From NCBI GenBank assembly GCA_046563655.1, contig CM102290.1, positions 2,728,001-2,792,000 of the forward strand: 64,000 bases of DNA. The letters run 5' to 3'. Under the pieces are notes generated by a model, which did not search any database, was not told where the DNA came from, and saw nothing but the letters and a program-made list of their open reading frames with translations. Within the stretch, counting starts at the first letter, position 1, and every line of letters begins with the position of its first letter. This document shows positions 1 to 64,000 of this stretch, piece by piece. This DNA is from Yuukianura sp. NJ FZ-2021 (taxonomy: Eukaryota). The translations under genes were made by a program, and so were the position numbers.

Positions 1-778
1 GCGAATAGTGAAAGTGATGACTCTGCTCTTCCGTCTTTCTCTCTCTTCAAACCAAGGAGTCCCGCAGGAGATAAAGAAAATGACCATTTCATTGGATCTG
101 GAGGCCATCTACAAAGAATTCATTACTCAATCATCCCCCTTCTTTCCTCCGCTTCCTCAAGACTTAGCGTTAGGCAGAAGTTGGGTCACTGTGATTCAGA
201 ATCCAGAGACAGAGTTACAGAGAGAAAGAAAGAAAAGAGATGTAGAAGGTAGCCTTGGCACGGACGGAGACTTTGATTCAGGCAGGACGAGGACTGGTTG
301 CCAACTTGCCACGGGGTTTAGACGAGGGAAGTTTCTGGTGCTGCCAACTAGTGGGAGAAGTCTCTTCGTCGGGTGATAAGTGTTAGGAGAGACCCGTCGA
401 GAGACTTCCTGTCTCACCAGGGAAAACTGTCACCAACCTCAACTCTCCGACTTCTAACTTAAGAGAAAAATGAGAAAGGTGAGTGCCAAACGAGAACTTT
501 TCTCAACTGATGATGACTTTCTGTGGTTCCTCCCGTCCTTGACTGCATCACAACATTTTGTTCCTCCCCCACGTACATTGTCGTCCTAAGCAAAGTTACC
601 TCTCTGGAGGCTACCAAAACTAAAGTCTCGGGAAGAAGAAAGTAAAAAAAAGTAAAAGTAAAGACACCGAAATCTAACCCAGGAGCATGCCTAAGCAAAA
701 GTACCGCCACGGAACAGCAAGTCAGGAGCAACAGCAGGAGGGCTCCAGCCTCTTCTTTTTGGAATCTCAAAAACTCAC

Positions 779-902
779 CCGCATTGTGTGAAGGTGGAAT
801 GCGCGAAAAAAACTTTCCTTCAAGATAACTCCACAATTCCCGGAGTGAGTTCAGATCGGACGAGTCAACAAAGACCGATAAGTCCGACACAATTTTATCA
901 AC
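779..902 (-). CDS. WDR91: Internal exon of a WD repeat-containing protein 91-like gene (N-terminal region); the rest of the gene was not resolved and probably continues left of the window
   Basis: Exon bounded by a polypyrimidine ttttgcag acceptor (903-904) and a gtgagt donor (778-777). It encodes VDKIVSDLSVFVDSSDLNSLRELWSYLEGKFFSRIPPSHNA, which matches the WDR91 N-terminal segment (VDKIV...DL..LR..WSYLE...FSR) from recalled family sequence; no search was run. Confidence 0.72.
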
Positions 903-3900
903 CTGCAAAAAAAATAAAAGAAAAGGAGTTAGAAATAGTAAGTTTGACAAAAAGAAAATCAAAATCAATAGAAAAAACACTTCCCCTTCACTTTTCCGTC
1001 TACCTTTCTTGCCCAACTTCCCCGCCCCCTTCATCAGCCAACGGAGAAAGTCAGAACCGGCCAAAAAAGAGGGTTTAACTCCCTGCCAACTTACTGAAAT
1101 TTTGACAAAGACAATGCTCCATTTCCTATACACTCCATCGTTACTACTAGTACAGAGAACCATTATCTTCATCAGATTCGTCCAAGTCTGCCATGAAAGA
1201 CCAAAATATGAACGCCTCTTTCTCTTTACTTTCTTCATACGTGTCAAATCTGTCCTTTACTCTCCCCTATCCCTCAGTGGATCCCACTCAACTTTGAGCT
1301 GGGACTTGCAAGGATTTCACGAGTTTATAACACTACAAAACTCAAACTTTTTTTGACGTGCAACGTCTTATGTCTAGCCGCTTACTCTCCCCTTTCATCT
1401 CCCGCACACTAATCGAAAATGTAGTCGGAGTTTTCATATGCCAAAAATACGCACTCAACTCATTGGATCAACACTCTACTAACTCAAAAAATGATTACAA
1501 AGATTTAAAAAAAACTCGTTATCATCTCTGAGCAAAGAATTTTCTTCAACTCTAAAAATATGACCTACAAATGTCACAAAAAAAAATCAAATTTCACAAT
1601 GAAAATTAATCAAATTCAGGAACATTTAGTTTAATTTCAGTTTCGCTCTGCATTTCCGATTCCTCTTAAGAAATTAGACGAGACAAAAGGAGAAAGTGGC
1701 TCTTGAGAAGAAAGCATACCTAAAAAAAAGCTTTTATATGAATTGAAAGGATTACGAAAAACGATTATTGAATACCCCACGTGAAAAGAAATGTAACTAG
1801 GACTACCGGTAAATTATAGACATAGAATGCCCACCATTTACTCTTTTCTTCCCCATAATATCTATGAATCTGAAAGGGATAATAATTCTGCCAATCGGTA
1901 TTATACTTCTCCTTTCTCCAATTTCTTTCTCCAGTGAAAGGCACAAGCCACACAAACACGACAAAGTGTTACACAATTCAAAGCTGTACAACATAAAAAA
2001 TTCTATTTCATTATTTTTTGTATAAAAACTACAAAAAAAAAAACGTTGTAATTTAAATCATCTGAAGGAAAAAAAAAACATTCGTCCAAGCTAAGTTTTC
2101 TGTAATAACCATAACTTTTTTGGCAATAGCTCCTAAGGTGCTTCAATTCCTCCAGGTTATATAAATATTCTTTTCTGAGTTATGACGCAAACAGTTTCTC
2201 TAATTTTCAGTTCCAACGTCCCGGAGGACGTGACTTTCAGGAAAAGTAAGACTTTTTGTAGAAAAGACAAAAAAGGAGCAAGTATTTGACAGGCGGCATA
2301 GTAGACAAAAGGAATTGACTGTAGTCGTAGTAGTGAAAGCTCCTCAATGGTTCTATGTTAGGTTTCTTCTCCTTCAATACACAGATGAATCAAGTATGGT
2401 AATGAAGGACATCAGTTCAGTTCCACCAATTTACTGTCTACGTTCCGCCCAAGTCAAAAAAAAATCAACTACACCAAAAATGAGCCACGGCTTTCACTAC
2501 TTTCTTTAACCTTGAAGCAAACAAGCACTTGCGGTTAAAAGTTTTCCGCTTCTTATTCTTATTTAATACTCTTTTTACAAATGAGGTCACCATTTCGACT
2601 ACGCAAAAATTATTACGACAATCTTTCTCCTTTCCCAAAGACATCCATTAATTATAATAATGCCAAAAAACTATGGTTTGTCTGCTCGTGATGTACTATC
2701 TGTCAAATTTTAGGAGAAAAAACAAAAGAAATTACACCAATTTCTAAAAAAAATTCCAACAAAGTCGAAAATTATTTTTAAAAAAAACTCCTCCCTTCAA
2801 ACGAATTTTTTTCTTGACGAAAAACGTAGGTATCACAATCCTCCAGAAATCATAAAAACCAAAAAGCAAAAGAAAACATTTTTTTTTCTTCAAAATTCTC
2901 ACTAAAAAACTTTTTTTCTTGAGGTCGTAATAATATTTCATGTTCAATTTTGTACCTTCCAAAATTTTGGCTTATTCCAAATTTGGGTTAAAATAAATTT
3001 TAAAGATGCTTAGAAAAGAATTTTTTTTTGCCTCAGTGCCCCACTTTGCCTCACTTTCACCACATTTTTTTTTGTAAATCGAAAACTAAAGCTTTTTAAA
3101 TTTTCAAAAACATGCTTTTCTTATGTCAATTTGGTTCTAGAAAAAATTTCGAGCCCAGAACATATCTTACGCGTGGTGTAGTAGTTTCAACATAAAAAAG
3201 AAAACACCAGAAACAAAAATTATGAACAAAACACCTCATCCGAACGTTACGGTTATTCTTTCATGGCAATTCTCACGTACTCCAATTACAGTCGTATACG
3301 GATCAAATGTCAACGGTAAGTAAATGGAAAGTATTTTGTTAGTTTCAGTACCGAGTTTTTAGCAATGCAGTTTCTCGCAAAAAAAAAACTTATTTGGGGC
3401 TCCACAGTTAACCCTGCAACCAAACGGGCTAATGAATGCAAATTAATTAATTTCACTCTAACTTTCGAATTGTAAACAACTTACTAATTAAATGTTTCCT
3501 CATCGCAATTATTTCATTAACAGAAAAGATCAACATCAGCTTGCGAAAACTCAAAGACAATTTCAAAATCCCACTAAACCACAACCGCAGTGTAATAACC
3601 GTCTGACCCCTCACGAAAATAAATATCAAACCCGGACAAATTTAAACTTGTCCGCCATACCGTCCGCCGAATGTGCTCAAACGTTTAAAGTTCATTAAAT
3701 GTCACTGATCACTTCTACCACTTTTTTTTTCATTCATTTCAAAATTGGCTCCAACTACATCCCCATCAACCCATCTTCAATCAACCAAAGCAACTTTAGA
3801 ATAATTATTCCTAAAACTTTTCCATTGTAATCGTTTTGTCTTGTCTTTTTTTGGCTCCCACCGTCACTCCAATTATTCAAAGACTTCCAAGAAATGAACA

Positions 3901-6209
3901 CAGAGAGAGTAGAAAATAGCTCAAATTTAAATTTAGCCTTCTTAATTCACCCTCTCAAGATGTTGAATTGGAGTGGAAAAGGTGGGGTTATATTTAGATC
4001 TCCAATGTCATCTTCCTTCCATGGAGCTTAGGCATTAGCACAACAGATACAGAACATGTCAGGTCACATGCATCAACCATTATTCCACTCCACTCCATTC
4101 CGAACTGAACGCTGCCCCATACATAATCATTCAACTGGACAACACACGCCTCTCTCCACCAAATTCTAATTTTCCTAATGGACATTTCACTTCTGTTTGA
4201 ACAAACTTTAACAAAGTTTTCTTTAATTTTCTTTTTCCAACTGGAATTACAACCAAAGAAAAAGAAAGTCGCAAATCCCGAAGCTTCAGTAAGAAATGAA
4301 AAAAAAAATCTTTTTTGAAGTTTGAAGTTAGTAGTGAGAAACCAATGGGACTTCGTGAAGTTCCTGGCCTTTCTCGAAGGCCCGAGAAAACTCGAAAAAC
4401 GTCTTCCGCCAATTCTATATTTGCTTAAAATGAAATCTTTAGAAAGTTAAGGAAAGGTCGGCACCACATCCGGGAAACCGCATCAACAGGATTTTGTGTT
4501 TAATTTAAATAAAAAAAAGTCTCATTAATCTGGGCTCTGGGAAAACCTCATCTCTAAAAAAGAAGGCACCAGGCAGAGGAAAAGTGAAGGGAGTAACTAA
4601 TTGGAGCCTGAATCTAATCAAGAAACCCTTTGGCTTCTACCCAACTTTAGCTGAATCCTAACCAAATAAAACAAGTTTCAAAAACGAACAAATCCCACGG
4701 CACACACCTCACAGCACAGCAGCAGAACCAGTTGAACAACATAATCTCGTTCAATCTTTCAAAAGATGCAGTTACTATGTAGTAACGAGAGCCAGAGAGG
4801 TTAGAAATAGACGTGCACTCTAGGGATCTTATGTCATTCGGGTTATGATTAGTTGACTTTTCATTAGGCAATTTTTCTTTTCAATTCTTTTCATCTTTAT
4901 CTTTAATTAAGTTCCTGTTGTAAGTCGGCGGGGACATTTCTTCAGAAGTTTTTAAATCCAAATTTCTAGGATTTCACAGATAAAAAAAATCATCATCACA
5001 AAAAATCCGAAAAATGAAAATTGTTCTCGTTCCAGAAAGTTCATGGAAACTCCAAATTCAAAAACGGCTTCAAAATTCGATGTTTTGGAACCGAGAAACG
5101 TAATTGAGGTCAACAATTTGATCAGAGAAAAAACTAATTGTAATTAATTGCTTCCAAATTGGCATCCTACTCTTCATATGACTCAAGATCAAGTTCCAAA
5201 GTGAACATGCAACAAGAAAGTGCACTTTGTCTCTCTCGACAACGGAAACGGGTTAATTTTAGATGGAGATACACGAGGAGCAGGTCGATATAATTTTTAA
5301 ACTTTCATAGAAATTGTCAACTCGTAGTAGCCGTTTTGAATCCATTTGTAGCCTCATCCGCTTCCTAGTAAAATGTATGAGAAGTGGATCGAACATCTTT
5401 AAGATTCCTTTCAAAACCAAGAGAAAAATTCTAAATCAAATTTTCTCTGCTCTTGCAAGACTGAAAGGAATACTGTGTATGTAAAGAGAAAGGAAGGAAG
5501 AAGGTACGGGATTTTTGTTAGGTCATGTCAATGCACGTTACAGAAATGAGTGGCAGCGAAGAATCTTCAGACCTTGAACCCATAAAAGCTGAAATGTTCT
5601 TAAACATTTCGTTTGTTCCCGTTTCCTCTGCCCCTCTCTTTTACCTAAAAAGGAAAGTGGCTTTCACCCAAGTTCCTCCTTAAACTTTAACACACAAAAG
5701 GCTATGGAGGAGGCAACCATAGTCTGTTCTCTGTTAAAAGGAAAATGGATTGGAGACAATACTCAGCAAACACTTCTGGAGAAAGCTTACTTCTTTGGGG
5801 CCTGACCTTAAAACCATTCCTTTCAATTCCAACAAAACACAAAATACCAATGGCAAAATCGAATTAATTATGAAGGAAGCAAACAGCAGAGCGACTTTCT
5901 CCTTTCGCAATTCTACTTTTCGCAAAGTAAAATAAAAAAAAAAGACCTCCACCCTTGCCATTTTCAAATAATAGAACAAAAAGCGCTGGAAATGGAGAAA
6001 GGTTCTACACTTGTTCTTCACGGACATGAATTCAATTACACCAAGTTCATCACCGTCAACACTGAAAAATTCGCTTGGTCCGTATGCAAAAAAATCCGTA
6101 AAAAAATGCAAAATTGAATAGCCTAGTCTAATCCTGACATAAACAATCTTACTTCAAGACGTGACCTTGCTTTCTCCTTCGAAATCGAAAACCTGCCCAT
6201 TCATCAAAC

Positions 6210-6406
6210 CAAGGTTCCTTGACACTAAAATTTTAGAATTCCGTGTGATTTAATACCAGAGACGTCAGCTAAAATTGATCAGAAATTGAGGTGAAGTTTA
6301 ATCGGTTTCGTTTTTGAAAATTTTGGCAAAAAATTGAAAAACCCGAGTTATTGGACAACCTGGTGTAGAAAAAGTAAAAAGTTTTTTTCCTTGTTTACGA
6401 ACCTTG
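6210..6406. mobile_element. hAT-like MITE (CAAGGTT-terminus family)
   Basis: Starts caaggttc and ends gaaccttg. Flanks catcaaac/attcaaac match 6/8 (degenerate 8-bp TSD). Internal segment cgagttattggacaacctggtgtagaaaaagt recurs near 37266. Confidence 0.65.
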
Positions 6407-9400
6407 ATTCAAACATTCACATAACGGAAAGCGGGAAAGCATATACTGTAAAAGCATCCAGAAAATGAAATTCCAAATCCTTTAATTTGACAACTTCCCC
6501 TGAAACTTTAATTTTCCAAGAAAATTTCAATAATTCCGCTAAACTGCTTAAATTTTCATCACAACTTATTTATTAGCCATATTCCACAATGACTTTTCCC
6601 GATTCCTTGAAATTACCAATTTAAGTAGACAACATAGTCTTCCAATATTTTTACGTAGGGATTCCTCTCTGATCCGACAATATGGGCATATAACTTTCAT
6701 CATCCCAAATTGGAAATAGTTTGAGAACCCAAGAAGTTTTTAGTGTGCAGAACACTTTTTCTTTAGTTTCCGCCATAAAACTACTAAAAGGATCCTGTAC
6801 TTTTCCAATAAATTCTTTTCACATTGTTTACCCCTACTTTCCGCCTGCCATTTTATATTGCCAAAAAAAAAACAATGTCATCGTTGGTATAGTAAAAGTA
6901 CTATGAGGAATTATACCAAGGAAACTTCCCACTTCCGTCGTCCTTCATACACACACGCTGGACATTCTTCGATCTTCGCCGTGAAGCAACAAGCACGATG
7001 ACACTTTTGAGAAATAATGCGCACTTTATACTGGATCTTATTGTAATCAACTAGTGCAGCTAAAAGATGAAGCATGGCTATCAGGACACTTAAGCCTGTA
7101 CTGGACAAACCTACTCCATCAACGCCAACTTTCCAAAGCCCCTGCTCTTCCTCTTACATTTTTAGATTAAACTTTGATTGGATTGGACATTCCAGGAGGA
7201 ATATTGGCTAAGGAATGACCACACCCTACATAACACTCAACCGGTGTGCCCCACAACATAAAACAAAATAGAGTTCCAGGTCATTTGGGCAGTTGGAAAC
7301 GGGAAGTTTAGCCTAACCTATGTTGACCTTGGTCCAGAAACAGGACCGGAAGACGGAACAGGAACCAAAGATGTAGTTGTGGGCGTCGTTTGAGGAAGTG
7401 CTGGGCAACGGGGAATGGGGGGATGATGATGGCGCGTAGGGAAAAGAGAAGGGCGTTCAGTGGTGATGGTGCTCAGAATGTGCTAAAGAGCCTCCTAATA
7501 TAAAGTCCCCCAGAACTCGTCCATTACTGAAAGATTTATTCAGTTCAACGCCCATAAATCCCGTCTAATGTTTTATGGGACTTCCTTCCTGGAAGAAGGG
7601 CTCACTGCACTGGAAGGAGTCCAGACCCAGCTAGGAAACACAACCCGAATCAATCCATGCCCTCCAAATCACAAGAGGATTCCATTTCTTTACTTTCTCC
7701 CGCCCAAGGACCCACGCAAAAGACACTCAAGTGGGAAATTAACGTAGATCCACATCCCTGCCCCACCAATTTCCACCAAAAAAAAAGAAGAATTTCCCTG
7801 CTGGTGCTGGACTAAGGTTTCAAAATTGGCGTCAGAATTTGAAAGAGAGATTCTAGGAATTCTCTCCAGTTATCCTTATGCTTTCTGATTTAGAAGAAAG
7901 GGAGCTCATCTGCTCATCCCAAAGTACTTTGACTCTCTAAGTCGTCTAATGGGCTCCTAGCTTCACTAAAGTTAAGCCGAACTAAAATCCGGAGCCGAAC
8001 CCGTTCTTCCTCTGTCTCACTTGATGAAGTGATAAAGTTGGAATAATGCTCATTCAGCCTAACTGCCCCCTTTCTCCTAACTTAACCTAACATTTCTCTA
8101 TCTCCTCATCCACATGACTGCTTACTGGAGAAAGTCATATTAAAGTGTCTTCCTCAAGGACACAACCACCCAATAGGCCTCAAAATTATGACACATTATT
8201 CAACGGGTTTGCCAAACTATTATCTTCTCAACGCGTCTTGTTACAATCAACCAAAATGAGTACTTGCGTTTTCTCCGTTGTTCAAAAACCCTCGAAATTA
8301 TGAGAATAATCCAGAAACTAGAACGCAAAGAATGAGTCATTCTTCAAAAAAAAAAAATAGTCAAAAACACCTACAAAAATTAATTCATCACAATAATAAC
8401 AATATTTACTAATAATTACTTAATTTACTATATATAACAATTAATAACACAATCTTCACAGTTACTAAAAAAAATTGAATCTCCGTCTGATGACAACTAA
8501 ATTGAAATCTGCCATGTAAAATCGTAAGCCAAAACGGTGTCTTCACCAGACAAATTCAAAAAATTTCCCACACACATTTTGAAAAAGACTTTTAGTGAAA
8601 GAAGTGAAACAGGCGCGTGTGGGAGTCAGTTGGTCCAGTGCAATAGAAAATGCAACGTCAGTTGAACCGTTCCGGTTTTCAGAACCAAAAGTCAGTGCCA
8701 AAATAGATTCAGAATAGACAAGAAGATGAGTGTTATGTTATAGACTTAAGTGATATTGTGGAACAACTGCATGGAAGATGATGCAAATCAAGGATTAATA
8801 ACAAACACTTGCCTCTTATTCCACACATACATCAGCAAAAGGTGAAGGAAAGCGAATTTGTTTTTGGTTTCACACTTCTCACGGCAGGAGTGTTTGAAAT
8901 CCTACGTTACGGGCCTAACTTTCTCCACTGACTTTCTCTTGGAAGGTGGAAAACACTAGGGAGAAGAACCGAAGAAGAGAAGAGTGAAGAGCTCAATTCT
9001 TTCATTAATCTTTTCCTGACTCAGACTCTGACCTCATCCATTCTTCTCAACTACCTAACTTGAAACAGTTCCAGCGAAAGAACTGGGACAGATCTCCAGT
9101 AGATTTCCACAGTAGTGGATTTCAAATAACACATTCTGTAGCGATGCCTTTCACTCTTGTGCGAACGTTATAAGGAAGGACATTGGGCATGGCGGTAACA
9201 AGAGAAATTGGAACTTTGGAGTGCTCGACTGGGTTAATGAAAACGAACTTTTCGGGTCGAAGAGCATTGGATTCTTTCTTTTAGAAAACCTTGGAAAATC
9301 ACCTAAATCACCTCACCTTTCTCTAATGGAAAAAGAATGAAGGCACATTGAAACAAAACGTCTAAGAAAAGAAATAAGGCAGAAATGAAAAAGTGTTTCG

Positions 9401-12400
9401 ACTAGGAAGGGAGACAAGACAAGCCGTTTCCAGCAGCAACAGCAGGAAAGCTACAAGGATGAGCCATTTCCTTTCTCTGAGGTTTTGCTTTCACTGATAC
9501 TCAAGCGTGCGGGTATTCAACAGTGACCGCATTTAAAGTTTGAACTTGGCGTAATACGATACTCCTGTATAAAAAGTGGCGGGTGTTATAAATAAGTATG
9601 GAATTGGATCAAAAGCTGAGCGTTTGGAACGCTTGGAATTTAGAATTCCCTGGATAGAGTTTTAAATTATTTCGTCAATAAACAAATCTCGGAAGCACAT
9701 AAATCAAATCCTATTCTTCCTCTCTCCGTTGTCGTCGTAGTCGTGTCTCAGCATCAGATTTTCTCCCGCCTCAGAAGAAACTACCCGGGTAAGACTATAA
9801 AGCTCCCGTTTTCCCTTTAAAGTGGAGACAATGGGAAGTCGATTATTAATACAGAAGGTTATTCTTCATCTCCAGCAGCATCTAGGCACCCTCCAACCTC
9901 CTTTCTCCTGAGTCTTTAATGCCGTTGTTCCAGGTGCCACTCTCTCCTGCTTTCTTTTCTGTGCAAAAAGAAGGTTCAATCTCCAGGAAAATGCAAATTC
10001 AACTACTTGTGCTTTGGAACACTTCTTTCCTCCTACTTTCCCAAACTAACTGAACCAAACCTAGGCTTAAACTCCTAAGAAAAGTGGAAACTGTGGTTCT
10101 GGAAAAGAGAACAACTTTACTCCACTTTCACCCAACCCCTTTAATCCATAAACTGAATTTTCATCTTCAAAAACCTCAAAAGCAAACTACTACGGCCAAA
10201 GTCTTCTCAAATTATGGAACCCAAAAGGGAAATTTTCCAGAAAAAGTCAATTCCAGTGGCAGTATCATCTCATCATCTCCACCTTCTCTTGTTCGTAAAA
10301 AGTGTAACGCTCTTTTTCCAGATTCCGTTTAGATAACCCAGTGTCTCCTCTCTAGTACGATATTCACAATTTGATGACAAGACAAAAGACATGAGAGTTT
10401 GATACTTTCGGGAGTCTAGTAAAAACTGTTCTCACTTTCCTCGAGAATTTCAAATAAACTGAGAGTTGTTTTCTTCCCCTGAGGTACTCATCTCCCAATC
10501 AAGTACTTATTTACCAATTTCCTCTTACGTCACACTTACACTGAAACACAAAAGACACACGGAGATAGTAGAAGTGAAATCTTCATTGATTGATATTGCA
10601 GGCTTCCCCAGAGGACGGCACGGCCGACTAAAAAAGAGTATCAGGATCCTGTTGTTGTTTTCTCTAACTTTCACTTCATGTGAACTTACCTTAGCGCCCT
10701 CTTTGTTTTAAACCATCAACAAACGATGACAAGGAGAAACTACCTTACCTAACGTTAGCTTCCATAAGCGTCAACATACCCTTGGTCAAAAAAAAATTGA
10801 AAATGTTTTTGATGGAAGCCTCCCCCCCCCCCTTCTGTTCAATTGAGCAGTTCTCGGACAAAAAAAAAACAATTTCTGAGGAAAGCGAACGGAAATGGTC
10901 GTAACAAAAACGTTGTAAAAGGGAAAAAACTGCAACAAAGTTGTCAAAAAAAAAGCTTCTTTTGTGGATCAGAAATTGTCCAGTTTGAGTTTGAAGAGGG
11001 TTTACAAAAAGCGAAAAAAAAATGGGAAGGGTCGGCCCCTTTAACTTACATAAGCAGAGAAGAGACAGAGATGTTTAGTAACATTGTACTTACCGTAGCC
11101 ATCTCCAGTTTGCCAGTCCTTGTCCGTCGACGATTCTACCGCTGCAAAGAGTAAAGTCAATGTTCAAACAATGAATGATGAATGGAATGATGAGATATGA
11201 GAGACGAGCAGGTCAGTGTTGACTTTTTCGTTGATTGGTACCGGTAAACTGTCGTAAATAGTTGTAATTTCCTGGTTCGTTTGCCTCTGTCGTTTCAGTT
11301 TAATGCCCTTGGATTCCAGAATTCGTCCAGTCCGCCTGTTTTAGAATAATTAACCTTTAGTTAATAAATCAAATTCAAAATTCAGTACCAGCTTAAACTA
11401 AGACTAACATATTCAACGACGGTTACAGCGATTGTATCATGTCATCGCAAATTACGTTTGTCTTACCAGTTGAATCCACGTCGACGAACCAGCACCAGAA
11501 TGATCCAAAACCAATTAATGGATTAATTGTTCATGCGTCTGTTGTACTTAGGAACTAATTAGTGGGCGTTCTGGCAAGCCAGTTAGTATCTGTGTTGAAT
11601 GTAAACAAAACAACAACAAACACAGATGACGGGAAGAGTTCCATATCACAGTCTATCGCAGTAACCACTAGAATGGAATAAATCGCACGAAAAAGCTCCG
11701 CAGCTTTCTCTACTGCGATCCAACCTCCATGCCACCCCAAAAACGACTGACTTCGCGGGCAGGGTTTGCGACCAACCGCTCTAGAATTCCCACAAAATCC
11801 TTGTAGTTAGCACAGGTAGTTAGATATTTTTAAACAAAAAATAATTACTAGAACACTGTCCGTTTAAATTTAACTGTAAATTTAGCGTACGTACCTATAC
11901 TCCTATGCAAGTACATGTACAAGTAAATTGCAATATTACTTCAAAGGAAGTACAAAGTCAAATGCCACGTTACCTTGTGATTTGTACTGGAAATGCAAAT
12001 AAATATATAATACTATAATATCGTAGTAATAAAAGCAGTAATAGCTATTGCATACTTCGTAATCGGGCGCCATATCGTACTTCCCTGCCCCATCCGCGAC
12101 GACAGACGATGGTTCCGTTCCGGTATAAAGCGACTGGGGTGCTAATTGGAGTGACCGTAACAGACTGTATCACTTCTTTCCTTGTCACTTTTGAATTAGG
12201 ATTTTCCCGCTTTATTTAAATCGAACGGGGAAAAACACAATGCTCTCAAAAACTCAAACTCCCTAGGTATCCTTCCTTCCTTACGATAAATTGCCGGGGA
12301 GTGCGGTCAGATCCCTTTGGTATTTGAAATTAATTAAATAATTGTAGGTATTAATTAATTACGTACACCCCTCTTATTGTTTCAAACGGCAAGCTTCAGG

Positions 12401-12473
12401 GTTAGGGTTAACTACTCCGCGAATTATCTAACACCCTGGTCAACCTGCATCACAGCCTAGGTCACCAATCACC

Positions 12474-13439
12474 ATGTTCAGAAAGTAAGTTGACAATCAG
12501 CAGTGCCGACTGTGCTGACTGCTGAGCTGAAGTGCTGATTCAGCACAGCACCAGCATGTGTTGCATTTGGATTTGGAGAACTAACGTGATGTAATAATTG
12601 TCTACTTACTTGTCAATTGTTGTTTTTAGATTCAGCGAAAAGGAATCCGTTTCGGGTATGCAACAATTGAAATCGTCGGTCCAGAAGCAAATTAGAAACA
12701 AAATTCTAGAATATTATCCAGAACTTGATCCATACATCGAAGGTATTTTTCCCAAGAAAGATAGCTTCAAAATCGTTAAATGGTAAGCTTAAATCCCGTG
12801 TTGTTACATCTGTCAAAACGATTGTGCAGATCAGTGGATACGCCTTGGTTTTATCGTTCTGTTTTAGCCATGATCATATCGAGATTATAGTGTCTGGTAC
12901 TGGAGAAGCCTTATTTTTCAAACACAGGGAAGGAGCATGGTTTCCCACATTACGTCTTCTTCATCAGTGTGAGTGGGTCACTGAATCATGCTACACAATA
13001 AAAATATGACATAATTTCAGATTTTTAGTTAATTTCAGGATAGCGTAACTGGACATTTTTGTTTTTGTTTTTTAGATCCATTCATGCTTGCTCAGGAACA
13101 AGTTGATCGCGGTGCCATAAAGTTTGTTCTCAGCGGTGCAAACGTAATGTGTCCTGGTCTTACCTCTGCTGGTGCCAAGCTGACAGATGTTCCAAAGGAT
13201 ACGATTGTTGCTGTGATGGCTGAGGGGAAGCAGTTCGCATTAGCTGTCGGAATTACTGTGATGTCTACTGCAGATATGTGAGTCTGAAGAAGATGATATA
13301 AATAATTCGATAACTAAAACCAACGTTAAATAGTGATTAACTTTAACCTTGTTATAGAACGAAAATCAATCGTGGAATAGGAATCGAGATTGTCCATTAC
13401 CTCAACGATGGCCTCTGGACTTTGAAGCCAATGAAATGA
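12474..13439 (+). CDS. MCTS1: Malignant T-cell-amplified sequence 1 (MCT-1; PUA-domain translation re-initiation factor), 182 aa, 5 exons
   Basis: Exons 12474-12484, 12630-12782, 12868-12968, 13076-13277, 13358-13439, all GT-AG and in frame. Protein MFRKFSEKE...KIVKCHDHIEI...[11 protein letters not shown]...[22 protein letters not shown]...HYLNDGLW is diagnostic. AATAAA at 13680-13685. Confidence 0.96.
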
Positions 13440-13920
13440 GTGGGTGTACTTTCGCCTACGTCACAACACTAATGCAGAGAGCATGGAAGACCCCGTTTGT
13501 CCCGCGCATGAAGTACCCTCACTCGGATTCATTATGCCAGGCAGTCACGCAAAATTTTAACTTAAATTAAGTAAATCTTAATTTCTTACATCTTAAGTTT
13601 TCAAACTAAGAAGTCTGGATTTGAGGACTGCTCGGAGAAGTTGATTCCAAATGAACTACCCCCTGCAGAACAAAATACCAATAAATTTTCATCAAACTAA
13701 AGCTGAGGGCTTTCGGAAATTCATCTCATGCTTTTCTCCAACAGGATATCGTCTTCGTCATGCAATTGGTGATTCTATGGAACTTCTTTCTCCGAGCATT
13801 CCTTCCGTGTTTGTTGACAAGACGAGGGAGGTTTTGTCCCGTGCCACTTTTGGTGGGCTGGACTCAGTATCTCCCTACGACAAGATTCAGAGGAGCCATA
13901 AGGTTACAATTTGAGTTCCT

Positions 13921-13927
13921 TATAAAT
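13921..13927 (+). promoter_or_regulatory. Candidate TATA box of the neuropeptide gene
   Basis: TATAAAT about 190 bp upstream of the precursor ATG (14114) and downstream of the MCTS1 poly(A) signal. Confidence 0.4.
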
Positions 13928-14113
13928 AGGATGCGATTCTGTCGTTCCTTCATTCTACCCGTGAACACGTCTCTCTTATCTTCTCCAACGACTTCATCGC
14001 TTGGAGTCATCGTCAACAGGACACTTCAAGCTACATTCACATATTCGTCGGCAAGAACAGCTTAGTTTACATTCTCTTTTAATAACTCCATAGTCGACCA
14101 GGGTCACGTCACA

Positions 14114-15973
14114 ATGACCTTACTTTTGTCACTCATCACCTTTACTTCCCTCGTCTGCGTCCATGGTAAGTGAAAAATTCAGTATCATTGTATAGTTGAT
14201 GGAATCAATTGTTAAGCGCAGCTTGTTCTTAGTTAATTTGAACTTGCGCTATTGAAACAGGACAACAGAACGATAAGGGGACGTCAATGATTCCCTTCCC
14301 ACGGATTGGACGAGCCGATCCGCGATTCTTCATGGAAGGAAAGCGAAGTGGGAACTCACTCTCGCCAGGTCTCATCCCCTTTCCACGAATTGGCCGATCT
14401 GACGGTAAAATTCTGCCAAAACTATACTGAACCTTGACATTCCATTTGTAACTGTTTAATAAGCTTTGTTCCACAGGAATGCATGAATCGAAGCGACAGT
14501 TGATTCCCTTCCCGCGAGTTGGAAAGCGACCTTACTGGCGCGTACCCGTGGACTCATACCCACTGGAGTACGAAGACTACTCTTTTCCAATGGTTGAGGT
14601 TCCGTCGGTGTCCATGATTGGTCCGGAGTTCGGTCAGGGAATGTCCGACGAGACTGAGGCAGAGAAGCGAATGGCTGGGGCTACTGGCCCAAGCAATAAC
14701 AACAACAATGGTGGTATGTGGTTTGGTCCGAGGCTTGGAAGGAGGAAGCGATCTGTAGAGAGCAGCAGTGACTCCAGTGTAGTCGACACACGTCTACTGC
14801 TCAACATTTTACATAATTTTAACTGGGCCATTGTCCCTCTCAAAGGTAAGGCAGGCGAGGAACAGTCTTAATTTTTTGGCCATCAAGTCTGAAATGGTCA
14901 CATGACTTAATGTTGTCCATGGACGCGTCGTTCTGCGCATGGTAAATGCCCTTTTGATTTCTGTATGTCAAATGTCTGTTTCCGTTGTCTCTGGTACAGT
15001 GTTTGTATCGACCTTAGTACTGTGCTCCGTCAACATTTGAGAAATGTACATATCCTTTCTGAAATTTTGATGAACATAAAATAAAATTACGACAGAGTCA
15101 CGAACAAAAACTGTTGGCCGTAGTGCATTCTGTGTCCTTTGTGTCGTAACTTTTTCGTTCATGTCAGCGCCTCATAAATAAACCAATGTAATTCAATGTC
15201 GTAATTACGAAATATTGGTCGTTCAAGTCGTCAGTCGTTGTCATTAGTATGCCTTAACTGTCCCAGTCGCTGTCCATTAGAAAGCTAAGCCCTAGGACGT
15301 GACGTTGACTGGAACTGTTACAGAGCGGAGAACGTTTACACCACGACTTGGTCGCAGTTCCTCAGAAGAGAGTCCACTGAGGGGAATTTCTCAGAGGGCG
15401 GAGCCTTACACGCCAAGGTTCGTTGAAATCGTTCATTATTCATGTTGACAGACCGCAATAAGTCGTGACAAAAGAGACTTAAGTTGTTGGCGAACTTGTA
15501 TTCATTCCAGGTTGGGAAGATCATCTGAAGGGGTCTCCGGAGGGGATTACGATGAGGATTCCAGTGTTCATCGCTACTCCAGAAACAACAATGACAACAC
15601 CAGGACCCAGAAGAATCCTAAGGGACAGTCCGAAGAGACTAATGTTGGCGGAGTGCCGTTCGCTCCCAGACTTGGTCGAGACAACATGATTCCAAGACTA
15701 GGCAGAGACAACATGAGTCCAAGGCTTGGGAGGGATAACATGAGTCCAAGACTTGGGCGGGATAACATGAGTCCAAGACTTGGCCGGGATAACATGAGTC
15801 CAAGACTTGGGCGGGATAACATGAGTCCAAGGCTTGGCCGGGATAACATGAGTCCAAGGCTTGGCCGGGATAATATGAGTCCAAGGCTTGGGCGGGATAA
15901 CATGAGTCCAAGGCTTGGCCGAGACAACATTAGTCCACGACTTGGAAGATCAAGTGACGATGACCGGGAGTAA
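14114..15973 (+). CDS. Capa: Combined CAPA/pyrokinin (PRXamide) neuropeptide precursor, 373 aa, 5 coding exons
   Basis: Exons 14114-14165, 14261-14404, 14477-14845, 15324-15417, 15511-15973 (GT-AG, phases 1,1,1,2). Signal peptide MTLLLSLITFTSLVCVHG. Periviscerokinins GTSMIPFPRI-GR, SGNSLSPGLIPFPRI-GR and QLIPFPRV-GKR. Tryptopyrokinin ...GGMWFGPRL-GRRKR. Pyrokinins TFTPRL-GR, AEPYTPRL-GR, VPFAPRL-GR and ten DN(M/I)(S/I)PRL-GR. AATAAA at 16041-16046. Confidence 0.95.
15680..15949 (+). repeat. Coding 27-bp tandem repeat, 10 copies (DNMSPRLGR)
   Basis: Unit approximately gataacatgagtccaagrcttggscgg. Variation is almost all at third codon positions; copy 1 is DNMIPRLGR and copy 10 is DNISPRLGR. 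Confidence 0.97.
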
Positions 15974-17126
15974 ACCTGCGTTAACTTAAATGACATTAAA
16001 CAATCCATGTTAATTCGAAGCCCCAAAATACTCAGCGCGAAATAAATTTTGTTTGCGACAAATCGTCTTTGGGAAGCAAAGTTTAGTTCGAGTAACGGAC
16101 GAGATGGAAATTGCTAAATTTTTACTTGAACTGGAATGGCTTGAAGTCCACCCCCATAAAGCATTTACTAATTGAATAAGAATTCTGCTAACAATTAGAT
16201 GTATAAAATAACACAGTCAAGGGGAAATGTTGCTTTATATTAATTTTGGTGACTTTAATGTGATGAACTGGCCTTAAAGTGACTTTTAATCTTAATGTGC
16301 TCGTATACAAAAGGAAAATTATACTTTCGCAGCAGTATTGCTTATGGTAACCGGGATACTGGAAAAATTAAATAGCCTTTTGCTCTAATCCCTGACGGTC
16401 GTGCATGCCTTTAACTAAATTCTGGCAAAATATGACTTAAACATGTTCAATAGTCTTATTAATTAGCAAATTAGAAAATTATAAGTTTAGAAGTAGTAGT
16501 CACATTGCTATTAGCAAACTGGACGAAATTGGCAAAAACAAATTGAGGACGAAAAAGCTTGGGCGGACATAGAAAAACGTAATAGTAGATGTTTATATCC
16601 CAAATTTAGACTAATCCATTCAGAACGACGACGAAAAGATGGCCTATCCCTGCCTGAGTAACTTCAACTTCAAAATGCAAAGTACTCTACAGCGTTCTAG
16701 TTGAACTATTCCATACCCCTCCCGATTGCAATGACTAACGTCAGACTAACATTTGACTCCTTTGCAAACGAATTGGTTCAAAACATTTGAGGTGAGATGG
16801 ACTTGAATAACCAATTGCGCAAATACGTTACATATAAATAGGATAGGAACAATCTAGGCGGAACATGAAGGGTGTCCAGCCCTAATTGATTGACGTCTAA
16901 GTGGCAGGGTAAAGTCCGGAATATCAAAAGGTCAACCTGGAAAAGTGAAACGCTAACACGAGCATACAGAGAACTACGCCTTTGCATTGTAGGATTATTG
17001 GTGCGTGTCGTACATTTTGCATTCTAAGTAGAGATTATAGATGAGATGAAAGCAGACTTACAGGGTGCGGTAGTCTGAAGTGACGTTGGCTTTTGAAGAA
17101 TGTAGTAATGATCGTTTGTGCTTCGT

Positions 17127-19546
17127 TTATATTAGAAATATTTCGTCATGGTGCATGATGAGAAAATCGGTGAAGGTATTGATGGGAGCAATTGCGGCTA
17201 GCGACAGGTTCAGACTCGGAGACCAAAGCAAGTTTGGTCCAAAAACAACAGCCAGGTTGGATGACGTCATCTTGTTCAAGTCGCTCCTATCTGACACCTA
17301 TAAAGCAAACGATAACATTTTATCACCACATCTTAGGTCAATGTAAGGATTAACGACCGTCATGGTAGCCACTCCGCCATTTTTAATCGGTGACTGAAGT
17401 AACCGTTTCAACACAACCTAAGTAACAAGTACGTGGGAACCGTAGCAGGTAATTTGGTCGGAATGGCAGAGGTCGGCAGGCGTATATGGAATTTAGGTTA
17501 GGTTTGGTTAATCTTTCTAATGCTAGGGGTAGGTTAGGTATGCCGACCTCTGCGTTTTCGACCAATCAAATTCCGACCAAATTACCAGGAACCCGTGGGA
17601 ACGGTTGCCGCAGTGTAACCACTTATTGTAGCCACTGAAATGGAGTGGCTACACTGTGTGGCTACAATGACGGTCGTTAAACCTTACCCCAACCCAATTT
17701 AGGACTGTGTATTCATTCGAATACACAATTCACTGACCTTCGCGAGGAACCGAATTATATACTTCAAAAGTGCGTAATTGTCTTCAGGGAGTTTCTCCAA
17801 TATCACTTGCTTTACAAACGGCCCTCTGTCATCCTTCGTTAGCTCTAAAATAGCAAACAAATGGTTAAAATACTGCTGAGATTTTTAGTTGTTAAAACTA
17901 GATTTCGTAAATTCAGTACTTGAAAAGTCTATAACTTCGTCAAAAAGGTCGAAGGTAAGAAGAGGTTCCTGCAGCTCCCGTAGAAATGCCTTTATCAGCA
18001 CGGCAGCTAAGTGAAAATCATTCCCAAAGTCAACTGTTTCACCTCTGTTGGCTTTTGCCTGGGATTCCTTGACCACGTTAGCGGAAGCCGATCGACGAAA
18101 TAAGCCTTCGGTAGCCAAAGCTGAAACATGCAATAATAAATAATATTTAAAATAAACACTTAAAATCATACTACGACAGAACTTTTGACATAACCCAAAA
18201 CCTGTCATTTGTCTCGTCTCACCTTCCGGCTGACTCAGGAATTCGACGCATTGTCTCACAATAGGCGGAATGACATCATCATTGTTATGTTCCTTGATAA
18301 ACTGAATTGAAACTCCGAACTGTTGTGTGTCCAAAGCTGCGTGGAACGTCGTTGTTGAGGTAGGGGCGTAAGAGGGAACGGATTTCGTAGCTTTCGCTCT
18401 GAGTTGAAGATCATGCCTAAAATGATTAGGTGACATTTAGCCTGAAGAACGTTAAAAAATAGGAAATTGTGATAATTTGTTATTACTTACTCCAAAACTT
18501 GCTCCGGTATACAAAGTTGATCCAATTTAATTTGCTGATTCAACTCCGCAAGGTAATTGATGTACATGACTTTCTTACCGAATTTTGCACTGTTCAATTC
18601 AACAGCAGAGACAAGTTATTATGCAGAAAAAATGGATGGCAGCCATCCGATGGCTGTTCAAATGCTGCTGAACTTACCTAATGGCGGGCTTGAAGAGCTG
18701 AAAAGTGAGTTTGATGAAGTTTGTAGGGTGAACGAGGTAAAGTGATTTAAGATTCTTCTTGTACTTTCTTTCAAATGCTCGATAGGCCTGCCAAAGCCAT
18801 GTCAGGGGAGGTTTATTCTTGCTATTGAGTCCATGATGAAAGTAGACTAAGGAGTAATCCTGCTCCACATACTTGTCAAGGGTGTACAACAAGTATCTAA
18901 AAGTGAGAAGGGTGTCAATCATATTTGAAGTAACATCAACATTACGCGAAGTTCAGTATTCACCTGAGGAACCTATGGTGATCGAATGTATGATTTGGCG
19001 GCAACTTGCACGAAGCTAGTACTATGATTTTTCTGCCATACGCATCATCGCCAACTACTTCAACGATATTATGTTTAGCAATGTCAGAATAGTCTTCTTC
19101 GTCTTGAAGCGGAGTGGTAGGAATAGAGTCCGAATCAGCTATAAACGGCGCTGCCGCTAGTTCCTCTTCAAAATTGTCTTCAATGGTCCCGTCGGAAACG
19201 GGTGATTCCAGGTACTCAAACACCTTCACTTCTTCGATATCTGAAAATCAAAAGTACCAGTAGTTGCAAATTGTAGTGAATAAATTGAAAGAAATAGGAT
19301 AACAACTATACCCGTAGGAGCAGCTCCCTCCAGCTCAGTATCGTCAAATTCCAAGTTTGGTTCGTAGTCATGAAAATCTGAGAGACTCCGGTACTGGTCC
19401 TCGGCTTCTTGAGCAGAAGAGGCTGTGGATACAAGAGAATACATGACGTACGGACTGAAACAACGACATTCAGACCATTGACAGTGACGACAATTCGTTT
19501 ACTCATACTCATACTCACCATCCTTATTCTCCACGACTTCCTCCAT
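17127..19546 (-). CDS. RhoGAP68F: Rho GTPase-activating protein with BCH/CRAL-TRIO (Sec14-like) and RhoGAP domains (ARHGAP1/8, RhoGAP68F family), 468 aa, 9 coding exons
   Basis: Exons 19546-19519, 19422-19312, 19240-18964, 18896-18678, 18589-18491, 18416-18223, 18120-17920, 17844-17738, 17297-17127. Motifs: [32 protein letters not shown]...[21 protein letters not shown]; arginine finger [26 protein letters not shown]. The first exon is the least certain. Confidence 0.94.
17346..17684. mobile_element. MITE in the last RhoGAP intron, TA-flanked
   Basis: TIRs of about 27 bp: aggattaacgaccgtcatggtagccac and gtggctacaatgacggtcgttaaacct (2 mismatches), with TA on both sides. Confidence 0.75.
17441..17593. 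mobile_element. Nested 153-bp MITE with 9-bp TSD (Mutator-like)
   Basis: Direct repeat cgtgggaac at 17432-17440 and 17594-17602. TIR core ggtaatttggtcggaat / attccgaccaaattacc, plus inner inverted repeat gcagaggtcggca / tgccgacctctgc. Confidence 0.75.
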
Positions 19547-20299
19547 TCTTTCAAGGAAACGATGAATTCATTCGGTTCATTCCAGAATCCAGATTGTGTA
19601 AAGGTAAATAGAGACTATTGTAGTCAAAGAAACAAGGAAAACTGAAAGTGGGCAAAGGTCATGAATATGATAAACAAAAAACCACAAACATGACACACTT
19701 CTGAAAGACTTGAAAGCAAAGTAACTTACGATTACAAAAATCGATGACGAGCCAAGCGCCAGTAATAATAGTATCAGTGCAAATCCGAGATTTCCAGTAA
19801 GCAAGCTGTCAATCGGGAGAAAATAAAGATAACCTTGGCAGGAAGTTAATTTTGATTAATTACAACTTTAGGCTACTCCCAGTTGTTGACTAATGTAATG
19901 TGACAGAAGCGGAGTTTATGACATTTACCCGCCCGCCGCCAATTACAAACTCTTGAAATTATTTGGTTTTCGCAAATGGCACACAGTGGTTCAATTTGGG
20001 TGCGCCGCAAAATTACTTTGTAAATATTTTTTACCGTAAGTAGGTAATTTGGTCGGATTAGAATTAGAAAGGAACAACTTTTGTAAGTTTTTTTTCGATT
20101 TCCTTCAAAAAAAGTACTTGATTTTGACCTTTCGCCTGAATAAACTCCCGGGTTTTCGCCCGGTCAAACTGGATACCGATTATTCGCCCCCAGACGAAGT
20201 GAAGTTCATCTGTGAAGACACAGTGTCCAGTGGTTCCAGAGCTAGCTTGACCAGCAGACGGACGGACAGACAGACAGACTCAGGGGCAAATATAAAGTA

Positions 20300-21103
20300 C
20301 AGTGGATTCTCTAAATAAGGGACAGGAGCTCCTCCTCTTTCTCACTTTCACTCGAAGTCGCGGTACCGTAAAGTTTTAATTTTGGAGGGAACGTATGTTT
20401 CAGTTTATCGGCTTATTTTTTACGATTGTTTTTTTTTGGTTAATTTTTTTTTTGGTGCGAAACAAAGGTAATTAAATAATTAAATGGAATTAACTAATAT
20501 TAATATATATATATTATATATATCTGCGCACAAACTGCGCAACAGCGCACAACCTGCGCAACAGCGCACAACCTGGGCAACAGCGTACAACCACAGCGCA
20601 CAACCTGCGCAACAGCGCACAACCTGCGCAACAGCGCACAACCTGCGCAACAGCGCACAACCTGCGCAACAGCGCACAACCTGCGCAACAGCGCACAACC
20701 TGCGCAACAGCGCACAACCTGCGCAACAGCGCACAACCTGCGCAACAGCGCACAACCTGCGCAACAGCGCACAACCTGCGCAACAGCGCACTGTATATAA
20801 TATATTATATTATATAACCTGTTTAATAAGGGTATATTCACAGCGTAATTTGCATATAATATACCATATAATATTGATTAGTATATAGATATCACATATA
20901 ATTAGCATTAATATATGAATATTATGTATATTAATATTAATTATATACTCTGAACTTCGAAACAGGAAATTTTCATTAGAATGGTGTTCCTAGCCTTAAA
21001 TTCCCTATAACTGACCGCTTACCAGAAATCTTACGGTACTGGGGGAGGCGCCTACTACCAATCCTCCAATCGTGATTTTTTCCCTTATTTAGAGAATCCA
21101 CTG
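20300..21103. mobile_element. Non-autonomous Tc1/mariner-like element (MITE)
   Basis: Perfect 23-bp TIR cagtggattctctaaataaggga / tcccttatttagagaatccactg. TA duplications at 20298-20299 and 21104-21105. No transposase ORF. Confidence 0.85.
20535..20790. repeat. 19-bp GC-rich minisatellite, about 13 copies
   Basis: Unit ctgcgcaacagcgcacaac with one degenerate/partial unit near 20573-20605, flanked by very AT-rich sequence. Confidence 0.95.
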
Positions 21104-21844
21104 TAGCTCATTTTTTCGCTGCCTAATAATTAATTCTTATTTTGACGATGCTCGATTCAAAATAAAGTAATGATCGGGTAGGCGCCAGACTTACTATCAC
21201 GGCACACGGTTTGCACAGAATTCTTTCCGCGCTCGCCGGCGCCGCACCAATAACGCATGTGTGTGAAATCTCTTGAAAACGTGATTCCGAGATCAGAATT
21301 TTTGTTGAAAGTAATAAAGTAAATCGTTATATACTAACATAAAATAAGTTTTTGTTGCGAAAAGCCGGTTCCGTTTCAGAAGAAACCAAAAAGAATTTAA
21401 CTACTTCCTGTTCTTCCTGAACTAGTTCCTGTTTACATACGCTGGAAGAGAAGTAAGTGTTAATTTGTAAAATCATGTTATTGAATTGATTGAAACAAGT
21501 TGTCGCCTAACGCAAACTTACTTTTAAAGTCTTTTAGGTATTTCTTTCAAGTTTTAACTATATAGGAAGCTCAATTCGCCCATCCTTTTGCTCTTTGTCT
21601 TGGTCCTCGTGTTCCTCTTCGGTCAGATTCCGCTGGATTTAGTCTTACGCGTCCGAAAGGTGTGTAGACAAGGTAACTGGTCAGTATGACTCGTGACATA
21701 ATGTATTGAATTACAGGAAATCTTAACCTGACCTCCAATATAAAAATCACTAAATAAAATGCCGTCTGTATTGTGGTAGGCTACAGTAAATTCAAGCACT
21801 CCATTCACCAGTTGCAGCCCGCAGTAACCCGTACTACCGTCATC

Positions 21845-22238
21845 ATGTCTGGATTCTCAACCGAAATGGATTTATCAGGTGGCGCTGGTGGAGCAGAAAC
21901 ACAACAAGGAGAAGAATTACAAGAGTTCCTTTACCTCGAGCAACAACGAGCTCAGCTTAGGTCGCAGGTACAGTACAGAAGATGTAAAAGCAAAAGTTAA
22001 ATCAACTACGAGCACTGAGCAGGACGCTAACACGTTAAAATGCTTATTTGGACTACGACAGATTCAAGTTTTGACGGATACTTGTTGGGAGAAATGTGTC
22101 GATAAACCGCAGCCGAAGTTAGATACGAAGACAGAATCCTGCCTAGAGAACTGTGCTGCCAGGTTCGTTGACGTTACACTTCTCATAACGAATAGATTTG
22201 CCCAAGTACTTCAAAGGTCAGCAGGTGGAATGCAATAG
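21845..22238 (+). CDS. Tim8: Mitochondrial import inner membrane translocase subunit Tim8 (small Tim chaperone), 99 aa, 2 coding exons
   Basis: Exons 21845-21967 and 22062-22238. ELQEFLYLEQQRAQLRSQ|IQVLTDTCWEKCVDKP...ESCLENCAARFVD contains the twin CX3C motif in a Tim8-type context. Confidence 0.93.
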
Positions 22239-22717
22239 ATCTTGTAGTATGTAGTATCCTAGATTTATGAAAATAGAGTTGTCTAAGTTCAACTATATAA
22301 TTGTTCATATGTATTCCCAGTAAAACGTTTTTGGTATGAAGCGTCAACAGAAGATTTCTGTGCATCTACAGTTTTAGTGCTTCCGGAAATCGTTTAGTGA
22401 TGAATTGTTAAACTCTTGTCGTCTTCAGAGAATCGTAGTGGACGAAACAAGTATCGTGTTGACAAATTGGCATTGGCGCTTGTATATTCGTATTTATTAG
22501 CTGTTTTTAGAATTTAGCAGTTGTATTATTTTCTACTCTACCTTGCGCTTTGGCTCTACGTTTCCTTTTATTTATTTGTGATTGAATCTTTTATGTAGAA
22601 TTGAAATGATTCAAGGACGGGAGAAGTTTAAGCTGAATGGGGTTTGAACATGACATGATTGTTGCATTGGTTTAAAGCTGTACGTCAACTGGATGCTGCA
22701 ATGCGTTTGGACCCCTT

Positions 22718-25700
22718 TCAATAGTCGGTTAGGTCGAGCTCTTGGACTGCTGCATTGATGTGCTCGAATTCAGGGTCAGCGGGAGTGAGAGCGGGATGCT
22801 GATAGGATATGAGAAAGTGACATGTTCCAGGGTCACTCTCTGGAAATCCTGGAGGCAGACAAGACTTTTCTCGAGCTTCAAAAGTGAATCCAGGACTTTC
22901 GATAAGAATTCTGGAACCAAAAGGAATGAAGGTTATATGTTTAGCTCAAGGCGGTAAGATAAATTCTAATATCCAAGAATAACAAAAAACGTTTTTTCTT
23001 ATTAACAATACGGCGACAATCGTTTTTCATTGTTGTTTTTGAATTTTGTAGGAAATTGAGTTCACCTGTGCGTTGTTGGACTAACGTTGATTTTCAGCGG
23101 TTCACTTCCTGACTCAAACTTGTTGGCCAAGGTCACATTGTTACCGAAGAGGCAGTAGCGTGGCATTTTGACCCCAACTACTCCAGCTAGAACAGATCCA
23201 GTATGGAGTCCAATTCGCATCTGTTGGACAAAGTTTCGAGACAAAGATGTAGTAAGAGTGGTGTTAAGTGGGCTTACATAAGGGTGAAAGCACTTAATGT
23301 GTCTCCACAATTGACATTGTAAGGTGTAGTAATTGGATGTCGTACATTAATCGGTTGTCCATCATGAGTCCGATGTTTTCCACATGTTCTCATCATCTTA
23401 ATCGCCATCCAAGCAATTTGCTGGGCATGTGTCACGCTCACACGATGTAATCCACCAGCAACACAGTATGCGTCGCCAATCGTTTCCACCTTGAAGAGCA
23501 CATAAAACAGTCCTTTACTTTTAGTGATATAAATTACACTTTCAAGTGCACCAGCAGCGCTTTCACTTTCTCACGCTCAGTTCAAAAAAAGTTTTTAAAA
23601 AAAAAACTCCCTGTTATATTTCATGACAAAAGAACTTTTTAGTAACAATTTTGTTTCTGTTCATGTTAAGAAGTTACATTACTTTTTAGTCTAAATTTTT
23701 TAGAACATCTTTGACCGACCGTAGTACGCTACTTTGAAAAAAAGTTGCACATGCACTGAACTTTCACTTGTGAATATTTTCTGTGTTATTTTGTTCTTTT
23801 AGCGTCTAATTTGCGTTGTACAACCTGTATAATAGTGACGTACTTTTTTCATCCTCTAACTTAATCCTCTAAAGAGCTATCTATGGTCAGTGACCTTTGT
23901 TTGTTGTAATTTTATGGGATTGTTTATTCGTGAATGAGAACATAAACATGGATTATGGTTGGCAGCGTCCGCTGTGCCTCCTTTTCGCGACCTGGGAGTC
24001 AGTACTTTCCATTTGATAAAATTGGATTAATAATTTATTACTGTACTTGTTCGGTACTGCTACTGCTCTACTTCCATTAGGAAGTTTCCAAATGGTGAAA
24101 AGTAGGAGGAAATACTTTTGCATTATTCCCGGCCACTACTCACACTGCCAACAGTGCTGAGGCCTACACCTTCTCACAGATTAACTGCCGCCATTTTACT
24201 TTTTTTGGTGTTGGACCGTGGGAGTGTTGAGACGCGAATTGAATTTGGAATGACCTGTATATTATTCTTTGGAACTTTTTGTTCTTCACCAGTATCAAAC
24301 TCATATCCGTCCAAAAACTCATTTTCTTTCTTTCGTGTTCCAACTTTCATTAGGTCCTGGGCAAGATGAATTGACATGCTTTATTTTCAAAGTCACAGCG
24401 AAGTTGGATCCACCCAAAGTCCTGGAGGAAGATTAATAGTAAGTTGGCAGCATCAAAGCAGATCATCAGTGGTAGAATTATGGTTTGAGCTACATTGGAT
24501 TTGACTTTGTGACTTTTTCTGTTCCTTTGTCATCATCAACTTTTAAGTCGTCGTGACATATGGTGACCATGAAAGTGAAATGATAAAGGTATTACTATGC
24601 ATCTTCCTGCTCCACCGCTAAGCGATGGTGCGGCGCTGTCCGTTGGTGGGAAGTGGGACCATGGAGGCTACTCAAAGGCTTATCCTTTGCAGATTACTCT
24701 TGGTTAGGTTAGTGGTTCCTGAGATGTATTAACGTAGCTGAAGCTTAGCGGGACTTATCGACAGCAGAAGAAAGTAAAAGTGGAGAAAGGCATTGGATTT
24801 TGGGCTTGTTTTCTCTTTCATCTTCTCTTCCGTTTCTTTTCTACAGAACAGAAAAGAAAGGGGAGCTCATTTCACTGAGGACAGGTGAAAGTTCTGCTGT
24901 CGGTTCAAAAGCTTCAAAACACAGACAGAATAGGCCCAAAGCCCAAGAAAACTTTTCTGGCCAACAGCTAGCCTAACGTAGTGGAAATTGTTGTTTGATG
25001 TCCTTAAACTTCAAACTGACGGAGAGTAACGACGGAGGTCAGGTCAATCCTTTTAAAAACACCTTCCGCTTCGTAGAAGATTAGTTGGATGTCACCTCAC
25101 AGACAAGGTTGTTTTTTTTACAAATAAATCTGGTTATGTTATGTTAGTTAACCTATGTGTCAAATTCAGATAAACCACGGCGACCAACAGTCTTTTTCGC
25201 CTGTCCAAAATTATGACTAAAAACGGATCCTCCTCCAGGAAATGTAAACATTTTTACAGAAATCAATTTTTGAAATGGTCCGGAGGAAGTAACTAGGATG
25301 GTCGGAGGCAAGGTTCCTTGAGAACGAAAAATAAATTTTCTTGAACAGGTTGAGTTAAAGAAACTCAAAGTTAATACACTGTGGTCGGGGGTAAAAAAAA
25401 AACGGATTCATTTGGAGAAAGTTTATTTTATTTAAAAAAAAAAGTGAAAGCCTTTGATGGTTGTAGAATTTGAAGTTACACGTTCTGTTTCGTTTCAATC
25501 AGTTTTCAAATCAAAGTCAAGATTACGCAGGACTTAATCCGACACGGTTTTCCAAGTTGGAATTCGGTTCGAAGCAGATGAAATTGATGGAATCGGAAGA
25601 AATTGGATGAATTAAATCCATTTCCAACAAAAATTCAAATCCAACGCCAGAGGAAACCGTGTGGAAAGTAAACCAGTTTTCTATCATCATGGATTCATCA

Positions 25701-28700
25701 GTGATAGTGGTTCTGGAAAGCCTTGCCAATTTTTTTAAAGCACAATAGAAATCTACTAGGCCTTAACCGAGCTGCGAGTCTGGACCCCTCCAGCCTAATT
25801 GAATTTACAAGCAAAGGCACAAATTGGGAAGTAGCGAGATTCCATTGAGATAAGCGTAGATTCACCGTCATCACTGCGGTGTCTGCCCTTTCACTATACT
25901 TTCTTCCTTCCGATGCCAATTCAAATTCAACTGTTTTAGAACGTGAAAAACGTGGCTAGAATGCAACTACCATCGCACATCAATTTTTTGTGTGAAAACT
26001 CTCACCAATTTAGTACAAAAATGAACTTGAAACTTTCACCTGCCAAATTTAGCTCAACAGTTTTTTTGAACGTTTCTTCAAAGTTTTGTGCTGATGAAAT
26101 TGTTGTTGACTCAAAGTTATAGTGATGGATTCCCTATTCAACATTCCGTGGGCAGCCGACAAAAATAAGTTACCCATCTAAATTCCTTTTCCAACTTTCT
26201 CCCGAACTTCTTGGTCCTATTTTGTGAAATTCGGTTTTAGGACAGAAAATGTCGGGAGTTGTCAAGATGTCATTTCATTTTATGAACTTCAGCTGCATCT
26301 CGCACTACCCACCCCAAGATCATTTCATCCTCCCCTTTTTCTTACTTACTTACGTAGGTTATGCTATGGCAAGAACTCAATAAGTTGGAAATGGAAACCA
26401 ATAAACTCGAATTTCCAACATTTCTTCCAGTGTGGCTCTCCAGCCATTTCTCCATTGTTCAGGTCCCATTTTCCAAAGATGTCTGGCATAATATCTGATG
26501 TTGAGGAGGCAAGTTTTCCCTATGCTAGCTTGTAGAATGCGGGCATGCAGTGAACTCATCACTGCAAGCCCGCGAAAACCCATTGACTACAGCACGGTCT
26601 CAAAAGGCGCGGGATGACTTCAATTCCGAATGTATGTATTGGGACAGTGGAAGTGACATGGACCTACATAAAATGCACTCACACAAGTTTTTGAAATGAT
26701 CAAGTCTATGTCGCCATGTCACCCAAAAGAGAGCCCTTTAAGTCTCGCGTGTCATGGGAATGACAATGGAACAAAATAAACCAACTTCAATGTGCTTCCA
26801 GGATGGAGTAAATGTCGGAGCGCCGCTGGTGACAATGTCGCCTATTGTGTTACCATCTGATTACATCCGACCGAAAAGAGACAATTCACCAAGGTTCGTT
26901 GACTTTGATTTTTTTTTTGACAGGTTGGGTAATACCTCATGTTTTTTTTTGATTTTGCAAAAAAAAGAGTAATCTTTCATTCCCAAGGCATCGCAGTCAA
27001 AACAATACAGCTGATTTTTTTAAATTTTGCATACTAATTGGTACCATTTTTTGGTTGGTACTAAAATTGGTACCAATTTTTGCTTTGTTTTTTTTTGGCA
27101 ACAAACGAGGTATAGTACCCAACCTGTTAAAGAAAATTCGCTTTTCGTTCTTAAGGAACCTTGCACTTCAGCTTCTCTGCCTTGACATAACATTCGAGTG
27201 TCTTAGGATTGCGTGACACAGCGAAAATTTTTTGAGACTAGAATTTCCTAATTTTTATACAAAAGTCAAAAATGTCTAAAAAGTTTGTGAGGGAATTTTA
27301 CACTTCTTTTGTATGAAAGTTAACTTCCACCTGACTTCTTTTTGTTAAAAGTTAAAAAATCAAAATTTAGCTTTTTTTAAAAATAATTTTTCTTTGTATA
27401 GTGCTGTGCTTACCTTATAGACATCCAATTGGCCACAATATTCATCAAATTGGGTGTACAAGTTTTGTAGCATTGTGACAACCATCATGGGCGTGGCAGT
27501 GGAACAGATTGAAGTGAATCCAACAATGTCGCTGAATAGCATGGTCACGTTCTCATGCATTTTGGCCTCGATAGTTTCACCTGTCAAGGAAAGAATATGG
27601 GACATTAGGTTTTACATGCACCGTGAAATTCACTTAAATTTTTGGAATTCTGGCGTGCTCTTTTGACTTCCATCGCTTCATCTTTTGCTACTTCAGCATC
27701 CCTCTTCCATTCAATTGGACTTGATTTACATGGATTTGATCTTGTTAGGGTAGTGAAAGTGTCTCACCCAACCAAAGTCGCTTGGCAATGTCCTTTGGGA
27801 AGATCAGATGAAGCAGAGACACGTTCTTTTCACGCTCACGGCCTACGGCCTTTGACGCCTCTTCAATTGACGTTCGGAGCTTGTCCATTCGCCGCTTTAA
27901 ACCGTCCTACAAACGACACAAACCGAGGTGTTATGAAACTTTTGAAGAAAGAAAAATGACAAATGAAAAAGTTATTCTATAGAATAATAGCTTCGCTATA
28001 TTATATAAACGACCGACGATTGTTACGTGAAAGAATTTTTTTCCATGGTCCACATTTTATACGTGTTCGCTCTTATTTCTAAGACAAAATTTTTTCCAAT
28101 ATTGAACACCAAAGAATAGCTTTTAACGGAGAAGTTTCGATCGAAAAGAAAACTGTGAGTAGTTCTTGGTTCTTAAAAGTTTTTTGAAAGTTAAAGTATC
28201 TTCAAAAAATCTTGAAATTTTGGAATTCCATTCTCAATTTCACTGGAAAAAAGAGGGGGAAAGGCATATTGTAATTTGGGTGCACTTTGGAAGGCAGTGA
28301 AGCGCAGAAGGAAGATGAAGGAAAACGATTTCTTCCGACCTGTCGAACTTTAAGGCCAACCGAACCCGCCCATAAGAAATTCCGCTTCATCAATTTCTCT
28401 CATTATTTTCATCCTGCTGGAAGTTGAGTCTAGCCTAACCTGAACAAAAAGGTTTCCTTTTGAACAAGAACTTTGGTTGCTTAGGTTCAAGAAGCCTCTC
28501 TTACCTTCAATTACAGCCTCACATCCTTCATATTCCTTCAAATTTAAACTAAACTTTTTTTTCCAATAACTTTTTCACATACGGAAAAAAATATTTGTTG
28601 GAATTTGTTGAAATAGCCAAAGTTTGGAACGCAGAAGTCACTGAACTTCTCTACTTTTCAAACGTCGTTTCGCCTGACATTGAGAAATGTCAAAAAACGA

Positions 28701-31700
28701 CCAGCGTTTCCTAGTCTCCTCGACGCACTCGAGTATTAACCTTGCTCTCAAATTGTAGAACCAGAAAACACTGGAATCTAGGAAAGTTGGGATTTTCTAA
28801 CAGTAGCTCGTAGGTTCTAATCCATGCAGAACTTGTCTCTAGGGTCAAACTACAGACATGGTTGACTTGACGCTTCGGAAGGTCGTTACTCGTACTTTGA
28901 GTGGAGGTTAGGTTAGGAGTCTTGCTGGAATTGTTAGAACGTGGCAGGATGAATTCCAATTTATTAGACTTCTAGTCCTGCCGTCTCTAAGTGGTGACCA
29001 ACAGTCCAGGTCAAATGAAGGTGGATACCTGCTCTACGTTTCCTGGATTCTAGCAAATCCCTTAACCCTATTTTCTCATATATCCGAATCGGAAATTGGA
29101 CTCTAATGGCCCGAGAAGACAAATATTCGGTTCAGCAGAGGTAAAAAGATAGAAGAAAGTCTCTTGGGACTTCCAAAGGTAGATTTCGGATTCTGAGGAA
29201 TAGGGAAAACCCGATTTCCATGGAATTCGTCTTGTTCCCAGGTATTCTCTCACTTTGACTTTGAATTACCAAGGCCTCCTACGATTTCTCCCTCAGGAAC
29301 CGGAAATCGAATGGATTCTAAGGATTCAAAGGGATCCGAATTCCGAATTCACTCAAAATCCTCTCTTCTTTTCATTGTCAAGTCCTTTGTTGTACTTTGA
29401 AATGCTCGTGTAACGTTATTCAGCTGCTCATTAGGAACGGTTGAAACGAACAAAACAATAGGCGTATTTTGGTATTCAGTGTTTGAGGATAAAGGAAAGC
29501 TTGCTGGATGAGATCTACTATTTATTTGAAAATAATGTGAAACTGATGAGGCTGAATTTACAATAGTAACAAGCTTTTCATGGAGAGTTGTGTTGGGAAA
29601 CAAGGAGAAAGCGCGCTTTCTCCAATTATGCAATTCTCTAAAAAAAAATAATAACAAAAGTAACAAAATTTGATCTGTTTCATTTGATTTGCGATTTTAT
29701 TGTTCGGTGTTGTTCAAAAATTTTTTAAAATGTCTTATTTAGCTGGTTGTTTTAACATTGAGTTAACTTTAGCCGCTTTTTTTTGGAGAAAATGAGTACA
29801 TCAACATACAAAGGAGTGTTGATTTTTTTTGGATGGTGAAGCAACGCTATTGTTTCAATTTTTTTTTATGAATCATCAAACGTTTTCTTAACAAAATTTA
29901 CAAACAAAAAATTATGCGTTTGAATTATATTAGTTTTTTTTATACGGTGAGCCGAGAAAAGTCTTCTTTTTTTATCTACCGTTTTCGTTTTCAAAGTTTT
30001 ACCTATTAGCGCCTGAATCTATGAAAAGCTTTCACAAAATTCAAAACTTATTTAAATTGTCGAGAAAAAGACAACAAACTTTAAAAGAATTCAATTTGCA
30101 TTGGCTTATAAAATTTGAATTTACAAAATATGAAAGGGAAAGAAAGAATGGATGCGTGAAATGAAGGAAAAACCTCATATGAGCTGGTAAAACAATGTGT
30201 GGGGCTGGTAGCGGGTATTTATTTGAATTTTTCTGAAAGCGCGAATTCTTGAGTCATGTAAAAAGTCGACACTATGTAAATCGTAACATTTCAGACCGAG
30301 TGCTCGAAAGTTAATAATTTGAAGTTAAAAAGACGGCTCCTTCTCTCAGTTACAAATTTCCGTCTAAATTAGTCAAAGTTAGTTGTGGAGTGAAAGTGCC
30401 TTTCAAATAATTGTCCCTTGCCGCCTTTCGTGCGTGTCCTTTAGCACTTTCTTCGTCGACAAAGTAAAGCAGGAGTAAACTTGAAATTCATGAGAAAACT
30501 TTTCAGAGCAGTTTAATACACTCCTGGCCCGAGAGGACTGAATTGATAAAGTTTTTGATGCTGACTGAGGGAGTTAGGTTCTTAGGTAGGACAGGCTGGG
30601 TGAAGGGAGTAACTAAAAACATAGTCAGCATATTCAAATTTGTCTAGGGGAATTTTGTGCCTGCTGTAGGTACTAACTACTTGAAACTACGAGAAGCGAC
30701 AAATCCATAAAAGTCAAAGTTTAATTATGACAAATCATGACTCGGAGCAACAGGATGGAATAATGACATGGGACTTGAGCCTTCGCTTGGACCAACTCCC
30801 ATGTCGTCGTCCAGAAAAACTTATTCAACACTTTTGAATTTTGCCCAGTAGCAACTGAAACCTAACTTTATACGACGAAAAAGTAACTTTTTCTGAAATA
30901 TTATTCAACTTTATCCTCCCTGACGATTTGAAACTTTTTAAGATGTAACTAGAATGCCTGATCTGCAAAACTTTCTCCACCTCCAGTGCTGCTGATCTCT
31001 TTTCCTGTGGGGTTTAGTTATGTGTTAGGATTAGGTTAGGCTAACTTGCGATTTAGCTAGTTAGGTTTTGACAAAATTTGGAACGTTCTAGTAGGAGAAA
31101 GTCACCTTTGAAGAGATTTTTAGCAAAGAACAATGGTTAGCCCTAGTTTTTATGTTAGGTACTTAAGGTTAAGTCTGTGAAATGACCTCAAACCCAATGT
31201 GGAATTGAGAATCCAGATAACGTGCGGTTTCTTTCTTTTTAGAATAAAACTTTTGTTTGAGAAAATGGAATGCGCCTGCGCAGAAACCAAATTCTACCGC
31301 CGCGGTCATCTCGCGTTGTTCCCTCAAAAGATTAGCGTGCATTGTCTCTTGTTTCTTTTGGACTCCGAATGCCCCGAAGATGTTCTGTCTCAAATAAAAA
31401 GTGAAGTCGTCAAGAGGGAATCCAAATGGAACGAATTTCATTTCTTATTCAGGTAATTTCCAGGATACCGTAAACCTTCCCAAGTAAACCCCGCTTTCAC
31501 CTCTTCCCATTTTCTCTAATCCAAACGTCTTGAGTCTTTACGGTATTCTTGTGTCTGCTTTCTTTACCCTAGTTTTGTGGGCTACACACTAACTAACGTC
31601 GGAGAGGTTAACGACTGGTGGTAGTACACAATTTGTAGCCCTGCATAATTCAGTCTCTCCTGCTCGTTACTTTCTACACAATTGGAGAAAGTGGCAGTAA

Positions 31701-34700
31701 GAACAAAGGCATTACACCGCTTGAATCTCCTACAGTTGAATCCCTTAAGCGACTAATAAACTCCTAGTATTTGAACAACATAAAACTTTTCAAGCTAATT
31801 TCTAAACAAGTGGAGAAGACACTTCCACTTCTGCCAGCATTTGTCGCAACTTTCACTTTTCGTTATTATTAGTTTCGCAGAAACTTTTTTTTGTGCAAGT
31901 TCTTTTTTAAAAAAAAACTCCAAAAAAATGCTTGAATTACACACTTCAAAAATAAAGAGGTTCAAGCGCCTAAAAAGCCTTGGGAAGCCTAAAAAAAATT
32001 AGGAAACCTAATACACTTGACTTTCTTTTCAAGAATTTTTGAAAATTGAGATTCAAAATTTAAGAGCACCGAAATTTAATAAACCACTTCAATGTTTACT
32101 TTAGCACTTTTTTGGTTACTAAAGTGGTTGAGAAAGTCATAGTAGTATTTGATAGAGTCACTGCAGTGAGTGCCTGGAGATTAAGGAAGAATGAACCATG
32201 AAATTAGATTGAAGATGGCAAAGTTTAAGCAGCGGGAAAAGAAAGCACACGAAAGCTGCAAACGGTTTCTGGAGTGTCAAAAGTCAAAGAAAAAATGGAG
32301 CAGAGGATTTTCTTCTTGGATCGTCTGATTCAAATCTCCGTCCTTTTGAAATCTACTCCCGCCAGCGTCTCCAGAAGCTATTCTAACCTAACTAAAACTC
32401 CCTCCAGTCGTCGATCATAGCCAACCTGATTTAAGGTCTACCCAAAAGACATTTCCATTGTCTTCGGAACTTTCTCCTGAAGGGAACAATGGGACACACA
32501 CCGTGAGATTTCGTCATGAATTGAAGACGCCAGTTAGAACTTTCTTATGTTCTCAGAAATCAGTACGGAAGAGAGATGACACGATTTTCCTGGACCGTTT
32601 CACTCATTGTCCAACAACCGTTTGGAACTGGCCCAAAACATGTTTTTCATCATTTCCTGCTCAAACGACTCCTGATTTTCACATTGCCAATTTTCTTTTA
32701 CAAATGAAACTGATGAAAATCGCATCAATAAATGTCTGCCAAACGGCTGACAGTTTAGGTCCGGTCCAATTCATCGTCTGTTTAATCGTGCCGCTCAGAA
32801 CAAAAAAAAATCGAAACTGGCTCCCAAACTTTCTCTTAGCATTCCAAACCTAACAAAATAGTCGATACACCGTTGAAAACTATGTTTCGACGGTTTTCTT
32901 TTTTGGTTTTTCAGTAGGATTTAGTTTAGAATCTTCTACACATCCTTTAATAATATTTTCTGACTCATGATCAGATCTGCCAAAAATATTTAGTTCCCAT
33001 GCCTGTAATGTTAACACAATCAATATTTCTGGTCCTCTTCTTACTAAATATTTATTTACCAATAGCCTTATTAATGTTAAGTTTGTAAATTTTCCGAGCA
33101 TTTTTGGTAAATATAGTATTTATCTAAATATTTGGCTTGTTTTGGTAAATATTTTTGGCAGGTTTGTTTATAATTTAAAATTGTCCAAAGAAAAAATATG
33201 TAACATGTTTTTATGATGCTAAATCAACTCACCTGAGCACGTGACTGTTCTCCAACCAGGATGACATCCCGTGTAGCATCGTGAATTGGAATGTCGGAGA
33301 TGTAGAGACCTCTGGTGGTAAGTCCTTCGAGGCCATCAATGAGCGGTGACCCCAGGAACAGCAAAGACTGAGACTCACAGCAGTCAATCATCTGACCTTT
33401 CAACTCCATGCCCTAAAATATCCAGAGGTCAAGATAGAACAAAGCACCATCAAAAATCTCCCCATCTTTATTGACAGTCCAATAATCTCGAGCCGAAGAA
33501 GGAAATAGTTACTCCCTCCATTCTCCTCCGCTTTTTGATTTAACGAGAAAGTGGAAAAGGGGAAATGGCCTCAAATAAAATCCCGCTTTATGACCCCTCC
33601 ATGTCATCCAAAGTCAAAATAGCGCCGAATTTGAAGTGGATCTTTAGCTATTGGGTAATAAACAACAGCAAATGGGATTGGAGAGCCTTCGTGTACAATT
33701 CATTCTTTTGATTAGAGGCCAACAAAGGGATTAATGCCCAACTCTGGTCCCATTGGAGGAGATTGAGAGAGAGTTGGAATCAAGGTTCCTTGACAACGAA
33801 AAGCTAATTTCATTTAACAGGTTGGGTACTACCACGCTTGTTGACAAAAAAAAACGAAAAATTAGCACCAATTTAGTACCAATCTGAAAAATTGGTATCA
33901 AATCGTATGAAAAATTTCAAAAAAAAAATCAGCGTTATTGTTATGACTACGATGCCCCGAAATGAAAAGATACTTTTTTTCTTGCAAAATCAGAAAAAAT
34001 GATGCATTGCCCAACCTGTTAAAGAAAATCAAGAGTCAACAAACCTTGGCTGGAATGTTGAGGCTGTGATCTTTGATGTTAAAAGGGCGGAAGTTTTAAA
34101 TCCAGCGGAAGTATATTGAAATGGGGGTACTTCTTCATGACAAAGGGCCATGGGGCATGCTTTCTCCTGATTAACTGCCGGGTTAAATCTTACCCAAAAA
34201 TTACTTTTTTCTTGGCGCAGAAGACAATGGAGGAGAGCAAGGCAGAGATGGGCTAAAAAAAGAAACAAAAAAAATGTGGGAGTTTTAAAAACAAACCTCA
34301 GCAAGTTGCTTGGCCCCATTATTCCTTGCCAAATGAACAAGACGCAGAAGGAATGGTGTGTTCAGTCGTTGGAAAATTGTGTCAAAGGAAATTTCATTTC
34401 CTAAATGAGGACGAACGAATTGAAAGAAGTGAGTGACTGGGATGGAACGGGCAGACCAACACGATCCCACCGATTGCTTCTGACTCAGTTGTTGTTGCTG
34501 ATGGACCAGAAAAGTCGGAGCAAATAATTTCAGGAGCGACGACCCCAGTTGAACAATGCGTAGGTCTTTGTCCAGAATGAAATGCCAAGGAAAGGCTTCA
34601 CTGAACATCTTTACAGACAGAGCAAGGTCCCTGGACACTTCGGTTTTCTTAGTCTGGACTTTCTTCCCGCCGACTTCCAAAACTTCCTTGGGCATCAGAC

Positions 34701-37700
34701 TCAATTTGTATTGGAAATGGAGCTCCCGGCTTCCGTCCAGACCCTCTTCTGATTGGTTTACAATTGACTCTGCGGGGTAACTGTCAATGGTTACCTTGGA
34801 TGAATAGAGATTTGTGCAAATGGCAGTTAGGAGACTTTGAAAAAATGGACCGAGGAGCTCTACGGCGGAGCTCGTTTTGTAGACGACAGTGTACCGAACA
34901 ACTCCGGATTCTTCGTCAAAACCGTCAAGAGAACCGGCACTTCCCGAATCTCGCGTCGTGATGATCGTTTCCCTCATGTTTCCCATCATTGCTAACCTAT
35001 GTCAACCGGAACATTCAAAATTGAGCAATGCAACTTTAAAATGAAAAGTTAAAAATATAGAAAGAATAGGGGTTGGAATTCACAATTTTAGAAAAAAAAA
35101 AATTCTTACAACTTTCAATAATTGATTCAAAATAATCAAAAAATTACCCTTGGCTTGAATGTTTTAGTACTTCAAGTACACCGTCCAAGTTGATTAGGAA
35201 GTTTGCGAAATCTGGTCCCAGGGCTTTGTATGCTCTTTCGAAATGTGACAGACAGTTGGAGAAATACACAAAACCCAACGCCATTACGAAGCTCAGTTTC
35301 TCCTGTTCCATCCCTAAAAATTCAAAATTTCAACAACAAAAAAAATGTTTGTTTTATAAAGATTAAAATTAAATTCTTCTTTAAATTAAATTCTAGAAGT
35401 CCTATGTTTATTTATTAATGGAATTCCGTCGTGGCAATCCCAGAGACTAAGAAGTGAGTTGAGATAGTTACGTTTTTAACTTGTATTTTTTTACGTGGCG
35501 AATCTTTTGTAAAGTTTCTATTTTTTGAAAGGTTCCATGCCATTGTTTCAAATGAAATGTTTCAAATCGAATTGCTTCAAATGAATTGTTTCAAATCAAA
35601 TTGTTTCAAAAGGTAAATTGTTTCAAAAGGTAAATTGTTTCAAAAGGTAAATTGTTTCAAACAAAATTGTTTCAAATCGAATTGTTTCAAATGGTCAATT
35701 GTTTCAAAAGGTAAATTGTTTCAAACAGAACTGTTTCTAAAAAAAATTGTTTCAAATGACCATAATTGGTTCTATAGTTTGTCTATTTTAAGAAGGCGGG
35801 TTTGTTTCGTTGATTTTTTCGCTTCCATTGCGACGCTTATGGCAAAACTCAGTTTTTGAAAAACACTTTCTCCATTAGGTTTGTATACAAAATTTCAAGA
35901 AATTGATAATTTCTATGTTAACGGTCCATAAGGCGACTGAAATTTTTTCAAATTTGAAAACCGCCTTCTAAAAATAGACAAACTATAAAGGTAAATTGTT
36001 TAAAAAAATTGTTTCTAAAAAAATTTGTTTCTAAACCCAAATTGCTTCTAAAGGGAAATTGTTTTTAGAAATAATTTCAAATTAACGAACTAGTTAACAA
36101 CTTAGATGTTTGTTCCAAAAATGTTTATTTTAACAAAATCAAATACCATTATTCAAAAAATGTAAAGACATGAGCAACAATGGCTATCAGAAGTACGCAA
36201 GCGCGAAACGAACAATTCAACTTAAATTCAAATTCAATTCCTAAATCTAATTTCTAATTACCCAATCACGCAATAAAGTACTAACCTATAAACTTAAGTA
36301 AGTAATAACATACAAAACTAATTCAAAACTAAAACTATCAGTCAACGAGTCAAAATTGGCCATTAGAAACAATTTATTTTTAGAAACAGTTCTGTTTGAA
36401 ACAATTTACCTTTTGAAACAATTGATCATTTGAAACAATTCGATTTGAAACAATTCATTTGAAGCAATTCGATTTGAAACATTTCATTTGAAACAATGGC
36501 ATGCTCCCTTTTGAAACAAGGTGCTTGATGGAACTAACCATAAATTGAGTAGTTGGATCCGAAGTAAGTTACCGAAGTGAAAAACTTTTAGTTGAAGAGG
36601 AAGAGGAAGAAAAGAACTTTTCAGAGGGCGGAATAAGAAAATAATGGCGAAAGCTAAAAAGAAAGTACAAATCCAACCTATTCCATCGTAACTGCACAAA
36701 AACTCGCGTGTTTTCTCCATTTTCATTTCACCGCCAAAAAATAAAAATAAAATGAACTGATGCGTACCACCGTACTCTCCGCAGTGATTATAGCATAGGG
36801 AGTTCAGGAACAGGAGACACACGGGGTGTGGAAAACAGTTTCAAAGTTGAATTTCAACTGTAGATAAACTTTTATGTAACGACGAATCTGTATTTGAGAT
36901 CTCGAAAATTTCAGATTTCCCACATAATGAAAAAACCTTTGTTGATTTCCAAAACCATTCCATTCCATTTATCTTTCGGATTCAATTTTTCTCATCTGGG
37001 ATTTTTTTAGACAGGTTTTCTGTTCTTTTCCCTGGAAGTTAAACTATTTGTGACCAACGTTTGTACCTTTTGGGTGTCAACGTTAGGATCAAGGTTCCTT
37101 GATAACTGAATTGTATTTCCTGCAACATGTTGTCTATTAACTAAGGGTTTTTCAAAAATCTTGGTTCAAACAACTTTTACCACCAATTTTGCACCAATCC
37201 CATTTAGAATACATGCAAAAATTACCATAGAAAGCCAGATTTGCCAGTTTCAAATTTTCAAAGTTCGAGTTATCGGACAACCTGGTGTAGAAAAAGTTTT
37301 TTTTTTGTTTATTAGGATATATTTAAATTGTGGAAATGGCAGAAGGTGAATTCTATTTTGACAAGTTGTAGTTGTCAAGAATTTGGTTTCTATTTTGATT
37401 ACGTCAACCTGTCACAGTTCCAGGATAGTTTTCCCGTCGCTCCTACCTTCAGCTAGTTTACATTATTCTGGAACGTTGGAAAGCCATATTCAGGTTCAGC
37501 CTAATGGGATAAGTGACGGCTTCACAATAAACGTCGCATAGTCATGAACTTCTGCTCTTTTTTCAGCGACATAAGAAGCTTCGTCGACGAAAGAACAGTT
37601 AGAGAAAGCCGGGAGTTTTTTCGAGAAAGTTGAAATTTGGTTGAAAGTAGACATTTATCACTTTCTCCATAACCGAAGAAGTCAGAGCGTTCCTGCTGCA

Positions 37701-40700
37701 GTTAGATTGCATTAGATTCTATAGCTCTAACACACGTGGAACTCTTGGTTCTAGCTTTTCTTTATCCTTGTGTAATGCAAAGTGAAGTACCCGCGACTTC
37801 CCTCGGATCCTGATTTTGGAATAGTGATGTGAAATGGACATTTTAGTCTAATATGACAACTGACACACACATTCCCGCCCAGCCATTCTACCTCTCACCC
37901 CCACTCAAGTCACACTTCTGCAGAAATGGGCATTCTTTATTCACGAAACGGAAGCGACAAAAGTCAAAGTACTTTTACCACTAACCCCAACAGTGCTTTC
38001 TTTCCGGTTTTTACAATTCTATAACCCTACTAGCGCACATTAGTTTGAAAAGTTAGGAAGGAGACTTTAAACAACCCACAGGCGCAGTAGAATTTCAAAA
38101 ACTGCAATAGTTTATAAAAAAAAACAAGCCGAAAATGAAAATGGGTTTCAGAAAATGTGCGTCACTTTTTCTAGAAAACTAAACGTTGACACAATTTTTA
38201 TTTTAGAAAAATGAGGTTTTACTGAGAGATGAAACCCATTTGCGCCTTTTTCCCCATAAATTATAAATTCATGAATATAAAATGCTTATTTTTTAAGATT
38301 CATTCACCTGCTAACAGAACTTGTACCTATCTTCCACTCCAAAAGAAGTAGCGGACAAATTTAAATTTTCAAATACAAATGGCAATTTTGAGAAAGTAGA
38401 AAATTTATGATGAAAAGGTAGTTTCAGAAATATAATTTTTCATAAGTTCCGACATTTTTCAAATAAGTTACTGAAACCCATGACCTTTTAGTTCAGTTTA
38501 AGAACTTCATATATTCAGGGTTAGATTAACCTTGTTATCTAGCCGGATTTACTGCAATGTGTTCAATTTGAAGACATTAAAACAGAAGATTGTTTTTGTT
38601 CTATAAGTTCCTGTTCAGTTTTTTCGCGCTTTCAGCTCAGCAGAAGCCAAAAACTGCCCGTTTAATCCAATTGAGTAGAAAAGGCGAGAATTTCATTTGG
38701 ACGGAAATAAAGCGGAGAAAGTCGCCTTGATCTCATCGTCACTTGTGTCGTGTCCCGCTTTGGAGCTCAAATTCAAACCGCCCGCCTCCGCCCCCATTCT
38801 TCAGTCAAGAAAATCTCATTTTGCCACCACAACCTCCGCTACAACCTTAACTTTAAGTGACTCATAAAAACGAAGAGGTTGGGAAAACTTCCTTGCGGAT
38901 TTTATAGGGTTCCAATTGGATTAAATCCCACTTAAAACAAAGTCAAACCAATTCGAAGAACTCTAGCCCTTGTTTCACTACCTGTAATTAGAAGACTTAA
39001 TTGCTTCAAACAAACCCAAAATAACTTTTTTGGAAAATTTCCGTCCTTTCCTTATGGTCTCATCTGCCAAATCATTTTGCGAATTGGGTTTTGTTCTAAT
39101 TTTAAAAACTAAAAGGCATCTGTACTGGAAACAGTTCCCGCGGGTCTTCTACCGCATGGTCTTTTCTCTTGAAGATCAAATTTTGAAACCAATCTGCTGT
39201 TTTTGGCACTTTTTTGAGGGTTTTGTTAGTGGGCTAACATGGTCGTTGGGCTTTATGAAATGGGCACATCGTAAAATAAAATCTTCAGCCAAGAACATTC
39301 GTTTTTTTTTGCGTAATAACGTAAGCTTTTGCAATGAAGGTTCTATTGTGAATGACGCCCTAATGGAAAATGAACAAAAATTACTTTCATACTATACATA
39401 AACGCCTTCCTTTTGTATCTGAATGCTGGCGGGTGAGAGAATACTTGCCATTTTTGAACAAATTTTTGAAATGGATTTTCAAATGGAACTATGTTTTTTT
39501 CCGCCGTCCTCATTCTCGTGAGAATTTGTGTGTTTTTTGTAGAAGCATAGAGATGATGCTTTTGATTTTGGAATAATGAGGGTAGAAGCCAATTTTCTGT
39601 TTGAAAACAGCTCTGCGTTCGTTTTCAAATAATTTTTTTTTCTAAACAAAAGTGAAAGTGAGTAGAAACTCTGAATTTTTGCTGGTTTCAATGACATATG
39701 AATTGGAACAGAAAATATAAATCTTTCTCTGCTTTTCTAGTCTTATTATATTCTGATTTCGGGGCCTGTCTAAAGCCCATCTAACTCCTACTGCTTCCAT
39801 TCCGCTTCTTTCTTTTTCTCTTTTCAAAAGAAACCGCTTCCCGTGAAGGAAAAAAGAAAAAGACAATTGAGGCAAAGCGAAATGGAGAAACCTGATTCAC
39901 TTTCTCCTGAGCGTTTTCCAAAGAAAACCAAACCTACAAAAAAGTAGGTTGAAACCTTTTGGCGCGATCACTTCTCTCTGGAATTACTAAAACTTCGGCA
40001 CGGTTTTCTCTTTCCAAGTTTATTTACTTTTGCGACTAACGTAAGTGCGACGCGTCGTCCACTACTGACTGATGTAAGGACTACGAAAGTGTCCTTCAGG
40101 AATTGGCATCACGACAACACGATACTCACTTCCTCCATTTCACACGAAACACTTTCCGTTCAAAAAATTTTTTTTTGATGTTGAAGAGGCCTTGCGAACA
40201 TTGGAGCTTCAAGGCTTTCAAAAACAGCAAGTCAAAATCAATTCCCGGAATTTCAAACTCTGACTTCGATTTTGAATCAAATCCGAGTCTGAATTCTGAT
40301 TTTGAGTTTGCAGAGGTTTGGTTTTGGCTCAAAATGAGAAATTCTATGGTTCAAATGACAAATGGCTGTAATTAAAACCACAAGAGAACTGTGATGTGCA
40401 CTTTGGAAACGTTATGCTCAGATCAAGAAGACATGCATCACCTCATCTTCAAATTTGTCATTTTAAGGAAGTAGGCCCATGCGGCTTCAAGATCAGAGAC
40501 GAATCGAAATTTTCTCTAAAAAGCTGAAATGTTCAAGCGTCATTTGCAAACCTTTGTACGTACGAACCCTTTGTTTGAGTCAAGGAATCACAAACTTTGA
40601 ATCTAGCAAAACTTGGCACGAGAACCAATCGATCATCTTACTTTTGCCAACCAAAAAACACAAATCTTGTGTCACGCATTCGATGAAAACTGGATTCTCA

Positions 40701-43700
40701 ACGGCTCGTAACGAAAAACGTTCCAAGCAAAAAAAATGTTTTCCCGCTTTTCACTTTGAATTCTAATCACGTCGTTGAGTTCAAGAGAAAGCAGAAAAGC
40801 CGGTAGTTGGGGCAAGAAAGCTCGCGGTAGTTTAAAACTTTAAAATTCTCAAAGTCAAAATTTTGAAACTTCCATTTTTCAGGTTTACAGAGACAGGGTT
40901 GTAAAGTGAAAGGTTTTCGCTTGCTTTTTTTCAATGTATTTCAAATTTTGTATAAACAGGCCCTCAAAAATTCAGTTTTTTGTTTTATCAGCTTAAAACA
41001 TGCCTCAGATGCACAAGTTTTCAAATCGTGTGAATAAACTTCAATTCCCGAGTGATTATGACTACATTCTGGACATTTTTTTTGCTTTCTCTCATGGAAT
41101 ATAGTGTTAGGTTCGTCTAATGAACTCCATTTGTTTGAATCGAATTGAAGAGAAAACTACTACAGTGTCTGGTGAATCCTTGTAAATTGGTCATTACAGC
41201 TTGAGAGCGTGAGATTTAAGAAACAATGGGACTCACCATCAAAGATTTCATTGGTGATTCTGCCGATGTCTGCAAAATGATTGTCAGATGCAGAGCGTGT
41301 TTTCATTATTCGACTTTTCCAGTCTCTCCCTTGTTCCTCTGAGTCTCCATTTGTCAGGCGAAGAATGGATCTGAAACAAGATGGGAATAGAAATGGAATT
41401 CAATAGAACCTTCAACTTACTCAACTAAGGCAAATAAAAACAAACACAGTTGATTTCATGAAAGAAAAAAAAACAAGTCTTTCGTAATTACAAAAACTAC
41501 ACAGCCTCGCCATTTTTTTCTCAAAAGTAATTTTGTTTTTGTAGAAAGTATAAAAAGAAAGCCAAGCTCTTGTACTTCTCTAAACATATTTCAAAAATGA
41601 AATTGCTAAGGAACAAAATTAAAAAACTGCATTGATTTTTTATTCGGAATGAGTTTCTCCGTTGTTTTGAAAAATGTATAAAAATATCGTTAGCACAGAC
41701 TTTGAATCTTCAGCTTCAAAATATTTTCACTCGATTTAATTTTCTCCTAATAACCTAACCTAGCTATTGGTCTAAAACTAGATAAAAATTGACAAAATTT
41801 GCCCTTTGTTATTTTGTTTTTCAAAAAAAAATTTTTTTTGTTGAAAAACGGACTTGTGACGGAAATGTTATGTCGAATTTGATGAGAATTGGAGGCTTTC
41901 CTTGGACTCCAAATAATTGTGTAGTAGAGGAGATGATGGAAGCCACACATACGTTTTTCCTTGTTCAGTATCTCTAGAGACTCAATTTTCGATTAAGCTC
42001 CTGGATTCGAACGATTGTTCCCTGGAGCATTGCCGCCATAATCTTTGTGAATAATGTTAGGTTTTAGGAAGAAGAAGATGCAGTTCCATCCAAGAATTGA
42101 ACGGAACTAAAAAGGAGTGAAGAAGTCTGAAGAGGGCGTGTAGATTGAATTTCAAATTTTCCGTCTCTCAACTTTTATGGAATGAAAGAAAACTCTTTTC
42201 GTAGATATTGCCAATATGGTTGCCATTATCATTCAGCAGCGAGGGAAAAGATGCACAAACCTCGTAAGGAAGTAATCACGAGTGAAAGTTCCATTTGGAC
42301 TTTTTACAGATTTGCGTTTTTTTTTTTCGAAAAAGCTTTTTTGTGATACTCTTGTTACAAAAAGCAGTTTACTAACAAAATGACAATCAGAAATGGAAAT
42401 TGCAAAACGTGTGCAAAAATGAAAACGATTTTGTTTTGAAAGAATTTTCGAATTTGAAATTGTTGCATTTTTTTTTACTTTTCTGAGAGACGTGTGCCAA
42501 AACTCCTCCTGTTAACAGCCAATAGGATTTTGTTCCAACCTTGTTTGAAATTACTTAAAGCTCAGAATGATGATGAGCTTTTTTTGCTGTTCCTGCTGTC
42601 CAGTGGTGGGTTTAATAAGTTAAAGTCCGCTTAATGAAATTTTTGTTCGGAAGGGTTTGAATTCCCGCGTATTTTCAACTTCGTGCTTGGAAATTAAGAA
42701 CTTTCAAAGTCTCGCGGTATTTTTTCTCATCTCTAGAGTAGTGTAAGCTCCATAACGCAAGAGTTACGGTCATTACATCAAAGCCAAGAGGATCCTGATT
42801 CCGTGCTTTATTGCCCTATCATCACCGGGACGTCCGGAAGAGTGTGATCTCTCTTTTTTCAAAAAACTCCTAAAACTCCCGCCCTTTCTACTCATGATTC
42901 CGTGACTCATGACCCGAACTACTCAGCCTCACCACTAATCTTCTATCCATTTGCAAATATTGTCACAAGTCTCATCTAACTCTTGCCTCAGATGAGAGGA
43001 TAAAAGCTCTTAGAAAATGAACAAGAAAACTTTCTCTTTTTGTTCCAAAAGTTCAAATAAAAACCAAAAGTAAAAGTTACTTCCTTTGAAGAATCTTAGT
43101 TTTTAGAAGAATGGAAACATTTGCTTTGTTGTAGTGCGGTTTCTGCTTCATTCCAGAAGTACAACAGGAGACGGTTAATTTTAACAAGATGGGACAACGT
43201 GTGGGTTTTGAGAGTTTGTTTACTGAGATAAGACTGCGGGATTTTTTAAAATTTGGGCGAAACATGGTTGCTTCCATCATCTTTAATGTCCTGTGTCATG
43301 TGGCCTTCGTGTTTCCAAAGACTGCTCAAATGATGATGCATGTCTGTATCTAATAGGTTCCTTAATGCTCCACTCATTTCAAACAGCCCGCTCATGACTA
43401 ATCACATTAATGTTCCTCCGTACACTTTTCAAAATTTTTGAATTTCAAATTCAATGGTGCGCGGGAGGAAATATGAACAAAACTTTACGAAACAATTCCA
43501 CAGTCAGTTAAAGTTAAAATTTGAAAATTAAAATTTCTATTTTGAAAGTTAAAATTTCCTTACCGTATTTTCTTACTGCTGGCACCAAATTCCTTTGAAT
43601 TTCTTTCCAGTTCCACAAGAGAATCCTCAACCAATCCATCCTAAAAACAAAACAATTTTAAAATACTTCATGAACTTTTAATTTAATGAAATTGTTCTAA

Positions 43701-46700
43701 TCTTCTTAATTTAAAAGCAGCGAAAAAAAAACACAGACATTGTTGCTGTCTAAAATATATTCTTCTTTTTTTGCTTTTCTTTTTCCTTTTTAGCATGTTT
43801 GCTACTTTCCTTTTGAGTTTTTTTTTTTTTTGAATTCAGAACGTATCCCGGAACCATTTAGTTTAATTTGAAACAAACTTTTGCAACTTATTTCCGTGTC
43901 ATGAAGGCACTTTACCAACTTTTGAGACCATGCAGAAACAGTTGGGATGCAAATGATTAGTTTCCCTAACAAACAAATGCCTCTACCAGAACTTTTAAAA
44001 CAAGTCTAAATTATTCATTAGGGAAAGTGTAGGCATCCAGACAGAGGCCTTCTCTGGCGCTGTTAAAATTCAAAAATTAAAACCCAACTTTTCGAAATTA
44101 ACTGCCAAGAAGGTGATGAAACCTACGGAAATTAAATTAAAAACAAAATCTCTTTTGGAATAACTTTGCTTTCAAATTACTCCTTAAAAAACTTCGTTGT
44201 TAGTGTGAAAATGTTTTACACAAACTTTTGATTTAAAAACGTCAGAAAAATATAAACTTGCATCTAACTTTGGCAGAAAAAGATTCTTGAGAGAAAACCG
44301 AAACTAAGGTTGAAGCAAATCAAATGGATTCTCAAATCTTTGACGCTTTTTATTTAAAGTCAACTGCTGGAAGAAGATCAGGCGAAGAAATCAGAATGGC
44401 TGAAAGAAATTTATACTTTTAAAGAGTCCTTTTTAAATTTGCAATTCATAGTTTTCTGCCAACTGGATTACAAAATTCTATTTCGTAAAAGTTGGAAGAC
44501 TTGGCACTCTTTTGTATATTTTTCAAACCTTTTAACCTACAGTTTAAACAAGTTTTCAAAAAAAAATGAAGTTTCTACTTTTTCCGTTTTCCTTAAAAAA
44601 ATTATTCATTCCCAAAAGAATTTTTCTCACAAGCTCCAAAACTTAGTGTTTTACTTCCGATTAATTTTCAACAAACCAAGAAATTCAAAAAAAAAGTTTG
44701 AATTTTTGATGCGGTTTTGCAGTCTCTTTCGCGGTTTGTTCTACACGCATTAGCATTACGAAATGGAAAGTTATATTTAAAAACACGAAATTAAAATTTT
44801 GAAATAGGGGAAATTGGTTACAAATTACAAAGAATCTTTTCGTTTGAAAGAAACGGAGAGGAAAATTTAATAATAATTTCAATGGGTTCACACAACTGGA
44901 AAAATGAGTCTGGATTGTTTCCTTTTTTCTAAAAACTAGATTCTGAGGGATACTCACGAAATTTGCCAACAGTTTTCCGTTTGCGAAAATAAATCATAAA
45001 GAGATCTCTTTGAAAGTCGTCTTTCACCCATGTCATACCAAACCGTTCTACTTAGTGAAAGTCTACCTCGAAATTCGGGGTTCAGAATTATACTTCAAGG
45101 TAGTACAAAGAATAGCATAAGGAAAATTCAATTTTGAATTTTCTGAATATGATTTTGATTGAAAACGGACCTACAGAGGAGCATGAAGCTTTTTCCATTG
45201 TGTTTAACTTAAATCTGGAAAATTTTTGGGGACAGTAGTATGTGAGTGGGTTTGAAAAATGTGGACTTGAATAAAGTTAGTTGACCTAACCAGGCTTTAA
45301 AGCCTAAACGGAGCAATTTTTGTCTATAAACTTTTCAGACTTTCTTTTCTCCTTTTTTCCTGGTTTATTTTTGTAGTGTTCAAACATTGATTTTATATTT
45401 CCGTTTTTACAACTCCAGGGGCACAGCCGGCATCACTGTAAAAAATCTTCGATTAAACTTTCCCTGCTGTAAAACCTCGGATGTAGTAAGGATGAGCATA
45501 CTTGGGCAAAAGGCTCCCCCGCATCCATTCAATTTCGTATTATATTTTTGTTGTCAGAGGAACAAAACAAGTCATTTTTATTCAGAAGGTGTCGTCGGGA
45601 CATCTGATGTGAGAGTACTAGAAGGTAGTGCCCACTCATGATCCAGAAAGACGATATTGACTTGTGCTGAGAAACGGAAGTGAAAGTGATGCTAAGCTGT
45701 AAGTTCCTTGGGAGTCGACAAACAAGACAACAACATCAATATGACCAATTCCCACGGATGCCATGGGCAGATGGTTCCAAGCATGACATGGGTACCCACC
45801 ATTCCGCCTCCACCTCCTCCATGACTCGAATCCACAATTTTTTCCCTCCAAATCTTCCATTTATAACCAACTACACACAGAATCTCCTAAAAAAATGTTC
45901 TGCACGAAAACTAAAACCTAGGAAAAGACAAGGCTGGCATTAAAAGACTCTCAAAAAACACACAACTCCCCCAAGACATTGTATGTGCTCAATCGAAAAC
46001 CACTTTCAAACTGCAAACATTTTCTTTAGAATTCAAAAAAAAAATGTAAGATAAACATGCAGTTTTTTGCTCTTTTGATAGAAATTGCTCAATTCATTCA
46101 AAAACAGATTCTATGTTCACTTAAATGTCCAGTCTCTTTTGTTAATAGTTAGAACAAGACCAATGTGAGAGGCGGGCTTTCTAACAAATTTGAATTTCCC
46201 TCCGGAGATCCATTCATGACCAAAATGAACGTGGGATGTTAATCTTGTAGGCTCTTTAGCCTACGTACAACGGAGTTCATTGGCAGTAGATGAGTAGACA
46301 GATCCTAAATTCGATAATCCATCGTCATCTACTATTCTTAAACGAGTTGAAATAGCCTCCAAATGAAGTGGTTCTATGAGCCTACAGGGACACAAAGTAT
46401 CGTTTTACTTGTACTACCTCCATTACACTGCATATTTTAAAACAAAAAAAGAAGGAAAATCCGAAACCCGGGAGTTTCGGCAGAGATGGACGGCTTTCTG
46501 TTCTGCTTCACTACTCCGCCGTTCTAGCTGCTTCCTAGACTCATTTTGGGAAACTCTGGAAAGATTAAAGTCAATGTCCCTCTGTCCATTTGACTGCCTA
46601 ATCGACTCTGACAATAAGGAATGGCTTTCTATTCGGCAACTAGAAAACATAAAAAAACGGGAGATTTAGATTCGCAATGACCCAGTGTTACTTTGGTTAA

Positions 46701-49326
46701 AATTCAAAAGCCCTGACATGGGAGAACTAACCTATCGTCCACCAATTTCATAAAAAAAAGTATCAAAAAATACTTTGAGACAAATTTCAATTTGAAAGGC
46801 CTTCTACAAAGTTATTGTGGAAGCTCGTTCTTGATTTCTCTTGAATTGGACAGTGCTTTCACTGTGTTAAAAAAGAAAGTGAAATCACAATTGAAAGTGC
46901 CTGTAGCTCCAAACTGTGGCTCCTTTGAACCGTCTCGAGCAGAATTCCCTAGTGCTAGGATCCAATTCAATTTCCATAAAGGAGAAAATATCAACATCCA
47001 CCCACATCCACAAGAGAGGTTTCAATGCTTTTACAAAATTGAAATCCGGAAGGCAGTGGAAGGCGCAGGAACGAAAAAGAAAATTTTAAAGTCACAGGGA
47101 AAATCTTAAACTTTAATTCCTTCTCTACTTTATTAGAAAATTTTAAAGTTTCAAGGAGATGCAAAGGCTTAAACAAAGGCTTCTAAAAACCAAACAACAA
47201 CATCACAAAGCTTATTTTGGAAAAAAAAACTGTCTTGGACAATTTAAGGGTGTCTCGACAAATCTGGTTAAGTTCAAAACAGTCAACAGAAATGGCTGCC
47301 TGTTTAGGTGCTGTCCGATTTACTTGTAAACATATTTGTTCCCATTCAACTTAACCAACGTTAAAGTTAGTATGAATTTGCTAGTTGGAAAGTTTTGTCG
47401 ATAGAAGAAACATAGAAAGAGGAAAACAATTCCCTCTTGAACTGAGGAGCACTTGACAATAATTGGATCCAAGGGCCCCCCAAACCCACTCAAGATGGAA
47501 ATGGCGGGAAAGGTTAAGCGTGATTTTCCGTTCCTTAAGGAAATAATGGAAGACTTTAGTTAGGAGAGGAACAAAGGCGGCAAGCACTCCGGTGTTCAAA
47601 CTTTGAATTTGATTTCTATTCTATTTTGTTATGGGTTCGAAGAAGAAGAAAGTAAAAGCGCTCAATGGACTTTCCAAAGTTTATTCACAGAAACAACCTC
47701 TTTGCGTTCGTTCGTTCTTCGGCTAAGTAATGGGTTTGGATTCTTTTAGAAAAAGAAACTTTTGTAACTGAACTCTTTTTGAAATGAAAGGGGGACATTT
47801 GGAACATAGTGTACAACAAAATTTATAGAAGAGAAACGTAGGAGGCTTTGATTAAGAGAGATTAAATAAATACAGAGAGACGGAAATGTTTTCCAATTAC
47901 TTTCGCTGCATTATCGTTCTCTTCCACTTTCTCCAAAATTTCATTTTCACGAAACTTCTCTGCGGTGTACATTCACGCATTTTCATTACCAACTTTTCCT
48001 AGAAGAGCTCAAAATGAAGGCTCGAATTGCAAGCAAACTCCTTTTCTTATACTTCCCACGCAATATTTCCATTCGTCATGCTTCCGCATTTTTTCTAAAT
48101 AGTTTCCCAACCTACGACTGTTAAGGCTCAGCATAAAGTCAAAAAATCAAGTTCTGAGAAAGTAAAAATTGCTTTTACTTTCACCAACTTTTCTCTCATA
48201 CGACATAAGTCGAGGTGCTGTTTACACCTTGTTTCAAGCTCTGATTGTGAAGGTAGATTAGACGTGTTTTACAACCTTGTTGATGTGTTTTAGTTTTGAC
48301 CTCAAATAGTCAATTTTAATAGAAACTGCCTGCACAATTTTTTAAAGAAAAAAAAGGGATTTCACACAAACAGGCTTCAAGTTTCTCAAATCAAACACAA
48401 ACTTGAAGTTCAAGCGGAAAATATGGGAATTTGATACGGTAGAGTTGAAATCCAGGATCAGAAAATTGAAATTATTTTGAAGTTTGTGTTTTCTTTTTCT
48501 TTGCCATTGAAAATGAATTGAGTGCTAGGAAACCAAAATCTTTTACTTTCTCTCCAGTACAGTTATCTTGTACGAATATTTTTTGACACGCTACATTTTT
48601 TTTTGCCTGGCGTAACTTGAGTACAAATTATTGATTTTGTACAACTCATCACTCAACGTTAATGTTAGGTTGGTTAGTAGGTTAAGCCAGTAAAACGTAG
48701 ACTATAATTCTACAATAGAAGAGCTAAGGGAGGCAGGTAATGTTGATTTATGTTGAGCTGGCGTGAAAGTGAAATGTTGATTCTAGTTATTACACACTTA
48801 CTCAAACTTGATCCCTGTATCCATTCTTATTTTGTTTTACTAACTTTCACTTCCCTTGTTCCCAACAGCCAACATTCTTTGCCTTCCAATTAGTCAGAGA
48901 AACTCAAAACTATTTTACTCAGACTTGGTTTCATCGTAACTTTAGCTCCTACTTTGTTTCAGCACAAACCAAAAGTTTCTTGGAAAAATAACACTGGGAA
49001 CCAACCGTTTCTGCCAGTTAAGATTTTCAACTAAAGTGAATTAACGCCGCCGGTTGAATTTTGTGAAAAACAAAGAAAAATCGAGCGCGGATGCTGAGGC
49101 TACTTAATTACTGATTTTTTTTGTCAAGTAGAGTTTATACATGTATTTTGTTAAAATTTGCTACCTGTGGCACAATCAGTGCAATGATGGCTGAGCTGAG
49201 GGATGACAAGTTGAGGTCATCGGATGGTAGAGTGACGGAATCCATAGTTTGAACTTGACCTTGAGAAGGTCGATGACCCGAGTCAAGGCTTGCGGAGGCC
49301 TTTCGCATATTGAATGGACAGGTCAT
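22718..49326 (-). CDS. Gycalpha99B: Soluble guanylate cyclase alpha subunit (GUCY1A / Gycalpha99B type), about 738 aa, 11 coding exons
   Basis: Exons 49326-49165, 43640-43564, 41370-41237, 35313-35148, 34996-34297, 33412-33233, 27906-27768, 27580-27414, 23489-23346, 23220-23066, 22910-22718 join in one frame. N-terminus MTCPF; pseudo-[29 protein letters not shown]...MELKGQM...[19 protein letters not shown]; coiled coil [10 protein letters not shown]; cyclase [46 protein letters not shown]. Exons 2-3 are supported only by splice sites and phase. Confidence 0.93.
26890..27163. mobile_element. hAT-like MITE (CAAGGTT family), inverted relative of the 33781 copy
   Basis: caaggttc...gaaccttg termini; flanks caattcac/cacttcag match 6/8. 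Internal sequence resembles the reverse complement of 33781-34048. Confidence 0.7.
33781..34048. mobile_element. hAT-like MITE (CAAGGTT family)
   Basis: caaggtt...aaccttg termini; TSD gttggaat/gctggaat (7/8); subterminal inverted repeat ttaacaggttggg / cccaacctgttaa. Confidence 0.78.
35531..36508. mobile_element. Foldback/MULE-like non-autonomous element with long modular inverted arms
   Basis: The left arm (catgccattgtttcaaatgaaatg...) and right arm (...catttcatttgaaacaatggcatg) are reverse complements built from tandem aattgtttcaaa modules. Flanked by the direct repeat ttttgaaa (35523-35530 and 36509-36516). Confidence 0.8.
35773..35987. mobile_element. MITE nested in the Foldback-like element
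   Basis: 27-bp inverted repeat tatagtttgtctattttaagaaggcgg / ccgccttctaaaaatagacaaactata (1 mismatch); the outer TA may be the TSD. It interrupts the module array. Confidence 0.72.
37090..37311. mobile_element. hAT-like MITE (CAAGGTT family) with right TIR deleted
   Basis: Left terminus caaggttccttga preceded by gttaggat. The right part matches the 6210 copy up to ttgttta and is followed directly by ttaggat (TSD remnant). Confidence 0.6.
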
Positions 49327-52300
49327 GGCGACAAGAGGCAGAAATGTTAGAATCGGAGTCTAAAATCAACAAAAATTTTGATTTATTTCGTTTTCAAAAT
49401 TTTCAAGTAATTTTTTGATTAAAATGATTGCAACTTGGTAAACAGAAGATGAAGTGCTCATGTGCCCTTGTTTGATCAGATCAGAACCACCTACTTTCAC
49501 TTGCGGCTTGTGAGTAATTAATTAGAATGTTTCAGAGAAACTGATGAAGTTAGGTTTGAGCTTCAAGGGAAACTCTAAAGATGCTACAAAATCCTGTACA
49601 AGTTCTTTTCAGAAGATTCTGTGGCCCAAAATCCTCTTACTCCCAAAGTTCTGGTAGGTAAGTACTGCGGGATACAATGTTATTAGGAAGCGTAACTAAG
49701 GCTGGAAGCAATTGGGAAAGCACGTTTTAGTGTGCAAGGAGATAATGACTTGTTCTTAAGTGATTGATGAAATTCTGTTCTCTCCATGCCACAATTCTGA
49801 AGATTAGGCTGCCCATGTCCGTGATCTACGCTATTATCTTTACAACTTTACTTTTTTATTCTGGAAAAATCAGATCACAACTTTTATAACTTTCATGTTA
49901 TCAACCCAAGTACAAAGTTTGGATTATCCGGGAGAAAAGTAAAGTAGGGAGAGAGGTAATAATCATAATTCAATTTCATCACAAATTCAAAAGTTTTTCA
50001 AGGATTGTGAAACCTTGTACAAGATAAAATTTAATTTCAGCAGAGCATTTTTCTTCTGCAAAGAATTTCAGAAAGAATTGCACCTTCATATAAACTTTAT
50101 GTCCAAATTTTTACAATCTTTTGCACAAACTTTTTGTTCCTTTCTACCAAAATTATCACTTTCTGAACTTAACTAATCTGAAAGCTGTCAGTAGAGAAAA
50201 TTTCACCAAAACTCGTGTCATCGAAGCGCCATCTAATGTTGATCGAATTCATAATCATAACTTTATCATTAAAAACTAATCAGACAGCTTAGTTGTTAAT
50301 TAACACCAAGTTTTATTTACCTAGTTTTATATTATCACAAAAAATTGTCTTGTAAGAAAAAATTTTGAATTCTAAAACATTAGACCAGGTTTTTCTTCGA
50401 AAAATAAAAATGTCACAATTCAAAAGTGTCAGAAATAAAAATAACGTGTATCCGCAGCTTTGGTGTGTTCACTTTTAGTTTGTAGTTACAAAAATAACCT
50501 TGCTCCATTGTGCAAGTTTTGTGCCAAAGTGTCAAAAGTTAAAATTGGTTTTTTGTATACCAAAGCCAAAAGCGTGCCACTTGATTGCTCAATTTTCATG
50601 TCAATTCATGACACCTTATGAATGTACTGGCAATTTTTTTGTACAATTCTTTAGAATAATTGCAATTAACAATTTGCATAATTCTTGCATTGTGTAAGTT
50701 GCCCAAAATTGACTGATTGTGCCGCCAATTGTTAAATATAATGGTTAAATCTAAACTGAATTCTATAAAAAATAAATCCTGACGCAGAAATGCCCGAATT
50801 CTGCTTTCTTTAAATTTTGAATTTTGAAAACTTTTGCTCTGTTTGAAGAACCAAGGTATATTTTTCGGTTCGGTTACGGAGGTGATTATGCGGGTTGATG
50901 CTGCCTTGGTAAATTCTGGAACTTTGCATGCAGCAGCATAGAGAGGTATTCATTATCCATTAACTAATGAAGGAGGAGAAAGGAGCAAGTGAAAGTTGGA
51001 GTAAGCATGATTAATTGTTGAAAAACGTAGGGATCAGTTTCCAAACGGGAAATGCATCTCCAATTTCTTGGTGATCTTTCTAATTGACATCTTCTCGGGG
51101 ATTGGCAGGAGGGTGGGACTTTTAAAAAACGTACTTTAGAAGATTAACGTCTACAAAAACTGAAATGACCGAGTCAAAGTAATAGGAATTGACGTTCTGA
51201 ATTTGACGGGGTCGCAATGACCCAATGATTGATGACCCAAGAGGTCATTTCCTCTCTTATCATCAAAACCAGTTTCAGTAAAAGCTACAACATCATCACT
51301 CAAATAACTTTTGATAGGTGGAAACACGAGGAGTGGAAGTACTATTATTTCTACCAAGAAAAATGTTGACATCTTACTAACTTGAAACATGAAATTAGAA
51401 CATATACTGAAACTTACAAGCGATTGAGTATGGTGGTATAAAGTGGAAAAAATGAAAATTGAACAATAACATGGAAAAGCGTTTGCGTTTTATAACTCAA
51501 AATCATTAGCCATTTGAAAATTTTCTTTTTTGTTTAGCTCAAAAGCATATTTTTAGTCAGATACTTTGTTTCACTAAATACTTTATTTCTGCCTTGCTTG
51601 AATTTTAAGTTATTGATTTATGTTAAGTTTGTTCAACATCGACTCTTAGAAGCAATAAGTAACTAAGGTTAAAGTAATGAAAAATTTCAAATTTGACAAA
51701 AGAATGGATGGAGAAAGTGTTGATTTGTCAGGAAAAATCACAACTTTCCATCCAGTTGACCAGCAGAACAACACAGAATCCCTGTCACTTCCTTATTAAA
51801 TGAAAATCTTGTCCTTTCAAATCTACCTTCTTACAAAAAAGTCAAATTAAATTGAAGCTTCTACAAACCAAAAAAAAATTTTTCGGAATAACCATTTTTT
51901 TGCATTATTGAATGACAAACTCAATGCTTTTTAAAACAGTTTCGCCAATATTACTTTTACTCTTTCCTCACGAAAAGGGTTCACTGACACCCAAAACCCA
52001 GTCTGGGCATTTAAGTTATCAGTGTGAATGGGATCACCTCAGTAAGTAAATACTATCCAATAACTTATTTTTAAAATTTTGTATGAATTTTGATGTAAAA
52101 GATTTGGAAACAAGTTGCTTGTACTTCTGCAGCTTCATATTTTAGAAACCTTTAAAATTTAAAAATTTTGGAAGCCAGAAACACTGACCTTTTGAAAGAT
52201 TTTTCATTTTGTACAGGAAATCCTCATGAATAATGTATGTTTCAAATCCTTTTAAATTTTCACAAAAATCTCTAAACTCGTTCATTTGAAATTTAATTTT

Positions 52301-55300
52301 TCAGAGAAAATTCTACAGTGCAGGTGAAGCCGTTTTAGAACTTCACTTAAGAACTTTATGTGTAGGCTTCAATCTCTAAATTTCAAGTTTTCAAATTTTG
52401 ACAAAATAGCGTTACCTGTACAGTGTTTGATCGTTGCACGTTCGTACACTTCGGCAGAGACTGAAAGTTTGAAAAACACTTTCAGCAAGTCCTTAAGAAT
52501 GACGGTCTTAAGTTGTTGGTTGAAATTGAATCAAGTTGACATTATTTGTCGGACCATGTCGCAAAACTTTTTATCGGAAATCAACTTGTTTTTAGATAAA
52601 ACCAATTTCAAACAAAGGAATCATGACATGAAGGTAGTCGTTTCTCCAAAAACAATTTTCCTTTAACCTTTCAACATTCACTTTTCAATTAACTATTCAC
52701 AAAGGTCAGTGACCTGCAGCCTGCGTCTCGTGTCTCTTTCAATTAAATTTTTTTTTCAAAATCAAACTAATTTTTCACTGTCCACTTTTCGATTAAGTGT
52801 TTCAAAAATTGTCAAACTGGAAACCGATACTGGGCGTACTGTAGGAAAAACCTTGTTTTCTGATTACACAGGGTTGAAAAAGTATAGTGAAGACTTTGTT
52901 GTAGTAGCTCCAAGAAAGCCAACTTGAGGATTATTATGTTTTTTGAAACTTACTGAGGTTTTTTTTTTTTTGGAAAATCGAGAATTTTGGCGGTAGAGTT
53001 TTGAAACAGTTTTGCCGAGTGGAACCGAATGGAAGTGAGAGGTGGTGGTGTACCGGCGGAGAGCTTCAGGTTCCTTCTGTGTCTCCTTGGAGCAAGTGAG
53101 GAACCTGATTTTCCTCGTAGAAAGTAAAAGCGTATTGCAGGAGAAAGTTCCGCTAGGTTTGCTGCTGAAGAGGCAAAGATGATGTTGGTAGCGGAGCGCT
53201 TGGAACTTGGGCTGGAGCAGACACTAGCACAGGGACATATGTCCAGAAGACTAGCCAACGCTTGCGTCTCCTTTTCTAAAAACAACGAGGCCACTGCCGC
53301 TGCTTTCACTTTCAAGAGCTTCCTAGCAGCTCTTCAAAGTTTTTTTCATTTTGAAAAAAGAAGCCTCAAAACCCCTTCAGCCACCAGCTTGATTCCTCTG
53401 ATCCTTTAGTATGATCCAACGCACTTGAATTCAAACAAATTCCATTGATAAAACCATCTTCAATCAAAAGAATTCCCGTCGAGCAGTTTCAAAATTTTCA
53501 ATTTTTTAGACCAAAAAAATTCTTATTCAAAATTTGAACAAGTTCAAAGCAGGTCGTTGTATCACCTCAAACATCAAAGGCTCTTTTTTTCTTCTAAATA
53601 TCGGATGAAAGTTTGCAAAGATGGATTTACTCCCAAAACGTGTTTAGGGGGAAATCACATTTCAAATAAAAATGATAACATTTTTTTGAAACTTTTATTC
53701 CCGGTTTTTGCTCATTTAGGAACGAACTGGCCTACCTTAAATTATTAAGCAGAGGCCTCTAAGCCAGGAAAGATAAGTACTTTCTTCAAGTCCTTATCAT
53801 GTCCATCTCTCCACTTCAGTACAGTCCGTAATGGCGGGAAAAGAAAATGTTGTGGCAAATTTAAAAAAAAAACAAAAACGCAAAAACGCGAGATTTTGGC
53901 GAAGGATTTTGAATGCTAATCAGACGCGCTGCCTTTCGTTACTTGCTGAACCAAGGCGAGACTTTCCCCTCCCGTCGTCTTTTTGTTAATGATTTATTTC
54001 CTTTGAAATAGAAAGGAAGAATAGGACATGAGAAAGCGGGTTGTGCCAGACATAACGTGAACTACGTTTGGTAGTACTAGAATTTAGGAATTCCGACTAA
54101 ACGCAGGGTTCAACTGTAGTAACTTGACCTAGAATTTTAGGATTCTGGGATTCTAAATTTTTAGAGCCCTGCAGGAAATATTCCAAGTCCAGCTAAACAG
54201 AGAGACCAAACGGCTAGAAAACCACAGTGAAAGCACTTTTAATTATCCCGTGGCTCCATTCCTCATGTGCATTTCATTACTTTCTCTTGGAATTCTTTCT
54301 ACTTCCAATTATAATGGCAGGCTATAGTCTTCTTTTTAGAGAGATTTTTTAAATGTGCTTTTTACGCCAAAATATCCCGCCAACTACGTTTTTAAATTAG
54401 CTTTTTTTCTAAGCTTCCACTTTCTGCTCTCGCACTTGTAACGCCAAAAAAGGCTTAAAAGCACCAATGACGCTGAAAAGTGTTTCGAAAGTACCGCACG
54501 GAATCTCCATATTAAAACGAGTTGACAAAGACAAGTTTGAGTCAGTGAGGAAAATGAGGAAAAAGCGTGTCCGAAGGATTTTTCCAGAGTTTATGAAAAA
54601 TTGAAGACACGGAAAGGAAAGGACGTGAATAGAGATGAGATGACTTTACGTTTTCCAAACTCCTGCACCAACTACCTAAGCAGTTCTAACCTTAGCAGTG
54701 TCCTTGTTAAGCAATGTCAGCAAAAATGAGTTTTTAGGAGCCAAAAGTAAGCAGTAAGGTGTAGACTGGAGGTGAATTTTAAGCTTTAGGTCAGAGCTGT
54801 TTGTCATGGGCTTTAATTCCGTAAAATTTAAGCATTAGATTAACACCAAAAAGTCGCATTTTTTACTAAATTCATCTAACTCAAAACTATGAAGTGTGTT
54901 TTTTAAGGCAAGTTTCAAATGTTTCTGCTTTTTTTTTGTTGGGGGAGGGGTTGAGGGTTTCGGATTGTGCGTTATAATTTGACATGGAATTTTCATTTAG
55001 GCAGAGTCATTATTAGGGTTGTGGTTTGCATGAGAGAGAAAGTAATAGTTTCTCATTCGTATCGAAATGGAGAGAAATGTGGTTAGAGGGATGAGGTGTA
55101 ATTAGGTTTTGAACAGCGGTGAACTCTTTTTAAACGAGCTCTGGAATTTATGAGTTGGATTGACCTGGTTTGACCCGTGTTCCATTTCGTTTTGCTCAGG
55201 TATTGACAAACGGCTCAAATTCAAATTGAAAATTTCGCTTAACCTACCGTGAACTCTTAAGTTGTAGTGGACAAAGCTTTGATTTTGAGAGGAAAAAATT

Positions 55301-58300
55301 CAATTGCCAAAATGATATTCTGGTTTCTCCGCCTCTTTTCGAGGACAAAACTTGAATTGAATCCAAGAAAGTTCACAGGCTCTCGACCTCTTTTGTCGTG
55401 CTTTGTGGCAAGAGTTTTGTCGTATAGCAGAATAGTAAGTTGGACAAATTAGAAAGTCCCTTGTGGTAACGTGCACGACATTCCGCTTCTTCCAGGACCT
55501 CCTCTTTACCATCTTAGCATGAATTATGGGCACTGGAGTGCCAGTTCGAGTGGAGTTAAACAAAATTATGTAGTTGAATAAGCTATGCTATGATCAGAAG
55601 CAGAAACTAGCCAAAGCACTGACTAGTCTAACTGAGACTAGGTTTATTTGCCACGATTAGGCTTCTGATCGCTTTTACAGCTCAAACTGTTTCCATTAGC
55701 AGCTATCAAAGTATATTCAAAGTCCTTTGAAAACGAAGTTTGTTTGAAGCTAAGATTTCATTTGAAGTTTTAAACCGAGTTCTAAAAGACTTCTGCAACC
55801 ACTTTTGAAGTGGTCTATAAAACCACTGAAAAACGTTGTAGTTACTACAAAAACTAAAACGTTGTAGTAGGTGTCACATTTTTTGAACTGGGAGTTTCTT
55901 AAGTATGTTTGGGGGAAGGTGGGCCGTAGATACTTGTGAGCTCAAGTGGTAAGCTTCACCTGAAAAGCTGTAAACATGAAGGAGGAAAGGCTGCATAACA
56001 CAAAGTAAATATTTGTGCATGGATTTTCTCTACAGTGAAAGCAAAGGGAACTGACTCTGACCTCAAATTGGCTTCGAGCAAAGGAACGAGAAATCCCTCA
56101 TGAATAATTGCCCAGCTCTGACTTCACTCACTTTCACCCTCCCCTCAGTCTTAATCAATCTGCTTTCACTACACTTTTTCCAGCAACATACTAAGGTGTA
56201 CACCTACGATTAACCTAACCTGTAATTTACATCAAAGTCACTAAAATTACATAAACTAGCCTTAGCAATGTACTTATCTACCATAATAATTTATGTAGAA
56301 TCAAAACGTTAACGTAACAAAACTCGAAATTCATTGTGGTACAAAAAGTGTGGGTCGTTGGAAAAATTTGTGGAAGAAGCGAAATGATATTTTCAGTGTA
56401 AACTTGGGCGAGTTAAAAAACATGTTTTGTTTAAAAAAGAATCAATTTTGTTTCATTTTTTTGCTTAGTCTTTTGTTTCACTCAAAGTAAACAATATTTA
56501 TATTTGTCAAAATAACACCAGAAAAAGGAACTTGAGCATCAGTTTTAAATTGAAAAACGGGCAAAAAATTGAAGAGCTGCCGCGTGCTCCCTGTGGCGAT
56601 GTGTCGTTCATGTATTTGGTTTGTACTGTTGTGTGTCTTGTTTTTTGTATCGTCAAACCTTCCAGAAAAAAAACGGAAGAAGAAAGTTTGGCCGCTGGCG
56701 AAAGTAATGTACTGTTCCTTCGTAAGGTGGAATTATATTTTCCCGCGTGTCAAGTTCCTAGAGTGAGTATCTTCTGCTCAAGATACAAGTTGGTTTTCTC
56801 TTTGGGGAAGAACATAATGTTTTCCTTAGGAAAATATAATTGAGTGGAGTCGTGCTTCACTGCTTCAGTCATCTTGAAGCTCAAAAACTGCACGAATACT
56901 TGCCACTGTCACGGAGGTGCTAAAAACCTTTCAAGTTTTTAAAACTGACAAAAATTGTCATTTCAGGAGTATGTTCGTTTTCGGAAAAATGTTATAAAGA
57001 TGCGTTCGAGTTTGAAAAACAAAGAATTCAATGCTGTTGAGTCCCTTACAGGAAAAGGGGATCCAAAAATTTCAAATTTTGAACCATGCTATTTCGAAAA
57101 ATTTCTTTATTGAAAATTTTTGTTATGACTTGATTTTTATAAAAATTTTCAAATGAAATCGAAAGTCTTGAATTTTTCCAATTCTTGGCATAACTCTGTA
57201 AATTTTGAACAAAATTTTACTCTTCAAAATTGTTTTGCCTAAATTTTTTTTCAAGCCTTTTGTCATGTTTGCTATTCAGTCGCACAATATTAAAAGCTGA
57301 GTTTTTATTGAACCGTCGACTTTTCTGACAAATCATGATGGATCATATTGTATTACTTTCTTGGCCACTTTTACGTTTGAAATTTGAGATTCATCTTTTT
57401 TGTTAACCTGTGTTCTGTCTAACCTTTGTAATTGATTGCAGTTTAACTAACCTAACCTATCCATTTTCTTCAAAGATGTAAAATGTCAACGTTACATTTA
57501 GAAAAAAAAAGTGATTTAAAAGCTCGCTTTTTTGTTGGAAAAAGACTAGACAAAAAACCTGATTTGCTTTTTTCTTCGACAAACTTGATGTCAAAGAGAA
57601 AGTTCTACACTATGTTTCAGAAGATTTTTCAAAAAGCGTATCCCGACGGCGGCAAAACGCTGCTGAAGGGTTCCAGAGCTGAAAGTTAATTTCTTTTTGG
57701 AACACGGTGTGCTCATCATTGAACTTTCCAATTTTTCGGCAAGGAAGCGAAAATTCCTTTCTTCTCGTTTGACTCATTATCTGGACAATAGATGCGGAAA
57801 AGAATGAAGAAAAAATGCGACTCTGAGAAGTAGCACGGTGTTAAAGGCAGACAATGGCAAAAAACACGGAAGGTTCGCGGACTCCAAAAAAACCGAAAAA
57901 CCGCGTTTTTTTTCTCTCCTCTTTTCCGCGAGTGCCGTTTACGAACGGCAGTGATGGTGAGTAGTGCACGGTTAGTTTGAAACCGTGGATTGCTATCGAT
58001 TCTCTTAGCAGTGGTACCTAAAGCCTAACTTTCTCTTCGAAAAGTGTAACGCAGTAAAGAAGAAGATGGTTAGGCATCCTTAAGTGTTCGTATTATTACT
58101 TGCCTCCCCCCTTTGCAAACATTCTCATCATCAAGTTCCGTCATCCACTGCGACGACCACGGCAGTTCTCAAGCCATTACTACATTCCAAGAAAAGCAAA
58201 CAGAAAATAATAATCCACTTTTCGGCGAGTGCTTACTCTTATTTCAAATTCTTTGTTACCAATGCCGAATACTGCTGTGAAAGTGAACGGAACAGGAAAG

Positions 58301-59217
58301 TAGATAGTACTTAGTCAATTTCAAGTGAAAGTTGATTTCACTTTTCACCATTTTTCCTACTCAAGACAAGACAGGATACAGAATGAGAGATTTATTCCCT
58401 TCCAGTATCTCACGCTATCACGACTTTCTTGCGAAAAAGAATAACTTTTCCTTTAAATTGTGGTTTTTACGTTAGGTTTTTATGTTAGGCTACTCTATGC
58501 AATACGTTTAAGACTACGGGCACTAGTGAGTTGAGGTTAACATGCTACAGATGCAGAGGGAAAGTGAGACCAAATCTAAAGTTGAATTTTGAACATTTCC
58601 GTGAAAAAAGTGAGGAAAAGGAAAGTTGATTTATTGCATATTTTGAGACTTTTCATTTTGAGAGGAGGAAATACTATGAGAATAACAACCCAATTTTTTT
58701 CGAATTTGAAAAAAGAAAATTGGAATCCGCTTTAAGCCGGGTGTAGACCCCTTTTGTTTGATTCTAATTTTCGCAACAAAAGTGGCTCTTCGCCTCTCCC
58801 GTGAAATTTGATTCTTGGGCCATAAAAATGTCCTCATGTTCATGCATTAGTGTCTTTCCTTCTTTTTGAAACGGTGGCGGTGGTTCTGAGAGGGTGGGCC
58901 CTCCGTGGTCCTTGGCTGAATGGGATAATATTGGCAGAGGGACTGAAGCACACTTTCTCCGCTTTCACCAGCACTTTCTCCTCCTGTCCGGGCATAAAAG
59001 GCACGACAGGGATTCCGCCTCTATTCAGTCCGAAGCCTCCACTCCAGCCAAACAGAGGTACCAAAATTCAACCTAACGAATCTTAGGCACCAAACCACAC
59101 CGAAACCAACTTTCACTTCACCAGAAAATCCTTCAATCACCTTAGACTCCCTTTTGTAATCAACTAGGAGAAGACTCGACGGTGCCCAAGGGCTACCACC
59201 ACCACTACCGTTTCAAA

Positions 59218-62200
59218 ATGGTAAGATTTATATTGTTTCTCTGCAAATAAAAATATTCTACTACACTTCAAGGCAAAATATACCTTTTCATGTTATATCC
59301 CAAAAATGCAAACTAACCTTTTCATGTTTCTATTTCCAAACTTTGGCCTAACAATGCCTTACTAACTTAACAAAATACGTTTCCAAACATTGCCGAACTT
59401 AATCTAATGTCGGCGAACCGGAGTTTAACATGTGTTAGGCTATGGACAGGCATTGAAATTGAATAACTAAGAAATTATTTGCAAATGGAAACTAGTTTCT
59501 CATCAATCAAGTTGTTTATTAAAACGGGACTCTCCTCAGCTTCGGAAAATTATTAGTGAATGAATTTTTTGTACGTTCTAGACTTCTTTACCTGTCATTA
59601 CACGATTAGTTCCATTTTTTTGTTTAGTTTTGTTAAAAACTAAAACCTAACATTGAAAAAACTTTCTCCAAGTCTAAAAAGCTTTTCAGTCATTTTAATT
59701 TGTTGAAGTTAAATGGTAGGAACGGATGTGCAAAGTTTCTGTGAAAAGCAAAAAGTAAGTGGCCATAGCTTTGTTCTCCTGTTTCACGTTTGTTATACTT
59801 AAGGTTAACTGATGGAATGATTCTGAAATGTGAAAGTAATTGAGGAAAGATGGGATTCAAAGAAGTGGTGTTTTTTTCTATAATGTCTCCTTTTTTGTGT
59901 ACTTTCAGTATGGATTCGTCAACTACGCCTTGGAACTTCTCGTCCTCCGCAATTTTGGAGAAGAAACTTGGGAGAAAATTAAGTAATTTGAATAAAACAT
60001 TTCATTCTAAGCTCCTCTCTCCACTTTGCATCATAAAGAAAATGAAGGTAGATTTTGAAACACGCGGAAATTTCGGTTCGAGAAGGGAAGAGAAAGTTTC
60101 GGCAACAAAATTTAAACAAATTTCTTAACTTGGCCCAATACGGCATTACTCGAAAAACTTAAAACTTTTCCAAACTTTTAAATTTGCCGGAGAAAAGGAC
60201 GAAAAAAAATTGTTAAACAAAGTTACTAAGCATCTTTTCCCTCTTTTTTGAATTAGCGAAAAGCGCGTGCGTGTGGAAGTGAGTTTGCGCAGATATTTTT
60301 TTCTAAACTTGAGTATTTTCTAAAGTTCTGAAGTTGTATGCTGAATAAGAAATGCAAGATTGTTTTCATTTAATCTGTATCTTCGTGTCAAAATGTAGCA
60401 GTTGATATTTTAACATTTTCCGGCCCCTTTCAAATTTCTTTTGAAATTACAACTCTGGCTCGAAACTACTATTTAGCATGTTCTTTTAAAAGTTTTTCAG
60501 TAACTTCTGTTCTGCGTAAGTTTAGATACTTTTCAAAAGCAGAATAGGAAATAACGAGTTCTAGAGCTCCATATATTTATTGCTTATGGCAATTTTTATC
60601 TACATGATAAAGTAAAAGTTTCACGAAAGGCAAACCGCCAACTTTTCAGAAAAGAAGAAATGGAAAGGTGGGAACGCGGAAAGTTCAAAATTGTATTTTT
60701 GTTCCCTATGGACCAAATGAATGAATATTTAATTTACAATTCCCCGCCCTTCCTTCCCTCCCTTCCGCACTTGTTGCAAGGGAGACTTTGACTTTCTGTG
60801 ATTTTTTCCAACTTATATTCTTTGCCCTGCTCGAGCAGAAAATCCAGGACACATTTTTACTTGTCAATTGTCACTTTTTAGTCGGCACGAGTATAAGTTA
60901 GTTAACAAAGAACAGGAACGAAAAAATGGAGTTACAACAGAGCATCTAGAGCCTTCCTGGATTGTTTTCCCCGCGAATTAAGAAAATTTTAAAACAAGAG
61001 TTTTTGGTGCGCATGCGTCCCAGCAAAGCTGCAGGGACACAAGCATTATTTACTGGAAATCTTTTGTTTAAAGTGTTATATTTTTCCCCGTAAAAGTTTA
61101 TTTTTTTGTTCTGCAAAGTGATGCAAACCAAGTAACACTTTAAAAGTGCGGATACCCCAAACCGGTAAACACGGATTACGAAACCTTGTTTCATGGTTGC
61201 TAGAACTCGTTCATTACAGACTTTATGGATTAAGTTCTTCCGTGACAGGCTGTGCGCGGAAAGAGGTCCAAGTGTTATGTCATCACGAATGTTTGCACAT
61301 TGTATGAACAACTTTTTTTTTTAAAAAAAAAGACTTTTCCTCCCATTTTATTGCTCAATTTTTTAAAAGCTGTTTCATGTCTTTCAATCCCACTTACATT
61401 GTGAAAACACTTTCGTTTTAAGGAAGGAAGCGGAAGTTGTGATGGAGGGTCAGTTCCTTGTGAGACAGATTTACGAGGACGAGTTGACGTACAACATCGT
61501 GGGAGCAGCAACGAAAGTCCTAAGTAAGTCCTTGTTTGTATCCTCCGGAACTTTTTTTTTTTTAAAATACGAATTTGAAGGTATTACTGAAGCCTGTTCT
61601 GCCTCTCAAAAATTCATCTCCATTGCAACCAAGGTTTGTAAACAAAAAAAATAGTTTTTTCTTCAACAGGTTAGGCAATAACTCAAGCGTTTTAAATTTT
61701 GTTTAAAAATTAGCAAAACTTGGTTCACCATGCCTTCCTATTGTAATGATTTATATGCAATCAAATGGGATTGGGCGAAAATTGGGCAAAAAAATTGTTT
61801 GGAGCGAATTTTTTCGTAAACAGGACTTATTGCTTAACCTTATGAAGCAACGGTTGCTATAGAAACCTTGATTGCAACTTTCTTTCGTTATGCCACCATC
61901 CACCCATCAAATCCACTTTAATTATAATTTAACTCTCCTCCACTTCATTTATACAAATTCCTAACTAGTATATCCGAAGTTTTGTATGATGGAGATGGAT
62001 CTCCTCCACGCAAAACCTCGGATTGAGAAAACGGCCCGTCTATAGATACTAGATACATAGGTAGTTTCTTTAAAAAATTTAAAAGAAAGAACAAGAAAGA
62101 CAATTTTCCCAACGTTTCTTAACACGAGAAAATCCTCTAATGAAAAGATGGCTACAAGTTTGTCCAGAAAAGGTCGACAACTTATTTATGCAAAATAAAA

Positions 62201-63097
62201 TTCAATTTCCTTTAAACTTTTCTGTCCATTTCTTTTCTGAGTTTGAGCATAATAAAATTTTTCAAATGGAAAAATGAAAAAGAACGCAGTAGGCACAATG
62301 TTATTGGAATCCTTTCAAAAATATTCAACCGTACAATTAAATTTTGTCTACTTTTCTGTGAAAAAGAATTCAAAAAACATTTTTTACCCAAGTTTCTTTG
62401 TTAAAAGCTGTTCCGTTTGAACAAGCTTTCAGAGATTCTTTGAGTCGCTACACCTTCTGACATTTCCATTTTTTCTGCTTGTACTAACTCTTTACAGTGA
62501 AAGCATTTTTGACTTTGTAGAGAATAATTCTTGTGCTTTCAAAAAAAAATTCTTTCTTTTTTGAAAAAAAAAACACAACAGCTTTCCTTCCGTTTTGGGT
62601 AAGGTTAAAAGGAAGAGTTGGATAGCCTACCTTTTGCTCTAAACCAACCAAAAAGAAAAGCCAGAAAATACTTTCGTAATGAAATGCTTTGGGAAGTGAC
62701 GGACTGCGAAAGTTTTTACTTTTGTTAGAAGTAAAAATTCCTTGTTTTTTAAATTCTAGATATCCCCGCTCAGGCCATTCTGGAACTTTTTGGCAACATG
62801 TTCTTCGAATTTTGTGTCGAATCTGGATATGATAGAATTCTTCAAGTACTGGGAGCGACGCCTCGTGACTTTCTGCAGGTAATTCCAAAAACACGAAAAA
62901 TTATTACTTGGTCTATACTTCATTTGAACATGTTTGAACAGAATTTAGACGCACTACACGATCACTTGTCAACAATTTACCCTGGAATGAAGGCTCCTTC
63001 ATTTCGATGTACAGAGAGACCTGAAGATGGAGGACTCGTGCTTCATTACTACTCTGATAGACCTGGACTCGAGTCCATTGTGATTGGAATTGTGAAG
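59218..63097 (+). CDS. Gycbeta100B: Soluble guanylate cyclase beta-1 subunit (GUCY1B1 / Gycbeta100B type), 5' part; continues beyond the window
   Basis: Exons 59218-59220 (ATG only), 59909-59982, 61423-61523, 62760-62878, 62942-63097. Protein [26 protein letters not shown]...[11 protein letters not shown]...[28 protein letters not shown]...APSFRCT...HYYSDRPGL is an H-NOX domain with His105 and the Y135-S137-R139 motif. Confidence 0.96.
61630..61870. mobile_element. hAT-like MITE (CAAGGTT family) with perfect 8-bp TSD
   Basis: caaggttt...aaaccttg termini flanked by attgcaac at 61622-61629 and 61871-61878. Confidence 0.8.
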
Positions 63098-64000
63098 GTA
63101 CGGTTTTCCAAAACTAAAATGTCTAAACGTATTTGAACAAAATGCTCAATTTCTTTTCAAAAAGAGATTTCAAAATTCAAAATGACTTTTCAGTTGGTCT
63201 GTTTGGACCAGAGCTATAAGTAAGATTAGGCGTCTAAAACTGATTTGAATGTGGTAGATAGGAAGTGGACTTTTTGTTTCTAGTGGATACTGAAGTAGGC
63301 CCATGGGGCAGATTAGGCTTTTGACTTTCCCCAACTTCCTGTTTTAGTCAAAAACCCATTCCTCAGACGCTTATTTCAGACTTATGAAAATGTTAAGGAA
63401 GAAGAAACGCTTTCTTGTGCTCATTCCAAACTTGTAATTGAGTTTTAGAAACGATAATCGACTGCTTTAAGTTTTAACGAACTTTCTAGCCCACCTTTCA
63501 AAAAAATGTTACGCTGATCTATTTTTTAAGACCAAGTTTAACTAACAACGTGGCACAACCTAGCCTGTCTGCGCTTTTAACTTATGATGACGTGAGTTTT
63601 AAGCTAAACTTTTCTCAAAATTATTACTATTTTCGAAATTCCTTTCTCAAAAACCTAGAAAGGAATCAAAGGCGAGGTTTTTCCTTATCATAACTTCTTA
63701 AGATTGTCTACTAGTTCATGTATGTTTTATTGATATGTCTAGTGCGGTTGAATAGTATACCTCTGTGTTAGCTTAAGATGATCTTCATTTTTAATCAAAA
63801 AGTTGTTTTTTTTTCTAATTTAAAAAAAAATTCCAAGTTTGAATGAGCTTCAGGATACTTGGCTTTTTCAAGAGAAGGAAATTGAAGAAGAGGGAAAGTG
63901 GAAGAAGTTGTGGAGGTGTTCCGGTGTTGCCTACAGCACAAAACCAAACTAGAATTAAACATTTCTTGGAGTGCTACTAAGGAAAAGCGACAGCATCTAG

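Follow-up and report, generated by a model that had tools for sequence, protein, structure and literature searches.

A probable capa/pk neuropeptide precursor gene of the collembolan type with an amplified last pyrokinin unit

The 64,000-nt stretch of DNA analysed here (the window) very probably comes from a collembolan-type hexapod and contains its capa/pk neuropeptide precursor gene; the last pyrokinin (PK) unit of this gene has been amplified, and the gene likely makes use of an isoform switch. A single gene carrying periviscerokinins (PVKs), a tryptopyrokinin (tryptoPK) and PKs has already been reported from Collembola, Protura and some Archaeognatha, and this kind of gene is therefore known; what is new is a ten-unit array of 27-bp repeats derived from the last PK unit, the rest of the gene being of the known type. 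As the general architecture has been published, the gain is incremental. It consists of a clean annotation, exon by exon, of a neuropeptide gene missed by ORF-based tracks, of the assignment of the window to a collembolan-type genome, and of an example in which the PK copy number of an ancestral-type hexapod capa/pk gene has jumped from about four to 13 via in-frame tandem amplification while the peptide was conserved.

A five-exon precursor gene and its predicted peptides

The features of the gene and its candidate flanking signals are as follows.

13921–13930 (+): candidate TATA box (TATAAATAGG), 184 nt upstream of the ATG
14114–14165 (+): exon 1; start codon, putative signal peptide (MTLLLSLITFTSLVCVH), first base of a Gly codon, phase-1 donor
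14261–14404 (+): exon 2; CAPA-PVK-1 (..GTSMIPFPRI-Gly-Arg) and PVK-2 (KR-SGNSLSPGLIPFPRI-Gly-Arg)
14477–14845 (+): exon 3; PVK-3 (KR-QLIPFPRV-GKR), spacer, tryptoPK (KR-MAGATGPSNNNNNGGMWFGPRL-GRRKR), conserved LHNFNWAIVPLK tail
14846–15323 (+): intron 3, 478 nt
15324–15417 (+): exon 4, 94 nt; PK-1 (ERR-TFTPRL-GR) and the start of PK-2 (..QR-AEPYTP plus AG of the Arg codon)
15511–15973 (+): exon 5; end of PK-2 (R-L-GR), acidic spacer, PK-3 (..GGVPFAPRL-GR), ten-unit array, tail SSDDDRE, stop
15680–15949 (+): in-frame tandem array of ten 27-bp units identified with TRF; DNMIPRLGR once, DNMSPRLGR eight times, DNISPRLGR once
16041–16046 (+): candidate poly(A) signal of the long transcript, AATAAA, 68 nt past the stop codon; a consensus match only

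Joined, the five exons comprise 1122 nt, a length divisible by 3, and the spliced frame remains open over 373 amino acids up to a TAA stop. All four introns are bounded by GT...AG; introns 1, 2 and 4 measure 95, 72 and 93 nt, and intron 3 is roughly five times longer. The precursor has 17 PRXG-basic sites: three FPR(I/V)G(K/R), one WFGPRLGR and 13 other PRLGR. The single tryptoPK, with the motif WFGPRL-Gly-basic (GGMWFGPRLGRRKR), lies within exon 3 and is invariant in four orthologues, and the 13 PRLGR sites follow downstream of it in exons 4 and 5, in frame with exon 3. Rejoining the exons gave the same counts as the earlier note, whose five-exon model, coordinates and 17 predicted PRXamides we retain unchanged. 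Its statements that exon 4 is needed to connect the two halves of the gene, and that the peptide AEPYTPR|LGR is split by intron 4, are likewise borne out: without exon 4 the frame shifts into a short ORF (15483–15689), and the intron divides the Arg codon as AG|G.

At the 5' end, the reading frame has one ATG only and is preceded by an in-frame stop at 14063–14065. Residues 1–18 of the precursor form a hydrophobic stretch without charge, Gln19 being preceded by V-H-G, and appear by eye to be a signal peptide; the N-termini of four orthologues (P0003–P0006) align with this segment. The candidate TATA 10-mer is found in identical form at the matching place in the genomic relative L001 (2521–2530, with the L001 ATG at 2730), and 13921–13930 may serve as a promoter element.

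The clustering of amidation motifs is far from what shuffled DNA yields. When all six frames of the 64 kb were scanned, 17 PR[ILVMN]G[KR] words were found, of which 16 are inside the gene and one is isolated at 57188(-), while twenty shuffles of the same 64 kb gave a mean of 0.25; intron 4 interrupts the 17th PRXG site of the gene, which thus escapes such a scan. No second capa or pk locus was found within the 64-kb window by this six-frame motif scan. In the genome as a whole, the gene, called unduplicated in the earlier note, is presumably single-copy. Both relevant Pfam families, PF08259 and PF05874, were matched, with Periviscerokinin (PF08259) scoring 21.7 bits on exon 2 against a cut-off of 15, and PBAN scoring 24 bits on exon 5 against a cut-off of 22.7. 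Exon 3 on its own fell under both Pfam cut-offs (15 and 9.7 bits).

Several other candidates were rejected. A 179-aa antisense ORF (15574–16113, -) arises from reading the repeat array on the opposite strand, and conserved blocks further upstream, at 12624–13439, considered as regulatory elements, belong to the exons of an adjacent PUA-domain gene. The sequence L004 resembled a transcript but was discarded as RNA evidence, since it carries a stop-containing intron and its end looks like sequencing adapter. Two Rfam matches in 11500–16500 (25.1 and 20.5 bits, with gathering scores of 50) were treated as chance.

The five exons would encode a secreted prepropeptide from which the signal peptide is removed. 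Prohormone convertases would then cut at the KR, RR and RKR sites and at single Arg residues with an Arg at -4 (PRLGR), the basic residues would be trimmed by carboxypeptidase, and the C-terminal Gly would be converted to an amide by the peptidylglycine amidating enzyme. The predicted products are three CAPA periviscerokinins (..FPRI/Vamide), one tryptopyrokinin (..WFGPRLamide), three aromatic-core pyrokinins (TFTPRLa, ..PYTPRLa and ..PFAPRLa) and ten heptapeptides (DNM(S/I)PRLamide or DNISPRLamide). We infer this processing, the amidation and the receptor targets of the peptides.

Relationship to the capa/pk genes of Collembola

All four of the long relatives that match exon 3 are precursors of three PVKs, a tryptoPK and PKs, with Allacma fusca and Folsomia candida among them. 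Exon 3 matched P0003–P0006 with E values from 4.5e-33 to 5.9e-20 and is 62% identical to P0011, and exon 2 shares 90% identity with L001. Orchesella is represented in the cluster of P0005 by a 'PBAN-type neuropeptide' of O. cincta and a protein of O. dallaii. Across P0003–P0006, the alignment is free of indels at all four exon junctions, at 49–60% identity.

Exons 1 to 5 are all present in the genomic relatives L001, L002 and L005. The junctions that could be read comprised all four introns in L001, the exon-1, exon-3 and exon-4 donors and the exon-2, -4 and -5 acceptors in L002, and the exon-4 donor and exon-5 acceptor in L005; every one of them occurs at the same position and in the same phase as in the window. 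The Arg codon split by intron 4 (AG|G or AG|A) is found in three out of three of these contigs. By these comparisons, the gene is orthologous to the single collembolan capa/pk gene.

Derst et al. 2016 (BMC Evol Biol 16:51, PMC4770511) report a single three-ligand gene in all proturans and collembolans that they examined and describe it as the basic hexapod "pattern B". The earlier note had called the gene an undivided type uniting PVKs, tryptoPK and PKs, and its orthology and colinearity with the collembolan single genes place it within that pattern as given by these authors. With pattern B/B1 genes, such as Folsomia candida LOC110845107 and those encoding the Allacma fusca and Orchesella cincta/dallaii proteins, it shares the order of putative signal peptide, three PVKs, one tryptoPK, NFNWAIVP(I/L/V)K, ERR-xFTPRLGR, a second PK and terminal PKs. 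Its three PVKs and one tryptoPK equal the averages listed for Collembola in PMC4770511 (3 ± 0 and 1 ± 0), whereas its 13 PKs stand against an average of 3.6 ± 1.1 from the same source, the excess corresponding to the ten-unit array.

Intron 3 and a putative short isoform

Read-through of the exon-3 donor adds eight codons (GKAGEEQS) and then meets a stop at 14869–14871. Further into intron 3, AATAAA occurs at 15080 and 15177; by our estimate, about 0.4 occurrences are expected by chance in an intron of such size and composition. A block at 15041–15057, GAAATGTACA(+2 nt)TATCCT, is common to the window and L001 in an otherwise diverged intron and sits just upstream of AATAAA in both; it is absent from L002, L005 and L003, and was noticed post hoc in the closest relative, L001, only.

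Among the proteins, P0009 comprises a signal peptide, three PVKs and the tryptoPK, and ends in ..VPVRG one residue past the exon-3 boundary. Because its sequence is contiguous, we infer that it is the product of a spliced transcript. For some collembolans, PMC4770511 reports an additional transcript limited to PVKs and tryptoPK, as pattern B1. The Folsomia candida match is labelled 'isoform X2', and more than one isoform is therefore annotated in Folsomia. We regard intron 3 as a candidate 3' end of a short PVK and tryptoPK isoform in the window species: use of the exon-3 donor would give the long transcript with 17 peptides, and ending within intron 3 would give a short one with the PVKs and tryptoPK only.

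These observations have to be weighed against the possibility that the locus is the only PRXamide gene in the genome and yields one constitutive transcript for all 17 peptides, with no short isoform and with cell specificity arising by processing alone. Such a gene would be in keeping with the fully joined long forms of all four long relatives, with the canonical splice sites of the four introns and with the finding of no second gene in the 64-kb window, but it does not account for the PVK and tryptoPK-only transcript that PMC4770511 attributes to a number of collembolans, the termination of P0009 at the exon-3 boundary, the 'isoform X2' annotation in Folsomia, or the length of intron 3 and its AATAAA signals. 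We consider it unlikely, though credible. The suggestion of the earlier note that one transcript could supply ligands for PVK, PK1 and PK2 receptors is probably incomplete; the long joined form is supported by the relatives, but a short transcript is likely made as well, given PMC4770511 and P0009.

A bolder version of the isoform switch is offered tentatively, as we think it rather doubtful. It holds that the capa and pk outputs are split by RNA processing and not by duplication, with a conserved UGUA-AAUAAA region of intron 3 ending the short PVK and tryptoPK transcript, and with the long transcript mainly yielding a new Met/Ile-core PRLamide heptapeptide in ten copies, a peptide with a potency or receptor preference of its own. 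Should the intron-3 switch be real, the locus would be a compact case for the separation of PVK and PK output before insect capa and pk became separate genes.

The ten-unit array in comparison with other lineages

TRF assigns the array a period of 27, 10.4 copies and 90% matches. Its frame is unbroken over 270 bp, every unit has P-R-L-G-R with an Arg at -4 of the cleavage site, and 8 of its 10 variable sites are synonymous against an expected 22% (rough binomial P = 1.7e-4). The closest relatives each have a single such unit, DHINPRLGR in L001 and DHMSPRLGR in P0095. The precursor holds 13 PKs compared with 1–5 in the fetched relatives, and the highest count among the 13 other fetched proteins that combine all three ligand kinds is 5. 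The large pyrokinin set pointed out in the earlier note is not ancestral; it goes back to a tandem amplification of the last PK unit within this lineage.

Three of the predicted PKs have the canonical Phe/Tyr-X-Pro-Arg-Leu core (TFTPRL, PYTPRL and PFAPRL). This core is absent from the ten array peptides, which have M-S/I-P-R-L or I-S-P-R-L instead, with Met or Ile where the collembolan relatives mostly have Phe or Tyr; at the aromatic core position of the relatives' 303 fetched PRLG sites, Met occurs in 4 and Ile in 1. By their sequence, the array peptides are best described as PRLamides of PK descent and not as canonical FXPRLamides. A review gives the FXPRLamide core as the minimal requirement for activity (PMC10755894), and the activity of the array peptides is uncertain because the aromatic core residue is missing and Met or Ile is rare there in the relatives. 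A literature search of limited reach found no mention of DNMSPRL or of its MSPRL/MIPRL ends.

The lack of the aromatic residue would also fit an array that is a neutral or recent product of replication slippage, whose Met/Ile-core heptapeptides are inactive or unreleased and leave three canonical PKs as the effective output. The 90% likeness of the units is as expected after a recent expansion, and neither the exact protein nor a close relative with such an array was found in two protein searches with exon 5 (8000 scored candidates each), which matched the PK precursor of Oratosquilla and one unrelated protein in the first search and one Tuta absoluta protein in the second. However, neutrality sits poorly with the intact frame over 270 bp, with the retention of P-R-L-G-R and the Arg at -4 in every unit, and with the bias towards synonymous changes (P about 2e-4). 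Moreover, two relatives with a single-copy unit already have Met or Ile there, and the residue therefore seems to have been kept over time. We consider a neutral array improbable, and favour an in-frame amplification of the last PK unit within this lineage, with selection having probably preserved the peptide sequence.

Beyond Collembola, the peptides belong to the same classes as those of insect capa and pk/pban (hugin), namely PVKs of the FPRV/I-amide type, a WFGPRLamide tryptoPK and FXPRLamide PKs, with the same processing signals. In Zygentoma and winged insects, these peptides are distributed over two genes according to PMC4770511, whereas the window has them on one. A derived fusion of once-separate capa and pk genes, or separate paralogues elsewhere in the genome, could be entertained given the independent duplications reported in Diplura and Zygentoma (PMC4770511), but is very improbable in view of the same PVKs–tryptoPK–PKs order in three collembolan genera and three genomic contigs, the agreement of all intron positions that could be read in L001, L002 and L005, and the one gene per species that PMC4770511 records for all collembolans examined.

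The capa/pk genes of chelicerates and myriapods ('pattern A') resemble the window gene in having PVKs and PKs on a single gene, as exemplified by the tick capa gene with two PVKs and five PKs (PMC8887807). Pattern A genes are described in PMC4770511 as having no tryptoPK, whereas the window gene has one. Many tandem PK paracopies on one precursor, as in the window, are also found in the Oratosquilla oratoria LOC143027910 protein (P0007, 10 PRLG sites); this precursor is without PVK and tryptoPK sites, and its array arose independently from different units.

Exon structure and peptide sites of the capa/pk gene

The capa/pk (CAPA/pyrokinin) precursor is encoded by five exons on the + strand, joined by script into 1122 nt with an open frame of 373 residues.

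Exons of the capa/pk gene in window coordinates, drawn from the window sequence and stop-to-stop frames.
14114-14165, + strand: exon 1
14261-14404, + strand: exon 2
14477-14845, + strand: exon 3
15324-15417, + strand: exon 4 (94 nt)
15511-15973, + strand: exon 5

The ATG at 14114 is the sole ATG of its ORF and has an in-frame stop upstream, and all four introns start with GT and end with AG, with a pyrimidine-rich tract preceding every acceptor. The precursor carries 17 sites: three FPR(I/V)G-basic, one WFGPRLGRRKR and 13 other PRLGR. Without exon 4 the wrong frame is read for exon 5 (ORF 15483-15689), and intron 4 interrupts the Arg codon of AEPYTPR/LGR (slash, intron position). These results bear out the earlier note in its gene model, its count of 17 sites, its need for exon 4 and its intron-split peptide. 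Scanned in six frames, the full window contains 17 PR[ILVMN]G[KR] words, 16 inside the gene and one isolated at 57188 (- strand), while shuffled windows (n=20) held a mean of 0.25. In Pfam, exon 2 scored 21.7 bits against a Periviscerokinin cut-off of 15, and exon 5 scored 24 bits against a PBAN cut-off of 22.7; exon 3 by itself scored under the cut-offs of both.

Going by well-established neuropeptide biology, the precursor would enter the secretory pathway and be cleaved at KR, RR and RKR sites and at PRLG-R sites, all of the latter with Arg at -4, whereupon the exposed Gly would be amidated. The monobasic cleavage rule of Veenstra 2000 reportedly calls for Arg at -4, -6 or -8. Read from the sequence in this way, the predicted output is three periviscerokinins (PVKs), one tryptopyrokinin (tryptoPK), three aromatic-core pyrokinins (PKs) and ten Met/Ile-core PRLamide heptapeptides.

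Orthologues, conserved introns and published gene types

An exon 3 search among 177 candidate longer proteins returned four at E <= 0.01: P0003; P0004 from Allacma fusca; P0005, whose 90% cluster includes an Orchesella cincta 'PBAN-type neuropeptide' and an O. dallaii protein; and P0006, Folsomia candida LOC110845107 isoform X2. All four share an order of parts consisting of a signal peptide, ..IPFPR(I/V)G, ..PGLIPFPRIG, KRQLIPFPRVGKR and GMWFGPRLG, then LHNFNWAIVP(I/V)K, the exon-4 unit, a second PK and 0 to 3 terminal PKs. The exon-4 unit reads ERR-xFTPRLGR in P0005 and P0006 and SRR-TFTPRLGR in P0004, and is degenerate in P0003. The spliced window protein is 49-60% identical to these proteins, with indels at none of the four predicted junctions.

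Scanning metagenome contigs with a profile built from the same four proteins yielded ten loci, among which L001, L002 and L005 are genomic and span the whole gene, and L003 spans exons 2-3. The window's intron positions and phases are kept at all junctions read, namely all four introns in L001, the exon-1, exon-3 and exon-4 donors and exon-2, exon-4 and exon-5 acceptors in L002, and the exon-4 donor and exon-5 acceptor in L005; in all three, the Arg codon of PK-2 is split in phase 2. Conservation, as well as splice-site consensus, thus supports the gene model. The closest relative is L001 (identity 90% in exon 2, 62% in exon 3), which has an identical TATAAATAGG at the corresponding place and also keeps the upstream neighbour gene. 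The source of the window is a collembolan-type hexapod, and there is good support for a real gene that is orthologous to the capa/pk gene published for Collembola.

Derst et al. 2016 (PMC4770511) describe a single gene with PVKs and PKs as the ancient arthropod state (pattern A; Myriapoda, Chelicerata) and a single gene with tryptoPK as third ligand as the basic hexapod state (pattern B), the latter in every proturan and collembolan they examined and in part of the Archaeognatha; in Diplura and Zygentoma, capa and pk are separate genes. They also report that some collembolans have a second transcript limited to PVKs and tryptoPK (pattern B1), and that in insects the three peptide classes have separate receptors. 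Compared with the Collembola in their Table 1 (PVK 3 ± 0, tryptoPK 1 ± 0, PK 3.6 ± 1.1), the window's three PVKs and one tryptoPK match exactly. The single-gene state of Collembola is restated in two later reviews (PMC9853942, PMC10755894), and in a paper on ticks (PMC8887807), which also cites Diesner et al. 2021, the capa genes are single and encode 2 PVKs and 5 PKs. Orthology to P0003-P0006 and pattern B thus confirm the undivided three-ligand gene inferred earlier, a kind already published for Collembola (PMC4770511), so that the novelty attached to it falls away.

Three further precursors (P0032, P0036, P0044) encode PVKs and PKs without tryptoPK, with FTPRLGRRKRS in its place, and read ..SPW(A/T)I(V/I).. 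where the window reads NFNWAIVPLK, a hint of a pre-hexapod origin for the motif that closes exon 3.

The terminal pyrokinin array

Tandem Repeats Finder reported a 27-bp period at 15664-15945 (10.4 copies, 90% matches). The in-frame units (15680-15949) are DNMIPRLGR, eight copies of DNMSPRLGR, and DNISPRLGR. In relatives, one or two such PK units stand at the end.

Terminal units in relatives.
L001: PFSPRLGR and DHINPRLGR
L002: PISPRLGR and DHYSPRLGR
L005: PFSPRLGR and EPFSPRLGR
P0095 (exon-5 ORF of a relative): one DHMSPRLGR

Thus the array represents the last unit amplified in the window's lineage, and the large pyrokinin set of the earlier note is derived rather than ancestral. Two relatives with a single copy of the unit likewise have non-aromatic Met or Ile at the 'F' position. 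Searching 1.84 billion representatives with the profile produced 206 matches at E <= 0.001, the best 150 of which were listed; among the proteins retrieved, at least 13 besides the window's combine all three ligand kinds, with a top PK count of 5 (P0006), and the top PRLG counts overall are 11 in P0016, a 974 aa protein of a different type, and 10 in P0007 (Oratosquilla). In the fragment P0028, GDPFSPRLGR units are repeated and PKs number at least 8, and amplification of terminal PKs is therefore not limited to the window's lineage.

Of the ten nucleotide positions that differ between units, eight vary synonymously, as against 18 of 81 possible single changes (22%; rough binomial tail 1.7e-4); since variable sites in an array are not independent events, this excess is an indication, rather than a test of record, that the peptide sequence may be under selection. 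The minimal active core is given as FXPRLamide in PMC10755894. At the F position of PRLG sites in the relatives retrieved, Met occurs in 4 of 303 and Ile in 1 of 303, and the ten putative heptapeptides may or may not be active.

Intron 3 and the gene neighbourhood

Intron 3 measures 478 nt, the others 95, 72 and 93 nt. Read-through of the exon-3 donor would add GKAGEEQS before a stop at 14869-14871, and AATAAA occurs in the intron at 15080 and 15177 (chance expectation in an intron of this kind about 0.4, by our estimate). A block identified post hoc is common to the window (15041-15057, + strand) and L001 (3703-3722), consisting of GAAATGTACA and then TATCCT, with 2 extra bases between them in L001; it lies 7-24 nt upstream of AATAAA in both, the rest of the intron having diverged, and is absent from intron 3 of L002, L005 and L003. 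The block contains UGUA, which may link it to polyadenylation factors. P0009, from a relative near Folsomia, combines a signal peptide with three PVKs and a tryptoPK in a single uninterrupted frame whose C-terminus, ..VPVRG, lies one residue beyond the exon-3 boundary, and is what the B1 transcript of Derst et al. (PMC4770511) would encode. P0011, P0012 and P0015 likewise extend beyond this boundary; since intron 2 lies in frame within P0011, this protein is a genomic ORF and uninformative on RNA. The read-through stop, the long intron, P0009 and the shared block speak for a short PVK and tryptoPK isoform ending in intron 3; the chance level of AATAAA and the post hoc, L001-restricted nature of the block speak for caution. 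On balance we lean slightly towards such an isoform switch in this species.

At L004 (930-960), on a contig ending in sequencing-adapter-like sequence, the exon-3 boundary reads AAG G/GCAAGG, and the intron-3 donor would be GC instead of GT.

The neighbour upstream (12630-13440, + strand) has several exons and encodes Pre-PUA (Pfam E 5.9e-12) and PUA (Pfam E 3.1e-12) domains; we take it to be MCTS1/Tma20-like. Its exons match L001 809-1820 at 80-92% DNA identity, so the closest relative shares the gene order, PUA gene followed by capa/pk. Between the two genes, 68 non-coding nt at 13658-13725 (+ strand) are 87% identical to L001 2237-2303, lack codon periodicity and contain CCAATAAATTTTCATCAAAC; this block could be the upstream gene's poly(A) region or a promoter-proximal element of capa/pk. 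A tandem repeat at 20484-20888, with NLRNSAQPAQQRTTCATAH repeated, has open frames on both strands and is probably a minisatellite instead of a gene. Elsewhere in the window are an exon with a RhoGAP domain (17885-18436, - strand; Pfam E 4e-15) and a Tim10/DDP zinc-finger exon of a small mitochondrial import chaperone (21828-22238, + strand; Pfam E 3.7e-17). An HNOBA exon (34285-35001, - strand) and an HNOB exon (62753-63136, + strand) lie on opposite strands, pointing to two genes, or parts of genes, of the soluble guanylate cyclase type.

Follow-up and report, generated by a model that had tools for sequence, protein, structure and literature searches.

The Phe of the FXPRLamide core is regarded as an invariable element of the pyrokinin pharmacophore, and peptides for receptor-directed pest control have been designed around it. 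In the available text of two reviews, FXPRLamide is given as the minimal requirement for activity (PMC10755894; PMC8541414), and an atypical pyrokinin of Lygus is described that does not activate a moth receptor, its difference lying in the C-terminal residue and not in the Phe (PMC8541414). As far as the available text of Derst et al. 2016 (PMC4770511) goes, all collembolans encode periviscerokinins (PVKs), a tryptopyrokinin and pyrokinins in one gene (pattern B), and some of them have a short transcript without pyrokinins (pattern B1). The same text gives 3.6 +/- 1.1 pyrokinin copies for collembolans (Table 1), describes a capa/pk system in which new ligands evolve rapidly, and reports no peptidomics for these species.

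The locus described here lies in a window of 64,000 nucleotides (the whole stretch of DNA that was analysed). It is a five-exon gene of 373 codons (14114-15973, 1122-nt CDS, single stop) with canonical GT-AG splice sites throughout, and three periviscerokinins, one tryptopyrokinin and 13 pyrokinins are encoded in one frame, which ends in a tandem array of short peptides. Its features are as follows:

14114..14165, + strand: exon 1, start codon, putative signal peptide MTLLLSLITFTSLVCVH and base 1 of a Gly codon (sequence reading)
14261..14404, + strand: exon 2, periviscerokinin 1, spacer and periviscerokinin 2
14263-14313, + strand: periviscerokinin 1, ..GTSMIPFPRI-GR (exon 2)
14314-14346, + strand: spacer ADPRFFME-GKR (exon 2)
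14347-14397, + strand: periviscerokinin 2, SGNSLSPGLIPFPRI-GR (exon 2)
14477..14845, + strand: exon 3, periviscerokinin 3, acidic spacer, tryptopyrokinin and conserved NFNWAIVP tail
14497-14529, + strand: periviscerokinin 3, QLIPFPRV-GKR (exon 3)
14671-14751, + strand: tryptopyrokinin, ..NNGGMWFGPRL-GRRKR (exon 3)
14846..15323, + strand: intron 3 (GT-AG reading)
15324..15417, + strand: exon 4, ERR, pyrokinin 1 and the first part of pyrokinin 2
15332-15355, + strand: pyrokinin 1, TFTPRL-GR (exon 4)
15511..15679, + strand: first part of exon 5, end of pyrokinin 2 (LG-R), acidic/basic spacer and pyrokinin 3
15653-15679, + strand: pyrokinin 3, ..VPFAPRL-GR (exon 5)
15680..15949, + strand: array, DNMIPRL-GR, eight copies of DNMSPRL-GR, and DNISPRL-GR (Tandem Repeats Finder, unit comparison)
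15950..15973, + strand: C-terminal tail SSDDDRE and TAA stop (15971-15973)
16041..16046, + strand: AATAAA polyadenylation signal, 68 bases past the stop (motif only)

Exon 1, whose donor reads CATG/gtaagt, provides a hydrophobic N-terminus that is common to the springtail-type proteins P0003-P0006. Exon 2 is collinear with these proteins and with the metagenome locus L001, and it matches the Pfam Periviscerokinin profile (PF08259) at 21.7 bits (cut-off 15). In a protein search with exon 3, all four listed proteins matched (E 4e-33 to 5e-20), two of them being named proteins of Allacma fusca and Folsomia candida, to which exon 3 is 45-52% identical by BLASTP and 50-60% when aligned; over five sequences, 43 columns show no variation. 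The product order is like that of collembolan capa/pk precursors (Derst et al. 2016, available text, PMC4770511), and the window, the Folsomia candida protein (LOC110845107 isoform X2, P0006) and the Allacma fusca protein (P0004) have in common a signal peptide, three periviscerokinins, the tryptopyrokinin (MWFGPRL), the NFNWAIVP tail and T/NFTPRL, then an intron-split pyrokinin, terminal pyrokinins and an acidic tail (SGEDRD in Allacma; SSTDEHD in L001). This content of three PVKs, one tryptopyrokinin and pyrokinins agrees with the reported pattern B, whereas in winged insects the pk/pban gene is separate from capa (PMC4770511, available text). Judged by homology and gene order, the locus is the one gene in which springtails (Collembola) combine capa and pk. 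The sequence-only reading had described a tandem amplification of an atypical pyrokinin. The array does consist of pyrokinin-type paracopies (xxPRL-Gly-Arg) in a neuropeptide precursor, but a plain pk/pban gene was rejected because the three periviscerokinins and the tryptopyrokinin lie upstream in the same frame.

Exon 3 ends at an AAAG/gtaagg donor, and reading through it adds GKAGEEQS before a TAA at 14869-14871, eight codons into intron 3, which also holds two AATAAA signals (15080 and 15177). These features are compatible with pattern B1, and read-through of intron 3 could be a route to a short transcript with PVKs and tryptopyrokinin only. A conserved Gly-Lys after exon 3 was considered as a coding feature and rejected, being simply the G/GTAAG donor consensus. 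Pyrokinin 2 (..AEPYTPR, then LG-R in exon 5) is split by the following intron within its Arg codon, and the split is the same in loci L001, L003 and L004. No further PRLG-type gene was found in the window, where one isolated, chance-like match lies at 57174-57212.

The array occupies positions 15680-15949 of the + strand as ten in-frame 27-bp units of nine codons each (270 bp in total), in the order DNMIPRLGR (unit 1), DNMSPRLGR (units 2-9, 8/10) and DNISPRLGR (unit 10). Tandem Repeats Finder returned a single array (15664-15945, period 27, 10.4 copies, 90% matches, 0 indels, score 396). The one-frame reading confirmed the array coordinates and unit counts of the sequence-only reading, as well as its observation that G-R follows every copy (10/10 units); its claim that the array peptide is the most abundant product is supported as a prediction, since 10/17 of the PRXamide copies encoded by the gene are in the array. 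Across the array the other two + frames are full of stops and two of the three minus-strand frames are open, as expected for a short repeat; opposite-strand coding was rejected, the open minus frames being repeat artefacts. It is very improbable that the array is an assembly or copy-number artefact and that its real length differs from ten units in either direction. Short-read assembly is prone to errors in tandem 27-bp units, and units 3 and 5, as well as 6 and 7, are identical, but eight distinct unit sequences occur among the ten, the window contains no N, the whole array is in frame, and the longest exact internal repeat is just 46 bp, short enough for ordinary reads to fix the number of copies.

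Ten of the 27 columns of the unit vary, eight of them synonymously only, and the two non-synonymous columns both concern edge units, unit 1 having I for S and unit 10 having I for M. An edge unit and an inner unit are 3-8 bases apart, two inner units 0-4. The minimal changes between copies amount to nine synonymous and two non-synonymous, which agrees with the earlier statement that the differences are nearly all synonymous. Random single-base changes would give a synonymous share of 22-26%, and the binomial P for the excess is 4.7e-5 to 1.7e-4 on 11 inferred changes in all, which gene conversion makes not fully independent. Purifying selection acts on the array copies, and the earlier proposal of selection on the peptide is upheld. 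The synonymous excess, the PRLGR processing and amidation signal intact in 10/10 units and the 270 bp free of frameshifts and stops all speak against the view that a terminal slot in decay expanded almost neutrally, in which case the heptapeptides would be low-activity or inactive by-products with little or no signal. We consider such an origin improbable, even though springtails have a labile pyrokinin part (P0003 has only one pyrokinin, P0005 has a degenerate HYSSRLR as its last slot, and in L002 no pyrokinin exons were found within 2.4 kb downstream of exon 3), some collembolans have the pyrokinin-free short transcript (PMC4770511, available text), and the core Phe is considered to be required in insects (PMC10755894; PMC8541414, likewise).

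Each of the ten array units ends in PRL-G, the pyrokinin C-terminus with its amide donor, and is flanked by a lone Arg whose -4 position is also Arg (PRLGR), a predicted convertase site whose context is the same in relatives and in other pyrokinin precursors. An Arg at -4 before a single cleaved Arg is the usual monobasic context. The hydrophobic N-terminal exon and the PBAN profile match (Pfam PF05874, exon-5 translation, borderline at 24.0 bits vs a cut-off of 22.7) predict a secretory precursor. The aromatic residue at core position 1 is found in 0/10 units (Met in nine, Ile in one), whereas pyrokinins 1-3 of the same gene have kept it (F, Y and F, respectively). Compared with the FXPRLamides of insect pk/pban (hugin), the array has the same PRL-Gly C-terminus, basic cut site and Pfam PBAN match, but its core residue is Met instead of Phe and its products are short heptapeptides in high copy number. 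ETHs have Asn at -5, an aliphatic residue at -4 and a Lys-rich N-terminal part; these features do not fit the array peptide, and an ETH-like peptide was rejected.

The sequence-only reading had not recognised the peptide, and indeed no description of DNMSPRL was found in the proteins or the literature searched; Additional file 1 of PMC4770511, which lists the precursors of nine collembolan species, may contain this peptide or similar ones. No Met-type peptide occurs among the best 150 of 413 matches, and Met at core position 1 was found neither in 156 other proteins nor in the five loci scanned. Word-based protein searches with the last exon returned only a mantis-shrimp precursor, a moth precursor and a 698-residue protein (P0008, E 6.6e-3), the latter a weak match that is probably unrelated; the one match of an Atlas search, bacterial and at 0.78, is meaningless.

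The slot that the array occupies can be followed in relatives, where it reads as follows:

Allacma: DHFSPRL
Folsomia: S/ADPFSPRL, two copies
L003: DHYSPRL
L004: AEPFSPRL
L001: DHINPRL, single copy, with Ile
P0005: degenerate, HYSSRLR

The orthologous slot is a canonical pyrokinin in four relatives (Allacma, Folsomia, L003 and L004), and the Phe/Tyr of the collembolan capa/pk genes of Folsomia and Allacma stands against Met/Ile in all ten copies of the window. The nearest relative found is L001, with 63-66% identity in exon 3 and 54% in the last exon (the non-array first part of exon 5), and the exon-3 tree pairs it with the window at a support of 94/96; apart from this pair, the tree leaves six of its seven inner branches open. 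L001 has the same exon structure and a non-aromatic terminal slot, with ATT for Ile as in unit 10 of the window, but its slot is single-copy, with no array, and carries Ile and Asn in place of the window's Met and Ser. Ile, Leu or Met at core position 1 occurs in 5/9 sequences with a pyrokinin region (the window, L001, L003, P0005 and Folsomia P0006). Met for Phe is therefore not an isolated oddity; with Ile in the same slot of L001 and Ile/Leu in other pyrokinin slots of three further relatives, loss of the aromatic residue is a springtail tendency, and it probably predates the amplification.

A protein fragment, P0080, is collinear with the Folsomia C-terminal region and has at least seven terminal-slot copies (nine PRL sites in 151 residues); like the window it shows tandem amplification of the terminal pyrokinin slot, but it has Phe in every copy (xPFSPRL) and less uniform units of 10-12 residues. 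Together with the two copies of Folsomia, these sequences indicate that tandem growth of the terminal slot has also happened elsewhere with normal Phe. The total of 13 pyrokinin copies in the window compares with 1-5 in the full springtail-type sequences examined.

The array is a real, selected and lineage-specific variant, unusual but explainable within a well-known hormone family. The explanation that we favour, and regard as reasonably probable, is that the last pyrokinin slot of the single springtail capa/pk gene was amplified and that the heptapeptides are working ligands whose output is raised by the amplification. From the relatives, the ancestral terminal slot would have been D-H-F/Y-S-PRL. 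The ancestor shared by the window species and L001 may have gained Ile (TTY to ATT), and Met may have followed (ATT to ATG) in one copy, an order proposed by parsimony with one relative; the Met copy would then have spread via unequal crossing-over, with older variants left at both edges of the array. By standard neuropeptide processing, the signal peptide would direct the 373-residue preprohormone into the secretory pathway, prohormone convertases would cleave on the C-terminal side of KR, RRKR and the lone Arg in every PRLGR, a carboxypeptidase would strip the Arg, and the amidating enzyme would convert the Gly to a C-terminal amide. The predicted yield per precursor is three periviscerokinins, one tryptopyrokinin, three ordinary pyrokinins (F/Y-x-PRLamide) and ten heptapeptides, namely eight DNMSPRLamide, one DNMIPRLamide and one DNISPRLamide (computed [M+H]+ of 831.41, 857.47 and 813.46, respectively). 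The springtail pyrokinin-type receptor is proposed to accept side chains at core position 1 that are aliphatic or contain a thioether, and the amplification would chiefly give a higher molar output of one ligand vs the CAPA peptides of the same gene.

The sequence-only reading had offered altered receptor preference, receptor co-evolution or weak activity of the array peptide, which are speculation; given the non-aromatic residues in springtail slots, a receptor tolerant of aliphatic residues is no less likely than a changed preference. A new ligand class, modelled on tryptopyrokinin, which gained its own receptor, would have the heptapeptides act mainly on another co-evolved PRXamide receptor (CAPA, tryptopyrokinin, ETH-type or duplicated pyrokinin). 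This is unlikely in our view: it would fit the conservation of Phe in slot 1 (T/NFTPRL) in 7/7 relatives possessing that slot, the aromatic residue missing from every unit below three canonical pyrokinins, the purifying selection and the rapid evolution of capa/pk ligands (PMC4770511, available text), but the unamplified Ile/Leu variants in three different slots of relatives resemble tolerance rather than new specificity, and a tick pyrokinin receptor is described as loosely selective, though for the last residue (PMC8887807, available text). A bolder version, in which the Met-type heptapeptide is a fourth PRXamide ligand type beside periviscerokinin, tryptopyrokinin and pyrokinin, arising by Phe to Ile to Met and tenfold amplification in one springtail lineage and having its own or a retuned receptor, is quite unlikely; if true, one gene would drive an additional signalling channel.

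A precursor with Met in its main predicted product is a ready-made test of how strict the need for Phe is outside winged insects, as are the Ile/Leu variants of related springtails; the practical value is modest, comprising one peptide to synthesise, three masses and one receptor family. The locus also indicates that springtails, reported to be lowest in paracopy number among basal hexapods, can expand one slot to ten copies. The same number is reached in the crustacean Oratosquilla oratoria (LOC143027910 isoform X2, P0007), whose precursor has ten xxPRLG(K)R copies and is 39% identical to the last exon of the window over 64% of the query, through repeated PRLG units; unlike the window, it has Phe in 10/10 copies and carries no PVK or tryptopyrokinin part.

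Reading outwards from the array, we delineated a five-exon capa/pk gene whose last exon carries the array in its 3′ part.

Features in the window (position, strand, identity)
14114-14165, +, capa/pk exon 1
14261-14404, +, capa/pk exon 2
14477-14845, +, capa/pk exon 3
15324-15417, +, capa/pk exon 4
15511-15973, +, capa/pk exon 5, its 3′ part being the array
15680-15949, +, repeat array, ten consecutive nine-residue units in one-frame translation
17888-18436, −, RhoGAP exon
21828-22235, +, Tim10/DDP zinc-finger exon
34288-35001, −, HNOBA (guanylate-cyclase type) exon

All four introns of the capa/pk gene have GT-AG ends, the joined frame (1122 bases, 373 codons) contains a terminal stop only, and an AATAAA motif lies downstream of that stop at 16041. 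The precursor begins with a hydrophobic, signal-type N-terminus, followed by two periviscerokinins (PVKs) with FPRI-GR ends, a third PVK with an FPRV-GKR end, a tryptopyrokinin with an MWFGPRL-GRRKR end, the conserved stretch NFNWAIVP, three pyrokinins of the ordinary kind (TFTPRL, ..PYTPRL, which is split by intron 4, and ..PFAPRL), the ten-unit array, and an acidic tail, SSDDDRE. In Pfam, exon 2 matched Periviscerokinin (21.7 bits, cut-off 15), and the last exon matched PBAN at a borderline score (24.0 bits, cut-off 22.7). The adjoining gene (13076-13440), which ends just upstream of capa/pk, has a PUA domain (Pfam PUA, 46.7 bits) and is presumably MCTS1-like.

A protein search with exon 3 retrieved four proteins, with E-values from 4e-33 to 5e-20; two of them are from the springtails Allacma fusca and Folsomia candida, and all four share the product order of the window gene. 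Five further genomic loci (L001-L005) came from a scan of metagenomes. Pyrokinin exons are present in L001, L003, and L004; none were found over the 2.4 kb that follow exon 3 in L002 (1100-3556), and the L005 sequence stops just after exon 3. The nearest relative, L001, shows 63% (tblastn) or 66% (tree alignment) identity and pairs with the window gene in the exon-3 tree with support of 94/96, other inner branches being unresolved (6/7). According to passages of Derst et al. 2016 (PMC4770511), all collembolans examined have a single capa/pk gene encoding PVKs (3 ± 0), one tryptopyrokinin (1 ± 0), and pyrokinins (3.6 ± 1.1), a survey described there as made without peptidomics; the same account is given by Farris 2023 (PMC9853942) and in part of Dou and Jurenka 2023 (PMC10755894). 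Because the product order of the relatives and this published gene both match, the window gene is, judged by its sequence, of a known kind, a springtail-type hexapod capa/pk gene. The sequence-only reading of a pyrokinin gene was right in outline, but the gene is a combined one that also encodes PVKs and a tryptopyrokinin. Its 13 pyrokinin copies, however, far exceed the reported collembolan range.

Within the array, unit 1 reads DNMIPRLGR, units 2-9 DNMSPRLGR (eight copies), and unit 10 DNISPRLGR, and Tandem Repeats Finder reported one array (15664-15945, period 27, 10.4 copies, 90% matches, no indels, score 396); the coordinates, unit counts, and G-R ends first read from the sequence alone were right in every particular. 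Ten of the 27 columns of the unit are variable, eight of them synonymously only; the other two each change an amino acid in an edge unit, where Ser becomes Ile in unit 1 and Met becomes Ile in unit 10. When minimal changes per column are counted, nine are synonymous versus two non-synonymous, whereas random point changes to the consensus would be synonymous in only 22-26% of cases (binomial P 4.7e-5 to 1.7e-4), and the array units are under purifying selection. Edge units differ from inner ones by 3-8 bases and inner units from one another by 0-4, as would be expected from homogenisation of the array centre by unequal crossing-over. The proposal that differences between copies are nearly all synonymous, consistent with selection after unequal crossing-over, held up. 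Since the longest exact internal repeat is 46 bp and eight of the ten units have distinct sequences, gross assembly error in the array appears unlikely, and the same observations make it very improbable that the copy number is itself such an error.

All ten units lack the aromatic first core residue that is a defining feature of the FXPRLamide family. By position, and in the way it would work, the array is a pyrokinin paracopy array of a collembolan capa/pk gene; because of this missing residue, it is classified as a variant of that known kind rather than a plain member. Among nine sequences with a readable pyrokinin region (the window gene, L001, L003, L004, Allacma, Folsomia, the springtail-type proteins P0003 and P0005, and the 151-residue fragment P0080), five have one or more slots whose core position 1 is aliphatic or Met: the window gene (Met in nine units, Ile in one), L001 (Ile), L003 (3669-3985; Ile in two slots, QPISPR|LG and APISPRLGR, with Tyr in the terminal slot), P0005 (Leu), and Folsomia (Leu). 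Slot 1 (T/NFTPRL) keeps Phe in all eight sequences that have it. Springtails thus tolerate I, L, or M in later slots, always with at least one canonical copy kept. The Met-for-Phe change had been considered atypical; M-x-PR[LIV]-G indeed occurs in none of 156 other proteins, including the best 150 of 413 hits from a HMMER scan of 1.84 billion representatives (P0158 left out), but aromatic loss as such is a wider springtail tendency. The peptide had not been recognized at first reading, and no earlier description of the Met type was found among these best 150 hits or, as an MSPRL-type or related amide neuropeptide, among the papers that the literature searches listed. Two other secretory-looking precursors also lack the aromatic residue, namely P0016 (17 x-V-PRLG(R/K) copies; Pfam PBAN 28.3 bits, above cut-off) and P0121 (seven EAPPRLGKR-type units).

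The terminal slot, taken as the one that immediately precedes the acidic tail, is DHFSPRL in Allacma, SDPFSPRL and ADPFSPRL (two copies) in Folsomia, AEPFSPRL in L004, DHYSPRL in L003, the decayed ADHYSSRLR in P0005, and DHINPRL in L001. The codon at core position 1 is ATT (Ile) in both L001 and window unit 10, and ATG in units 1-9. Phe (TTY) to Met requires two base changes, with Ile as a one-step intermediate. Given the shared ATT and this intermediate, the simplest history by parsimony with a single relative would be Phe to Ile before the window and L001 lineages split, followed by Ile to Met in one copy, which then spread; loss of the aromatic residue is thus probably older than the amplification. 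P0080, collinear with the C-terminal region of Folsomia (47% identity), has nine PRL sites in all, including at least seven tandem xPFSPRLGR copies, all with Phe. Judging from the two Folsomia copies and those of P0080, an independent amplification, expansion of the terminal slot is recurrent; the distinction of the window is the highest copy number seen combined with the Met variant. Neuropeptides ordinarily evolve through gains in paracopy number and replacements in the core; still, a neuropeptide specialist would note this array, which is cheaply testable.

Convertase cleavage at a single Arg usually comes with another Arg at -4. The reading frame and PRL-Gly-Arg are intact in all ten units, and each unit has Arg at both -4 and -1. 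By standard neuropeptide processing, a convertase would cut after each unit's Arg, a carboxypeptidase would trim, and Leu would be amidated from Gly. Each precursor would then yield DNMSPRLamide eight times and DNMIPRLamide and DNISPRLamide once each, or 10 of 17 PRXamide products. We somewhat favor the view that these peptides are agonists of a pyrokinin-type receptor tolerant of an aliphatic core position 1, amplification raising the dose of the Met-type ligand. In passages of Veenstra 2019 (PMC6585902), paracopy number is said to differ between and within species, and it is suggested that a need for large peptide amounts can keep additional copies in place, in line with the dosage idea. A tick receptor that takes Val or Ile in place of the terminal Leu, in a passage of PMC8887807, was the sole non-insect case of looser selectivity found. 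Against a tolerant receptor, parts of PMC10755894 and PMC8541414 give FXPRLamide as the minimal active core, and the latter describes an atypical Lygus peptide as inactive on a moth receptor, although this peptide departs from the core at its last residue. A shift of the array peptides to another or retuned receptor is considered unlikely.

Translation past the exon 3 donor would continue for eight codons to a stop in intron 3 (14846-15323), which holds AATAAA motifs at 15080 and 15177. These features are compatible with a published transcript of PVKs and tryptopyrokinin only, as part of PMC4770511 describes a second capa/pk transcript without pyrokinins in some collembolan species. A Gly-Lys shared by relatives after exon 3 was rejected as a coding feature, being donor consensus. 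Some relatives show decay of the pyrokinin part; in P0003, slot 1 and the terminal slots are lost. Because this protein keeps a single pyrokinin and a short transcript is reported, the pyrokinin part is clearly dispensable in some springtails, which counts against functional agonists. The array could instead be a by-product of low activity, arising in a labile region of the gene, given the one pyrokinin of P0003 and the degenerate HYSSRLR end of P0005; we regard this as unlikely.

Between PVK1 and PVK2, a spacer at 14314-14346 (ADPRFFME-GKR) has its own Gly-Lys-Arg amidation-type signal. The corresponding stretch is absent in Folsomia and P0005 and reads ADRFYMSDKR, without Gly, in Allacma, ADPRFFMDGKR in L001, and PDRYYMDGKR in P0003; it may represent an additional amidated peptide in some springtails.
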